64,000 bases of DNA from Marsupella aquatica (Eukaryota; Plantae; Marchantiophyta): positions 7,861,079 to 7,925,078 of the forward strand of contig OZ316898.1 in NCBI GenBank assembly GCA_973895155.1, read 5' to 3'. This document shows, in pieces, positions 1 through 64,000 of the stretch (positions are counted from its first letter, which is position 1; each line of letters opens with the position of its first letter). The notes under the pieces are model-generated. The model did no database searches, was not told the origin of the DNA, and saw nothing but the letters and a program-made list of their open reading frames with translations. A program made the translations under genes and the position numbers.

Positions 1-224
1 ATAGTTGGGCATAGCCATTGTTGACCCAAAGGACAGGAAACATTCTTATGGAAATGTCGGTGGCAAGGCCCATCACAAACAATGAGATCCCCTCCCTCAT
101 CACAAATCACACATACATGTGGACTATTCTGGTTAATCTCAATGTCTGAATATAAGGACAATTGAGGTGCTTGAGAGGATTCACCTCTGCAACGATTCAT
201 GGCCTTCTGCTTATTGCGAGCCAT
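1..224 (-). CDS. PHD-finger protein, 3' end runs off the window; probably an internal ORF of the CACTA element
   Basis: Hand translation of the minus strand from ATG at 224 gives MARNKQKAMNRCRGESSQAPQLSLYSDIEINQNSPHVCVICDEGGDLIVCDGPCHRHFHKNVSCPLGQQWLCPT. This has PHD-type Cys/His spacing with W-x-C. It is absent from the ORF track because it has no stop in the window. The last expected Cys is not seen (next codon AT?), so it may be degenerate. Confidence 0.65.
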   Translation of the reverse strand, partial: MARNKQKAMNRCRGESSQAPQLSLYSDIEINQNSPHVCVICDEGGDLIVCDGPCHRHFHKNVSCPLGQQWLCPT

Positions 225-2959
225 GGTCCTGCACACTCAGACCCTACATCAGATTGTGAAACAAGAAGGAATAACAGGGTGCAGCATGACACAAAAGAAT
301 GAGGGTGCAGCATAAAATATGACATGTAACCACAAGGGTGCAGCATAAACCAATGCTTTATAGATGGCAAAGCATTTAGGACTGAGCAGCGCAAATAACC
401 TTGGCCTATGATTGGAAGCAATCACAAATATTGCAACCTGTATGCCTTCGCTTGCTGTACAGCAGTGCTCACTCACCCTGCCTTTTTAAAATCTGTAAGG
501 GCAACACAGAACAAATAGCAATTGAGTTTCAGCAAAGCATTCATTTGGCTCTCAAGTTTTAAAATGGACAAAGCAAACACAACAATGTGCACAACAAAGC
601 ACAGAGAGCAACAAAACTCCAGCAAACTGGGACTCAGGCAAGAGATACGAATTTTAGCAGTGAAATCAAATCAAGATTCGGACCTGTGAGTTCAACATGC
701 AGTGCTCACTCACCCTGCCCTTTTTTAAATCTGTAAAAATCAAGTTTTATTGTGTGCCTTCTACATCTTAAGCTACTGCACACATCTATTACAGAACCAT
801 AAGTTGCTTTACTCTCAACAAGCTGCTGGTCCACCCACTTTTTCAAAAGCTGCACCGTACTCTATCTTCGTGCACAAATGACTATACCGGGCTGCTGTCA
901 GAGACCCTTACGAAGAATTTAAAATTGACCAAGCTGAGTTTAGTTTAGTTTCGTCCAGTTTGCAGACCAAAGGAAATCATGTGGCTGTATTCATGGAGTT
1001 GTATTCATTGCTGTGTATGGATGTTGTGTGAACATCAGACAATTAGCTGTAAATTACCATAGTTGAAGAGCAAGGCTTGTACAAAAGCCACTAAGGAATT
1101 CTCTGAGGTGGCACAGCAGTTGGCAAACCACACACAAAACTCTGAAACTTTTTGGCGACAAAATTCTACAGAGTCGCTGCTGGAATCAAGTGAGGATTCA
1201 CCATACATGCCTGCACTTCTCTTCAGTAAAAAAAAGAGAAAAGAAAAGGCTATGATACAGAGGGATGTCAAAAGAAGAGTAAGGAAACCAAATTTTCATT
1301 GAGGAACATAGACAGACTAAGGAAAACATCATACAATGGAAAACTAAGGACTACATTGTAATAATAAGAGATCAAGCTCACCTTGCACCACAAAGATTGT
1401 CACGACTCACCTCGCAGTTCCTCGCAGCTTAGGTCCAGGATGACATTTCAATATGGAGGAAAGGAGTTTACTCATTTAAAACAGAGAAGGAGTGGCATCT
1501 ACAGGGACTTTGGCAGCACACTGAAAAGGTTGGCGATACATCAGGTTATCTTTCTAGGTTGACACTGCCAATAGAATTTTGAACACAACAAACACAACAA
1601 ACACTGCCAGATATAGAATTTTGAACACAAGGGTATGGCATCCTGATTTGCCTAACTCAATCAACTTAATAGCATATTTTTATGTTCAATTAGGCAGCAC
1701 TAAATAGAACAGCCTTTCACGCAGTCAGAATAATTGGCAATAATTGCCAGACGACAACAAGACAACAAACTGAACTGAACATAGCAGACAAATCCAACAA
1801 GTAGCAATCAGAAATCAACAGCAGACAGACAGAGGACAACTCGGTCAGAACTCGGGCACTTGATTTAGTTGTGGTAAATAGCCGTTCAAGTTCTGGACAA
1901 GCAAGAGCAATACGTGAGCAGACTCCAGAAAAATCATCTCTTGAGATTGAGGAGAAAGGCATTCCCCAGCCAGCTTACCTATGTCTTGAAAAATGTATCG
2001 GACATCGTGGATGCTGCCTCAGCTGCTGGCCGCAAGGGAAGATTTTGCCAAAACAAACAATAAAGCTCGAAGATAGTTAAATTTCTTAGGTCATTCTAAA
2101 TGGGGACTGAATTAGCAATTAGAACCAGTAAACCCTGATCTTGGGCAAGCAGAGAGAGAAGACTCTGCGCCTAATACTTATGTCTACCCGAATTTTACTG
2201 GGACATATGAGCATTGGGATGGCATTGCAAAGCAGAATTTTGTAGCAGTGGAAGGAATCAACATAGATAGCAGTGGAAGGCCGCAGTGGAGCTAGCATGG
2301 GACAGGGAAGGAAATGCAGGCACTTGTGATGCAAAGGCTATAGAGGGCGAGAAGGTGGACAACCAAACTCAACAAACTCAAAGAACATGTAGCAAATGGC
2401 AATAGAATTGAAGATCAGAGAACCTGAGTGGGCAAAAAATTGATATAGATTGTAATGGGCAATAAAGAAGCTCAACCGGGAGACTAGCAGTAGTGGAGAC
2501 AGTTCCGTCTTAAATGGAAAAGGAGAGATATATACAATAAAGAGAGACGTCCTTTAAAGTAGAAATTGTCTGAAAAGTAAGTGCAGATAAGTGCATGCAA
2601 CAGGAGCGGTCACATACAAATTGAGCAATCCTCTCAAGGCTACAGAGGGCGAGAAGGTGGACAACCAAACTCAGCAAACTCAAAGAACAAGTAGTAAATG
2701 GCAATAGAATAGAAGATCAGAGAACATGTAGCGAATGGAGAGGGATAGATAGAGAAAAAACATAAGCAGAGAGCTCTGACACACAGCAACACAGGTCCCA
2801 ACACAACACATTGCAGGTCCCAGGCTGGGGTGGAGCCGGAAGTGGAGAGCACAGAGCAACCAGGCAAATCACAGCATGGGCGCCAATGGGAATAAGGTCA
2901 ATACCTTTGAGGCGGAAGCTAGCAGGCCTCAACTTGCAGGTAGCAGCTTGTGCTCTGCT

Positions 2960-3550
2960 GCCTTCCGCAAGTAGCTTGCACTCTCAGCTTCCACAATGAG
3001 TCGCCCTCTCCCCTTTCGCAAGCAGCTGCTCGACCTCTCCCCTTCCGCAAGCAGCTTGCCTTCTCCCCGTCCGCAATCAGGTCACCTCTCCCCTTCCGCA
3101 AGCAGCTCGCACCCACTTAAAGAAACAAATGTTGAGACCAAACAAACAACCGGCTCCCTTCCGCAAACTCCACAACCTCTTCAAGAAGCTATCGTCGACC
3201 TTCCACAGCAAGAATCATTTCCTCCCTGCTTTCACTGCCTCCACGAGCTTCCATAGCAATCGCCTTCCATGATGATCGGGGCCCCAGTGCGCAAATGCCT
3301 TCCGCATCCACCTTGCGCAGCTTGTTGCCGATCGTAGCTCCTCACCCACAGCTCGTGACCCGCAGCTTGTCGCTCGACTGTTTCTGATTGTGTCCGGCTC
3401 TTCCTTATGCAGCTCTTCCCTTCCGCACCTCCAACCTCACGCAACTCCTCCCCTCCCGCAACTCCAACCTGTGCTCCTGGGGCAACTCCAACCTGTGCGC
3501 GGAAGAGTGTTGCAGCTCCTCCCCTCCCGCAACTCCACCCTGTGCTAGTC
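2960..3550. repeat. Degenerate short repeats (CCTTCCGCAAGCAGCT / CCGCAACTCC motifs)
   Basis: Many imperfect copies of ccttccgca(a)gcagct and cccgcaactcc; low complexity; inside the CACTA interval. Confidence 0.6.
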
Positions 3551-4199
3551 TAGCAAATGTGCTCGGAAGAGTGTCGAAGCTTGGTGGAGGCAATGCACAA
3601 CGCTGCGCAACCCTAAGCCCTTGCAATGTGCACACAAGGCATGCCAAGAAAAGAGCACATCGAGCATTGCCCTCTCCGTCGATGTTTTTTCAGGAAAAAG
3701 GGCTCCTGTTGGTACGCGAGAACACTTGAGGAGGAAAAACCTAAAGCTGGATGCCTAAACCCCGTAAAAGTAAGGTATTTCTCCAGATGGGGATGGTGGA
3801 TATTGTACGTGGGTCATGAATTAGGTTCTATTCTGACAATCTCTCATATGTCTGGACCCCCCATAAGGCCCTAGGGAAGTTGAGACTAGGTTAATAACAA
3901 TGTAAACCACCCCCCCCCCTCGCCCCCATAAGGCCCTAGGGAAATACCGACTATATAGGGTAATAACAAGGTCCGGACGCCCCCATAAGGTCCTAAGTAG
4001 GGAAGGCAAGGTTAATAACTTATAATGTCGCAACCCCCCCATAAGGTCATGGCTGTTTGTGTAGGTGCCAACAAGAATGTTAAGGACCAATGTTATATAT
4101 AAAAAATCATGCCCGCGATATAAAAGGTCCTTTTGGACCAAGGGAAGACTACATATGAGGCTATGTTGTCTAAGAGTTTTTGAGAGCATTACACCAAAG

Positions 4200-7100
4200 C
4201 ATTAACAAGTGAGCCTTCCCATGACTATATGACCTCCAATATGCCAACATTAATGGCTTCCAATATGACAGCGTGAGTGACCCCACGTTTAGTCCTCAGA
4301 TTGAAGCACCATTTAATTCACAAATGATCCAATGAACTCCCTTGTACCTCCAAAGAGAACCCCCCAATAGCCTTTGAAAAGACCACATTTCCAGTCATTT
4401 GGTACTTCTGACCTCTAGTATGACAACCAAGATTACCCTAATTTGAGGTGTTTTCATTAATGACACACCATGAGGGACCTCTCTAATGACCACATATGCA
4501 GTCAATTGCTCCAAATGACCTCCAACTGACTACCAAAATGACCCTTATTGTAGTCATTAACATTAATGACACACAGTATGTGAAAATGACCCAATGAAGA
4601 GTATACTACCTCTCGGAGTGCCCCTTTACAATTCCTTTGGAATTTAATAGAATATATCCAAAATCCAAATATCGGCACAAACATGACATAGTTATATAGA
4701 AGGACATAGTCTTCCACTAGTATTGCACTATATACCTCTTGGAGAGACAAAAACAATTTTTGTATGCATGCCTTAGGATGGTATGCATGCATGGTGACAC
4801 TTTTGGCAAATCACTCCAAAGTTGTATGACTTGGGAGTGATTTCCCCAAGGTTGCATCATCCCTTAAGTAATTGCAAAAACATGGCTCCAAAGTGCTCAT
4901 GGTGCAACTAGTGGTTGGAGAATAGTGGGTATAGTACCCCGCACCTTGTGGAGAGGTTGCCACCTTCATGTAGAGCCCCATGGCACACTAGGGCCACCTT
5001 AAGCTCCTAGACCCAAAAGGGTCATTTCTGATGGTCCGTAATGACACCATGAGGGACCTCTATAATGACCCCATATGGAGTCATTTGGCACAAATGACTT
5101 CCAAAAGGACTGCCAAAATAACCCTTACTGCAGTCTTTGGCATTAATGACACACTATTCCTCCAAAATGACCCAATGAAGATTACAACACCTACTCACAA
5201 TGCCCCGACACTATTCATATGCAAAATGGAGTATTCCCCATCCAAACACCGGCACAAACATGACACAATTACATCACAAGATGACAACCTTCCATTGGTG
5301 TTGCGCTACTTCTTGGAGAGACAAAAAATGGCTCTATTTGCGCTTGGATACGGTGGTATGCATCCATGGTGACACTTTTGGCAAATCACTCCAAAGTTGT
5401 ATGACTTGGGAGTGATTTCCCCAAGGTGCATCATGCCTTAAGTAAATGCAAAAACATGTGTCCAAAGTGTTCATGGCACAACTACTGGTTGGACGATGAT
5501 GAGTATAGTGTCCCGCACCTAGTGGAGGGGGTTCTCACCTCTATGTGGGGCCCCATGGCACTCTAGGGCCCACCTCCAGCCCCCAGCCCCAAACTGGTCA
5601 TTTGTGCTTCTGCTTAATGATTGCACAAGGGACCCCTCAAATGACCACAAATCCAGTCATTTGACTTATGTGACAGCCCATATGACAGATTTAATGACCC
5701 TACTTGTAGTCATTGGTATTTATGACACCAATTTTTTCAGAAATGACTCAATGAAGATTACACTACCTTCTTGAGTGCCCCATCACTATTCATTTTATAG
5801 AATATTCCCCATCCAAACACCAGCACAAACATGACACAATTACATGGAAGGACAACAGCCTTGCACTACTTCTTGCAGAGACAAAAAAAATGGCTTCATT
5901 TCCTTTAGATAGGATGGTATGCATCAATGGTGACACTTTTGGCAAATCACTCCAAAGTCGTACGACTTGGGAGTGATTTCCCCAAGATTATATCATCCCT
6001 TAAGTAAACACAAAAACATGGCTCCAAACTGCTAATGGTGCAACTAGTGGTTGGAGAATAGTAATTATAGTATTTGACACCTAGTGAAGGGGTTGCGAGC
6101 TCTATGTGGTGCCACATGGCACTCTAGGGCCCACCTCCAGCCCTTAGCTCCAAATTGGTCATTCATGCTTGTCTTCAATGACTGCACTAGAGACCCCTCA
6201 AATGACAACAAGTCCAGTCATTTGAATTATATGACATCCCATATGACCAATTCAATGACCCTACTTGTGGTCATTGGCACTTATGACATGACTTTGTTAA
6301 AAAATGACCCAAAGAAGGTCCTAGTACCGCCAGAGAGAGCCCGCTCTACATTCCTTGCAAAAATGGAATAATCGTATACCTTTAAACATCAGACACATCA
6401 TAGAGGGAAGCACCACTGCCACACCCATTCCATTGGTGTTGCGCTACCTCTTGGAGAGACAAAAAACGGCTTCATTTGCGTTTGGAACAGTGGTATGCAT
6501 CCATGGTGACACTTTTGGCAAATCACTCCAAAGTCATACGACTTGGGAGTGATTTCCCCAAAGGTGCATCATGCCTTAAGTAAACGCAAAAACATGTGTC
6601 CAAGGTGTTTATGTCGCAACTAGTGGTTGGACAATGATGAGTATAGTGTCCCGCACGTAGTGGAGGGGTTCTCACCTCTATGTGGGGCCACATGGCACTC
6701 TAGGGCCCACCTCCAGCCCCTAGCCCCAAACTGGTCATTTGTGCTTTTCCTTAATGACTGCATAAGGGACCCCTCAAATGACCACAAATCCAGTCATTAG
6801 ACTGATATGACTCTCCATATGACAGTTTTAATGACCTTGCTTTTAGTCATTGATATTTATGACGGTCCATTGCTCACATATGACCCAATAAAGGCCCTAG
6901 TACCTCCAAAGAGAGCCCGCTTTAGATTCCTTGCAAGGTTGGAATATTCCTCTTCCCTAAACCCACACCCACACCATACAGGGAAGCACGACTCCCCTGC
7001 CCATTCCATTGGTGCAACACCACCTCTTGGAGAACCCAAAAACAACTTTTATTTGCCTTTGTATGTGATGGTGTGCATGCATGGCAACACTTTTGGCAAA

Positions 7101-10100
7101 TCACTCCAAAGTCGTACGACTTGGGAGTGATTTCCCCAAAGGTGCATCATGCCTTAAGGAAACACAAAAACATGTGTCCAAAGTGTTTATGTCGCAACTA
7201 GTGGTTGGACAATGATGAGTATAGTGTCCCGCACCTCGTGGAGGGGTTCTCACCTCTATGTGGGGCCCCATGGCACTCTAGGGCGCACCTCCAGCCCCTA
7301 GCCCCAAAATGGTCATTTGTGCTTTTCCTTAATGACTGCATGAGGGACCCCTCAAATGACAATAATTCAGGTCATTCCGCTTATATGACATCCAATGTGA
7401 CCATTTTAATGACCTTTCTTGTAGTAATTGGCATTTATGACGGGCCATTGCTCACATATGACCCAATAAAGGCCCTAGTACCTCCAAAGAGAGCCAGCTT
7501 TAGATTCCTTGCAAGGTTGGAATATTCCCAAACCCTAATCCCGCAGCCACACCATGCTAAGAAGCACGACTTCCCTGCCCATTCCATTCGTGCAGCACTA
7601 CCTCTTGGAGAACCAAAAAACAGGTTTTATTTGCCTTTGGATGTGATGGTATACATCCATGGTTGCACTTTTGGCAAATCACTCCAAAGTCGTACGACTT
7701 GGGAGTGATTTCCCCAAAGGTGCATCATGCCTTAAGGAAACACAAAAACATGTGTCCAAAGTGTTTATGTCGCAACTAGTGGTTGGACAATGATGAGTAT
7801 AGTGTCCCGCACCTCGTGGAGGGGTTCTCACCTCTATGTGGGGCCCCATGGCACTCTAGGGCGCACCTCCAGCCCCTAGCCCCAAAATGGTCATTTGTGC
7901 TTTTCCTTAATGACTGCATGAGGGACCCCTCAAATGACAATAATTCAGGTCATTCCGCTTATATGACATCCAATGTGACCATTTTAATGACCTTTCTTGT
8001 AGTAATTGGCATTTATGACGGGCCATTGCTCACATATGACCCAATAAAGGCCCTAGTACCTCCAAAGAGAGCCAGCTTTAGATTCCTTGCAAGGTTGGAA
8101 TATTCCCAAACCCTAATCCCGCAGCCACACCATGCTAAGAAGCACGACTCCCCTGCCCATTCCATTCGTGCAGCACTACCTCTTGGAGAGCCAAAAAACA
8201 GGTTTTATTTGCCTTTGGATGTGATGGTATACATCCATGGTTGCACTTTTGGCAAATCACTCCAAAGTCGTACAACTTGGGAGTGATTTCCCCAAAGGTG
8301 CATCATGCCTTAAGGAAACACAAAAACATGTGTCCAAAGTGTTTATGTCGCAACTAGTGGTTGGACAATGATGAGTATAGTGTCCCGCACCTCGTGGAGG
8401 GGTTCTCACCTCTATGTGGGGCCCCATGGCACTCTAGGGCGCACCTCCAGCCCCTAGCCCCAAAATGGTCATTTGTGCTTTTCCTTAATGACTGCATGAG
8501 GGACCCCTCAAATGACAATAATTCAGGTCATTCCGCTTATATGACATCCAATGTGACCATTTTAATGACCTTTCTTGTAGTAATTGGCATTTATGACGGG
8601 CCATTGCTCACATATGACCCAATAAAGGCCCTAGTACCTCCAAAGAGAGCCAGCTTTAGATTCCTTGCAAGGTTGGAATATTCCCAAACCCTAATCCCGC
8701 AGCCACACCATGCTAAGAAGCACGACTCCCCTGCCCATTCCATTCGTGCAGCACTACCTCTTGGAGAGCCAAAAAACAGGTTTTATTTGCCTTTGGATGT
8801 GATGGTATACATCCATGGTTGCACTTTTGGCAAATCACTCCAAAGTCGTACAACTTGGGAGTGATTTCCCCAAAGGTGCATCATGCCTTAAGGAAACACA
8901 AAAACATGTGTCCAAAGTGTTTATGTCGCAACTAGTGGTTGGACAATGATGAGTATAGTGTCCCGCACCTCGTGGAGGGGTTCTCACCTCTATGTGGGGC
9001 CCCATGGCACTCTAGGGCGCACCTCCAGCCCCTAGCCCCAAAATGGTCATTTGTGCTTTTCCTTAATGACTGCATGAGGGACCCCTCAAATGACAATAAT
9101 TCAGGTCATTCCGCTTATATGACATCCAATGTGACCATTTTAATGACCTTTCTTGTAGTAATTGGCATTTATGACGGGCCATTGCTCACATATGACCCAA
9201 TAAAGGCCCTAGTACCTCCAAAGAGAGCCAGCTTTAGATTCCTTGCAAGGTTGGAATATTCCCAAACCCTAATCCCGCAGCCACACCATGCTAAGAAGCA
9301 CGACTCCCCTGCCCATTCCATTCGTGCAGCACTACCTCTTGGAGAACCAAAAAACAGGTTTTATTTGCCTTTGGATGTGATGGTATACATCCATGGTTGC
9401 ACTTTTGGCAAATCACTCCAAAGTCGTACGACTTGGGAGTGATTTCCCCAAAGGTGCATCATGCCTTAAGGAAACACAAAAACATGTGCCCAAAGTGTTT
9501 ATGTCGCAACTAGTGGTTGGACAATGATGAGTATAGTGTCCCGCACCTAGTGGAGGGGTTCTCACCTCTATGTGGGGCCCATGGCACTCTAGGGCCCACC
9601 TCAAGCCCCTAGCCCCAAAATGGTCATTTGTGCTTTTCCTTAATGACTACATAAGGGACCCCTCAAATGACCACAAATCCAGTCATTAGACTGATATGAC
9701 TCTCCATATGACAATTTTAATGACCCTACTTTTAGTCATTGGCATTTATGACGGGCCATTGCTCACATATGACCCAATAAAGGCCCTAGTACCTCCAAAG
9801 AGAGCTAGCTTTAGATTCCTTGCAAGGTTGGAATATTCCTCTTCCCTAAACCTGCACCCACACCATACTGAGAAGCATGACTCCCCTGCCCATTCCATTG
9901 GGGCAGCACTACCTCTTGGAGAACCAAAAAACAACTTTTATTTGCCTTTGGATGTGATGGTATGCATGCATTTATTTGCAAATTAAAATATTCCCCGTCC
10001 AAACACCGGCACAAACATGACACAATTACAACAAAGCATGACAACCTTCCATTGGTATTGCCCTACTTCTTGGAGAGACAAAAAGGTTTCATTTGCCCCA

Positions 10101-10170
10101 TGGATACGATAGTATGCGCGCATCCATATATGATGACACTTCTGGAAAATCACTCCAAAGGTGTATGACT
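4200..10170. repeat. 578-bp tandem repeat array (about 10 units) inside the CACTA element
   Basis: The anchor acttttggcaaatcactccaaag recurs at about 4799, 5375, 5936, 6511, 7089, 7667, 8245, 8823, 9401 and (degenerate) 10138. Near-identical 167-aa ORF calls start at 7205/7783/8361/8939, an exact 578-bp spacing. Outer units are more diverged. Confidence 0.97.
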
Positions 10171-10249
10171 CTACAATTATGATAGGTGTCTGGAATGACT
10201 ATTGAGTATTTTAATCTTCATATCTCTTGGGTTCTTTAATGACTCTATA

Positions 10250-10760
10250 AGTAGTCATTTATGTAATAAGTCCATAATGACTGTATGTTATTGTAAACAT
10301 TGATATATCCTGATTTTTAGATTGCCCTATATTTAGTCATTTATGCGACAAGTCCATAATGACAGTATGTTGTTGAAAACACCGATATATCCTAATTTCA
10401 AGATTGACTGTGGAGTTAGTCATTTATGAGAGAAGTCCATAATGACGGTATGTTCTTGTAAACACTGATATGTCCTAATTTCAAGATTGACCCTAGAGTT
10501 AGTCATTTATGGCAGAAGTCCATAATGACAATATGTTGTTGTAAACACTGATATATTCTCATTTTCAGATTGACCCTAAATTTTGTCATTTATGAGAGAA
10601 GTCCATAATGACGGTATGTTCTTGTAAACACTAATATGTCCTAATTTCAAGATTGACCCTAGAGTTAGTCATTTATGGCAGAAGTCCATAATGACAATAT
10701 GTTGTTGTAAACACTGATATATTCTCATTTTCAGATTGACCCTAAATTTTGTCATTTAAC
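10250..10760. repeat. ~83-bp tandem subterminal repeat (6-7 units, partly a 166-bp dimer)
   Basis: (a/t)gtcattta recurs at about 10254, 10335, 10418, 10501, 10584, 10667 and 10750. Units alternate gagagaagtcc and ggcagaagtcc variants. Confidence 0.9.
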
Positions 10761-11146
10761 ACCGTTGGTTAAAATGACGATAATACATTTTTTGTCATTT
10801 ATCACCGTTGTCCAAAATGATGCAAATAGATTTTTGGTCATTTCAGTCATTGTCCAGAGTGACTATAATGTTGCTAAACACTGATTTATCATTGTTGTTA
10901 TTAATTGTGTCATTTAAGACATGTGTCTAAATTGACCATTTAGGGAAATTGGGTCATTTTGGTCGCATCAGTCATTATAGACATTATACAAAATGACGAA
11001 AAAATTAACATTTTGTCATTTCAGTCTATTGGTCATTGTGGACAGTCATTCCCCCGTCATTCTTTTTGTGTCATTAAAACTTTTGGTCATTTATTCATCT
11101 CTGTCATTGGGTGATTGGTCATAAAGGGCCCTGTTTTCTTCTAGTG

Positions 11147-12228
11147 TTCAGGCACGAATTCCTGTGCGTCGTTATTTGTATGTGGAGACAGATGAGACAA
11201 CACGGAGGGTCTCATTGCGACATGTGGCTATGTTGGTGGATAGATATCCACAGTTGCTGCCAGTGGATACTGTTCGTGGTTATCAACATGCACTACCTGC
11301 TGATATTTCATTGTTGGGGGCGGATCATCTACATCGTGTTGGCCCCATTGATTTGGTGATTGCTGGTTGGCCATGTCAGGGCCAATCTAGAGCTGGCATT
11401 GGGCATGGACTTCATGATCCACGCTCTACATTGTTTTGGGAGATGTTACGGGTGCTGCGTCATCTCCAGCTACATCAGACACAGTCTCCAGCATACATTT
11501 TGGAGAATGTGTCATTGTTAGGTGATGATCGTAGTCGGATTGTTGCTAGTGTTCACCAGGTGAGGTCTTGGATTGGACCTGCTGTGTTATTGGATGCTGC
11601 ACGTGTGGGTTCTCGTGCACATCGTCCACGCTTGTGGTGGACTAATTTGATCCCATGTGAGGTGCTGAAGCGCGCATTTGACAGCATTCCACGCTCACCA
11701 GCCTTAGTGGTGGATGATATTTTGGATCCAGGGCGTCGTGCACAGGGTGTGACCCAACCTGATAGACCTCCATTGGCAATGGTCAATGCAGTTGGGTGCC
11801 CACGTTGTGCATTACCCACTCTTGTAAGCCACTCTGCTTCATATGCATTCAGAGCAGGTGGCCCTGGACTTGTATGGGACACAGCTCTCCAGCAGTTAGT
11901 GGAGCCTACTGCTGATGAGAGAGAGCGTGCTATGGGATTTTTGACTGGCACCACTGCAGTTGCCTCTGTGTCAGAGGGTTTGCGGCGCCAGGTTCTTGGT
12001 CAAGCAATGGATTCGAATTGTTTGACTTGGATTATCAGCTTGGGAGTAGCTGAACAGTTGCGGATGCGCTCTGCCGGAATTACTGATTGTCCCTTGGTGA
12101 GCTTGTGGTCCACTGAGACAGTATTGACCACAGCTGGGGGCGAGCAGACAGTCCATGGACCTATGACAGGATTGGCAACTGGACAGATTGTTGAGCAGGA
12201 AAGGACTGCTCAATCTACTGCTAAATAG
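11147..12228 (+). pseudogene. C5 DNA (cytosine-5) methyltransferase domain of the Gypsy polyprotein, N-terminally truncated
   Basis: Motif II-like RRYLYVETD, motif IV IDLVIAGWPCQG (catalytic PC), motif V DPRSTLF, motif VI YILENV, motif VIII AHRPRLWWTN, motif IX EPTADERERAMGF, motif X RRQVLGQAM. Motif I (FxGxG) is missing because the CACTA terminus lies at 11146. Same frame as the downstream RT. Confidence 0.88.
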
Positions 12229-12273
12229 CAATCATCGGCTATCTCTTCTACCCTACAAAGAGATATTAGGGAT

Positions 12274-14895
12274 TTGGTGGAGAGTTGGGAACCACAGCTT
12301 GGCCCTAAGTTAACAGGGGAGGAGAGACGTCGCATGCATCGATTCCTGAAGAGTTATTGGAATTGTTTTGCATTCAGCATGAAGGATTTGGGGACATTGA
12401 AGGGCCCTGGTATTCAGATTGAATTGGCTAGTGATGCGCCAATCTTTCGTAGACCATACCGTTATAGTGACATGGAGAGAGCTCTGATTCAAAGCAGAAC
12501 TCAAGATTTGTTGGAGGCTGGATTGGTGGAGATTTCATATGGGGAGTATGCATCTGCCATAGTGATGCCAGCCAAGAAGGATGTGCATGGCAATTACACA
12601 GATAGGCGCATGTGTGGTGATTACAGACCTATTAATCGCCAGACAAAATCTGATCGATATGCCATGCCCACACCTGAGGAGATCTTTGATGCTGTGGGGC
12701 ATGCAAAGGTTTTCAGTTCATTGGATCTGAGGGCAGGGTACCATCAGCTTCCAATTAGGCATGCTGACAGGTCCAAGACAGCATTTTGGGGGATTGATTC
12801 TTATGGCAAAGATCATTTGTATCAGTGGTTATTCTTACCATTTGGGTTGAAGAATGCACCAACTGAGTTCCAGAGAGTCATGGATCGAATCCTTGCAGGT
12901 TTGGATTTTGTCAGATGTTATATTGATGATATTTTGGTCTATTCTTCTACTGTGGAAGAACATCAGCAGCACTTGCAGACTGTGTTGGAGAGATTGAGAG
13001 CACATGGGTTGAAGCTCCATCCTAGCAAGTGTAAGTTCTTCCAAGACCAGATTGAGTATTTGGGCCACACCATATACCCAGGGGGATTGGGTGTACAGCA
13101 GACTAAAGTGGAGGTCATTACATAGATTTCTTGTCCTACTGATGTGAGTAGAGTTCGTGCATTCTTGGGATTGGCGAGCTACTACAGGAGGTATGTTAAA
13201 GGATTTAGCCAACTTGCTAAACCTTTGACCATACTCACTAAGTTGGATCAGGAATGGATTTGGGGTGATGACCAGGAGCATGCCTTTCAGGAGTTGAAGC
13301 AAAGGTTGGCATCATCCCCTATTTTGAGAAGACCCATTTCAGGCAGACCATTTCAGCTACACACTGATTGGAGTGGAGTAGGACTTGGAGCAGTGCTGAC
13401 TCAGAAGGATGATGAGGGGAATGAGTTTGTTGTGGCTTATGCCAGTAGATCAAACAATTCAGCAGAGGCTAAGTATAGCTCTTATGAGGGAGAGTGTTTG
13501 GCAGCAGTGTGGGCTGTTGCACACTTTCGTTGCTACTTGTTTGGTAACCCCTTCACCTTGATCACTGATCATCAGCCTCTTAAGTGGTTAATGGAGTCTG
13601 ACAAGCTTACAGGGAAGCTTGCACGATGGGCATTGTTATTACAGGAGTATGATTTCCAGGTGGTGCATAGGCCTGGAAAAGTGAACTTGGATGCAGATGG
13701 ATTAAGCTGCAATCCATGTACCAGTCAGCAGGATGAGACTGGAGCCAGATGGCATGATAAGTCAGATAAGGAGATGGTGCCAGGATGGCATGCATCTGCC
13801 TTTCTTTGTTGGGTGCCAGCATACAGTGGATCTGTGGACTCTATCTCATTGGATGGAGTGGGTGATGAGTCTTCAGATGTGGATGTTGGTGAGGTAACTT
13901 CTGGACAGCAAGATATTCACAATGATGTGAGAGTGTTGGAATATCTGCGCAATAGTTCTATTGTTGGCAGTGTTGATGCCAAGGAACGTGACAGGGTTCT
14001 ACAGAGAGCCAAGAGGTTTTGATGGGAGGGAAACCATCTTTTGAGAGTATTGCATGATGGTAGGATGTTGGTGGTACCAAAACCATCACAACGAGTACAT
14101 TTGGTGTGACATGCGCACGAGGAGTTGGGTCACTTTGGTGTGAAGCGCACTTACAGCTTGCTGCAGACACAGTATTGGTGGCATGGTATGCACACTCATG
14201 TCCAGCAGTTGATAGCTAAGTGTGTGGTATGTGACAGAGTGAGAGCATCATTTAATGCTCCCACTCCCCAGTTGCACCCGTTACCGATCATGGGTTTGGG
14301 ATATTGTTGGAGTTTGGATTTTGCTGGTCCATTACCTCTTACCCAACGTCATAATCGGTATGTTTTGGTCATGGTGGAGTACTTCTCCAAGTGGATTGAG
14401 CTAGTGGCGTTGCCAGATAAAGCCAGTGGAGGAGTTGCTGCTACATTTTTGGATCGTGTACTCAGTCATTTTGGAGCACCAACTGAGGTGTTGACTGATC
14501 AGGGAACTGAGTTCCGTGGAGAGTTTGAGAGTTTGTGTGAACAAGCTTTGATTGATCATCGCACTACCTCTCGTGATCATCCTGAGGCAGATGGATTAGC
14601 TAAGAGAGTTGTGCAAACTGTGAAGAGAGGATTGCGTAAGTATGACTTGCAGGTTGGTCATCTGGGAGATTGGGATCTCCAGCTACCTTGGTTAGCTATG
14701 GGCTACCGTTTCAGTCGGCAAGCATCACTTGCATCCTTCTCACCCTACTTTTTGCTCTATGGTAGAGAGCCAGATTTGCCAGTAGCTATTCGTCGTGATG
14801 CTGCACCAGTTGTGAACTTGGATGATCCTAATGTTTGGGTCAAGGTGTGTTCAGAGAGAGCACGGGTATTTCAGAGAGATGCCCATGGCTTTTGA
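12274..14895 (+). pseudogene. Gypsy pol: reverse transcriptase, RNase H, integrase (interrupted by in-frame stops)
   Basis: RT: RMCGDYRPIN, SLDLRAGYHQL, LPFGLKNAP, CYIDDIL. RNase H: LHTDWS, YASRS, YEGECLA, ITDHQPL. Integrase: HAHEELGH...CVVC zinc finger, WSLDF, LTDQG, and LAKRVVQ where the catalytic Glu appears mutated to Lys. Stops at 13123, 14020 and 14107; +1 frameshift near 14878. Confidence 0.95.
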
Positions 14896-15352
14896 CAACC
14901 TTGCCATTGCCCAACATCGTGATACTTTGAGGTATGCCACTATTCGTGGAGGAGGTTACCGTGCAAGCATTCGACGATTTCATCCTGGTGATTATGTTTA
15001 TTTGCAGCAGACAGCACCCACGACACTTGATGTGACCGCAGGCTGGACAATCTTACGTGTGCGTGAAGTGTTGCCTTCTGGTGTCCTGATGTTGGAGGGA
15101 CGCGATGGTATGGTTTGGAAGGATCATGTGCGCAACTGTGCACCATGTCACTTTCCCAACATTGATGGTACAGTAGATCCAAGCTTGGCACATGTTTGTG
15201 CTGGCTTGAAATGTATGTTGTGTGGATCTGCTCAGGGAGCAGCTACTATATTGATTTGTGATAAGTGTTCTAGAGGATGGCACATGTCATGTTTGACACC
15301 ACCATTGCAGGTGATTCTTAGTGGATCATGGTTGTGTCCTCAGTGTCGGTGA
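14822..15352 (+). pseudogene. Integrase C-terminal region (FHPGDYVYL) plus PHD finger, frameshifted continuation of pol
   Basis: CMLCGSAQGAATILICDKCSRGWHMSCLTPPLQVILSGSWLCPQC is a complete C4HC3 PHD pattern at the end of the polyprotein. Confidence 0.88.
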
Positions 15353-15516
15353 AGCCGACTAGTTATCATTTGTGTTCTCTTGGCAGATATGGATTGCAGG
15401 TAGGTGATCGATGGGGCTCACTTGCACCCGGCCTCCTGATCTTCACACCTAAAAAGGTGTATATCAACCTTGTAGAACTCATGGCTAGCTAGAGTTAGGG
15501 GACCTTACTCCCAGCT

Positions 15517-15663
15517 AGGGGGGCGATTGTGGGTTTTGGACATGTGTGGACATGAGTTCCACTTGTATTCCATTCTCTTGTATTTGTGATGTGGCAGTGT
15601 GACTATGTCTGGATGTATGTGACAGGCGATGTATGTTGTGTAGCGATATGTATGTGCACGACA
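15517..15663 (+). repeat. Polypurine tract and candidate short 3' LTR (about 136 bp, TG...CA)
   Basis: AGGGGGG at 15517-15523, then TGTGGG... at 15528 ending ...GCACGACA at 15663, after which Harbinger-like coding sequence begins. The partner LTR is not in the window, so boundaries are unconfirmed. Confidence 0.5.
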
Positions 15664-16749
15664 TTGATGACGATGGCAATGCAGGCATACGTGATGCTCC
15701 TTGACTGCTTTCAATCTATTGAGCTTTCCATTGAAAGTCAGGTAACAGTGAATCCTACAAGACCAATTGACGATCTTCTGTCAAAGTATGCAGCAACGCC
15801 TCAATTATTCAAGGATTTAACCAATTTCACTCTTGAGGAGTTCCACGAGCTATGTGCTTTGGTTTGTCCAACAATTGAAATGAACGCACGATCTACAGGC
15901 CAAGGCCATAAGCTCAAGGGTCGGCCTTGCAAAGCTTCACCGGAGCAGAGATTGTTCAGCTTCATTTTATACATGAAACACGGTAATACAATCTACTTCG
16001 ATGCTGCACACTGGAACTGGGCTAAGTCTTCTGTCTGTGATGATGCAATTTATGTTGCATCTTGTGTCAATGAAGCCATAGCGGATGAGATCCGGTGGCG
16101 TACTGTTGAGGAGAGAATTGAACTAGGCCAGGTAATAACAAATTTAATTATCGGGATGTATTGGATTTGTAGATGGAACTCTCTGTAAGATTCGCAGACC
16201 TTTTGAGAATGAGAACCATAGCAAATGGTTCCAAGGTCGAAAAAAAATGTATTGCTTGAACTCTACTGTCCTGGTCGATCATAATGGCTTGTTCATTTAT
16301 GTAGACCCGGGATATCCTGGGAGTTTTCATGATGTTACAATTTTGAAGGACTCTTGGGTGGAGCATAATTGGCTACATCTGTTTGCGAACCAGCCAGGGT
16401 ACTCAAAATTTGTTTTAGGTGACAGGGGTACACATCCATGGAGAAGTTTATAATGAGAAGCTTTAGCAAGGTCGAAATCAGGGCTATGGGTTTAGATCAA
16501 AGTCTGGTGAAAGTCTTCAACAAGATGCACGCCGGATACAGGGTACAGGTGGAATGGGGTATTGGTGGGATGAAGCAGAAGTGGTGAAGGCTGATGAAGA
16601 GATTCGACCTTGTTAAGCCAAAGTTCAGCATCACTTTCAATGCTGCTGCCCTGCTGACCAATTTTCTGCATAGACGAAGAAGGGACATGCGTGTGGAGAT
16701 TGCAGGGCCACGAGAAAAGGGAGACTGGGGATGGGCAGGAGACTATTGA
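15664..16749 (+). pseudogene. PIF/Harbinger DDE transposase (DDE_Tnp_4-type) with frameshifts and a stop
   Basis: N-terminal FKDLTNFTLEEFHELC and EQRLFSFILYMKHG...WAKSSV (HTH-like). Then, across frameshifts, GCIGFVDGTLCKIRRP, GRKKMYCLN, YPGSFHD, VLGDRG and RVQVEWGIGGMKQKW*RL...AAALLTNFL, ending at TGA 16747-16749. Confidence 0.88.
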
Positions 16750-18011
16750 CAGATGTAGTATTGATTTGAGCACTTCACACTTTAAAAGTGAGAGTGGATC
16801 CATGTAAAAGTGAAAGCATCCAGACAAACATCAATTTAAAGTGTTTTTTCTTCACTCTAGTGCATTGGGTTCTCTGCGCTCTTTCTTTTATGCAATGCAA
16901 TTGTTTTTTAGAGTTTTTGATCTTAGCTTGAATCAGGTCTACTTGGAATGTGCGAGAACCAAGAAGGCTATGTAGATTTTTTTCTATTTCTTGAAACTAC
17001 AGTCACAACCTCAAAGCTAGCAATCATGTCATTTATTAACCTGCACACGGATGACATTTGCTAGGTTCTGAACCTGAGGTTTACTAAAGTGTCAGTTCTT
17101 GAGCTAGACAAAAGCAAGCCATGGGCCCAAGCTTTAGTATCTCAGATTAAGATTTTAGCCTTTGTGGTGTCAATACAATCGCAAATGTAAGTCGTCAGCT
17201 GACCGTCTTGTTTGGATGCATGCGCTGGACCCACACCCCTATAGATAAGACACATTAGCCTTTTTGGTGTGAATTGAATAGAATCTCTTTTCAAAAACAG
17301 CCTTTTTTGGATGCCCTAAATCTATATCCTTTTTCGTGAGACATGCATAAGAAGCCAGCCTTTTTGGTTTCAAAACAATAGAATGTCTTGTCTCGATGCC
17401 CTAGATCTACACCCGGTTCGATAACACTTTCCCCTATATAAAAGGAATGAATTCAGTATTCAATTAGGGCAGTGCGGAAAGGAACTACTGCAATTTTTGA
17501 GAGGGAATCGAAGGAGTTAGTAGTAAAAGTGACAGAAATAAAACTTGACTACTTAGTCCTTCATTAAATTTAGAATACTCCACGGTGCTGTCATGCACAC
17601 TACCGTGGAGTGACAAGCAACAAAATGGTACTAAAACACAAGACTGTTCATATCAAAACTCACAAAAGGTGACAGAATCTATGAGCAGCATGTGGTCGAA
17701 ATGTTGTGTTCTTTTCTTGTTGATTGAAAAGCAATTAAAACAACTATTACAGAGCTTGTTCTCATCCATTCAAACCAAAATGCGCTGCCCACAAATGGTG
17801 ACTTAGTTGAAGTAGTCTGTATTTATATCTTTATGATTACATGTGCTACAACCCAAAGGTCGAAAACATCCACAGTTATCGAAACCAACTGAAATAGGTG
17901 ACTGCTACTTCAATTCTAAAGTTCTTCATTGAAACCACTGCCTAAAATTCCAAACTTCGCAACTGAAACAAAATGTTACGTAATACTATGATGTCTCAAA
18001 GTGCATGCAAT

Positions 18012-19031
18012 CTATATAATTCCGAAAGCTTCCTTGCACTTATATTTGAACTCCTCCTCTGTGATAAGATCAAGTGTCCTTTGCTTCTCCAAGAGTGAAA
18101 CCTTAGCCATGGTGCTCCTGGCCTGGGACTCAACTGATCTAGAATCAACTATCTGCTGTCTATCAGATTTCAAGCTCTTGAATTCAGTTAAGATATCAGC
18201 CATGCTTTCGCCAACACGTTTGAGACTCTCTTTCTTAGTGAAGGGCTTGGGCAGAATTGGATCAATGCGAGTTATTGCTGCAGGGGGTCGAGGTGGAGCA
18301 ACAGATCTTGATGCCTCTACATTGGAAACCTGACTAGAATTACTACCATGCATGGCATCCTCCCAGATTTTCAAAACGCTCCTAGCCTTCCATGATGGCG
18401 TTTCCATCAACTTCTTCATGAGTGTTGGGTCTTGCAATGTAGCTCCTGCATCTCCCTCAGGATTATTCACCCCCGACTTCATGTCCTTCACACTGTCTCT
18501 CAAGTGCTCTTTGAGTGTCTCCTCTTCGAATGGTGAATTTGGGAACTCCTTCTTGTAATCCACGTAAACATGACCCCAGACTTTCTTTGGAACAAGCTGC
18601 TTCGTTTTTTGCTTTCTCCCCTAGCTGAATTTTTGGAAATGGTCCCAATACGCCTGCACAAGAGTTCCTATATGATTGTTGTCAACAACTCGTCTTCCCT
18701 TCACTGTCTTCTTTCCCTTTCGCTTCCCATCATCATGACGCTTATGTTGACGCTGCTTGTCTCTGTGCTACACATCCTCAATGTTTGCAGCACTGCTAGA
18801 GCTATCTGAATCAGAACCAGAATCCATCGACATTTGTTTCATTTTGGACCCGTTGTTGCTGCTACTGTCGGAGCTCAGCTCGACCTGCTCAGGGCTATCA
18901 AAAATCACAGGCCCAACTTCTGCTCTCACCGATTCTAGTAAGAAAATTGCTCCATGATCTCCCGCACAATAATCTGTATCTTTAATTGCTTGCCTCTTAA
19001 GATCCTTCAGTTTGTCATTCCAATAATCCAC
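18012..19031 (-). pseudogene. Harbinger second ORF, Myb/SANT(trihelix)-like DNA-binding protein, two in-frame TAG stops
   Basis: Track ORFs 18768..19031 and 18012..18563 share one frame. Read-through gives TLVQAYWDHFQKFS*GRKQKTKQLVPKKVWGHVYVDYKKEFPNSPFEEETLKEHLRD and a coiled-coil C-terminus. It is convergent with the transposase, as is common for Harbingers. An upstream exon may lie in 19063-19450. Confidence 0.6.
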
Positions 19032-21527
19032 TGAACATGTGCACTAGCGAAGCAATTAACAATCACACGTACGCACGATAGATGCACACTCGATCAAAAA
19101 TTGCAATGCATGAATGAAACGTACAGAACAAACCGTGTCTCCATTGACAATCAAATAGTTGAAGCAGAGCTGTACCATTTGGGTTGTCTTTCTTCAGTAG
19201 CTCAGACCTCTTGGCTATTGCTCGCTCTTCTCCCAATGTTTGTCTGCCATGAATCTCATCAAGATCTATTACAAAGGGGTTCGCCTCTCTTTCTAGAGGT
19301 CGAGGACAGTGGGCTCGAGCTTTCTTGCGTGAGAGAGTACACTCTAGAGTCATCTTCCCTGTCGCGCCCCTTCTCTCCTTTTCCGCGCCTTCCATGGTTG
19401 TTGTATCAAGTGGAATCAATCGCGATCGGAGTTGCTTCTCAGCTGCCATGGTTGCCAGTGAGTGTGTGTCTCCCCGCGTTTGTGTCCAACAACTGCTCAA
19501 CTTCTCAAAAATGAAATCGGGACGGGAAATTTTTTCCCAATGTTTTCTTCAAGAAAAACATACCGTCCTGTTTTCATTCCCTTTGTACCGGAAATGCGTA
19601 ACTGGAGTTAGGGCTCGACCGGCTCATCCTTAGTTAGTCAACCGTGGGCGACTAGCCCAGATATATTCGACTTTACGAATATCTCTAATGTTGTAAAATG
19701 ATTTGGACTGAACGGCAGCATTATAAAACCATTACGGATCAGTGGCAAATTCAGCCTTAGTAATTTACTAGCTTCATACTTAAGGACTTTACAAGTTGGT
19801 ATCCAATGCAACTCGAATTGAGGAGAATTGTTGTGCGGAAATCAAACTGGAGTTGAATTTGTTGAACAACAACCAAAACTATTAATGAATAGTAGTGGAC
19901 AGAAACCGAAATCACAAGATTGGGTACTAAGGAGAGCTTCAGCTGCTTTTCACATCATCTTGACAACGTAGTTTGAACGCTAGTACCCAACCTAAACGCG
20001 CAAGAAGTCTACAAGTATAGGGGTAATGAGGGCTTGGTTCATGAGTCATTGCTTTACTTTCCTCCCCCTTTTTGCAGGGCTTATAAACATAAAATATAAT
20101 TTTTGAGTAAATTAGATTCATTTGGTTTTTACCATTGAACTAATTACTTGAGGCAGTATGAGTAAAATGTGAAGCACTCAATCTATTCAAAATGTCATCT
20201 CCCATGAAAGTTAGATAAGGTATTTATATAAGTACCTAAATGTGCTTTACATTTTATCTTTTTTATTAAACTCTAAAAATGGTTAGAATAACTGTGTGGA
20301 GGGGAAAGAGTTGTAAGAATGAAGCACAGCCTTCAATTAAAGTGCTTTGGCCTCTGTAAATGTATTTTAAAGACAAAAATGGTGACAAAGTTTACTGACA
20401 AGGAAAATACTGGGACAGAAGTGATGATTTGGTTGCTTGTAGTGTATTGTTTGGACAAAAGTGTAAAAAACAATATGCAAGCATATTTTTAGTCAAGTCC
20501 ATGTAGGTTTAATTTATCCATGAGGGCTTCATGGACATAAGTTCTCTACAATGACTTAGAACTTGCCATCAGGTTATTTAGGACAAAAAGTTATTGATTA
20601 GGAATTGGGTTGTAGTTTGCTATGAAGAACCAAAAACACACTTAAAGGTCTTCAAACTCGGTATTCGTTCCCGTAAAGAACAAGATGGGGTTGGTTTGAT
20701 ACATAAAAACACAAATGAGAGTTTAAGAACTCTCTTTAACACATAGTAATCAGAATTGATTACTTTAATAAGGTATTTTGAAGATCGCTCCACAGCGGTG
20801 AGTAGTTTTCAATGATAACTCAGCATCAGGTAACCATAAATTAATGAAAAAGGAATGATTAACAAAACACAAGAGAAAATAATCTCAAAGTACGCTAAGG
20901 GAGTCTGGAATAGACCAAGGTTACTCCTTAGACATAAGTCAAAATGAAAAGACTTAAGGATTCAAATCCACGTTTGCTTTTCAGATCTAAACTGCTTACT
21001 AGAGTACCTTTTAAAATGCCGTCAACATGTCTTATCCTTTCTTTCTAAGTGGTACTCAGATAAAATCTAAAAGGTAGCTACTTCAACATTTAGATGGTAC
21101 TAAGCAACATGAAAGAAAATCCATCAATTTCAAATAAGACTTAAACTCAGTGAGTTAACTTCAAGAACTCAAGAGATTGCAATGAATCACCAAAAAGGAA
21201 TCTATCATTACAACTCAAAAGATTTGCACAAAAGAAATTTTACTTCCTGTGTTTATAATCATAGGTAAAAACACAAGAAGGAGGTAAGTCTCTCCAAATG
21301 TTAAACCTGATCTCGAACTCATAGATTCATGATCAACTAGTTTAACACAAGGAAAAGGCAAAAATGCATAACTTAACCATACTTCTACACTAGTGGTGGA
21401 GGGGTCTTATAGTAAAATCCTACAGGGTAAGAGGTCATAGGGTCGAAGAGACATGCCTCTTCATACTCCTCAAAAAGTCAAAACAGCGATTCAGTAAGTG
21501 AAAAGCCGGGAAATGGCTAAGTAAGAA

Positions 21528-21592
21528 CCCGTAAAAGCGTAAAAGCGTAAAGACGTAATCGCGTAAAAGCGTAAAAACGTAAAGGCGTAATC
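21528..21592. repeat. CGTAA motif cluster (downstream of the orphan ORF)
   Basis: cgtaaaagcgtaaaagcgtaaagacgtaatcgcgtaaaagcgtaaaaacgtaaaggcgtaa. Confidence 0.8.
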
Positions 21593-21803
21593 TGGTGAAT
21601 GCGGTAGACTTAAAGACTTACCGAATTCAACTATTTTTAACTTTCTACTCCTGGCTCGGAAAATTCTGAAATTTTGCCAGTACGTTTTCCTAGGTACAGG
21701 CACTAAATAAGTTTCATAGCTTTTAAAGCTCTATAACACATTTTGAAAAATAGGGAAAGATGCACTATTCTTAAAACTTAACTAAAAAGACTTAGATTCT
21801 GCC

Positions 21804-24233
21804 TCAAGCTTGTTGTCGGATATCTTCTGGTTCGAGTAGCTCCACGAGGGTAACAGTCCGAGCTTGAGTAACTTCCATCAGCTCAGCCTGGCGTGGGGAT
21901 CCTCGAGAGTAGGGTAGGCATCTCAATTGCCTTTCAGGATACATCAGGGGCATTCTTCTCCTTAGATAACATATGTCTATTCGAAGAGCTTCTCTATATA
22001 TCCCAATCACATCATAATTATTGCAAGTAGCAGCATATACTTGGGGATAATGGTATAGAAATTCATCAGAGTTCAGCATCCTGGAATAGAAAGGGTGAAG
22101 CCTCCATTTGACATCTCTGAAATACCGATTGAAGTTGGCCAGAGTTTGAGAGGTGACATTGTTCCAGATTCTCTGTTTCTCAGCTAATGAACTGGTTGAA
22201 ACAAGGGTAACCTTGGGCTCTCGAGGAAGGTAAGCGTTCTGGGGAGAAGTAGATTTCTTACTCTGCATGAGAAAAGAAACCACAAAATCTAGGGCATAAG
22301 CTGCCAAATTTCCAAAATATGCCAGAACTAAATCTGAATCCTCCACCTCCACATCTCCTTGAAGTAGCATCATAGCAAGAATGGGTCGGAAATAGAGAGA
22401 GTCAGTCCAGAACTCATCGAATTGTGCCATCTCCAGTCTGGAAGTTCCAAAACACCTGAGGTCGAAGATATAACTGGCCTCTGTCTTCTTGAGATAGTAG
22501 TATTTCCAAAATTCTCCAACCGGTGGTCTGTTGGCCTGCATAATCTTACAGGTCTCCACATACCTGTGCACTTGGGACTCGGGATGTCTCGGGTATCTAC
22601 TCTCGATGGTGGCATTTCGAGGTGTTTGAGTAGATGAAGTGACAACTGCTACTAAGTTTAGATTGGATCTTAAGGCAGTATCAACATCTTCAAATCCCTG
22701 CCTTGGGGATGACTCAAGAGAATTATCATAAGATCTATAAGTTTCACCATCTGAGGGTGGATCAGAGTCTTCAGGTAGATCTTCTCTGTCAAAAGGGTGC
22801 TCATATTGTGACCGATTGTAGGTGGGTCCTTCTGTGGGTTCATAGTTGGAATCAGGGCTGTAAGGTTGTGAACCTGGGCTAGAAGTAGGACTAGCAGTTG
22901 GACATTGTTGGACCAAGTTGCGGACCACAGATGCTATCTGTCGAGGTTCACACTGTAGTAGTTCTAACAAGTCATCCACAATAGCCACACAGCTGATACT
23001 ATCTGTTACTGGAATGGGCTCACTTGTTTCTAGGGGAGGGGGGTGTACAGTGACAGGAGTACAGATCACAAACTCCATTGGTGCTGGTTCTCTTGGGGGA
23101 GAGGTTATTCTGACAGGGCTTAGCTGATCATGAAATGGTGATCCCAAACTAACAGCCTCCATTCTCAAATTATTAACAGCATCATATAGTCCATCATCAC
23201 TACAACTGAGGAGAGATATCAACTTATCAATAAGCTGCTGATTCGACTCTGCCTTCGAAGGAGTGGACCTGGTGGTCTCATGAGGAGCAGCATCAGTTGG
23301 TGTAGCATCATCGTCTTGTTGATGAATGCTCCTTACTTCTTCAGCTTCTAGTGGATCTACATCCATAGTCCGGCTAGGGAAATTCTCATTACTTATTGAT
23401 TGGCAAACAACTTCCCTGCTATGCATAGGAGAATGTGTAGGGATTTCTAATGAAGTATCCTCCATAGGAACATCAGCATTCTCCTCAACGTTCTGATCAT
23501 TCGAATTCAATGGGGTGACATGTACAATGTCCTCCATAGGAATTTCTTCTTCAATACCCAAGTCAATCAGGAGTAACCCCCTCTCTGTCTCTTCCTCCAG
23601 ATATAAACAGTCATGAGTATAATAGAGCTGAGAGAGATAATTCTGTAAGCAAGTGGTCCTCCCTGCTTCCAAGCTCCTTACTTGATCCTTCATTACATTA
23701 AACAGAAGTAGGGCCCAATTTACTTTTATAGCTCCACTATGAGCAGCTACAATGGTGTTAGCCAAGGCCACAGGACAGAGAGTTGGCTTTTTCGGATGAA
23801 GAATGGGTACCAGAAATTCCATGAGCACTCTCAATTCAGGATAAGTACACTGGGACAAGTTCCAACCATTCTTGGCATTTCGAGTTCCTGAGAAGTATGG
23901 AGCAGATAAGTCCTGCTTCTTGGAATATAACGCCTCTCCTTCTGACGGGCATCCAAAGGCGTAAGCAATTTGCTCAACAGTCCACAGGCTGGGGTGAGCT
24001 CGAATCGTTTGCCTGAATTCAATCGGGATGATAGTCCCCTTCACAAAATCCTGCAAGTAGGAGTCGAGCTCGACATTCCAGGGGATCCTGAGCAAGCGCT
24101 CCAATCCTAAGTGCTGTAAAGAGTCTTGTAAATTAGAAAGACTATCAGGCGCTCGTGGTATGCGAGCTGCCACTACTTTTGAGACTGCTAGAGCTTTAGT
24201 TTGATACTGTTCCTCAGCACCCAGGTTCGCCAT
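21804..24233 (-). CDS. Intronless ~810-aa protein of unknown function, TE accessory-ORF-like
   Basis: Uninterrupted ORF; first ATG at 24233 (MANLGAEEQY). The N-terminal block (LLRIPW...WTVEQIAYAFG...KNGWNLSQC...LMEFLVPILHPKKP...IKVNWALLLF...YLSQLY) resembles, from memory, retrotransposon-associated plant-mobile-domain/Athila-ORF-like proteins. Acidic Pro/Ser-rich middle and a globular-looking C-terminus. Confidence 0.6.
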   Translation of the reverse strand: MANLGAEEQYQTKALAVSKVVAARIPRAPDSLSNLQDSLQHLGLERLLRIPWNVELDSYLQDFVKGTIIPIEFRQTIRAHPSLWTVEQIAYAFGCPSEGEALYSKKQDLSAPYFSGTRNAKNGWNLSQCTYPELRVLMEFLVPILHPKKPTLCPVALANTIVAAHSGAIKVNWALLLFNVMKDQVRSLEAGRTTCLQNYLSQLYYTHDCLYLEEETERGLLLIDLGIEEEIPMEDIVHVTPLNSNDQNVEENADVPMEDTSLEIPTHSPMHSREVVCQSISNENFPSRTMDVDPLEAEEVRSIHQQDDDATPTDAAPHETTRSTPSKAESNQQLIDKLISLLSCSDDGLYDAVNNLRMEAVSLGSPFHDQLSPVRITSPPREPAPMEFVICTPVTVHPPPLETSEPIPVTDSISCVAIVDDLLELLQCEPRQIASVVRNLVQQCPTASPTSSPGSQPYSPDSNYEPTEGPTYNRSQYEHPFDREDLPEDSDPPSDGETYRSYDNSLESSPRQGFEDVDTALRSNLNLVAVVTSSTQTPRNATIESRYPRHPESQVHRYVETCKIMQANRPPVGEFWKYYYLKKTEASYIFDLRCFGTSRLEMAQFDEFWTDSLYFRPILAMMLLQGDVEVEDSDLVLAYFGNLAAYALDFVVSFLMQSKKSTSPQNAYLPREPKVTLVSTSSLAEKQRIWNNVTSQTLANFNRYFRDVKWRLHPFYSRMLNSDEFLYHYPQVYAATCNNYDVIGIYREALRIDICYLRRRMPLMYPERQLRCLPYSRGSPRQAELMEVTQARTVTLVELLEPEDIRQQA

Positions 24234-24394
24234 AGCTGCAACGGTGATTTGCTTGCTGCGAAGGTTGCTTTCGAAGAGAAAGAGCAAGTGAATAGGGGTG
24301 GTGAAAATACAGGAGTGAGCGCCTGAACTCTATGCTTGATTCCTATCAAGGTATGAAGTCCCCAATCCGTTTCTAAGTCCCGTTGCGAAGTTAG

Positions 24395-24560
24395 CCGTAG
24401 CGCCGTAACGTGAACTTTCCTTAAACGCGTAAGGCGTAAGCCGTAATCCCGTATTGGCGTAAACTCTTAACAGCGTAAACCCGTAAACCCGTAACAGCGT
24501 AAACCCGTAACGCTCTTACGCGTAAATGTGTAATCCCGTTATAAAGTATACCCGTAGTTT
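24395..24560. repeat. CGTAA motif cluster (upstream of the orphan ORF)
   Basis: cgcgtaaggcgtaagccgtaatcccgta...cagcgtaaacccgtaaacccgtaacagcgtaaacccgtaac. Confidence 0.8.
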
Positions 24561-24899
24561 ACACTTGGCATTTTAACAGCAACAGCAGGCTTAAATACTG
24601 TAAAAAGTTTAAATTTTTCAGTAATTTCAGGTTTTCGGTATTACCCAATACTCACATGGGTAGTCCATAACTTTTATGTCAGGCAGCAACCTTAACCTAG
24701 TAGTTAAGATACTCAAGTGTCAGGTTTGACACCCCCTATCCATCTCATTGTGGCCATGCTTTGTAGATGTCCAATAATTTATGAGCCACCTCCCAGGGTA
24801 CCCCTACATGCTGCCCATGGAACCTAGCCCTTTAGGAACCATAGCTATTATTAGGGTCCAGTAGTCCAGTACCCACCCCTTGTACGTTACTGTCTTGAA

Positions 24900-25390
24900 G
24901 ATATCACTTGGGCCCGCAAGTTACTTGTAGGTGTCACTTGGGCTAACAGATACTTGCTTGTAGATGTCACTTGAGGCCGTAAGGTATGTGTACGTAGATG
25001 TCACTTGGGCCCATCAAGTATGTTGAGATGTTGAGAGCTACTTGCGCCTGTAAGTTACTCATACATGTCACTTGGGGCCATAAGCTACTCGGGTTTGTAA
25101 GTCACTCATACATGTCACTTGGGGCCATAAGCTACTCGGGTTTGTAAGTTACTCATACATGTCACTTGGGGCCATAAGCTACTCGGGGTTGTAAGTTACT
25201 CATGCATGTCACTTGGGGCCATAAGCTACTCGAGGTTGTCAGTTACTTGTATATGTCACATGGGGCCATAAGCTACTCGAGGTTGTAAGTTACTTGTACA
25301 TGTCACTTGGGGCCGTAAGCTAGTTGGGCCTGTAAGTTTACTCGTAGATGTCACTTGAGGCCGTAAGGGAGCTGTAGATGTCACTTGGGG
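24900..25390. repeat. 47-bp tandem repeat (ATGTCACTTGGGGCCATAAGCTACTCG...), about 6 conserved units plus shorter degenerate flanking units
   Basis: (c/t)atgtca anchor at 25064, 25111, 25158, 25205, 25252 and 25299. Confidence 0.92.
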
Positions 25391-26070
25391 TGCGGAGGAG
25401 CTGTGTGTAGAGTAGTTGACTAAAGGCCAACAACAAAGGAGCTCTGTTCTTTCGGAAGTTGAAGAGAGCTCTCTCCTCACACTCATTGTATTTGGGAGCT
25501 GAGCGCTCGCTTGATTCGCCTGTTCGGCTGCAACTTACTACAATAATAGTAGGTTGAAGCATTCTGTTGAAGCTCCGCTTAGCAATCCGAGACTCTCTGT
25601 CTCGCTCGTTCAAAGTTTTTCGCAACCAGGTCGAAGCATTTTCTCTCAAGCTCCCGAAAAGAAATCTTTGCTCGATCTGTTGTACTCGCCCTTTGGTTCG
25701 GTTTCGTTCTTCCGCTACTACGTTAGGTTTGAGCATTTTGTGGAGATTTTGCACAGAATTCTTAGCTCTATTAACCCTCTTCTCTGTCTGTGCACGGGCG
25801 GGTTTTTCGAGCATTCAGTGATGGTTGAATTCAGTGACCTTTAAAATTGGCGTACTAAAATTTGTGCAATGATGGCTCGTGCAGTTCACTCGAATGTGCC
25901 TGCGGCAATCGGCACCCCCGGTTGTTATGGTAGAAGAAACAGCTGACAAAAATTAAGAATCCCGACAGGTTTCTTCCCCTGTCCCGTTTGAGATCTCCCT
26001 GCGGACGGACGGACGGACAACACTTTTGTGAGGGAGATCCCTCACTTCGCCCGGGAACAGAGGAGTAATC

Positions 26071-29000
26071 ATGCAATTAGCTCACGTTCTGGGCTGCGAG
26101 CCCGCAAGTGCAGTCGGTTCTTCACATTTGCTGCTGGGAAGCTGCACCAGATCTGTGAGCCTTAAGCACGAGAGTTTGCAATTCTCCCGCTCCAAAAAGT
26201 TCTACTCTCTTGAGAAGACTGCGTCGAGGATGAGCGGAACGTTCCGCGCTGCCGCTAGCACTGCTGTTTCCGAGGAGGAAGGCCAGAAGCAGGAGACAAA
26301 GCTTTGGGGTGGACGCTTTGAGAAACCTGTGACGCCTGCCGTTGAAAGGTTTAGTCAGTCTGTGTCTTATGACAAGCAATTGTACAAGCAGGACCTGAGG
26401 GGAAGCCGTGCCCATGCTCAAATGCTGGCAAAGCAGGTGGGTTGTTTGCTGAGATTACCAATGTCTTAATTACTGGGTGCCTTCTGTCTTCGGACTGCCT
26501 GTAGTCGCTCCTCAGAAGATACCTGTGTCTAGCACCATGTCTATAAATCTCATGGTGAAATAATGTTGGTGACATTTTGCTGCAGGGGTTGATGACCGAT
26601 GAGGATTGTGCCTCCATTTTAACTGGGCTCCAAGAGATAGAGAGGAGAATAGAAAACGGGGAGTTTAATTGGAGAGCTGATAGAGAAGATGTTCACATGA
26701 ATGTCGAGGCAGCCCTGATAGACCTTGTTGGCGAGCCAGCTAAGAAGCTTCACACAGCTCGAAGCCGTAATGATCAAGTTGTTACAGATGTCCGCTTGTG
26801 GTGTAGAGATGCCATTGACCAATTATTAGAGCGCATCCAGCTGCTTCAGGTACTGGTGTCGTTACTTGATTTCTTGTTTTAAGAGTTCTGAATTCACCGA
26901 CAATTATCAAAGGCTTACTTTGTCGGGATGGAGATAATTCTCAAAAATTTTGCATGAAGTTGGAATTTTTTGACTGGAGCCGTAGGCTAAGTTGAATTCT
27001 TTGTTTTAAGACCATCATCCAGTTGATTTCTGGATGGGGGTTGGCTTCTCAAAAGGAAACCTGGAATTCGCTAAGGGATTCCATTGCTTTTCCTAGGGTT
27101 TGGGTTTGGGAGAGGACATAGGCCTAACTCTCAAGGGCTTGGTTGAAGCTTTAAGTCCAACACGTGGATTTACGGAATACATGTTATATTGCAGGTATCA
27201 ATTGTTAAGCTGGCTGTGGCGAACGAAGGCATAGTAGTTCCAGGCTATACTCATCTCCAAAGGGCGCAGCCACTGCTCTTGCAGCATCTATTGCTTGCTT
27301 ATGTAGAACAGGTGAGGTGATTGGTGCGTCAAAATATTAGAGCTCGGTATTTTTATAGCCACACTTCAGGAAGAAATGCTTGCGTTATCACTCTTTCCAG
27401 GCCTCTCAAATTGGACAGCCATCTCTACTTGCTTAAAGAAACAATTTTATACTCATCTTGCCCTGAACTGTCCTTGTCCAAGGCCAGCTTTGGAGAGTTG
27501 AGATTTTAACACATTGCAAAGTAATCATCTATGCCAGTAGAGGGTATAGTCTCTGCCCGGACGTGGCATTTGTGGGTGCTCACTCATATTTACTGGGAGA
27601 GTTAGGAGTCTCAGATGATGTAGGAGCTCTTCTCTGTTGCGATCGCAGTTAACGTTTTAAACATTGAATCGATGGAAAACCTTGCTGATTTGCATTTGCG
27701 GGGTGTAGCTGGAGCGTGATGCTGGGCGATTGAACGATTGTAGAGCACGATTGAACTTTTCTCCCCTGGGATCCTGTGCCCTTGCTGGCACAGGTTTGCC
27801 TATCGATCGGTTTCAAACAGCAGCAACATTAGGATTTACAGCGCCACTACGCAACAGGTATGATAATCTTGAGACCAGGCTGATGTGAAAATGAACCTGA
27901 TATTTGTAATCAAAAGTTGTGAACAATTCAACCGCCTTATTAAATCCCCCGATATTAACTTGATAAGTAGTACCAGCGTGCTTGTCATTGTTTCCGGCAT
28001 GCTTCTAGAATTGTTTACTATGGGGTTTAGATTTGCAAACCGTCGAACTGAGGATACTGTTGTCTATCATTTCCGATCCACCAAATTCTGCTCCCAGGAT
28101 CTGCTGTCCATATCTCGTTTGGCGTGAACTGATGGTGTAATTGGATAAGATTCTGCTTAAATTACTTGTTCACAAGAGAAATGTTGACCCCGTCTACAGT
28201 GTGGATGCAGTGTCTGACAGAGACTTCCTCATAGAGTTGCTGGGTGCGAACTCCATTATTGCTGTCCACTTATCTCGTTTGGCCGAGGAATGGGTTCTTT
28301 GGGCATCAGAAGAATTTGGATTTCTGATCCCGAGTGATGCAGTCTCAACTGGCAGTAGCATCATGCCACAGAAGAAAAACCCGGACCCGATGGAGCTTGT
28401 GCGCGGCAAGTCAGCCCGCGTGATCGGTGATTTGACAACCGTCCTTGTGCTTTGCAAAGGCTTACCCCAGGCTTATAACCGGGACCTTCAGGTGCGTCTT
28501 TTCTCAACTGAAAACCAAGTGATCCGAACTTGGGTGTTGTAGCTGGAAGAACCAGTCGCAATTTTTATAGAAACTAACCCCACATTCAGCTCTCAAGTTC
28601 CTCCATCCCTGGAATTTAGTCTCTGCTTCCAACACGCCTTTTCAAGCTACCTCTAATTGGCAACCAGATGATGGAGCACTTAGTTGTCGCCTTTTGAAAT
28701 GGTGATTCCACGGAGTTTAAATTTCCACCAATCTAGTTAAGGATCGGTATGCGTAGTTTTATTGTTTATGATATGATATGCACTTCACTACCATGAACCA
28801 GTCCACCATCCTACAAGAACATTCTGTGAGGCAATGATGTACTTTCGTTGGTTGTGATTGGCAGGAGGATAAAGAGCCGCTGTTTGACAGTGTTGCGACG
28901 ACTTTGGGGGTTTTGGAAGTAACTACCGAGTTCGCAGAGAATGTGACCTTCAACAGGGAGAGAATAGCGAAGGCTTTGGGGGCCGGCCATCTTGATGCTA

Positions 29001-29419
29001 CAACTATGGCTGACTACCTGGTGTACAAGGTAATCTTCTTGCCATGAAAATCCCACGTCGCGGTATTATGAAATGTGCGCTTTTGTATTGAAATTCTCTC
29101 GATTAAGAAACTGTGTATTAAAGCACTTTCTGCCTTGGTTGTAAATGAGAAGTTGTGTTTTGTCCTGATGCAGGGAATCCCATTCCGTACCTCTCATGAC
29201 ATTGTCGGGAGGTCGGTAGCACTGGCTGTTTCAAAGCGAGTGGAGCTTTCCCAATTGTCACTAGAGGAATACAAGACAATCAACCCGGTCATTGACGAGG
29301 ATGTGTATACATTCCTTGGATCAGACAATGCCATCAGCAAATTTCGATCCTACGGATCTACTGGGGCCGGTCCTGTTGCCGAACAAATTCAGTATTGGCG
29401 TCAAAACCTTGGTCTGTGA
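26071..29419 (+). CDS. argH: Argininosuccinate lyase, plastid-targeted, 7 exons
   Basis: Exons about 26071-26436, 26586-26849, 27195-27311, 27709-27857, 28200-28491, 28865-29029 and 29174-29419, all with GT-AG introns. Motifs [73 protein letters not shown]. Ser-rich transit-peptide-like N-terminus. Confidence 0.97.
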
Positions 29420-31858
29420 ATGTAGTATATGGGCCCCCTTGCCATGAGAGCTACTCTCTCAAGGTTTTTGTTCAATCATGGATGTACTACTAGAGTCTAG
29501 AATTCGGTAACTTGACTCCTAGTAGTGCTTTCGTAGCGACTGAGGTTGCAGCAACAATCGGGAACTTAGTTCGTGGAGAATGTTGAGAAGAGTTGTGTCA
29601 TTCACATGAGTGTAAAGAGTTTGTAGTATTGTCAATCAATTGGGAGATATCTCAATACCCAAAATCCCTTAGTGATTCTCCCCCCATGCTAGTATTCTAG
29701 TAAATAATATTAGAAGCACTCATTGTACCAAATTCCTCGATAATTTGAAATAAAGAACAGAGGATCAATTGTTGGGCAAGCTAATAAAGAAGCCTGGCCT
29801 GCCCATAGATTACCTTGCGCGTTTGCCTTAGTGTACCGTTATCTGGCAAGTGTACTTCTATTCGCAAACATTTCCAAAGACAATATATGCGTTTGTTGCC
29901 ATCAAGCTCTGCGTGGAAACCACTCCCTAAGTACTAGTTCTTTTATCAACGTGTAGGCCTTTTATCAAGTTTACGGCTCTTGTGATGTTTGACAGGTTTT
30001 TATTTGCTCCGTGGACTGTTCATGGTACTTTACTTTGTCCATTCACTCTGACCCACGTCTAAAATGCCGAGGATTGTCTGTATAATGCACCGATCCTCGT
30101 AACGGATTGATTAATTTGATAAACCTCGTCACTTTCAGTCTTCCCGTCTTATTTCCGACATTAAGAATTGATCTGGTCATCAGCTCGGTTCAAAAAATAA
30201 CCGAGCAAAGGCAGGCGTCGTTTGCTGCCACGAGATGGCAATAATGAGAGGGACTGTTGGGCTCTTCCCCATAAATTCCCACGACCCCGGCCGTGTCTGC
30301 CGGGATTGATGAGCTTCGGGAAAAAGTTACTGTAGCTTCTGCAGATCTGAACATCAGCAAGGGTTGGTTTACGACCTTTGCGGTGCGTGGTCGTAACTCG
30401 TAGACCATGATACAATGGTCTGTGGCATGAAAACTTTCATGGTGAAAGCCAAATCCGAGACTGATGATAATTATTTTACAACTTGAATGAAGTTCCTTCA
30501 AATTACTGTTATGGGTTGTTCTATCATCCTCCATTTGACCTGTCTACATGTCCAAGCAATTGTCTTATCTCGGTCCACAGCCTGGGCCTCGAATTTGCGC
30601 TTGCGCAATTCTCCACATCTTTGTCCATAAGATTACAATTTATTGATGTGCCCCACATCTGTGAGACCTTAGCACGCACTCGTTCGTCTAGAGGTTGGAG
30701 AGGAGTCCTCCAGCTTTCAATTGGCCTTTACTTAGATCCTCTATGGCAGTACGAGAACTACCGTCCAATGGGTATCCTTCGGCCTCCTTGAGTGGATTTT
30801 TAGATTCTGCTCTTCTGGTTCGTAAAACAACGTCTACAGGTAATCGGGAGCGGGAGGAGGGCCTCTCCCATCACCAAAACTTCCGTCAACAGCACCTAGG
30901 TCGGGCGAATAGGTGGACAGTCAAAGCCTCCTGGGACACAGTTCTCCTGGCTGTAAACTCCGACATTGCTGAATGACAGTACGATAACTGGGACCTCATC
31001 GACAGTTCAAAAGACACTGAACTTTGGAACCAGAGGAAAGAGAACTGCCGCTCTCCTTGCACATAAAATGGAAACAAAAAGTATGCACCAGCACGCCAGA
31101 CCTTAACGACAGCCGAGAGCATAAGCCTGAAGTAAGTTTCCGGACCATAGCTCCAAAATAGTTCACAAAACGGGTAAAAATAGAGCTCTGATTATTGCAC
31201 AAAGTAATCCAATCCAATCAATGATAAAAAGAATGTTCGGAACACAAGTTTGCCTCCATTTTAATTTTCACAGGCGTGCAAATATCCCTGTAATCCGTCA
31301 CAGGATATTGCTGAATAAATGATAACACAAGGTGTCACCTATCACATGAGTACCTCATTCTCGGTACCAAGGTATACTATACACTCAAGTTTCAGTAGCT
31401 GCACCATCAGACCAAATCTCGGAACTACAATATTAAGCACGAGGCAGTAAAACTTTGTGCAAGTCTTAAACCACCATTTTCAGTAACTATGGTGCAACAT
31501 AAAATGGTATCGGATGAAATCTATACATTAAATTCTCCATTCCCGAAGTCTGGAACAGCTATGTCTAGCAATATGGGCGTGAAAGATCGATCCCTTCATT
31601 GTAGAGAAGAATACCCCTTCAGATAGTTCAATAGAGTCCACACCATACCTTGCAATGATGGCGTCCCTGACCTGGGAGGATCCACGTAGATTGCTTCGTA
31701 CAAGTACGTGCTTCAAATTAGGCTCTTTCAATCAAGACCTGCTTCCAGGTACGCACTCAATATATCAGAGACCGTTGTGGCTGACGTTCAATCGATCTTT
31801 TCCCTTTTCATTATCCACTTTCAGTCTTTCTTCTCATCAAAAGCTGGAGGCAGAGATT

Positions 31859-34330
31859 CTAGCTCTCGATTGTCTTGCGCTTGGCTTTAGATTTCTTGCT
31901 TTTTGGATGATTGGCGGCTCCAGCTTGGGGCCCTTCCTCTCGAGAAGGGCAGTCAACGGGAGCTTCAGGGTACCGCTTCACATCATCACAGTAAGAGTAC
32001 CACAAGTACTGGCTCCTCACCCATTTCATTGCTTTCTTCTGCTCAGCGTTGAGGCTCTGAAAGTCCGGCCCATCGAGTCTGTTAAGGGCTGCGGAGGAAG
32101 ACGAAGCGCAGGGGGGAGCATCGTCGGTGACTGTATTCCACACACACCCTTCGAGCTTAAGATCCTTGAAGTAAGCATTGAACGGAGCCAGACTGTAGTC
32201 GACTGGGTACTTTCCTCCCTCCGTTGCCCACTGGGATCCGTCCCAGATGGTGGTGTAAAGCGATTGCGGCTTCGAGGGATACTGGAGCCCCAGTTCCGGT
32301 ATCTTGACCATCTCTCGGACAGGGACATTGTCCACGAAGAATCTGCACTCACAATTCACGGACATCATGATAAGTGACTGGTTTGAGACAGCCCCCATTA
32401 GCGAAGAGCCACCAGAACTCAAAGCAATCCTCCAAGTCCGCATCGTCCAACCACCGCTCGCACTACGGTATGCCTACCGTCCTGGTGGAAGGTGGTCAAA
32501 TGGATGTGACCGCTAAAAGCTGTGCGAAGATCTCGGTAATGATTTAAGTTAGTTAAAGTTCGGCTCAGCGCGGAGCTCGGCAGTGGGGTCTTGGAACTCG
32601 AGATAACGAACACTATTGCCGCTTGTAGGGAAGATGTCATCAAAATGTGAAAGCATTCCATATACGAAGTACACGCAGACATTTATAACCTCGAGCGCAA
32701 CCATTCAACGTCTCAACGCCGAGCTCAACGTATACCCTTCTTTTCCGGATTCGTGTCGGAGTTTCTTGAGAGAAAGCAACCGAGCTTAACAGATCTCAAT
32801 GACTCCCAGATTCTCAAATTCCGGCTGTGGCTACTGGTCCGCACTGGACAGTCTAATAAAGCGTTATGACTACTTTAACTGACAGTTATAAGTTGCTCCA
32901 CACACACGAAGGGACATCCCACATGATCACGCACGAATTTTGATATGGAGAAAAGTGTACATGAGATGTCGACAGGGGAAAATACTTACACAGTATGGTA
33001 TTGGTTCCAGAGAATGCTGTAGTTATGGTAGTCCTGTGTAGGATCGAACCACAGATGCAGACGCTCCTCCCGTCCAGTGTCGGTACTACCGTCGCCATAG
33101 ATGTTTGTTTGGAGAACGTACGGCGAACCAGGACGAACTCCGAGAAATTCTAGGTCGAATTCATCGTGGTGATGCGGGTAGAGGTCCTGATTTGAAGTCT
33201 GCAAAATCACGATAAACCCACAGTTACTAATCGCACAGCAACTACTCATAGCCGAGGGTACTGTAGACTGATGCACCATGTAATCGTTGTGAAGGAGCAT
33301 CGGTAACGGAGCAGGTACTGCAGCCCATTTTACACGGCGGAAACGTCTGTGGTCGGTGGTCCAGTACAATCTTACTAGGCAAATACCGAGAACGAGTGTC
33401 CCCGAGGCCCTGGATTACTTCAAGCTCCAATGCTCTTAAGAAACTTCCCAAATTGTATGAACTGGCAGAGGGAAAGAGCACTGCACTTCATATCAACATG
33501 GCCATGATCGAAATTAAAACTTAATCTTCCCAGTAGCTCAAAGACCGCCCGCGCAGAGTAGAGAGTTCTGCCCCATAAACAGCATGGCACGATGACAGGG
33601 CGCGCGGCAATTGCTGGTATAGATTACTCTGCCGTCCATCTCGTGCCACTGTTGGAGTAGGAACAGCTTGATAACAAGCTTCACAACCATTCGCTAAATC
33701 ACAAGAACTCCGTTAATTAAAGGCTTGAGATAAAAAGAACTCGACGACAACTTACGTAGAAAGCGGTGACTACGCCGGCAGAATAGTCGCCCGGGAGCTT
33801 GATGGCGGCGCTAAAGAAGCCATGATACAGCCGGTCCTGCGAGACGAATCCACCGCCTGCACATCCCTCAAACAACAAGTGGGTTCGATTGAGCCAGTCA
33901 GTGTCTGCGAACGGCTGCAACGAACTTGCACCAGAGAAGCATGTTCTCTTGCCTGTGTTCAAAGATGACCATTCAGCTCCAACTACCAAGGAGAACAGTT
34001 CGCCACCAATATTGTAACAAATATCATAACAGCATCTTGAAACTGAAACCCCGCCGGCGGGATAGACGTTCATGCATGCTCGCTCCAGGGAATGTGATTC
34101 TCACCATTAGTGCTACTGTCAAGACTAAGCTCTACATGCTGGCCTTCATTGTCCACTTTCCGTGGCTGGCCCCATATTTCCCTGAATGCCTCATCATATC
34201 CCTTGCTCTCGAATCCGCCAACCAAATCAACAACCAAATCCTTCGGCGAAAGCAGCTTGCTCTCCACTACTACCGCACAGCTGAAGAGCACCAGGAAGAC
34301 CGTGGCGAGAAGTCTACTTGGACGCGACAT
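31859..34330 (-). CDS. XTH: Xyloglucan endotransglucosylase/hydrolase (GH16), group III-like, 4 exons
   Basis: Exons about 34330-34105, 33856-33756, 33198-32990 and 32342-31859. Signal peptide, FSAAIKLPGDYSAGVVTAFY, catalytic HDEFDLEFLG, REERLHLWFDPT, TIWDGSQWAT, YSYCDD. Confidence 0.95.
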
Positions 34331-37300
34331 TGTTTTCCGTCTAGTCGAGTAGAGAATTCCTACGACCGACGCACCCGAAAATCAACCGAGCTCGATCACC
34401 AAAGGTTCCGTCAAACCCCTAGAGAGATTCCTCGACGTATTCCTTGTCTTCCACTCCTCCTCCGTCAAAATTACAATCGAATGAATACCGTCCTGCTCCA
34501 ACCTTCGAAACAACTCAAAGTCGCCCCAGTCGCAGCTCTAGTCCAGCGTCACAGCCACATCAGAGAGCTCCAGTGCCAACCAAAGAGCTGCGTACGTGTA
34601 TATTCAAAGACTCGTTGCCCAAGTCAGCACTGGAGAGATTGTCAGCACGGCCATGCCAGAAACAAAATTATATCATCGACAACTATAACTCCGAAGCCAA
34701 GTCGTCAGAGCCAAAACTTAGTCCCTCCGAATGAATCACTCCTCTGGCTCTCTCACCCGCCCACGATCCAATACATCAACCTTTCATAAACGACACCACC
34801 ACTACCAATTAATTCACAGCCCGACCAGGAGTGTTTTCCACCACACTCCGAGAGCAGTAGGTACCATTCGCTGGCCTGGATATCTCAGCTAGGAACGACT
34901 ACAAATCTTATTTTACAATATAATCAATCACCTCGCCAGCATCACCGATATATTCTCCCAGTCCCACAGCTCTCGAGCGGCTCGAGAGAAGTCAGGGTTC
35001 CTTTCACTTTACTTCACAGCTGCTCACGCATTTAAGAATTGGGTAGTCAGGTATCGAGCGAGCTGGCTCAGCTGGGGCTCTGGGAATGACAGGGGTATGA
35101 TTTGGACCAGGACCAAGTCATTTAATGAAGCTCGCTCTCTCTCTCTCTGGGTCTGTCTTCGTCCACAGCTCCAGACTGTCTTTGTTATATTAACTCTACA
35201 CTCTGCTCTGCTTCGTACAAAAGCATAGACGACAGCTGCAGCTCGACTGTAGCTATGGCGACAGGAGGGAAAGGGAAAAAATTCAGGTAGGGCGGATATG
35301 GACCGACCGAAAAGGGAAGGGAAGGGAAGGGAAAGAAAGGAAGCGTCGATGGAACGGAACTTTTGGGGATGCAACAAATTCGTTTGTGCGAAATCCGAGA
35401 AAAACAAGCGCGATTTTCGGGTGTGCTCGAGATCTGTGCTTTCTCAGCAACTGCCAAGAATGAGAGTGGAGTACTGAAGGGACTAAGGGAGACGTATTTG
35501 TTTGATTGAGGTCTATCAACTGTCCAGATCTGAGATAGAAAGATACATCAATGGTGCACATTGGGGAAAAATATTGGGGAAAAATATTTGAGGGGGTTGA
35601 TTAAGCAAACTTTTTCCAAAATGGGGTCACCTAAGCACATCTCTCTCGTGAAGGGACTATCGTTGACTCAAAAATTATAGATTATTCAAAATTGAAACCT
35701 ATTGTAATCTCATAGGGTATTATGGCATACTTTAAGTAGGTTGTCACTAAAAATATTTGAATTTATTGTATTTTCAAACATGTCACAAGTTTTGTATATG
35801 GTCATTTGGTGAACTTGTGATCCATATACAAAACTATTTTATATTTATAAATAAATAAAAATTGTGATAATCTAGTTTATTAGAACATCTTTAGTGACAA
35901 AGTAGTTAGAAATTGTTATGACATACTAGCCATATGCCAGTGCTTTGCCCTGTGCAAGGAGGGTCGGCCCATAGTGAGTCGGACAAGGGCATTCAGTATG
36001 GGGCAGTGGGAAGCACATATCTGTCAAGGGTGCACATTTTTTCCATCAATGATCAGGGAAAACAGCTAATCGAATCCAATGGTTGTGGATCTTACCCGCC
36101 CAGGAACTTCTTTGTATTGAAACTAAGGAAGGAAAAAGGCGGGATCCCTTATTATAGTTGTAGGTAAGAGCATCCCCACTGGTTTGGTGGGCCAACTTTG
36201 CCAAAGGGGAAAATGAAGCGGCCATTTGGAGGCGTGCATCGTGATATTGTTTGGGTGATAAGTGTTGCACCGGCGCCTTGTAAACAAAGCTCTGGCTTTG
36301 AATGCACAGATGTTGATGCTAGCGCCAATTTCATAAAAGTGAGGGTATGCGGCATGAGGCCTGGGATGTGAACTGGTGGCATGAGCTGCATTAGACTTAT
36401 CCACAAAGGTCATAATTAATTTACTACAATATATTTTTACAAAAAAATACTCAAAAAATCCTATTCATGAACTTGTTTAACCAAGCATGACAGGTGACTG
36501 GTTCTTGACAAAAGTGGCATGGCATTACAAAGGCACCATCATAGGAGAGATTTGCATGAACACATTTTTGGAAACCAAATTGATGTAAAAGTGTTTTTCA
36601 TAACAAGCACCAACACATACTAAACTCATGAGTTTACAAATAGGTATATTAACTAAGAAAGTTTGAGACTATTCTGAAAGCATTTGCTCTATTCATGATA
36701 AGCACTTCGACATCAGATATTGTGAATCAACTGAAAACAGACTCTTTGCGTTTGTGGAGGACACCTTGAGTGGCTTGGGGACAAGGTTGACCACTTTTGA
36801 GAATGATGTTACTTTTTTGTGAAGGATGCCCTTAGTAGTTTGAGCCTCAACAAAGGATGCTTCTTTGTTGTTGTTTCGTTGCTGTAGAATTTATGCAGGA
36901 CTTCGTTCTGTAATAAAGGAAGCCCCAAATTATGTTGCACCATGACAGCACTAAACTTTGTTCTCACAAAGATTGAGATAAGGCAAAAACTTGCATGTGA
37001 GCACCGACAGATGATGTTGCAGAACACTTGTTCCAAATTCATTCAGTAAGAAGATCTCAAAATGTAGGTAGCAAAGTAAAACATCTCAGCCCTAATGGGT
37101 ATGAGATGACAAAATTATGGCTAAAAAACTGGTTTGATGCATCTTGAAATGCTAACATACTTCAGTAGCATAGAAACAACATCATGAAAATGCCAAGAGA
37201 ACAACTAATTAACTTGAAGTTCCGTTGGTTTAAAGTACACACTGTCACCGCTAATTATCAACAATTTGACCTCATTTGTTGATTTGAGAAATCCAGATCA

Positions 37301-38915
37301 ATACAGATTAAGGGAATTTTAATCATACTTGGATCAAGCTGCTACTGTAGCTAGTATAGATTTTGTATCAAGTGTATTTAAGTCCCATCCTTCACATCAA
37401 AGAAAAACTAGTCATCCTCTTAGGCTCTCATCATGTCTTCCCAAATGTCACTACCAAACTCTACATTGAACGCATGCCTATTGAATTCTTCACTTCATTG
37501 ATTTTGCCTTTCAATGCCTTTACTGAAGACCTTTCAAGACCTTCACCTTCACTTTGAACCAACTCATTTAAAGTAGAGCATGCTACGTAAGGAGGTTTTC
37601 TTCCTGGAAGCAAATGTAAAATCATACTACATAAATTGTTTTGATGCCACAGGCAGGTGTGTGGTCATTTGCTGCGCAATATTTTGGTCTCACATGGGGG
37701 ATATCTCAGTTATGCAACTGCAGCTGTATACTGTGCACAACTTACAACTAAATATGCAAGTGCCATGGCTGTGAGTGAACCACAAGGCACATGCTGGTAT
37801 GTAGTTGGCCTCCACTTTCCTCCCTTTGACTGCGCAGATGCCCAACTGTCATGATTTTAGCTGTGTCATTTGCCTCCTCTACACCAAACCCATCTTCCTT
37901 AGTTTACAAGTTTTTGTTCCCTGCTTGAGTGGCCAATTTTCTTCTTTTATCTGTTTTCATTTACCAGTTTGGATGCCGATTGTTCTTGTTTTACAGGTAT
38001 CATTCACCAGTGGAATAATGCATCTTGAATGTCATCTCAATGTTGGGATGGACTATTGGCATATTATCTAAAAAGACTTGAATACCATGATCTTTTACAG
38101 TAGCCTTTAAAATGGTCGCTTGGCAATTTGTAATCTGTTACAATTAGTTTGCCAATGGTAAGTACCTGCTCATGCCCACATTATGTAGGGTGTAAGCGAG
38201 GGTGTAAGTCACATAAGTGAAACATCATTCCCATTCCCAAAAGCGATGATTTGCTGCTCCTGCCCAATCTGCTCAGGGAGTGGGGTTATTTTTCAAGTGG
38301 GCCTGCCTGGAGGCAAAAATTTCTTTTGTTTTATGGTTTTCTCATGCCGGGCCCATTTGCCGAGTTCTCCTGTTATACAGCTTCCTTCGCCTGCCCGATT
38401 CCCACTTCTCTCAGCTTCACCACTTTCGTTTCCGCAGCCCGGAACTACCGAGCCCGAACACCAGTGAGGCAGTGACACCCAACGGGCTGTACCTACTACT
38501 GGGTATCCAGAAGGGCAGGCTGTAATGTACGTACGGTCTGGCTCGACGGTCAGGCCCAGTCAAAACGCCCAACTCTTGGAATAATAAAATTAGGCGGCTA
38601 CAGTTGCAAATCTTTCCGATGCGAGGACCGACAAAAAAGGTTGAACCAAAAAAGGTGTTCGATAAGAGCGACGTCTTTTGACGTGGACGGTAAAGAGACG
38701 AGGTTGTGGGGTTTTCTCGGAGGTGGGTTCCATGTGCTTGACAAGACTTGGAAAAGATATGCTTTTCTTTTTGTCTTGCCCTTCTGTCATTAGCCCTCGT
38801 GCACAAAGCTGGGTGCCCGGCATCTGTAGTCTAATTCTCGATCCAAGTTTCATGACCAAGTCCATTGTGAAACCATAGACCCTAACAGCCTAACAGGGTG
38901 TCTCACACGTTGGCA

Positions 38916-40675
38916 ATTTAGGGAGACGAGTCCCTCCATTGTCATTCAATGCACCTCGATTCTCCCCCATAGTCCACCCGAATACTCTCCATTTTTGTGT
39001 CTCACTTTAGTTTCAGGCCAACCCCATTTTTGGGTCCCGGTTCAATTTTGAGGAGGACACAAATTTTTGAGGAGTTCTAATGTTTGATAGTTTTAACTTA
39101 TTCACAAATAATGTAAAACTATAATATCAATTTTAAAAATATCAATATATTTGTTAATATAAAATATTAAATAATTATAAAATATTAAATGGTAATGAGC
39201 ATGGAGAATTGATGCACAGAAGTAGTGTGTGACCTAGTAGTATTGGAGGTCAGTTGAGACTATGATGTGGCATGTTCAAGGCACACGATAGGCAACTTTT
39301 CTTTTCTTTGATTGAGGGCATGGAAAGGAATGAGGGGGCGGGGGTGTCTAATCGTATTTGAAAATGGAAATGGTAAATGAGATATATATGGGGGTTTCAA
39401 GTAATTTGGAGATAGCAAAAATAATACCTATTTTGTTAATTTCTTGTACCTGCCCATTGTTGTGAGGTGCCAATCATGTTCCTGGTGGGGTAGTTGCTTT
39501 CAGTTTTAGGAAGAATCCAACAAAAGAGGTTAGCGTGAGAAGCCAACAAAAGAGATTAGAAGTCAAAAGGCAAACAATATTAGAGGTGGTGTTCACAGGA
39601 GAAGACAGGCCTTGTGCAACAAGCTGAGAAACCAGTAAGACAAAAGAAAGCTCCTTGAAAAAGGCACAAAAACCAACCCAGCAGAAGGCCCCTATGAAGC
39701 TAGTCCAAAAGTGTGTGGTAGAGAAGACAACAGGGCCAGGATTGAGAAGTGTGCTCCAATAGACAGGTTTTTTAAAGTTTGCAAGGAATTGGTGCAATCA
39801 TGGGTCTTAATTGGTTGAGTGTCTTGACAAATGTGTCAAGCACAGCACCTTTGGTAGACTTGTTTTCCAGGGTAGCCAACTTAGACTATTTCCAACCTTG
39901 TATGGTAGACTGCCATTGGCTTCTAGGTTTTCTATTGATTTGAAAAAAAAATTCATGAATAAAGTTTTGCTTCTTATACAATAAGATGTGTGCTTACCAT
40001 GAATGATTTAGGAGATAAATGGTTTTTTATGTGATCATGTCACTCTCCTCAACTTTTCTGTTGCTGCTATATGGAGCATCCTTGGACCTTCATATCCCCA
40101 AGTCCAATTTGTTTGGACATTATTTTAATTTTTATGCCTGGCTTTGATTGGTGTCTCCTTTGTTATTTTTTCTATCCCCAAAATTACTTGAACCCGTCAT
40201 ATATATTTCATTTACCATTTCCATTTTCAAATACAATTAGACACCCCGCCCCTCTAACTTTCATTCCTTTCCATGCCCTCAATCAAAGAAAAGAAAACTT
40301 GTCTGTCATGTGCCTTGAACACACCACCTCATAGTCTCAACTGACCTCCAATACCACTAGGTCACACACTACTCCCGTCAATTCTCCATACTCATTACCA
40401 TTTAATATTTTATAATTATTTAATATTTTATCTTAAAAAATATATTGATATTTTAAAAATTGATATTATAGTTTTATGTCATTTTGAATAAGTTAAAAAC
40501 GTCAAGCATTAGAACTCCTCAAAAATCTGTGCCCTCCTCAAAACTGAACCGGGATCCAAAAATGGGGCTGGCCTGAAACTGCAGTGAGACACAAAAATGG
40601 AGAGAGTATCCCGGTGGGCTCTGGGAGAAAATAGAGGTGCATTGAATGACAATGCAGGGACTTGTCTCCCTGAAT
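38916..40675. mobile_element. Non-autonomous foldback element A with ~510-bp terminal inverted repeats
   Basis: 38916-39426 is the imperfect reverse complement of about 40162-40675 (atttagggagacgagtccct... / ...agggacttgtctccctgaat). Spacer about 730 bp. Confidence 0.85.
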
Positions 40676-42089
40676 CAAGACACCATTCAAAGAGACGAGT
40701 CCCTGGAACAGTATTAACTGTACCTCGGGACTCCCCCAAAGCCTCCCGGAAGGAGATCCCTGAGTTTTCCCCTTTTTGCACCCGTCAGTTTTCAGGCCAT
40801 GACCACAATGGCTGCCCCTGGCTCCCTCTCAATTAGAGACTTAGTTTCATTCAACTTTCTTATCCCCATTTGTGTAGTGCCTTTTTCCCTTACATCTCTT
40901 TGTGGGAGTGTTAGTTTAAATTTCTTGGACTCCCTGGAGACAATCTTTTGACAGAGCTGACATTTTATTTAAATTTCTTGGACTCCATGGAGGGTTCTCA
41001 GGTATTGTCCCGGGTTTGAAAACAAAACAAAATTGACAGTAGCTGACATTATTTAAATTTCTTGGACTCCATGGAGGGTTCCCGGGTATTGTCCCGGTTT
41101 TGAAAGAAAACAAAACTTGAACTCCATGGAGGCAATCGTTTGACAGTAGCTGACATATTTTGACCCGCTTTGCAAAGTCCGGCCCCAGTCTAGTTTTAGT
41201 CATTGATTTATGAGGGGTTGATTACTAAGTGGAAAATCACCTGAGCTCAAACTCTTGCCACTAAATTCTTCCTCAGTTCAATTTTGTACTCCACGCCTTC
41301 CAGACAGCCCCTTTAAGTTAGTGTATTGAGAAGATTTCAAATTTTACAAGAGGGAATTGCTGAAGTAGATGTTTTGTTTTCAAAACACTAAAGTTACAAA
41401 GTTAGGTACAATTATGAGCTAGGCATGAATGCAGTGGTTACCCATCTGGAAGGCGTGGAATACAATGATGAACTGAGGAAGAATTTAGTGGCAAGAGTTT
41501 GAGCTCAGGTGATTTTCCACTGAATAATCAACCACTCATAAATCAATGACAAACTAGACTGGGGCCGGACTTTGCAAAACGGGTCAAAATATGTCAGCTA
41601 TTGTCAAACTATTGCCTCCATGGAGTTCAAGTTTTTTGGTTTTTTTTCAAATCCGGGACAATACCCGAGAACCCTCCATGGAGTCCAAGAAATTTAAATA
41701 AAATGTCAACTACTGTCAATTTTATTTTTTTCTCAAAACTGAGACAATACCCGAAAACTCTCCATGGAGTCCAAGAAATTTAAATAAAATGTCAGCTACT
41801 GTCAAAAGATTGCCTCCATGGAGTCCAAGAAATTTAAACTAACACTCACACAAAGAGATGCAAAGGAAAAAGGCACTACACAAGTGAGGATAAGGAGGAT
41901 AAGAAAGTTGAATGAAGTTAAGTCTAAATTGAGAGGGAGCCAGGTGCAGCGAATGTGATCATGGCCTGAAAACTAAAGAGATGGGTGCAAAAAGGGGGAA
42001 ACTCAGTGTGCTTCTTCCGGTAGGCTGTGGGAGAGTCTCGAGGTACAGTTAATGCTCTTCCAGGGACTCGTCTCTTTGAATGTGTCTTG
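40676..42089. mobile_element. Non-autonomous foldback element B with ~630-bp terminal inverted repeats containing internal tandem subrepeats
   Basis: 40676-41303 pairs with about 41446-42089; spacer about 140 bp. Each arm has 3-4 copies of tttaaatttcttggactccatggag and tgacagtagctgaca. Confidence 0.88.
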
Positions 42090-44736
42090 GGTAAGAGATT
42101 TTTTTATAAATATTTGGACTACTAAATGTTTGTGCATGGAGATGGGAATGGAGAGTCTGGATACTGTCGAACCGTTCTTGATCATATGCGTGCGTATTTG
42201 GGCTATGGCTCCCAATAATTGTTTCTAAATTTACAGAAAATCATGAAAATATGCTACAATGATAAATCAATGTATCGGCCACTTATCTAAGGAATGATCT
42301 ATTGTAGATGTATTCTCTTTCCAGACTTTATTAATAAATTGGGTATAATTACGGAACTCAACTCCAGTCGGGGCTTCAATTTTTGTCACAAGCCTGAAAT
42401 GTTTTTAGACTTAATTAATAAATAAAATTTCCATAATTATAGAACACAAGGAGTTAAAAATAATAGTACAATATTGCAGGGTCTCATGTTTTGTAGCTTG
42501 ACTTAATTGGTTTGACTTAATAGTCAGATTGGCTATAATTGTGTTAAATTGTGTATCCCCACTACAATTTATGTAAAGCCTTTCATGATTTTTCTTTTTG
42601 TATATTTGAGTGTATTAATTTTCTATAATGCACCTTCTTTTTTTTAATAGAGGATTATATAAAATACCATAAATCTAATAAAAATAAAAATTAAATATAA
42701 TTTAATCATACATAAAAAACAATTAAATTTAATCAAGATCTCAAGATGATAATCAAATCTTATATGGTGATATGAATAAAATATCTATGAATAAAATTTA
42801 ATATAATTAAAAAAGATATATTTTTGATCAATTTCATAGCAATCATTTCTGAGATGACCTAATAATCTTAATTTTCTATTTTAAGGATTTATTTATTTTT
42901 ATTTGTTATGAAAAAATTATTCAAGTTTTTACATACATTATTGTCCTAATTATATGCATTATTAAAATAATACCCTCATCATTTTTAGTGTATTATATCA
43001 CACAATGCACTCTAACCAGAATATTATCCTATTCATAATGCACGCATTAATTGGCCTGGCAGAACTGCAGAGAAAACTTTGGAGTACCATGTTAATAAGC
43101 GGGGCAAAGGCCAAACGATCGAGATTCGAAGGGATCCATCCTGCCCGTACCTGTCAGGAACATTAATTATTATTCAATAGCAGAATTATCTCAAATTCTC
43201 AACTGAGGATGAAAGTAATCATAAATTGCTCTTGCGGCGGGCAGTGCAGACGGGCAGGTGGAAACAGGGCTCGAGCCTAGATGGAATCCAGTACGATTTT
43301 CTATTTTTTCTTCGTGGTACAACATACTACAATTATTTTTATAATAATGAAATGACATGATACCTTTGACTGCCCCTCTGTGGCATACTGGCATGTGCGC
43401 GAAGGGTAGTGGTCATTAGGTCAGGGCAAAAACGAATTAGGTCCACAAATGGGTGTTGGCATATTATTATGATTTCGGGAAATGGGAAGTAAACTAAGTT
43501 CGATACGGTCCGTATTCAAACATATTTCATTTTTTGTCTCTGAGATATTGAAAACTTTCATGAGATAAAATGCACCCGAAAAAGGCGTTCAGTTGAAATT
43601 GGTCACCAAATATGTTCTAGCTAAATATAAGCGAAATACACTCAACAAAAGCTAGAAAAATCTTTTTGATTGGTAAAACTGAAATGGGCACCTAAAAATT
43701 ACTTTTTGAGAACCCCCAACCATATACTACTCTACACACTCTCTCCCCTAGATTTAAGGATAACCATGAAATTGAAAAATCAAAGACAAACCACTGGCTA
43801 ATATTTTAGTGGGTGAAATCTGGCAAATTTCCACACTTCCATTCTCCTATAATACACAGTTGTGCCACTTTTTGAAGTGGTCCTCATTCAAAATTTACAA
43901 TTTTCCATGCCAAGTGAAAGAAATTAAATATACAAAGCAAAGCTAAGAGAACAAATAAAAATAAAGCCATTGCAAAATATGAAGGGAGCAAAATCTTTCT
44001 TGATATTCCTCATCACTTTAGCAAGTAGAGTAATTCTGTTTGATGTCATCTTTGTACTTGCAAATACACTCTTTATCTAATCCTTTAGTGGCCATTGTCT
44101 TACTATAGTTGTATTGACCCTGCCCTTTACACCTCGTGTGCATGCAATGCAAGGAGAGTGTATACACCTATTCCCCTGGGGATTCATATAAAATCATTTT
44201 ATAAAAACAAATATACTTGGCAAAATTCAATATATATTTGAATGAGATAACAAGGGATTGGGGGCCAAACTACTCTTGGCTGGGGTGGCAGGGTTTAGGG
44301 ATACATATATAAATGGACAACCACATTTGACAACATCAAAAACTATAATAAGGCGTTGTGCCTTTTTTTGCCGTGGTCGTCATTTGAATTTACAGGGCTT
44401 GTTTTGGGTGAAAGAAATTCAATACAAAAAAAAGCAATAGCGACCAAAAATGGCCCTCACACCAGCTCTTGAGGTCAACTGCCGTCTGATCGCGGCTACA
44501 GCACCGAGCCGAGGCAAGTAAAATGTCGTGCAGCCAGCCTCTACAATGACTGGGTGACCACCCTGCCGCCTTGCCCCGCGCACTGACCATTGACTGCCGC
44601 ACGCTTGCAGTCAACCTCCCACCACCCTCCTTCCCCACCCTGATGACCCGGGCCGGCCCTGCCTCACCCCACTCCCTCCCTCTTCCCTTTTCCCCTACCC
44701 GACTCTTTTTAACAACATCTTTTTACTTGACATCTT

Positions 44737-45068
44737 TGTTGAACAATGACGTCATTCACAATCACCATACAACCATGACTCATTCCATGTACACGTAGTC
44801 GACACAATCTCTACGTGGTTCACCTCTTCAATAAGGCTACGTCCACACAAACACTCAAGCTTTATTTCAAGAGTAGACGAACACACATGCTCTCCCTCTT
44901 CCTCAAGTTGCTCTGTTACAATGAGTAAACACCACACACCAGCGGCTTACACTAGCCCTGGTATATACAAGGTCACATGCGACTAACCTAACCTCAGCTA
45001 AGACCTTAACTATGGTTAGCCTAAGTACCGTAACCTTTGAGTCACAAGACTAAGAGCAATCCTTAACT
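44737..45068. mobile_element. Probable solo LTR (Copia-like) with 5-bp target site duplication
   Basis: Starts TGTTG, ends CCTTAACT (one mismatch from ...AACA). ATCTT lies on both sides (44732-44736 and 45069-45073). It interrupts a low-complexity acaacatctt tract. Confidence 0.6.
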
Positions 45069-45864
45069 ATCTTTTTAACAACATCATTTTACTTGACTTC
45101 GTTTTCCTTGACAACCTCTTTCACATAACAACTTCTTTGGTGACACAACATCTTTGTTTGAATGATATTGTTTACATAACGACTTCTTTGGCGACACAAC
45201 TTCTTTTTTTAATGACATCTTTTACATAACAACATCATCGGCAACACAACCCCGGACATGACCTCTATTTTCTCAACGACATCTTGGCTGACACGACATC
45301 TTTTTTCTCAACAAAATATTGGCCGACACAACATCTTTTGTGCAACGCACGGGTATTGAACTTTTATAATATAATAATGATATGAAGTCACTGCCTTTTT
45401 ATTGCTGCTCTGTGCAAAGTGTGAACTAGGCAATCCCTCCTCTGATGAATATGCTTGGGTAAAAGTATATGATTATAATAATAGTGATATGATGTGTGTT
45501 TGTTACTTCACAAAAGGCTCAGACAATCACCACTTGGAAGGTAATTGATTTTAGGGCTTCTATTCAAACTCCCTTGCAGCCCCTCCCGTTATCGTTCACT
45601 TTACAACTCCACCAAGTGTTTCAATTCGATGATAGATAGTTTTTTGGCTTTTAGTGTGATCTTGCCTTCATTGAGTCTCTTGTCCTTGTGGGATCTTGAC
45701 TGTGGGCTCCCCTTGGTTTTCGTGTTATATATAAAATGATAGCTATGATATCACTCATTTTGACTCCTTCTCTGTGCCATGTGTGAACCCCAGCACTCAA
45801 TAATCTCTCTTGTTTTTTGGCAGTGTAGTATATAAAATGATATGATATCAGTCATCTTCGACTC

Positions 45865-46075
45865 CTTTTCTGTGCCATATGTGAACTCCAGTAAACAATC
45901 CCTCTATGGTCTGATGAATGTGCTGCAGCGAGCAATGTCGTGCTCTCTGTGCCATGTGTGTACTCCAGTAAACAATCCCTCTATGGTCTGATGAATGTGC
46001 TGCAGCGAGCAATGTCGTGCTCTCTGTGCCATGTGTGTACTCCAGTAGACAATCTCTCTCTGGTCTGAGGAATGA
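45865..46075. repeat. 77-bp tandem repeat, about 2.7 copies (partial degenerate copy near 45770)
   Basis: t(c/t)tctgtgccat(g/a)tgtg(t/a)actccagtaaacaatccctctatggtctgatgaatg... at about 45867, 45944 and 46021. Confidence 0.9.
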
Positions 46076-47911
46076 GCTGGGGTGAGCAATGGCGTGCTGT
46101 GGCAAGCCATGTTTGTGCCAACTCTGAGAGCACCAGAAGCATTTTTGGTACTCTCCATTATTCATGCTGTGGTCCCTCTGCAGCACTCTGCACGTTGCTC
46201 CAGCACCACCACAACAACGGCACCTTCGGTACTGCATTACTGAAGGTATATATCACTGATTCCATTCAGCCTTGCTGTTGAAATTCTCGTTGAAATTCGA
46301 AAGGAACGTCGGTGGGATACAGCTAAGCCAGGTATTTTATCAATGCACTCTTATCCCGGTACGCGTGTACCTTAGTCGTAATTAGGTTCGTGCATGGAAA
46401 TGGAATTAAAAACATTCTGCCGCCCAGCTGACAAATTCAATGTTTCAGACGGGGCCCGGAAATTATATATACACCGAAAATATCTCTATGAAAGCACTCA
46501 TTTTCAGTGTGTATATAACTCTGAAATTAAAAAACTGAGAGGGGGGTAATGTTTTGGCCCTTGTGTTATTTCCTGGAATAAAAAGTAATTAACAAATACT
46601 GCCATAATTGCAGGACGGTAGTGTTGGGCCAGGAAGCCTAAAGTGGTGGTGGGTTTGGTGGGATGGAGGCATGTTACTATAGTCCTGAGGATCAAGTTTG
46701 AGCAATAATTAAACAATTTTTGAAACGGTGGGTCCATGTGACAAATGGGCAGTGTTTTTTTTTCAAGTTTCACTGCCCATTTGTTTTTGTGGGGTTTTAA
46801 GTGAAAATGAAAAAAACACTTAAATACATATGTTGGGATTATTCTAAGAATTTTGATGTGAAACATTGAATTATCAGTGTTTACCTCGTTCTTAAAGTGC
46901 GTACACAGGGCACTCATTATAATTGAACAAGAAGCCTGCACAAATCTTGGGTAAGAATCTAGCTAGACTTTACCACTAGAAATATACGGGTTACTCAGTA
47001 TGCTAGGCAGCTTTGAAAACCCCACAAAAAGAAATCACATCTTTTCGTATAACTGCACCTCATCCCTCACCACAGGCTCCCAAAATTTTGAATCTTTGCT
47101 CCTGCAATCTTCTACCCTATCCTCCAAAATGGTTAGATCGGAAACATTACCTAAACCTAAATTCCACTCTAGATTTGGAGGTTTCCTAAGCTTCAGCAGC
47201 TTTTGTCACTCAGACATTTTTTTGGTTAAAGTTGAAGTGACTGGATGCACCTAAGGCTCATTGGTTGCATAGTTTGAGGCTCATTTGGATCCCTTTAGTT
47301 AGGCTACCAATGGATTAATTGGAGGACTGGGAAAATAATGGGGTAGAGAAATGGGCATCAAAAGAGTGTTGGTCTAGAGTTTATCTTGAGAACAAGAAGT
47401 GGCCCCATTTTCCTTTTGGTCTGGAATTTATCAACAAGAAGTGGCCCTCCAGTTTGCTTTGGAGAAAGAAGTCACAAGTGCCGCCAACAACGTCTTGCAA
47501 AAGCCACCTTTAGAATTATGACCAAAATGGCCCCATTACTTGCTCATAATGTAGCCAATTCTGTAGTAGTGGGAAAAGTGTTGGAAAGCCTAATGCTTAA
47601 AAGCTGTGGTGGTCCAGGCTCCTTGGTTTTCACACCTGCTGCCAACTTGTGTGTTGGCTTGCCCTGTTTCTGTTCTCCGGGAGGGCAGTGAAATCCATCT
47701 AATGCACACAACCAACATTCACTTGATACGTTGAATAAAATCATTTCATGGATGATTAAGTTACTGGCATATCTATAATGGAAAGCTTTAATTGTTACGT
47801 ACCTAGGTACTGCCAAGTCCTTTCAAAGGATTTCCACCTTGACCAAGAAGGAAACTCACTGTTTGCATTTTTGTGCAATATGAATTCCTTAGAGAAAATG
47901 CAAGCTCTTAC

Positions 47912-50900
47912 TTACCATATATACACAGTTACTGGTGCAATGTACGTCATAGTGGAAAGTATGTACCTTGTCGATCTAGTAGTCAGTGTTCTCAAGAGCT
48001 TTACAATATTCTCGTCATTGCGGAGTATCTGACGTGAAAATGCATGATTGCCAGAGTTTAGGATTTTAGGTACCAAAACAAATAAAAACTTGTGCAGCAT
48101 GTAGGAGGTTATAAGTAGTGAGACCCGTAAGGTCCTAACCCCAGATCTCCAGCTATGCTTTTCTCATTGAGATGCTGCATATTTTTCTCAATGACATCCT
48201 TCTCCTTGCTACTGCCCTATTGGATGAAAGTCTAGCTTTAATTAGCGCAGACAAGGATGCATCTCTTTTGCATTTGAAGGACATCTATCAGGCCTAACCA
48301 ATCAACTTCTGATCATGCCCTCGACCACGCCTATTCGTCGAAACCCATCCACTTGCCAGTAACTGCAATTCTTCACTTTATTAATTAATGGAGTAGCTCA
48401 CATGAAGAATTAAGGTATCTCACTGAATGCAACATTAGATTCTGTTTGTGAGTTTGTACCTGAGCTTTGAACATTTTTATTTGTTGATTTTGCTGATTCA
48501 TTTGCTCTTCCAGCTCAAAAACTCTTCCTGATTGAGCTTGAAGCATGCCTTCTGTTACTCTATATTATAGCAACATCAAATGGTCTTCAGTTGACCACAA
48601 ACAACACTTTCTAGTTGCTGACAGTGAAGAAAATTGATAAAGTCCTCAGCATTTTCAAAGGCGCCCTTATGGACTTTCATTTTTTTGAACTCCGAGCTCT
48701 TCTTCTGGAAGTAACAACTATCATGTTAAAAGGGCAACTTTAATAGATCACAAGTGACTTGAGGTGCATATGCAGTATTAGGATATACCAGCAAGACCCA
48801 AGCGTGGCAACTTGAAGTTACCAAAGTTTCTTATTACATCAAGAGCAGTGTTTGTCCTACTCACTTTTTTTGTTCCTCCAGTTTACTGCTGTGAAGGTCC
48901 CGTTCTTTTATCCAAAATTGATATTCTTTGCTCATGGTCTCCACATCCTCCTGAACACCAAAACAATAGAGAGGATTGTCCCACAAGCCTTCTAAGCATT
49001 TCAGTTTTAGAGTAAGGAAACAAGTTTGTAGGTTATTGCTCAAGCACTTTATGGGAACGCAAACATTAATTAACAGCATCAACATGTCTTTTTTATCAAA
49101 TATAATAATAATGTTTAGCAAATTTAGACATTGAGTGGCTTTCAAGTCAAAGCAGCTGATTTTGATGGGCTGTTACTTCTTCAAGTTGAGGTACATGAGC
49201 TCTATCAAATTCTATCAAAGTCAGGATGAAAAAGACCTGGAGATAGTCCATTGATTTCCCTAGCGGATTTGCTGTCTGGCACAAGGTTTGGACTGCTTCT
49301 TTCAGCTTTTGAATCTATGGTGCACACCACCACAAAACAAAAACAGGCTTATCTAAAGAAGCTGCAATTGCACATTTTGGTTGTTTTTGCACAGTACTGG
49401 TTGACGCATCCAAACTCAAATGTTGGATAGAAGTGTCTTGGAGAAATCCAAGCTATACTATACAAGATGGTTTGCTATGCTTGCATGTCAATAAACATGC
49501 TTTGAATATTGGGATGGCAAGGATACATCAGGCTAGTACTCCATGGGAAAATAATAATAATAATAATAATACCTCCTCTGCTTTAGTTTGCTTTTCCTCT
49601 TTCTTGTCAAAGCTTCCTCTTATTTGACCAAGAATTATTCCCGTTTGCCCATCCCTCTCTGCAACACTTTCCTGAAAATAAAACAAAATACGGCAGTTGA
49701 ACACTACCATGAGTTATGAGGAGCTGTCTGGAAATCATCTACCATGATCCCCACATGATGCTTGAACTACTTATTCTTCAGAGGTTTAATTCTAACAAAT
49801 TGAAGTGCCTTCAAGTACTGGAGATAGTCAACAAGGAAACACAATATCACTGGAACTCGGTGGGATGAATCTTCAGTCAATCCCATTCTTATATGAGATC
49901 TAGATAATGGCATCTGTGAAAATGGACATGGCAGAGGGAAGGAAGTATGGAAGAAGATACCTCATCTTCAAACTTCTCTTTGCTCCCTAAAATGTCATGG
50001 ACAAGTCGTTCTGCTCCCTTGATGCTAAGTGTAGTCTACAAACACATGAACAATAGACATTTCATCACGAGCACAGTTGTTCTTAAGTTTTCTCAAACTG
50101 AGTCTTCTTACAAATGAAATTTGGCGACCACATCAAACCTGAGAAACACTATCTAAATGAAAAAGTTGATTGGAGGTTTTGTGGCGTTTCCTTGCTGACT
50201 ATCTCCAGTACCTTTTGGCAATCAGTATCCAGAACTAGCAGGGGTTTGACCATATAGTGAAGTAATTATTGAACTAAGGATGTAGGTCCAGGTTCAACCT
50301 CTTGGACGACTTGAGGTGGGAGGAGAATGGGCATATCATCGTGCTCATCTTCATCCTTCAATTCATTGTCAAGTAGAATATTGGGTTTTCTACCACTCTG
50401 CATCCTAAAACAAAGCAACATTCTCCGTAAGTAAGCCATTCCTGCTTCAACTGTCTTTGAGCTGGTTGCTCCAATATCTCAAATATAACTTACTTTTTAG
50501 TATGCTAACAAAACACACAGTTTGCAACACTTCTTAATCAAGGATGATACTTGTCATATGTCAACAAACATACGCTGAAGTTGGCCTCTCCATACTTGTT
50601 CCTTGCATAAACTTAGCCCCTCCCTGCTCATCAGGACGTATATAAGATCCAATGTCAAGTTCTGGTGACATTTTGGGAGAAAGCCTTAGTAATGTCTTTC
50701 CTTGTTGGATCCTAGCATCATTCATCTTTCTTCCAAACCATGCTAAAAAGTGCTCATATGGGTGCTGGTATAATCTCAATGCTCAAATACTTTTGATGGA
50801 TTATAGCAGCTTAGTTGCACAGAACTGTCATTAAAGATCTAGTGATTCAACTGGACAAAATGTCCCAAGCCAGGAGAATCACAAATAATTCCATTACCTT

Positions 50901-53900
50901 TTCAAAACTGCATCTTGCAGTTGGAGGAGCTTTCCTTGCAGAGAGTGGCCTTGGTTCCACTTTGGGCGCAACTCTGTCAACCATAGGAGGTGTCTTTTCT
51001 CGTAGTGTTGCATTATCTGTGCGCTTTTCATCCCTTGCACTAGTATCCATCAAGACTAGAGGGGCTTCTACAAGATCCACTATACTACATAAGTAACTTT
51101 GTTGGAAAGGTAAATATGATATATATACTCAGTGACTGCAATTACCCACCACCACAGAACCCTCCACTAGAAGCCAGGGCAAATTAAACATCGTATTGTG
51201 GATCAAATCATGTAAAAGTTTCTTGTACTCGGCTTGCACTAGTTTTGCACCTAATATTGAACATGAACATGCACAAGTTCAGCCAAGCATTAGTGTCAAA
51301 GAAAATACTATTGTACCTTGACAAGTTGGTGACCTGACAGACATATTGACCTCCCCCTGCTTCTGGAAGATTGCTTTTGCTTCATCTTCAGAATCATCAT
51401 TGATATCCCCTGATGGAGCAAGAGGATGGGTGAATTGGCTTATGTTTTGTTGCATTCGTGATTGGTGAATCAAGGGAGAAACATTTAATAACGGCTCTTC
51501 ATAATACTATGAGAGTAGAACAACATGACTACTAATTCTATGTTGACATACCTACCATTTTTTATAAGTGCAGCATTGGATGACCTTGCTTCCTCTGCAT
51601 TGCAAGAGATTGTGTGAGGCACCACATCTGAAGGGGATGGTTCCCTCATGCCACCGCTCTTTGATGTTGCACTCCCAAATTTGGATTGTTGGTTTCCTGC
51701 AGATCTGCTTACTGTAGGCTCATTGTGATGTCTCCTTGTTGCTGAAATCTCTTTGGAACCTGTTTTATGATTATCAGAGGACATGACTGACTGCTGTTGC
51801 AATTGAGAACTTTTTGGGTTTGACATATTTCCGTGTAAAGTTGTAGATTGTGATTCATGCATCTGAGAAGATTTGGCAGGTGACTTTGAGGATACTCCAT
51901 TGGTAGGACTAGCTTGCTTGGATGACTTCTTTGAAACTTTTGGCAATTTATCTCGTTGCTCTAAAGACCCACAGGAATTTTGTTCAAATTTTGAACCAGG
52001 TATTCCACAGGAGGGTGTTGTCTCTAACGGTACATTAATCTGTTCTCTCTTTGTGTTTTGGGTCAAGGCCTTTTTTGTGGGGCTATGGTGTTTTGTTGTT
52101 GTGGAATATTCTTGAGATGCTTCTAGAGGTTGTTGCAGCGGTAGAGGAGATTGAGAAAACCTTGGAGACATCATTTCTTTCAACCTGGAAGACAACAGAA
52201 GAGAATAATTTCAAATTCTTCTTCATGTAAGTCTGTTCAAATTCAAAAACAACTTTGGTTTGTACAATATGGGAAAGAATGGGAGCAATGTTTAAGAATA
52301 GAAGCAAAAATATATTTCCTGTAGAAATCAGCCAAGCTGAACTGAAACATCAAAGAGCTTGAATCGTTTTAAATCGATGAGGCTCATTTTGGTGGATTGC
52401 AATAGAAGGAACCCAATTTGCTTCTGTTGCAATCCACCAATTTGCTCAAGCCATTTTGCCGACTTGAACATAAAATAGCAACAACAGAGGTAGGCAAAAT
52501 GGCTAGTAACAATGACATTGATTTTATATTTTTGCAAAACTAGCCAGAGTGCCTTTTTGAGCAAAAATAGACGTGGGGACATTCAGAGCCTACCGTGCCA
52601 CAATCCCTGTTTCCCACCCCACCCAACTTCAGTAAATTGCACCCCAGTCCCAGTCATGGTCTAGAGACTTCACTCTAGACCATAGGCCCTGAAAATAGCT
52701 TCAGATTGCAACTATATGGCTAGATTTAATTCTTGAACTTCGTGAGAATTTGACCTTATTGAAGCAAGTAACTAAGTATAAGCTCAAGTTTGATACTAGC
52801 ATGCAGGTGTGAGAAAGGGATCCCTTGAATCGAGGAAGCTTTTGTGAATCAGAGATGGACCACAATTATAAAAGACAAATTTGCAGGCCAGGTACATACA
52901 ATTGAATCCACTGAGTTCCTCCTTGACCAGGTGGAGGTTGCTTCCCTCCTGCTAGCACGCTGGTCACTGCTCTATTGGATGCTTCTTTGTCCAACATGGT
53001 GGCAGCTGCTAGCATCTGCCACACCCGAACCATTCTCCATGAAAACATTTTCTAATTAGGACTATATTTTCTCTTTCCCCAGTTTTTGAGTAAATTGCAC
53101 CTTAAGTGTCATGGCTTTGATGTGTCTATTCAGGAGAAGGAGTTATTTACACTCATTCAACCAAGGGATGCCTGTGTCAAGACTGGAAATTGGAGCCTTC
53201 AATGAATGCATCTCACCTTACTTGCAACTAATATGACTGCAATTTAATTCACTTTTGGGACACTAGCTTTGTTTGTGAGGCACCCATAGTTTAAGGACAA
53301 AAAGGTCAATGCCTGGAGAAAGGTGTTGGTTTGCTCAGGCTCCAATCCTGCAATGATCTACAAGGGCACAAATGTCAGCCAATGGAGCTGAATTTGACAT
53401 GGTCCACATATTGGATTCTGCTCATTTTTGTGAAAACAATTTTTGGCTTGCTCTTAGGAGGGATGGGCAACAAGGATGAATGGCTGAGAGAAACAGCAAT
53501 GCTCAACAAGAGGTTAATTTGTTTTATATCCACTTAAAATAATGTTTTTTGGTGGGTGGCACTGCAACACCCTTTTAAGCAGGAAAGATTGTGTGCAATG
53601 ACATTTACCTTCAATGGCCGTGCAGGAACACTAGCACGGAGAGTGATCCCAACACAGTCAATGATCTTTTGTAGGTACATAACTTTGCTTTCTTTGTCCT
53701 GCAAAAGAAAAATAAAGTTGGAATCAGCCTTACAATAGCTCTTGTTAGTGGATTGTTCCAAAGTATATAAAGCTCGCATTCCTTTCATGAAGAAGAATGA
53801 AAGGTACGTAAATTTGAGACCAGATTTGTTTAAGCACTCACTGTGGGATGTTGATGTCTTCATCTAATTCAGTTTTATTGGAAGGAGTTTCACCTTTATA

Positions 53901-54700
53901 TTGGTTGAGGTAAGCTCCTCACGGGTGTATAGTCCCTTTGCATATCCAGTCTGGCGGCATGCCTGTTACATAGAACGACCAAAGCAAAAGCACCAAAACA
54001 AAGTTAAGCAGCTCATATGGACATAATAGAAACTTCAGCATAATATTGATCAGTATGCAATAAAGATGCGACAGAACATCATCCATACATCAGTTAATTA
54101 AACCCCCAACAGCTAGATAGATCATTCTACTTTGTCATTTTCATGAGGCAATGCACAAACTTCATCTGGTTTGGCAACCTTTCAGATTTCTAGAACATTT
54201 TAGAACTCATCGAGATCAATGATTTGTCAATAAAATCAAGCATATAATGAAATTGATATACACTCTTGGCTTCCATGCAGTAGGTCTTCAATGTAAACAA
54301 TTGTTTGGTGACAATACATTTGCGTTACATAGCATCCTTTTTTGTTTGAGTTTGCACAGCAGACTTTGGAAACCATCATTAAGTACAACAAAGAGAGTTG
54401 TTTGGTTGCATCAAAGTAAACCCCCAATAAAAGTTGCAAAATTCAGGCAAGTATGCTTCGAACTCGTTGAGAGTGCTTTGCTACCATGTGTAATTCACTG
54501 AAAACTTCAATCTGATGTCCAATTGATAATCGAAATTTATTAGGTAGAAGAGATAACGAGAGATTGTACACCTCCGAAATGACATCATGCAAGAAGCGAA
54601 AAGGAGGCTTCTTGAGGAGTGCATCGGTCAACTTGGGGCGTTTCACTATGGGAATCTCTCCTTGTAGCACTCTTTGGGTGGTCTCCCAATATTCACCCAT
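47912..54700 (-). CDS. IFT54: Intraflagellar transport protein 54 (TRAF3-interacting protein 1 / MIP-T3), multi-exon
   Basis: Start MGEYWETTQ at 54700. CH-like domain RPKLTDALLKKPPFRFLHDVISE, TGYAKGLY, DKESKVMYLQKIIDCV, PARPLKIIAGLEPEQTNTFLQ. Central RPLSARKAPP. C-terminal coiled coil LCQTANPLGKSMDYLQEDVETMSKEYQFW...ILRNDENIVKLL. The exact 3' end and several middle exons are uncertain. Confidence 0.9.
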
Positions 54701-55039
54701 CTCCGTTGCCAAACTCGGGGAATCCTGCCCTTCCTATTCTCTCCTTCGAGGAATTTATTCAATCTCCTTTCTGTATGACAAATGCGATCTCCAATTCAGA
54801 AGAGAATCATAGCCTAGACATACTAGAAACTTCAGCAGTAAGCTACACATTTTTCCACCACATTTCTAACGAGTACATCTTCCTCCCTCTCATCGAAGAT
54901 TAATTCTCTTAGTTTGCATGCATATGCCACTTCCCACAAATTGTGATTCTCTAATGTTTCAAGGTGTTAATCATTGAAGCACACGAGAGGCTTAGAGTAT
55001 TTTAAGAGTGGACTACTTTAATACTTGCAATTGAACACC

Positions 55040-56900
55040 TTCCTAACGGGGCATCGATTTATGTGCATTTATGGACATGTGAGTCCAAGCAATGTGCATG
55101 TACACCCAAATGCTATGCCGTATTTTGATGGTTGTACTATGCAGATTCTGGAAGGACAAAAGGATTGAATGTACAGTTATTCCTTCTTGGGCAACTGTAC
55201 CAGAATGTTGTGCCCCGAAGAATCTCCCACCATTGTTCCGTGTATCAAAGGTGAGATGGCACTTTGTCATCGAGAAGTGGATGACTAACAGGGCGAGTCT
55301 AGGTGTGCAGCGTTGCCCTAAAACGAAAAATGTTAATGTTCGACCTCCACGATTTGGTAAGAGTATGACAGCTCCGGAGTGAAGGGAGCTATATTTTTGG
55401 TAAAGTTGCAGGTCACTGCGAGTGTTCCCATCGGTGACAGCCAAGCTGTAGATGATGGCCGATGACCCTTGACAACCGAGGTAGAGTGTATTGAGCTGCT
55501 TGTGCCCATTGTGAAGAGGCCAAACGCTCTGGAACAATGTTCAAATCTCCTAAAACATGCCAGGAATATTGGCCATGCTTCTTTCACTTTGCTTGGTGAG
55601 CAAAGACGAGGACAAATTTCAAATCCGATAGATGTTAGATTGACTCTTCTGTCAAAGTGGGGTTCCATAAGTACTTTCTTGGACGGTAGATGGTCGATCG
55701 GTTGGCTGAGAATTCGTCAATTGAATTGGGGCACCTTCACAGTTGGAATGCAGTTGGTACATATCAACTGTACGAGAGGAAAAACAGAGGGAATCAAAAG
55801 TTGGGAAACCAAATTTGCCAAACCAACAAAAAGTCCTGGTGATCAAGAAGTAGGAAATAGTTCTTCCTTGGATTTCTAGGGGTTTCAATCACCGACTACG
55901 GTTTCTCATGCACAGTGGGATGGGTCTCCCCATGTATGCGTGGATGACATGTCCCACAGGGATGGTTTAGATCTGATCACCGAAGGATGCATATAGTTTG
56001 AGGTATCCATCATGTTGCGAAGGGATAGCATGGGCAATTTCGAACCAAAAGTAAGCGTCCAATTTCTGCAGTTCTAAACATTCGGATCAAGATTTGTTTC
56101 AAACAAATTTGAATATGGCGTTGAAGAGCATGGGACCTTGGTTTTAGAGCCCGAGAGCAGATACCGGACCCTTGGGGCTGGACAGTAATATCTAATAGGC
56201 CTACTCCTCCCTTCCCGCTGTGAGAAAAGTATCGTCAAACTCCCTGGGTGCCTTTAATGGATGTGTATTGCACTCCAAATGAATTCAATGATCGGATGTT
56301 AGAGCTCTTTAAGCTCCCTAGCAATCTTTGGAACAAGGTGAGAGTGTACGAAATTCAGGCAGCAAGAATGTCATTAGCACTGAGAATTCTACCTTGCAAT
56401 GTGAGAATTTTGGTAGCCCAGTTTTGTAGCGACCGTTGCTGAAGCTTGGTAACCAACTCTGCATGAATATTTCGCACGTCCATGCCTTGTGAAAATGCAA
56501 GCCCAGGACGTTTCAATAGTTGGTCTTGATCTTTCTAGTGCCAAGCTAGTACGTCCAGTTCTTGCAGCTCGGGTGTCGAAAAATTCCAGCATGCATTCTA
56601 ACTTTTGCCATTGTATCACTAGGCCAGTTGCATCCTAGTAAGGTTGAAGTGGTACCTTGGTGTTATGCAGAAAGGTGTCGGCTTCGAAAGTGAGATGTGT
56701 ATGATCAGCCGATCTAGATGTAAGTTTCAGATAAGGAGTCCCTGAAATCAAATCTTTTCTTCGCGCATCTTGAACAATTGAGTGAGAGCTTTTGCCACAC
56801 AAAGAACAATTAGAGGGGTTAGTGGACTTCCATGGATGAGGGACTGCAAAATTGGGGTTTAATGGAGGGATCTTTTGCAGGGTGGGTATCTCGTTAGAAA
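55040..56900 (-). mobile_element. Heavily decayed LINE (L1/Tx1-type) ORF2 3' fragment
   Basis: Broken minus-strand frames give HGSPLTPLIVLCVAKAL (cf. RQGCPLSPxLF), SADHTHL (cf. FADDT), NWATKILTLQGRILSANDILAA (cf. W..K.LS..GR..L.N) and CPRLC...IFLAC (zf-RVT-like), in the expected order. Confidence 0.6.
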
Positions 56901-57681
56901 AAAATAACCACACCACGAATAACACAAAAGGTAGGGATGTGAAGTAATGGGACATGTTGGCAAAATATCCTGCATCCCCAAACAACTAAAACGGGCAAAC
57001 AAAACTAAACCTTCACAATCACCTCACACTCACGAAACGGTTAGGCTGGAGAGGATGCAGACAACCCTCTAGGTCTGAAGTTCAACTCCCCCCTCGTCCC
57101 TAAACTGTGTGTTAGTGGGGGAAGTGTCGATCCCCAAGTTAATTCAGAGAAGAAAAAAGGACCCAACCAAGATGCAATAAAAACCCAAGAAACAAATAGG
57201 CCAAATAAGCGTTCAAGGATACAAGGGATGACAGCAAAATGAACCCGAAAATACCATAAAGCGAGTAGGGCAGGGAGATTTTACTAGCAACTGTAGCTAA
57301 CGTAGCAAGGTGTTTAGTGGCTGAGCTGTCTACAACAATTTAATCGAGGACGAGAGTGCCCCAGCTAATTATCATGTCATTCACACCTCCCGCACCCTAA
57401 TTCATGCTCCAGAGACACTACTCGTCTTCGCTGTTTACTAACAATGCAACGACTAAGTTTCGACATTCTGAACATTTACCGGAGGATCAACTCCAACGCC
57501 TGGTGAAATTCACATTTCGTAACATATGTACAGATCACGTCCTCTACAAAATGGGACCATATACTGCCGAGGGTACTCAACAGCTGCATTCCATCACCGC
57601 AGTTATCTTTACGTACGGGAGTCAACAGATGCATGCTAAAAAGACATCAAAAATTATGATAAAATCAGGGGATGTACTCTT

Positions 57682-58443
57682 TCAAGAGGAAAGAACCCTT
57701 TTCAAAAATGCCTGAATCGTGTCTGCTGCCTTTCTCTCCATCTCAGCATGCGTCAGGGCACTCTTCTTCAAAGCAGCTACCCCAACCTTGAAACTATGGT
57801 CTCCACCCTCTACGGTGTACAACTCATTCTGCACTGAGATTTTCCTTCTCACCTGCTCCAGTTTATCCAGTGGGCACATGGAGTCTTTGGTACCCTGAAC
57901 AAACAGCACAGGAGCTCGCAACTCCAACAGAGTTTCCTCTCGAATTTTCCCATTCATTCCCTTCAGTGGATACCCCAAACACACAACAGCTGCCACATTT
58001 GAGTCTTCCTGCCCAGCAACCATGCAGCCTACCCTGGATCCCATAGATTTACCGACAAGCACGACTGGATGCCCAGGATGCTTCTTGGTAGCCTTCAGAA
58101 CCTGTGCCACATGCGGGTCAATGAGTTTCTCAGCTTTGGGTGGTGCCCCTTTCTTTCCACCAGACAAATAAGGATAATCAAATGTGATGACTTCCACTGC
58201 ATTGGTTGCCTTGGCGAGCAGCTGCTTCCATCTGACCATCCATTCGTGCTTGGAGTTAGCCCCAGCCCCATGTGCAAACACAATCACCGGCTGTCCGCAC
58301 CTCTCCTCTGAGGCGTCGCCATTACCTTCCTTGAGCTCCGATGATTTTCGCCTCTTCGGAGCAGCAGTTTCCAAGATCGGCTCCTCAGCACCAGGAGTGG
58401 CAGCAGGAGCAGGTTTACGTCCCCTCTTCTTACTGGGAGCCAT
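57682..58443 (-). CDS. Single-exon alpha/beta hydrolase, KANSL3/Tex30-like
   Basis: Start MAPSKKRGRK at 58443. VFAHGAGA, nucleophile elbow GKSMG, CLGYPL, FVQGTKD, GGDHSF (Ser-Asp-His triad). Confidence 0.88.
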   Translation of the reverse strand: MAPSKKRGRKPAPAATPGAEEPILETAAPKRRKSSELKEGNGDASEERCGQPVIVFAHGAGANSKHEWMVRWKQLLAKATNAVEVITFDYPYLSGGKKGAPPKAEKLIDPHVAQVLKATKKHPGHPVVLVGKSMGSRVGCMVAGQEDSNVAAVVCLGYPLKGMNGKIREETLLELRAPVLFVQGTKDSMCPLDKLEQVRRKISVQNELYTVEGGDHSFKVGVAALKKSALTHAEMERKAADTIQAFLKRVLSS

Positions 58444-60223
58444 CCAAAAGCTTTCTCTCTCCCAACAGAAGTCAACCAAACGGAACCAGGACGAGGCCCA
58501 GAGCAATCACCAGAAAAGTAAAACAGAGGTCGAGAAACGAGATTTGAGCGACAAAGCATAAAGCTAATCAGGGCTCCAAAGGCCTAAGGAACTCTGCAAT
58601 CAACGCAAGAGAGCTCCTATCACACAAGGGTTGACCACCTGGGGCGAGACAAGGGATGCTTGCTGAAGAAGCTTGTTTACTCTTTTGCCACATCCTGCTC
58701 ATTGCATGTTTGATCAGGGCAATCAAGGCAGGTTGCCAATGACGCTTGCTTAATTGTGGGTCACGCCTTGGCCATGATAAAGCATTGTACTTTGTAAGTA
58801 CAGTAAATTGGTCCCTTTTCCCCCAAACTGTAGAATATATCACCTGAACTCAAGTGTTTGGGGGCATTTCTTCATACATGATGCTCAGTACAACCTTTCA
58901 AAATTTGTCCAGAAATTTGTTATGCTTGAATGAAATTATGAATGTGATAGAAATTAAGTTGTGGGGTACTCCTTCTCCCTCATAGAAATTCTTAGTATTC
59001 ATATAATCTATGTCAATCTAGTACACATCAGTCATGCAATATTTGAATTTTCAGATAGTGAACACCAGTTTAGATGAATTGAGGCTCCCATAGATCACAC
59101 TGGTGGACAAGATGCTCTGATGGACAATCTCAGCTGGCACAGATCACTTTGAAATGTTAAGTCTTGGTCAGATGGCACCTTTCCTATGTATAAATGTTAG
59201 TATTTTTTTTATATCAAAAAGCACTTGGTCCATTGGAGTCCGGAAGTCAAAGTATTGGTCCATCTGTGTATCATCTATCTACTTCTTTAATGAAATGCCC
59301 ATTTGGTCAATGGAACATATCCAAAGCTAGCCTTTGGATTGCCCGCATTTTGTTCATTTTCCCCATCAGTTGTTGTCTTAGTGTCCTTGTTGTAGTTTCA
59401 GTTGCATCCCTTTTGGGGGGAAAACTCAGGATCAATGACCAGTTACATTAAAACATCTCTGAAGTGTACAATCTAAGAGTATGCCCATTAGCGTGGTATG
59501 CAACTTAAATAATTTGGAGCTGATCCAGAAGGTGCAAATATTTTGTTTTGAAAAGCTGGAAGACCAAGCCTACCAGAGTCTTTGCCTACATTTTCAGCAA
59601 TTCAATACTCCAGAAGTTGAGCAGTAAAATAATTCAATTGTGGTTGCACTCAGATGCATTTATGGCATCCTCAACTCAAGATCAAGGTTGCAAATCACAC
59701 TAATAACTGGCTTATCACCACGTACTGACATGGTTCCCTTTTCTATGGTTTTAGATTACGTATATTTCGTTTCTTGCACTTTGCTTTTCCGTCTGGTTTC
59801 TTGTTTTAGAACACACATTCTAAGACATTCTATCTTATTTAGATATTGAATGGAATTGAAACTCCCCGATCTGCTAGAGGCTGTGGAGGTTTTACAATCT
59901 TTGCCCACATGTATCCTCTTACTTTCTCAACTGTCCAAATGCCAGGACTCATGATATACAATACTTGTGCAACGTCCTGTCTTTCTTGACAGGCATATCC
60001 TACTTCGTAAGCTAATTAACTCGAATGGGCAGGCACGCGCAGGCTCCTAATTCTACCACCGTGACCTCAATGTACACTAGATGCTCGGAGGGAACACTTC
60101 TACACTCACGAATTGTTCTATATACAGCCATCACCGGATATTCAGAGGATCTCAGAGTCAGGCAGTGAAGTTAAAGAGAAGACCAAGACGTAACCATGGC
60201 AACGTACTGGTTCTCTTCGAATA

Positions 60224-63041
60224 TTAGAGTCTGGACCGAGTCTGCAATTCGTTTTGCAAAAAACTGATTAACAGCTCATTCACTTGCTCATGCTTTTCTT
60301 GTTGAATGAAGTGTCCACTTTCCAGAACCACAAAGCTTCTGAGATTTGGGACAAAATGCTTCAACCCTCCTCCTTCCACATATTCCTTGGTCCCAGGAAC
60401 ATGCCAAACAATGTCCTTGGAGCCCGCTATGAAGAATGCTGGTGTGGTGATACTGGCCTTCGTATATGGGGCCTGAAGTTCCCATGTTCTGCACATTCTC
60501 AATCAAGTCAGCATTCAAGACATGAACAAGAAAAGGCATGACACAGGCGTTCTAGTTGAAAGCTGGGGAACGAGATACGCATTACTGTTATCAAGACTTG
60601 CTGGGTCTCTAGAAAAGTACATGGCAAGCGCCTCTGGGGTGCATCAAGCGCACACAATGCAATTTCCATTCTATTCCTTGTGCACAAATGAGATAACTCT
60701 TCCTTGGTCCAAGCAAATGACCTCATTACAACTCTCTCTAGATATATCACTGACAAACACTTCGATGCGACCTTAACTCTCTAGATATCATGCTTTGTTA
60801 CTTTCAAATTTACCATTGAGCCACCCTTCAGGTATCAATAGCGACGAATGATGCATCACGTCAATGGAACTAGGAAATCGAAGACAGGTTTCGAGAAGTC
60901 ACCTTTGTATAGCACGATAAACGTTCACAGGACCGGTGAGACCACTTGTCTTGAAAGCTTGTACATACTGATCCAAATCCTCCGCAGTGAACCATGAAGT
61001 TAATGGAGTAGAGCCCTCAAAAACGTCAGCAAGGCTCTTTCCTTTTGGAACAACCAATGCAGATGTTTGTGAGGACAGGATTGTTTCTCTTAAAAATGTT
61101 GGCAGGCCAACACGGGCGATCTCAGCCTCAGCATGACCTGGCTTCTGCATACGAGAGCACGTTTATAGGAAAATCTAAGGGCAGCTGAATTAAACTTTAT
61201 GCATAAACTTTAACGCCTACAGCCTATTCTCAATGCGCGGGAAAATGTATACATGAAAACTAGATTTTCTCTACTGGAGAATTTAACTGAGAGGAGGCAG
61301 AGCAGAAATAATGCTGTAGTTTCACATTATGTCTATTTTGAAGGAACAAGCGAAAAGACAAATTTAGGTGCTCTTACCTGAAACTGAGCCATATACCACC
61401 CATCTCCAAGTTGGGGGACAATAATCGAAAGAAGACTCCCCTTGTTCTGTCGGGGGGTGTAAGGCACACTCAGAGTCACCACAGCTCTCACTCTATCTGG
61501 GCGAAACAAGGCCAAACCCCAGGCTGCCTCCGCTCCCCAATCATGCCCTACTACGAAGACCTGGTCCTTAGTGTCAGCATTTCGTTGGACAAATGTGTTC
61601 CTCACAGACAGATAGAAATTTTCAGAGACAATATAAGGCCAGCAGACTGCACAAAGATTGAATGAATGAAGCAATGTCGATGAGAACAGTAGAGATTCCA
61701 TGAAGCAAACAGATCCCTTCAGATTGCTACAACAGGTTGACACTATCTACCAATCAAATCATTTTCTGAACAAGAGTGCTCTAATGCAACGAGAACAGCT
61801 TCCTGCACCTAAGGTAAACCTTATGAGTGAATCCAATTAAAGATGAATCTAGTTCCACAGATATAGAAATGGCCAAAAGGTATCCGGAAACTTGTGCTAC
61901 GCCTAGACGTTTTGTCACTGCAACTGTGAGAATGTGGCAGCAGAATAACAAGTCTTCCATGTAAGACATGATTGAGCTATATAATAACGTGCTGGAAAGC
62001 CACGGTAGGAGACGAAATACGAGACGCGTTATCCATGGGATGAACCAGGGAAATGGAACAATAGACTCACTTGTTTCTCTCCCAATGCATCAATCAGGCC
62101 GATCAAGTCTCCAGTTATATCAAACACAGTGTACTTCTCAGCTTCCAATGGTGCATCGGTTTGACCAAAGCCCCGGATATCTGGGGCAATTGCGTGAAAT
62201 CCTGCATTTGCTAATGCAGGTATTTGGTAGCGCCAAGTGAACCAAAAATCAGGGAACCCGTGCAGGAGAAGAACAACTGGACCTGGGCACAAATAGATAA
62301 CAGTAGAATCGTTACCAGAGAATCTGCAGCAATGTTTCTTCTCAATTTAACCTTATCCAATATAGAATATTCACTCCCCAACTTTATCACAAGACCTACA
62401 TGGAACAAGTAACCACCAGCAACCGGCAAAGAGCTCTAAGACTCCGGCAATAGGGGAGGATGCTGTTGCAGGTCGAGATAGAATTAGGTAGTTATCTCTA
62501 AGCTTACAAATGCGTGGCGGTGTTGAAGGAATACCGCAGTGTCTGGGCTAGATAAGTCCAAAACAGAGCATGACGTAATGCGGCGAAGGCTAAGATATGC
62601 GTTCTATTCCGCCCCTCTGAACTCCCAATCCTTTTTTTTCTGACGATCCAACCCTTCATATTTGAATTTTCCTTGCAACCTAAAGCTTTTCCAAGGAGCG
62701 TCTTGACCGATCTCCTCTAGTCGAAGGGTCAATGTAATGAGCTTTCAGATTCAACAGCTTGCAGAAAGCGATTTCTCCGTCAACTCAAACCTTATTCAAA
62801 TTAATCAACAACCAAGTCTGAGGTGAACAGATTCCTGAACCTGCGAAACATCCTTATCAGTCTGAAGCTCCAAACCCATCCTTCGCTCTCACGAAATACA
62901 TACAAGTGAAACAGGGCGATAAAGTCCAACTCCCGACTCTAACCCCAGAAGTTCTGATTCTTTTGTCTGACCTGATCCTGCTTCCGCAATGTGCATATTG
63001 ATGCCATTTGTTTTGATGAAGCGATGAGTGATGCCTGACAT
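60224..63041 (-). CDS. Soluble epoxide hydrolase (alpha/beta hydrolase fold), 5 exons
   Basis: Exons about 63041-62972, 62282-62071, 61560-61378, 61144-60903 and 60488-60224. Motifs NGINMHIAEAG, LLHGFPD, APDIRGFG, VGHDWGA, WYMAQFQ, GPVNVYR, GSKD, SGHFIQQE. Confidence 0.95.
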
Positions 63042-63639
63042 TATTGCTCCAAGACTCTGTCCACATATGTCAAGTGCAAATCACAAATTCCGCAAATCAC
63101 GCAATTCTGGTGCCCAATGGAGTAACGGCCACCACTTGCCCTCACTAAGTAAAGATGGAATTCATGGCCCACAAATTCCTAGACTACTGCCCCTCGGTAA
63201 CCCACAAAATCCCGCATAACCTACTTCAGTTCTCTCTGAACCCAAAACAACCAAGAAAATCCCACCAAAACCCAGTCACACACAAGTAAACGAGCCACTC
63301 TGCAGTCCTCTACTGTGACACTGGGCCACCACCAAAACAGCACCACTCGTTTAAAAGAGTTCCCGCATGAATTGGATCAATTCATATTCGAAGATTCGCT
63401 ACTCACCTCGCAACCCCTACACTAGCACGGAAATGTGGTGAAGCAGAAGCACCTCATCTACACATCGAATCCACAGTTGATTTCAGCAGCACGAGCAGTC
63501 TTGACAGCTTGTTGCACCAAACGAAGAAGCAACCAGAGCCCAGAGGAGTGAGTTCAGTGAGCTGCAATCAAATGCCCACTATTGAACTTGATGCATTGCA
63601 CGAGTGAATCGAAGTACTTTACTGTATAGTACTGCCAAC

Positions 63640-63918
63640 CAGTGTATTTTTTTAAGGATTTCACTTTTTCGCCAAGGTGGCTAATGTAAAGTGTGTCAAA
63701 GAGAAGATGCTCAAAAGATTCTATATTCAATTATTTTCCTGACCGTCAGATCTCCCTAGATTTAAGGCAGACCGTTAGATTCTGGCTATTGGGGCCTGGG
63801 ATTAGGTGGAACATTGGCTAATGAGACAGCAAAAAAGTAGCGAATTTTAGCCAAAAGTGGGGGAAGGATTTTTGGGGAGGTGGAATCTAGCGAATTTTCG
63901 CCACTAAAAAAAACACTG
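63640..63918. mobile_element. hAT-type MITE with 8-bp target site duplication
   Basis: TIRs CAGTGTATTTTTTTA / TAAAAAAAACACTG; perfect TSD CTGCCAAC at 63632-63639 and 63919-63926. Confidence 0.9.
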
Positions 63919-64000
63919 CTGCCAACTATAAAGGGCCAAACCTAGAGAGATCCCAAAAGCCTCAACACCCTGGCCCACCCTTGACTAGGGAAGATGGTGG

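Follow-up and report, generated by a model that had tools for sequence, protein, structure and literature searches.

The window analyzed here, a 64,000-nucleotide stretch of contig OZ316898.1 from the liverwort Marsupella aquatica, contains the 3′ part of a Gypsy retrotransposon on the forward strand. The remnant of its first open reading frame (ORF1; 11147–12225) consists of a DNMT3-like C5 DNA methyltransferase (DNMT) domain (about 11152–12084; Pfam PF00145, DNA_methylase, E = 1.5e-11; best PDB match, DNMT3A) and a linker, and ends at a TAG stop codon followed by CAA TCA (12226–12234), a TMV-type CAR-YYA context that makes this a putative readthrough site. Downstream come a linker and the reverse transcriptase (RT; 12229–13122; PF00078, RVT_1, E = 1.6e-35), RNase H with a spacer (RH; 13126–14019; PF17917, RT_RNaseH, E = 4.4e-38), and the integrase (INT) zinc finger and core (14110–14872; PF17921, Integrase_H2C2, E = 2.2e-14, and PF00665, rve, E = 4.3e-14). 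As the original prediction had it, all these domains lie in frame +1, and the DNMT motifs that it named are located at 11365–11382 (GWPCQG), 11503–11511 (ENV), 11620–11646 (HRPRLWWTN), and 11995–12012 (LGQAMD); motifs II–X are kept. A C4HC3 PHD finger (about 15212–15346; PF00628, E = 1.5e-10 to 1.9e-10) indeed closes the polyprotein, together with the integrase C-terminal beta barrel (14885–15352), in frame +2 after a single frameshift. The element does not end at 15352, as had been supposed, but runs on through a 3′ UTR (15353–15526) with motifs kept across subfamilies (71% match to the moss-type UTR) and a polypurine tract at the 3′ end of the UTR (15517–15526) to a 136-bp terminal repeat, denoted B (TG...CA; 15528–15663), which is homologous to the B repeat of relatives and forms the right end. 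Loose ends of contigs number 31 behind 15663 and 19 before 15526. Neither Gag, nor protease, nor a second copy of repeat B was found anywhere in the 64-kb window, which also lacks tRNA genes; there is no Rfam match in 10000–17000.

The copy in the window is dead. At 11147, it is abutted and truncated by the end (11126–11146, reverse strand) of an unrelated repeat-rich element that starts with CACTAG and is presumably CACTA-like; the density of GTCAT/ATGAC is 17–32 per kb across 4100–11146 vs about 2 per kb elsewhere. This cut accounts for the missing DNMT motif I, which within the family is gone only from this copy. Four in-frame stops (12226, 13123, 14020, and 14107) interrupt the frame and differ in kind. 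At 13123–13125, 14020, and 14107, relatives carry a sense codon in 33/33, 24/27, and 25/27 cases, respectively, so that the description of these stops as mere point lesions holds for the three that are private to this copy and fails for 12226. A 2-nt deletion near 14872, where other copies have two extra bases, causes the frameshift, and the catalytic E of the integrase DDE triad is replaced by K (ADGLAKRV), all five relatives checked having A[D/N]GL[A/S]ER[V/I] at this site.

In the relatives, a single frame encodes Gag-protease-DNMT, a stop, and RT-RH-INT-PHD, with the PHD finger in frame with the integrase in intact copies. The DNMT, originally taken to be simply a part of the pol frame, is on the Gag side because the conserved stop separates it from the RT. 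The search for intact copies identified L029, in which an ATG and 1359 codons are followed by TAG CAG TTA and 1047 further codons, with no other internal stop (2407 codons in total). The window DNMT is 86% identical to relative P0001, which extends 5′ through motif I and protease, and contigs of sequencing run X2 likewise extend 5′ of 11147 with motif-I-type sequence. Liverworts and peat mosses carry the family in abundance. A high-copy land-plant family does exist, as predicted, but it is not an embryophyte lineage as such given that the same element lineage is found in Klebsormidium, Closterium, and Coleochaete; in a clade that includes Haematococcus, the DNMT is sited between RNase H and integrase. 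No named match from hornworts, lycophytes, ferns, or seed plants appears among the 100 and 117 proteins listed, and the viral contigs scanned contain no relative of the element. Marchantia polymorpha encodes at least five full-length Gag-protease-DNMT ORFs that are annotated as hypothetical host genes (Mp_4g09160, Mp_Vg00370, Mp_Vg00540, Mp_5g06330, and Mp_5g06860), two of them on the male V chromosome. In the DNMT and RT trees, which come from quick searches and include no host DNMT3 outgroup, the stop-bearing DNMT clade has a support of 93 (unstarred).

Among 42 loci spanning DNMT to RT, CAR comes directly after the first in-frame stop upstream of the RT in 32; in 4 more, the same stop site lies behind a private stop, and in 2 this site is decayed or out of frame. 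We compared six divergent subfamilies, namely, the window, L006/L041, the L002 group, L029/L030, L031, and L052: TAG-CAR is present in all six and the full CAR-YYA in five, with all four YYA codons represented once L041 is counted beside L006. The background frequencies after any stop triplet are 3.0% for CAR and 0.22% for CARYYA, so that an in-frame stop with CAR-YYA above background, the sequence signature of a type I readthrough site, is present. The hexamer is 74% identical among subfamilies vs 43% and 37% in the flanks, and synonymous sites are near saturation among the five subfamilies compared. The linkers differ in length between subfamilies with the frame kept. An ATG after the stop is not conserved, the first being at codon 3, 14, 36, or 48, or absent from 79 codons. 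By these sequence comparisons, the stop at 12226 is a conserved family feature rather than a product of decay, and probably a programmed site. UAG-CAR-YYA is a readthrough signal for which 11–32% readthrough was measured in plant cells (PMC2754532). The DNMT is likely produced in larger amounts than RT and integrase. In the largest, Sphagnum-like subfamily, CAA CCC stands in place of CAR-YYA, often after TAA, with an in-frame ATG three codons past the stop. Some relatives lack the stop altogether (L056/L057, P0039, P0264, and P0290, a Klebsormidium gene model), which makes it inessential to the wider family; of these, P0264 nests within the RT clade of stop-bearers. A tblastn alignment shows a sense codon at the 12226 column in 19 of 20 rows, which we attribute to misalignment of the divergent linker; an RT-anchored alignment recovers the stop. 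Position 12226 is not among the 40 listed differences between the window copy and the contigs, from a set with 670 further differences.

The DNMT domain is intronless, unrearranged, and of the DNMT3 type. The catalytic Cys is kept in 95 of 98 relatives, E and N of motif VI in all 98, and Arg of motif VIII in 95 and 96. The Klebsormidium gene model P0290 has EHV instead of ENV. The dN/dS ratio is 0.09–0.22 between subfamilies, a rough estimate with dS near saturation, and 0.43–0.48 in two pairs of copies that are recent and decayed; judging from the sequences, the domain is under purifying selection. A profile search against PDB retrieved DNMT3A (E = 2e-19), DRM (5e-10), and HaeIII (5e-8), and the model of relative L006 (pLDDT 83) has DNMT3A/B as top Foldseek matches, so the predicted fold is DNMT3-like. 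The CpG value is 0.36 in the element vs 0.53 in the part of the window that follows 16800; this depletion fits host methylation and self-methylation equally well, and neither CpG nor CHG depletion separates the two. The PHD model (pLDDT 71.7) matches the PHD fingers of ATXR5, DPF3, UHRF1, BAZ2, and BHC80. The residue two positions before the PHD His is Gly in 77 of 82 sequences, Ala in 3, Pro in 2, and never Trp, and the acidic residue before Cys1, which we take to be the one used by the BHC80 and AIRE fingers, is mostly missing from the family.

The elements end in split direct repeats, their target sites are duplicated over 4 bp, and a palindrome, GACA-NN-TGTC, forms the junction where repeat B meets A. 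Insertions take two forms, A-coding-B and A-coding-B-A-B, both with 4-bp duplications; the longer form is complete in L026, its B-A-B 3′ end is seen in L045, the B/A junction is present in L029 and L031, and the window copy has B only. Repeat B precedes A in none of nine distinct 5′ flanks, and complete elements lack an upstream B copy. Identical 5′ and 3′ LTRs, as in canonical LTR Gypsy elements (e.g., Phygy, Selgy, and the REXdb chromoviruses), are not found, and the possibility that the repeat pair of L026 is a canonical LTR or a nested element was dropped, A being found 5′ in 10 loci. LTR finders that require a matching pair of LTRs (as in PMC6317226) would miss this family. A 12-nt complement of the sequence following A lies about 30 nt after a TATA-like box in L004, L010, and L036; within single copies, only L053 of five testable beat shuffles (0/300), and the segment is deleted in several copies, so we regard self-priming as a lead only.

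We favor, with reasonable though far from full confidence, a model in which the family encodes Gag-protease-DNMT3, a leaky UAG-CARYYA stop, and RT-RNase H-integrase-PHD, such that the DNMT, made at Gag level, methylates the cDNA in the particle. The observed basis is the domain order, the single frame, the conserved stop and hexamer, the catalytic residues, and purifying selection, along with the predicted DNMT3-like fold. Most ribosomes would stop after the DNMT, and a minority would read on, giving RT and integrase-PHD, by analogy with TMV, SIRE1, and MuLV; such low-frequency readthrough seems quite probable. The protease would free many DNMT copies within the particle, where cytosines of the cDNA, probably in CG, would be methylated ahead of integration, and a new copy would thus already bear marks on arrival, a step that we consider slightly better than an even bet. 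The integrase-borne PHD, without the Trp cage of H3K4me3 readers, might bind the H3 tail unmethylated at K4 and bias insertion away from active genes; the chances for and against this are about equal. Similarly balanced is the proposal that the integrase joins host DNA at the internal B/A palindrome and not at the cDNA tips, which would account for both observed insertion forms, A-coding-B and A-coding-B-A-B, and their 4-bp duplications.

Taken by itself, the truncated and stop-ridden window copy might suggest that a piece of a host DNMT3 came to lie beside Gypsy pol by chance or that the contig is an algal contaminant, but the likelihood of either is practically nil. Both explanations, which the original prediction had itself raised, are ruled out given that the same order of DNMT and RT recurs in dozens of loci and in named bryophyte proteins, that 13,770 and 6,081 contigs from two sequencing runs align along the whole element, and that the contig looks like that of a leafy liverwort, a host gene on it being 83% identical to Calypogeia vs at most 66% to the other matches listed, with an XTH gene also present. 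A weightier alternative accepts the conserved stop and the link of DNMT to Gag but dispenses with readthrough, Pol coming instead from an internal promoter, from re-initiation, or from a transcript spliced across the stop. The Sphagnum-like CAA CCC ATG straight after the stop, the Marchantia gene models P0006, P0007, and P0012 that are predicted to splice across the region, a Coleochaete transcript in which RT-RH-INT-PHD forms an ORF with a Met of its own, and the precedent of Candida Tca2, whose gag stop context gave no readthrough in yeast (PMC2194720), all point in this direction. However, linkers of different lengths all stay in frame and contain just one stop, the hexamer retains the degenerate CAR-YYA while the encoded residues vary, and in two of the six subfamilies no ATG occurs in the 79 codons after the stop, so we consider such a route to Pol unlikely.

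The DNMT could also act on a target other than the cDNA, such as the site of integration, further copies of the element, or host chromatin, or else be a non-catalytic, nucleic-acid-binding part of Gag. The DNMT of the Klebsormidium element KnitGypsy showed no activity in yeast (PMC5890265), and a Gag-level amount of the enzyme could serve nuclear roles as well. The near-invariance of Cys, Glu, and Arg in 98 relatives argues against a pseudo-enzyme, and the DNMT has no targeting module of its own, the PHD being on the integrase at the opposite, far end of the putative readthrough product; we hold this possibility to be improbable, albeit a little less so than an alternative route to Pol, and retain methylation of the cDNA as the preferred reading.

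By its sequence, the element is an addition to a known kind of DNMT-carrying Gypsy, related to KnitGypsy-Dnmt3 of Klebsormidium nitens (de Mendoza et al. 2018; PMC5890265). Common to both are the Gypsy domains in the order PR-RT-RH-INT (protease in the relatives), the domain slot, an unrearranged DNMT3-type domain under purifying selection, and DIRS-like split repeats (A-coding-B-A-B). In the alga, the DNMT has been described as lying inside the Pol ORF, whereas in the bryophyte family it closes the Gag-protease ORF, ahead of the CARYYA stop; in the clade of the window copy, no continuous ORF joins the DNMT to RT and RNase H, and the conserved stop within the shared frame makes the element a KnitGypsy variant and not a plain member. 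The K. nitens protein KFL_009030040 (protease-DNMT-RT-RH-INT), the DNMT of which is 47% identical to that of the window over 260 amino acids (E = 6e-62), is, we infer from its name and domains, one of the published KnitGypsy copies, and KFL_005000010 is an integrase-PHD protein, as in the liverwort family. The main text of PMC5890265 does not contain the term "PHD", nor do its three readable supplements contain "PHD" or "readthrough". The DNMT domain and the PHD finger are both real; the coupling of a writer with a reader has precedents in principle, given that PHD-bearing Gypsy and DNMT-chromodomain elements have been described. EpiLTRs of Cymbomonas and Euglena are LTR elements that combine a DNA methyltransferase with a chromatin reader but carry a DNMT4-sister enzyme, a DAM methylase, and a chromodomain, and are set apart by their authors from streptophyte Gypsy-DNMT3 (bioRxiv 10.64898/2026.05.21.726589); neither DAM nor a chromodomain was matched in the window or the relatives scanned. 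Gypsy-7a_cRei of Chlamydomonas and the chromoviruses have a histone reader on the Gypsy polyprotein, with a proposed role in steering insertion; Gypsy-7a, however, has canonical LTRs and no DNMT listed, and chromoviruses have a chromodomain in the slot of the PHD (PMC9940879; bioRxiv 10.1101/2021.11.30.470311). SymbioDIRS-Dnmt3, with a retrotransposon DNMT3 and split direct repeats, was shown to perform de novo CG methylation in yeast but is a dinoflagellate tyrosine-recombinase element and an independent capture, unlike the liverwort family with its DDE integrase and 4-bp target duplications (PMC5890265). The stop resembles the TMV type, UAG and CAR-YYA between two in-frame ORFs (PMC2754532), whereas in SIRE1 stop suppression expresses an env-like protein and in MuLV a pseudoknot follows gag (PMC2194720); the liverwort stop, in a different arrangement, would part Gag-protease-DNMT from RT-RH-INT-PHD. 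Among the papers listed in the literature searches, none has a title or abstract opening that deals with this element from land plants, with readthrough of its stop, or with the duplication of its target sites, although subscription papers, Repbase, theses, and supplements may be relevant; two later papers use the word "streptophytes" loosely.

The role of retrotransposon-encoded DNMTs has been open since 2018, the known hosts being hard to manipulate. With full-length first ORFs in Marchantia, readthrough, methylation activity, and the PHD ligand become testable in a genetic model. If a leaky stop is conserved, the DNMT would be expected to be required in structural rather than catalytic amounts, which would favor action inside the particle, and "repairing" this stop, or labeling the copies that carry it pseudogenes, would be a misreading. 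The full picture, of an old and large bryophyte Gypsy lineage with TMV-type readthrough, an excess of active DNMT3, copies born methylated, a PHD that reads unmethylated H3K4, and insertion by cutting at the internal palindrome in the manner of a circle-junction transposase, is one that we put forward tentatively, as on the whole less likely than not. If it is true, the Marchantia ORFs now annotated as host genes could be an unrecognized source of de novo methylation.

The Gypsy retrotransposon copy at 11147-15663 is dead. The DNMT motifs and reading frames of the original prediction were borne out on re-reading of the sequence, and Pfam confirmed DNMT, RT, RNase H (RH) and integrase (INT) in frame +1 and placed the PHD finger, predicted to close the polyprotein after a frameshift, in frame +2. 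At its left edge, 11147, the copy meets the terminus of a repeat-rich element to which it is unrelated; other copies extend 5' of this edge, and Gag, protease and DNMT motif I were not found anywhere in the window. The frameshift arises near 14872, where 2 nt that the other copies have are missing, and the integrase catalytic Glu is replaced by Lys. The coding segments had been described as separated only by point stops, which holds for the private stops at 13123, 14020 and 14107 (sense codons in 33/33, 24/27 and 25/27 relatives, respectively) but not for the TAG at 12226, between DNMT and RT, which is conserved in the family. The contig is neither algal nor a contaminant but belongs to a land plant, with an alpha/beta hydrolase gene (57682-58506) and an XTH gene (near 31.9-32.5 kb). 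The hydrolase shares 83% identity with a protein of Calypogeia fissa, the other 119 matches listed being at 50-66%, and by sequence similarity the host is likely a leafy liverwort.

The conserved stop is the main new result. In close relatives, ORF1 encodes Gag-protease-DNMT and, in the intact-looking rows, ends ~65-160 residues past motif X; the C-terminus of one such protein, P0001, coincides with the end of the first ORF of the window copy. We surveyed 45 loci with the RT N-terminus; three have the RT-RH-DNMT layout and were set aside. Of the remaining 42, 32 have CAR directly after the first in-frame stop 5' of RT; in four, the stop-CAR site lies behind a private stop, in two it is decayed or out of frame, two (L056 and L057) have no stop before RT, and two (L028 and L058) were counted in no class. 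Because several loci are near-duplicates, subfamilies are the fair counting unit. CAR follows the stop in 6/6 subfamilies and the full hexamer CAR-YYA in 5/6, namely, TAG CAA TCA in the window, L031 and L052 subfamilies, TAG CAA CCA/CTA in L006/L041, and TAG CAG TTA in L029/L030; the Sphagnum-like subfamily has TAG/TAA CAA CCC, that is, CAR without YYA. After stop triplets generally, the frequencies are 3.0% for CAR and 0.22% for CAR-YYA. Identity between subfamilies is 74% in the hexamer, compared with 43% and 37% in the flanks. The L029 locus has 2407 codons in one frame, interrupted internally by the conserved stop alone, and L031 runs from protease to PHD over 1732 codons with one stop.

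The conserved UAG-CAR-YYA resembles the readthrough signal of TMV, for which CAR-YYA is reported to be required after UAG (PMC2754532); stop suppression is also reported for SIRE1 and MuLV (PMC2194720). Against readthrough stand the off-pattern Sphagnum-like subfamily, with an ATG three codons past the stop, and the existence of relatives without the stop. A column-wise tblastn comparison at 12226 gave sense codons in 19/20 rows, which we attribute to misalignment of the linker. Because the conserved stop follows DNMT, the DNMT would always be made with Gag, and RT and integrase-PHD would be made on readthrough only.

The DNMT itself is a putative methyltransferase, DNMT3-like by profile (DNMT3A 2e-19, well ahead of DRM 5e-10 and HaeIII 5e-8) and predicted fold: the structure predicted for the complete domain of the relative L006 (pLDDT 82.8) best matches DNMT3A/B. 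The catalytic Cys is retained in 95/98 relatives, the motif VI Glu and Asn in 98/98, and the motif VIII arginines in 95/98 and 96/98; dN/dS between subfamilies is 0.09-0.22, a rough estimate because dS is near saturation. The domain is 47% identical to Klebsormidium nitens KFL_009030040 (P0290), in which motif VI is EHV rather than ENV. The K. nitens DNMT domain was reported inactive in yeast, a result its own authors call inconclusive (PMC5890265); EHV might bear on this inactivity if similar copies were those assayed.

The PHD finger sits downstream of the beta-barrel C-terminus of the integrase and shares its frame in intact relatives, including Klebsormidium KFL_005000010. The top sequence and fold matches are the CHD4, DPF3, ATXR5, KDM5, BHC80, UHRF1 and BAZ2 fingers, several of which were solved with unmodified H3. 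At the position of the Trp of H3K4me3 cage readers, Gly stands in 77/82, and it is reasonable to infer that the finger may read K4-unmethylated H3. The proposed writer-reader coupling survives in that both domains are present, but action as one unit is not supported because PHD is attached to the integrase and DNMT precedes the stop.

Downstream of PHD, a conserved UTR is followed by a polypurine tract and the short repeat B (15528-15663; TG...CA). The unlike repeat A, ~340 bp with a TATA-like box, stands at the 5' start in 10 loci, which have 9 distinct flanks, and repeat B was not found ahead of it in any of the 10. Locus L026 is A-coding-B-A-B and L045 ends in B-A-B, matching the arrangement reported for KnitGypsy-Dnmt3, the known K. 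nitens element (PMC5890265); the form A-coding-B is seen in L018 and L053, and the window copy has B at its right end. Target duplications of 4 bp (TACA, ATTA and TCTC) flank all three complete copies. In all four loci that display it, the B|A junction reads GACA-AT-TGTC, GACA-GT-TGTC or GACA-GC-TGTC, and the A|B2 junction is unlike between L026 and L045. On a simple reading, reverse transcription would yield B-A-coding-B-A and integrase would act at the internal palindrome; A-coding-B would come from cuts at both junctions or from a one-repeat circle, and the replication-competent A-coding-B-A-B from a single cut of a two-repeat circle. The short form A-coding-B is explained equally well by B-B recombination after insertion.

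Two 3' UTR motifs, a small hairpin that follows GATGGGGC and a stem with CAGCTAG at its end immediately 5' of the polypurine tract, are conserved between otherwise diverged subfamilies (window 15405-15526; L018, L029 and L031); neither has an Rfam match, and they are possible packaging or recoding elements. In repeat A of L004, L010, L036 and L053, a 12-nt stretch ~30 nt past the TATA-like box complements sequence just after A, a candidate for Tf1-like self-priming that is deleted in several copies.

The lineage had been predicted to be embryophyte. Land-plant copies are indeed found, but the family is not embryophyte-only: the DNMT search recovered at least 100 proteins, with named matches in Marchantia, Calypogeia, Sphagnum, Closterium and Haematococcus, and the integrase search at least 117, adding Riccia, Tetrabaena and Klebsormidium nitens. 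From Coleochaete scutata comes a transcript coding for RT-RH-INT-PHD, 13,770 and 6,081 contigs from two public runs map onto the element, and a profile search at E ≤1e-30 gave 500 clusters (50% identity), with two new clusters scanned. Three layouts occur: ORF1 stopping after DNMT (bryophytes and the L029/L031 group), DNMT-RT-RH-INT(-PHD) in a single ORF (a Klebsormidium gene model, Closterium, the protein P0039 and L056), and RT-RH-DNMT-INT-PHD (Haematococcus and kin). Quick trees, built without a host DNMT3 outgroup, place the window copy with Calypogeia, Marchantia and Sphagnum-type copies (support 100 for DNMT, 98 for RT). The first layout has 22 DNMT rows, two of them spliced gene models, and these form a single clade (support 93, unstarred); the Haematococcus layout is a separate clade (97 and 100). 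The stop-less L056 is a circularly permuted contig (12073 nt, 67% GC) with a GTCA-GC-TGTC junction 3' of PHD, either a circle or collapsed copies. Two Marchantia proteins annotated as hypothetical host genes, Mp_Vg00370 (P0232) and Mp_Vg00540 (P0233), lie on the male V chromosome and are Gag-protease-DNMT ORFs of full length.

The repeat-rich element on the left (4100-11146), which is CACTA-like, carries nine tandem units of 578 bp, further units of 83 bp and GTCAT/ATGAC subterminal motifs at high density. An inverted CACTAG closes it at 11146, and its opposite end was not located within the window. Repeat B is immediately followed on the right by a decayed PIF/Harbinger-type transposase (15664-16750, plus strand; DDE_Tnp_4, E 3e-14), of which a 202-aa ORF (18012-18620, minus strand) may be the partner gene. 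An 841-aa ORF (21804-24329, minus strand), with no Pfam match at E 0.01, is possibly a mobile-element accessory gene, and two large foldbacks with arms 87-94% complementary are adjacent at 38916-42082.

The element works like KnitGypsy-Dnmt3 and shares its ancestry, but is a variant rather than a plain member because its DNMT is not in an uninterrupted Pol ORF, as it is in KnitGypsy-Dnmt3. Gypsy elements bearing PHD (PMC9940879; bioRxiv 10.1101/2021.11.30.470311) and elements combining DNMT with a reader (bioRxiv 10.64898/2026.05.21.726589) have been reported. Our literature search found no description of the land-plant copies, readthrough site or target duplications, and a Marchantia methylome paper, in the passages concerned, counts five DNA methyltransferases without mention of retrotransposon DNMTs. 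The kind of element is itself known and the window copy is dead; what stands out is the recoding signal, together with the atypical termini and the prospect of tests in Marchantia.
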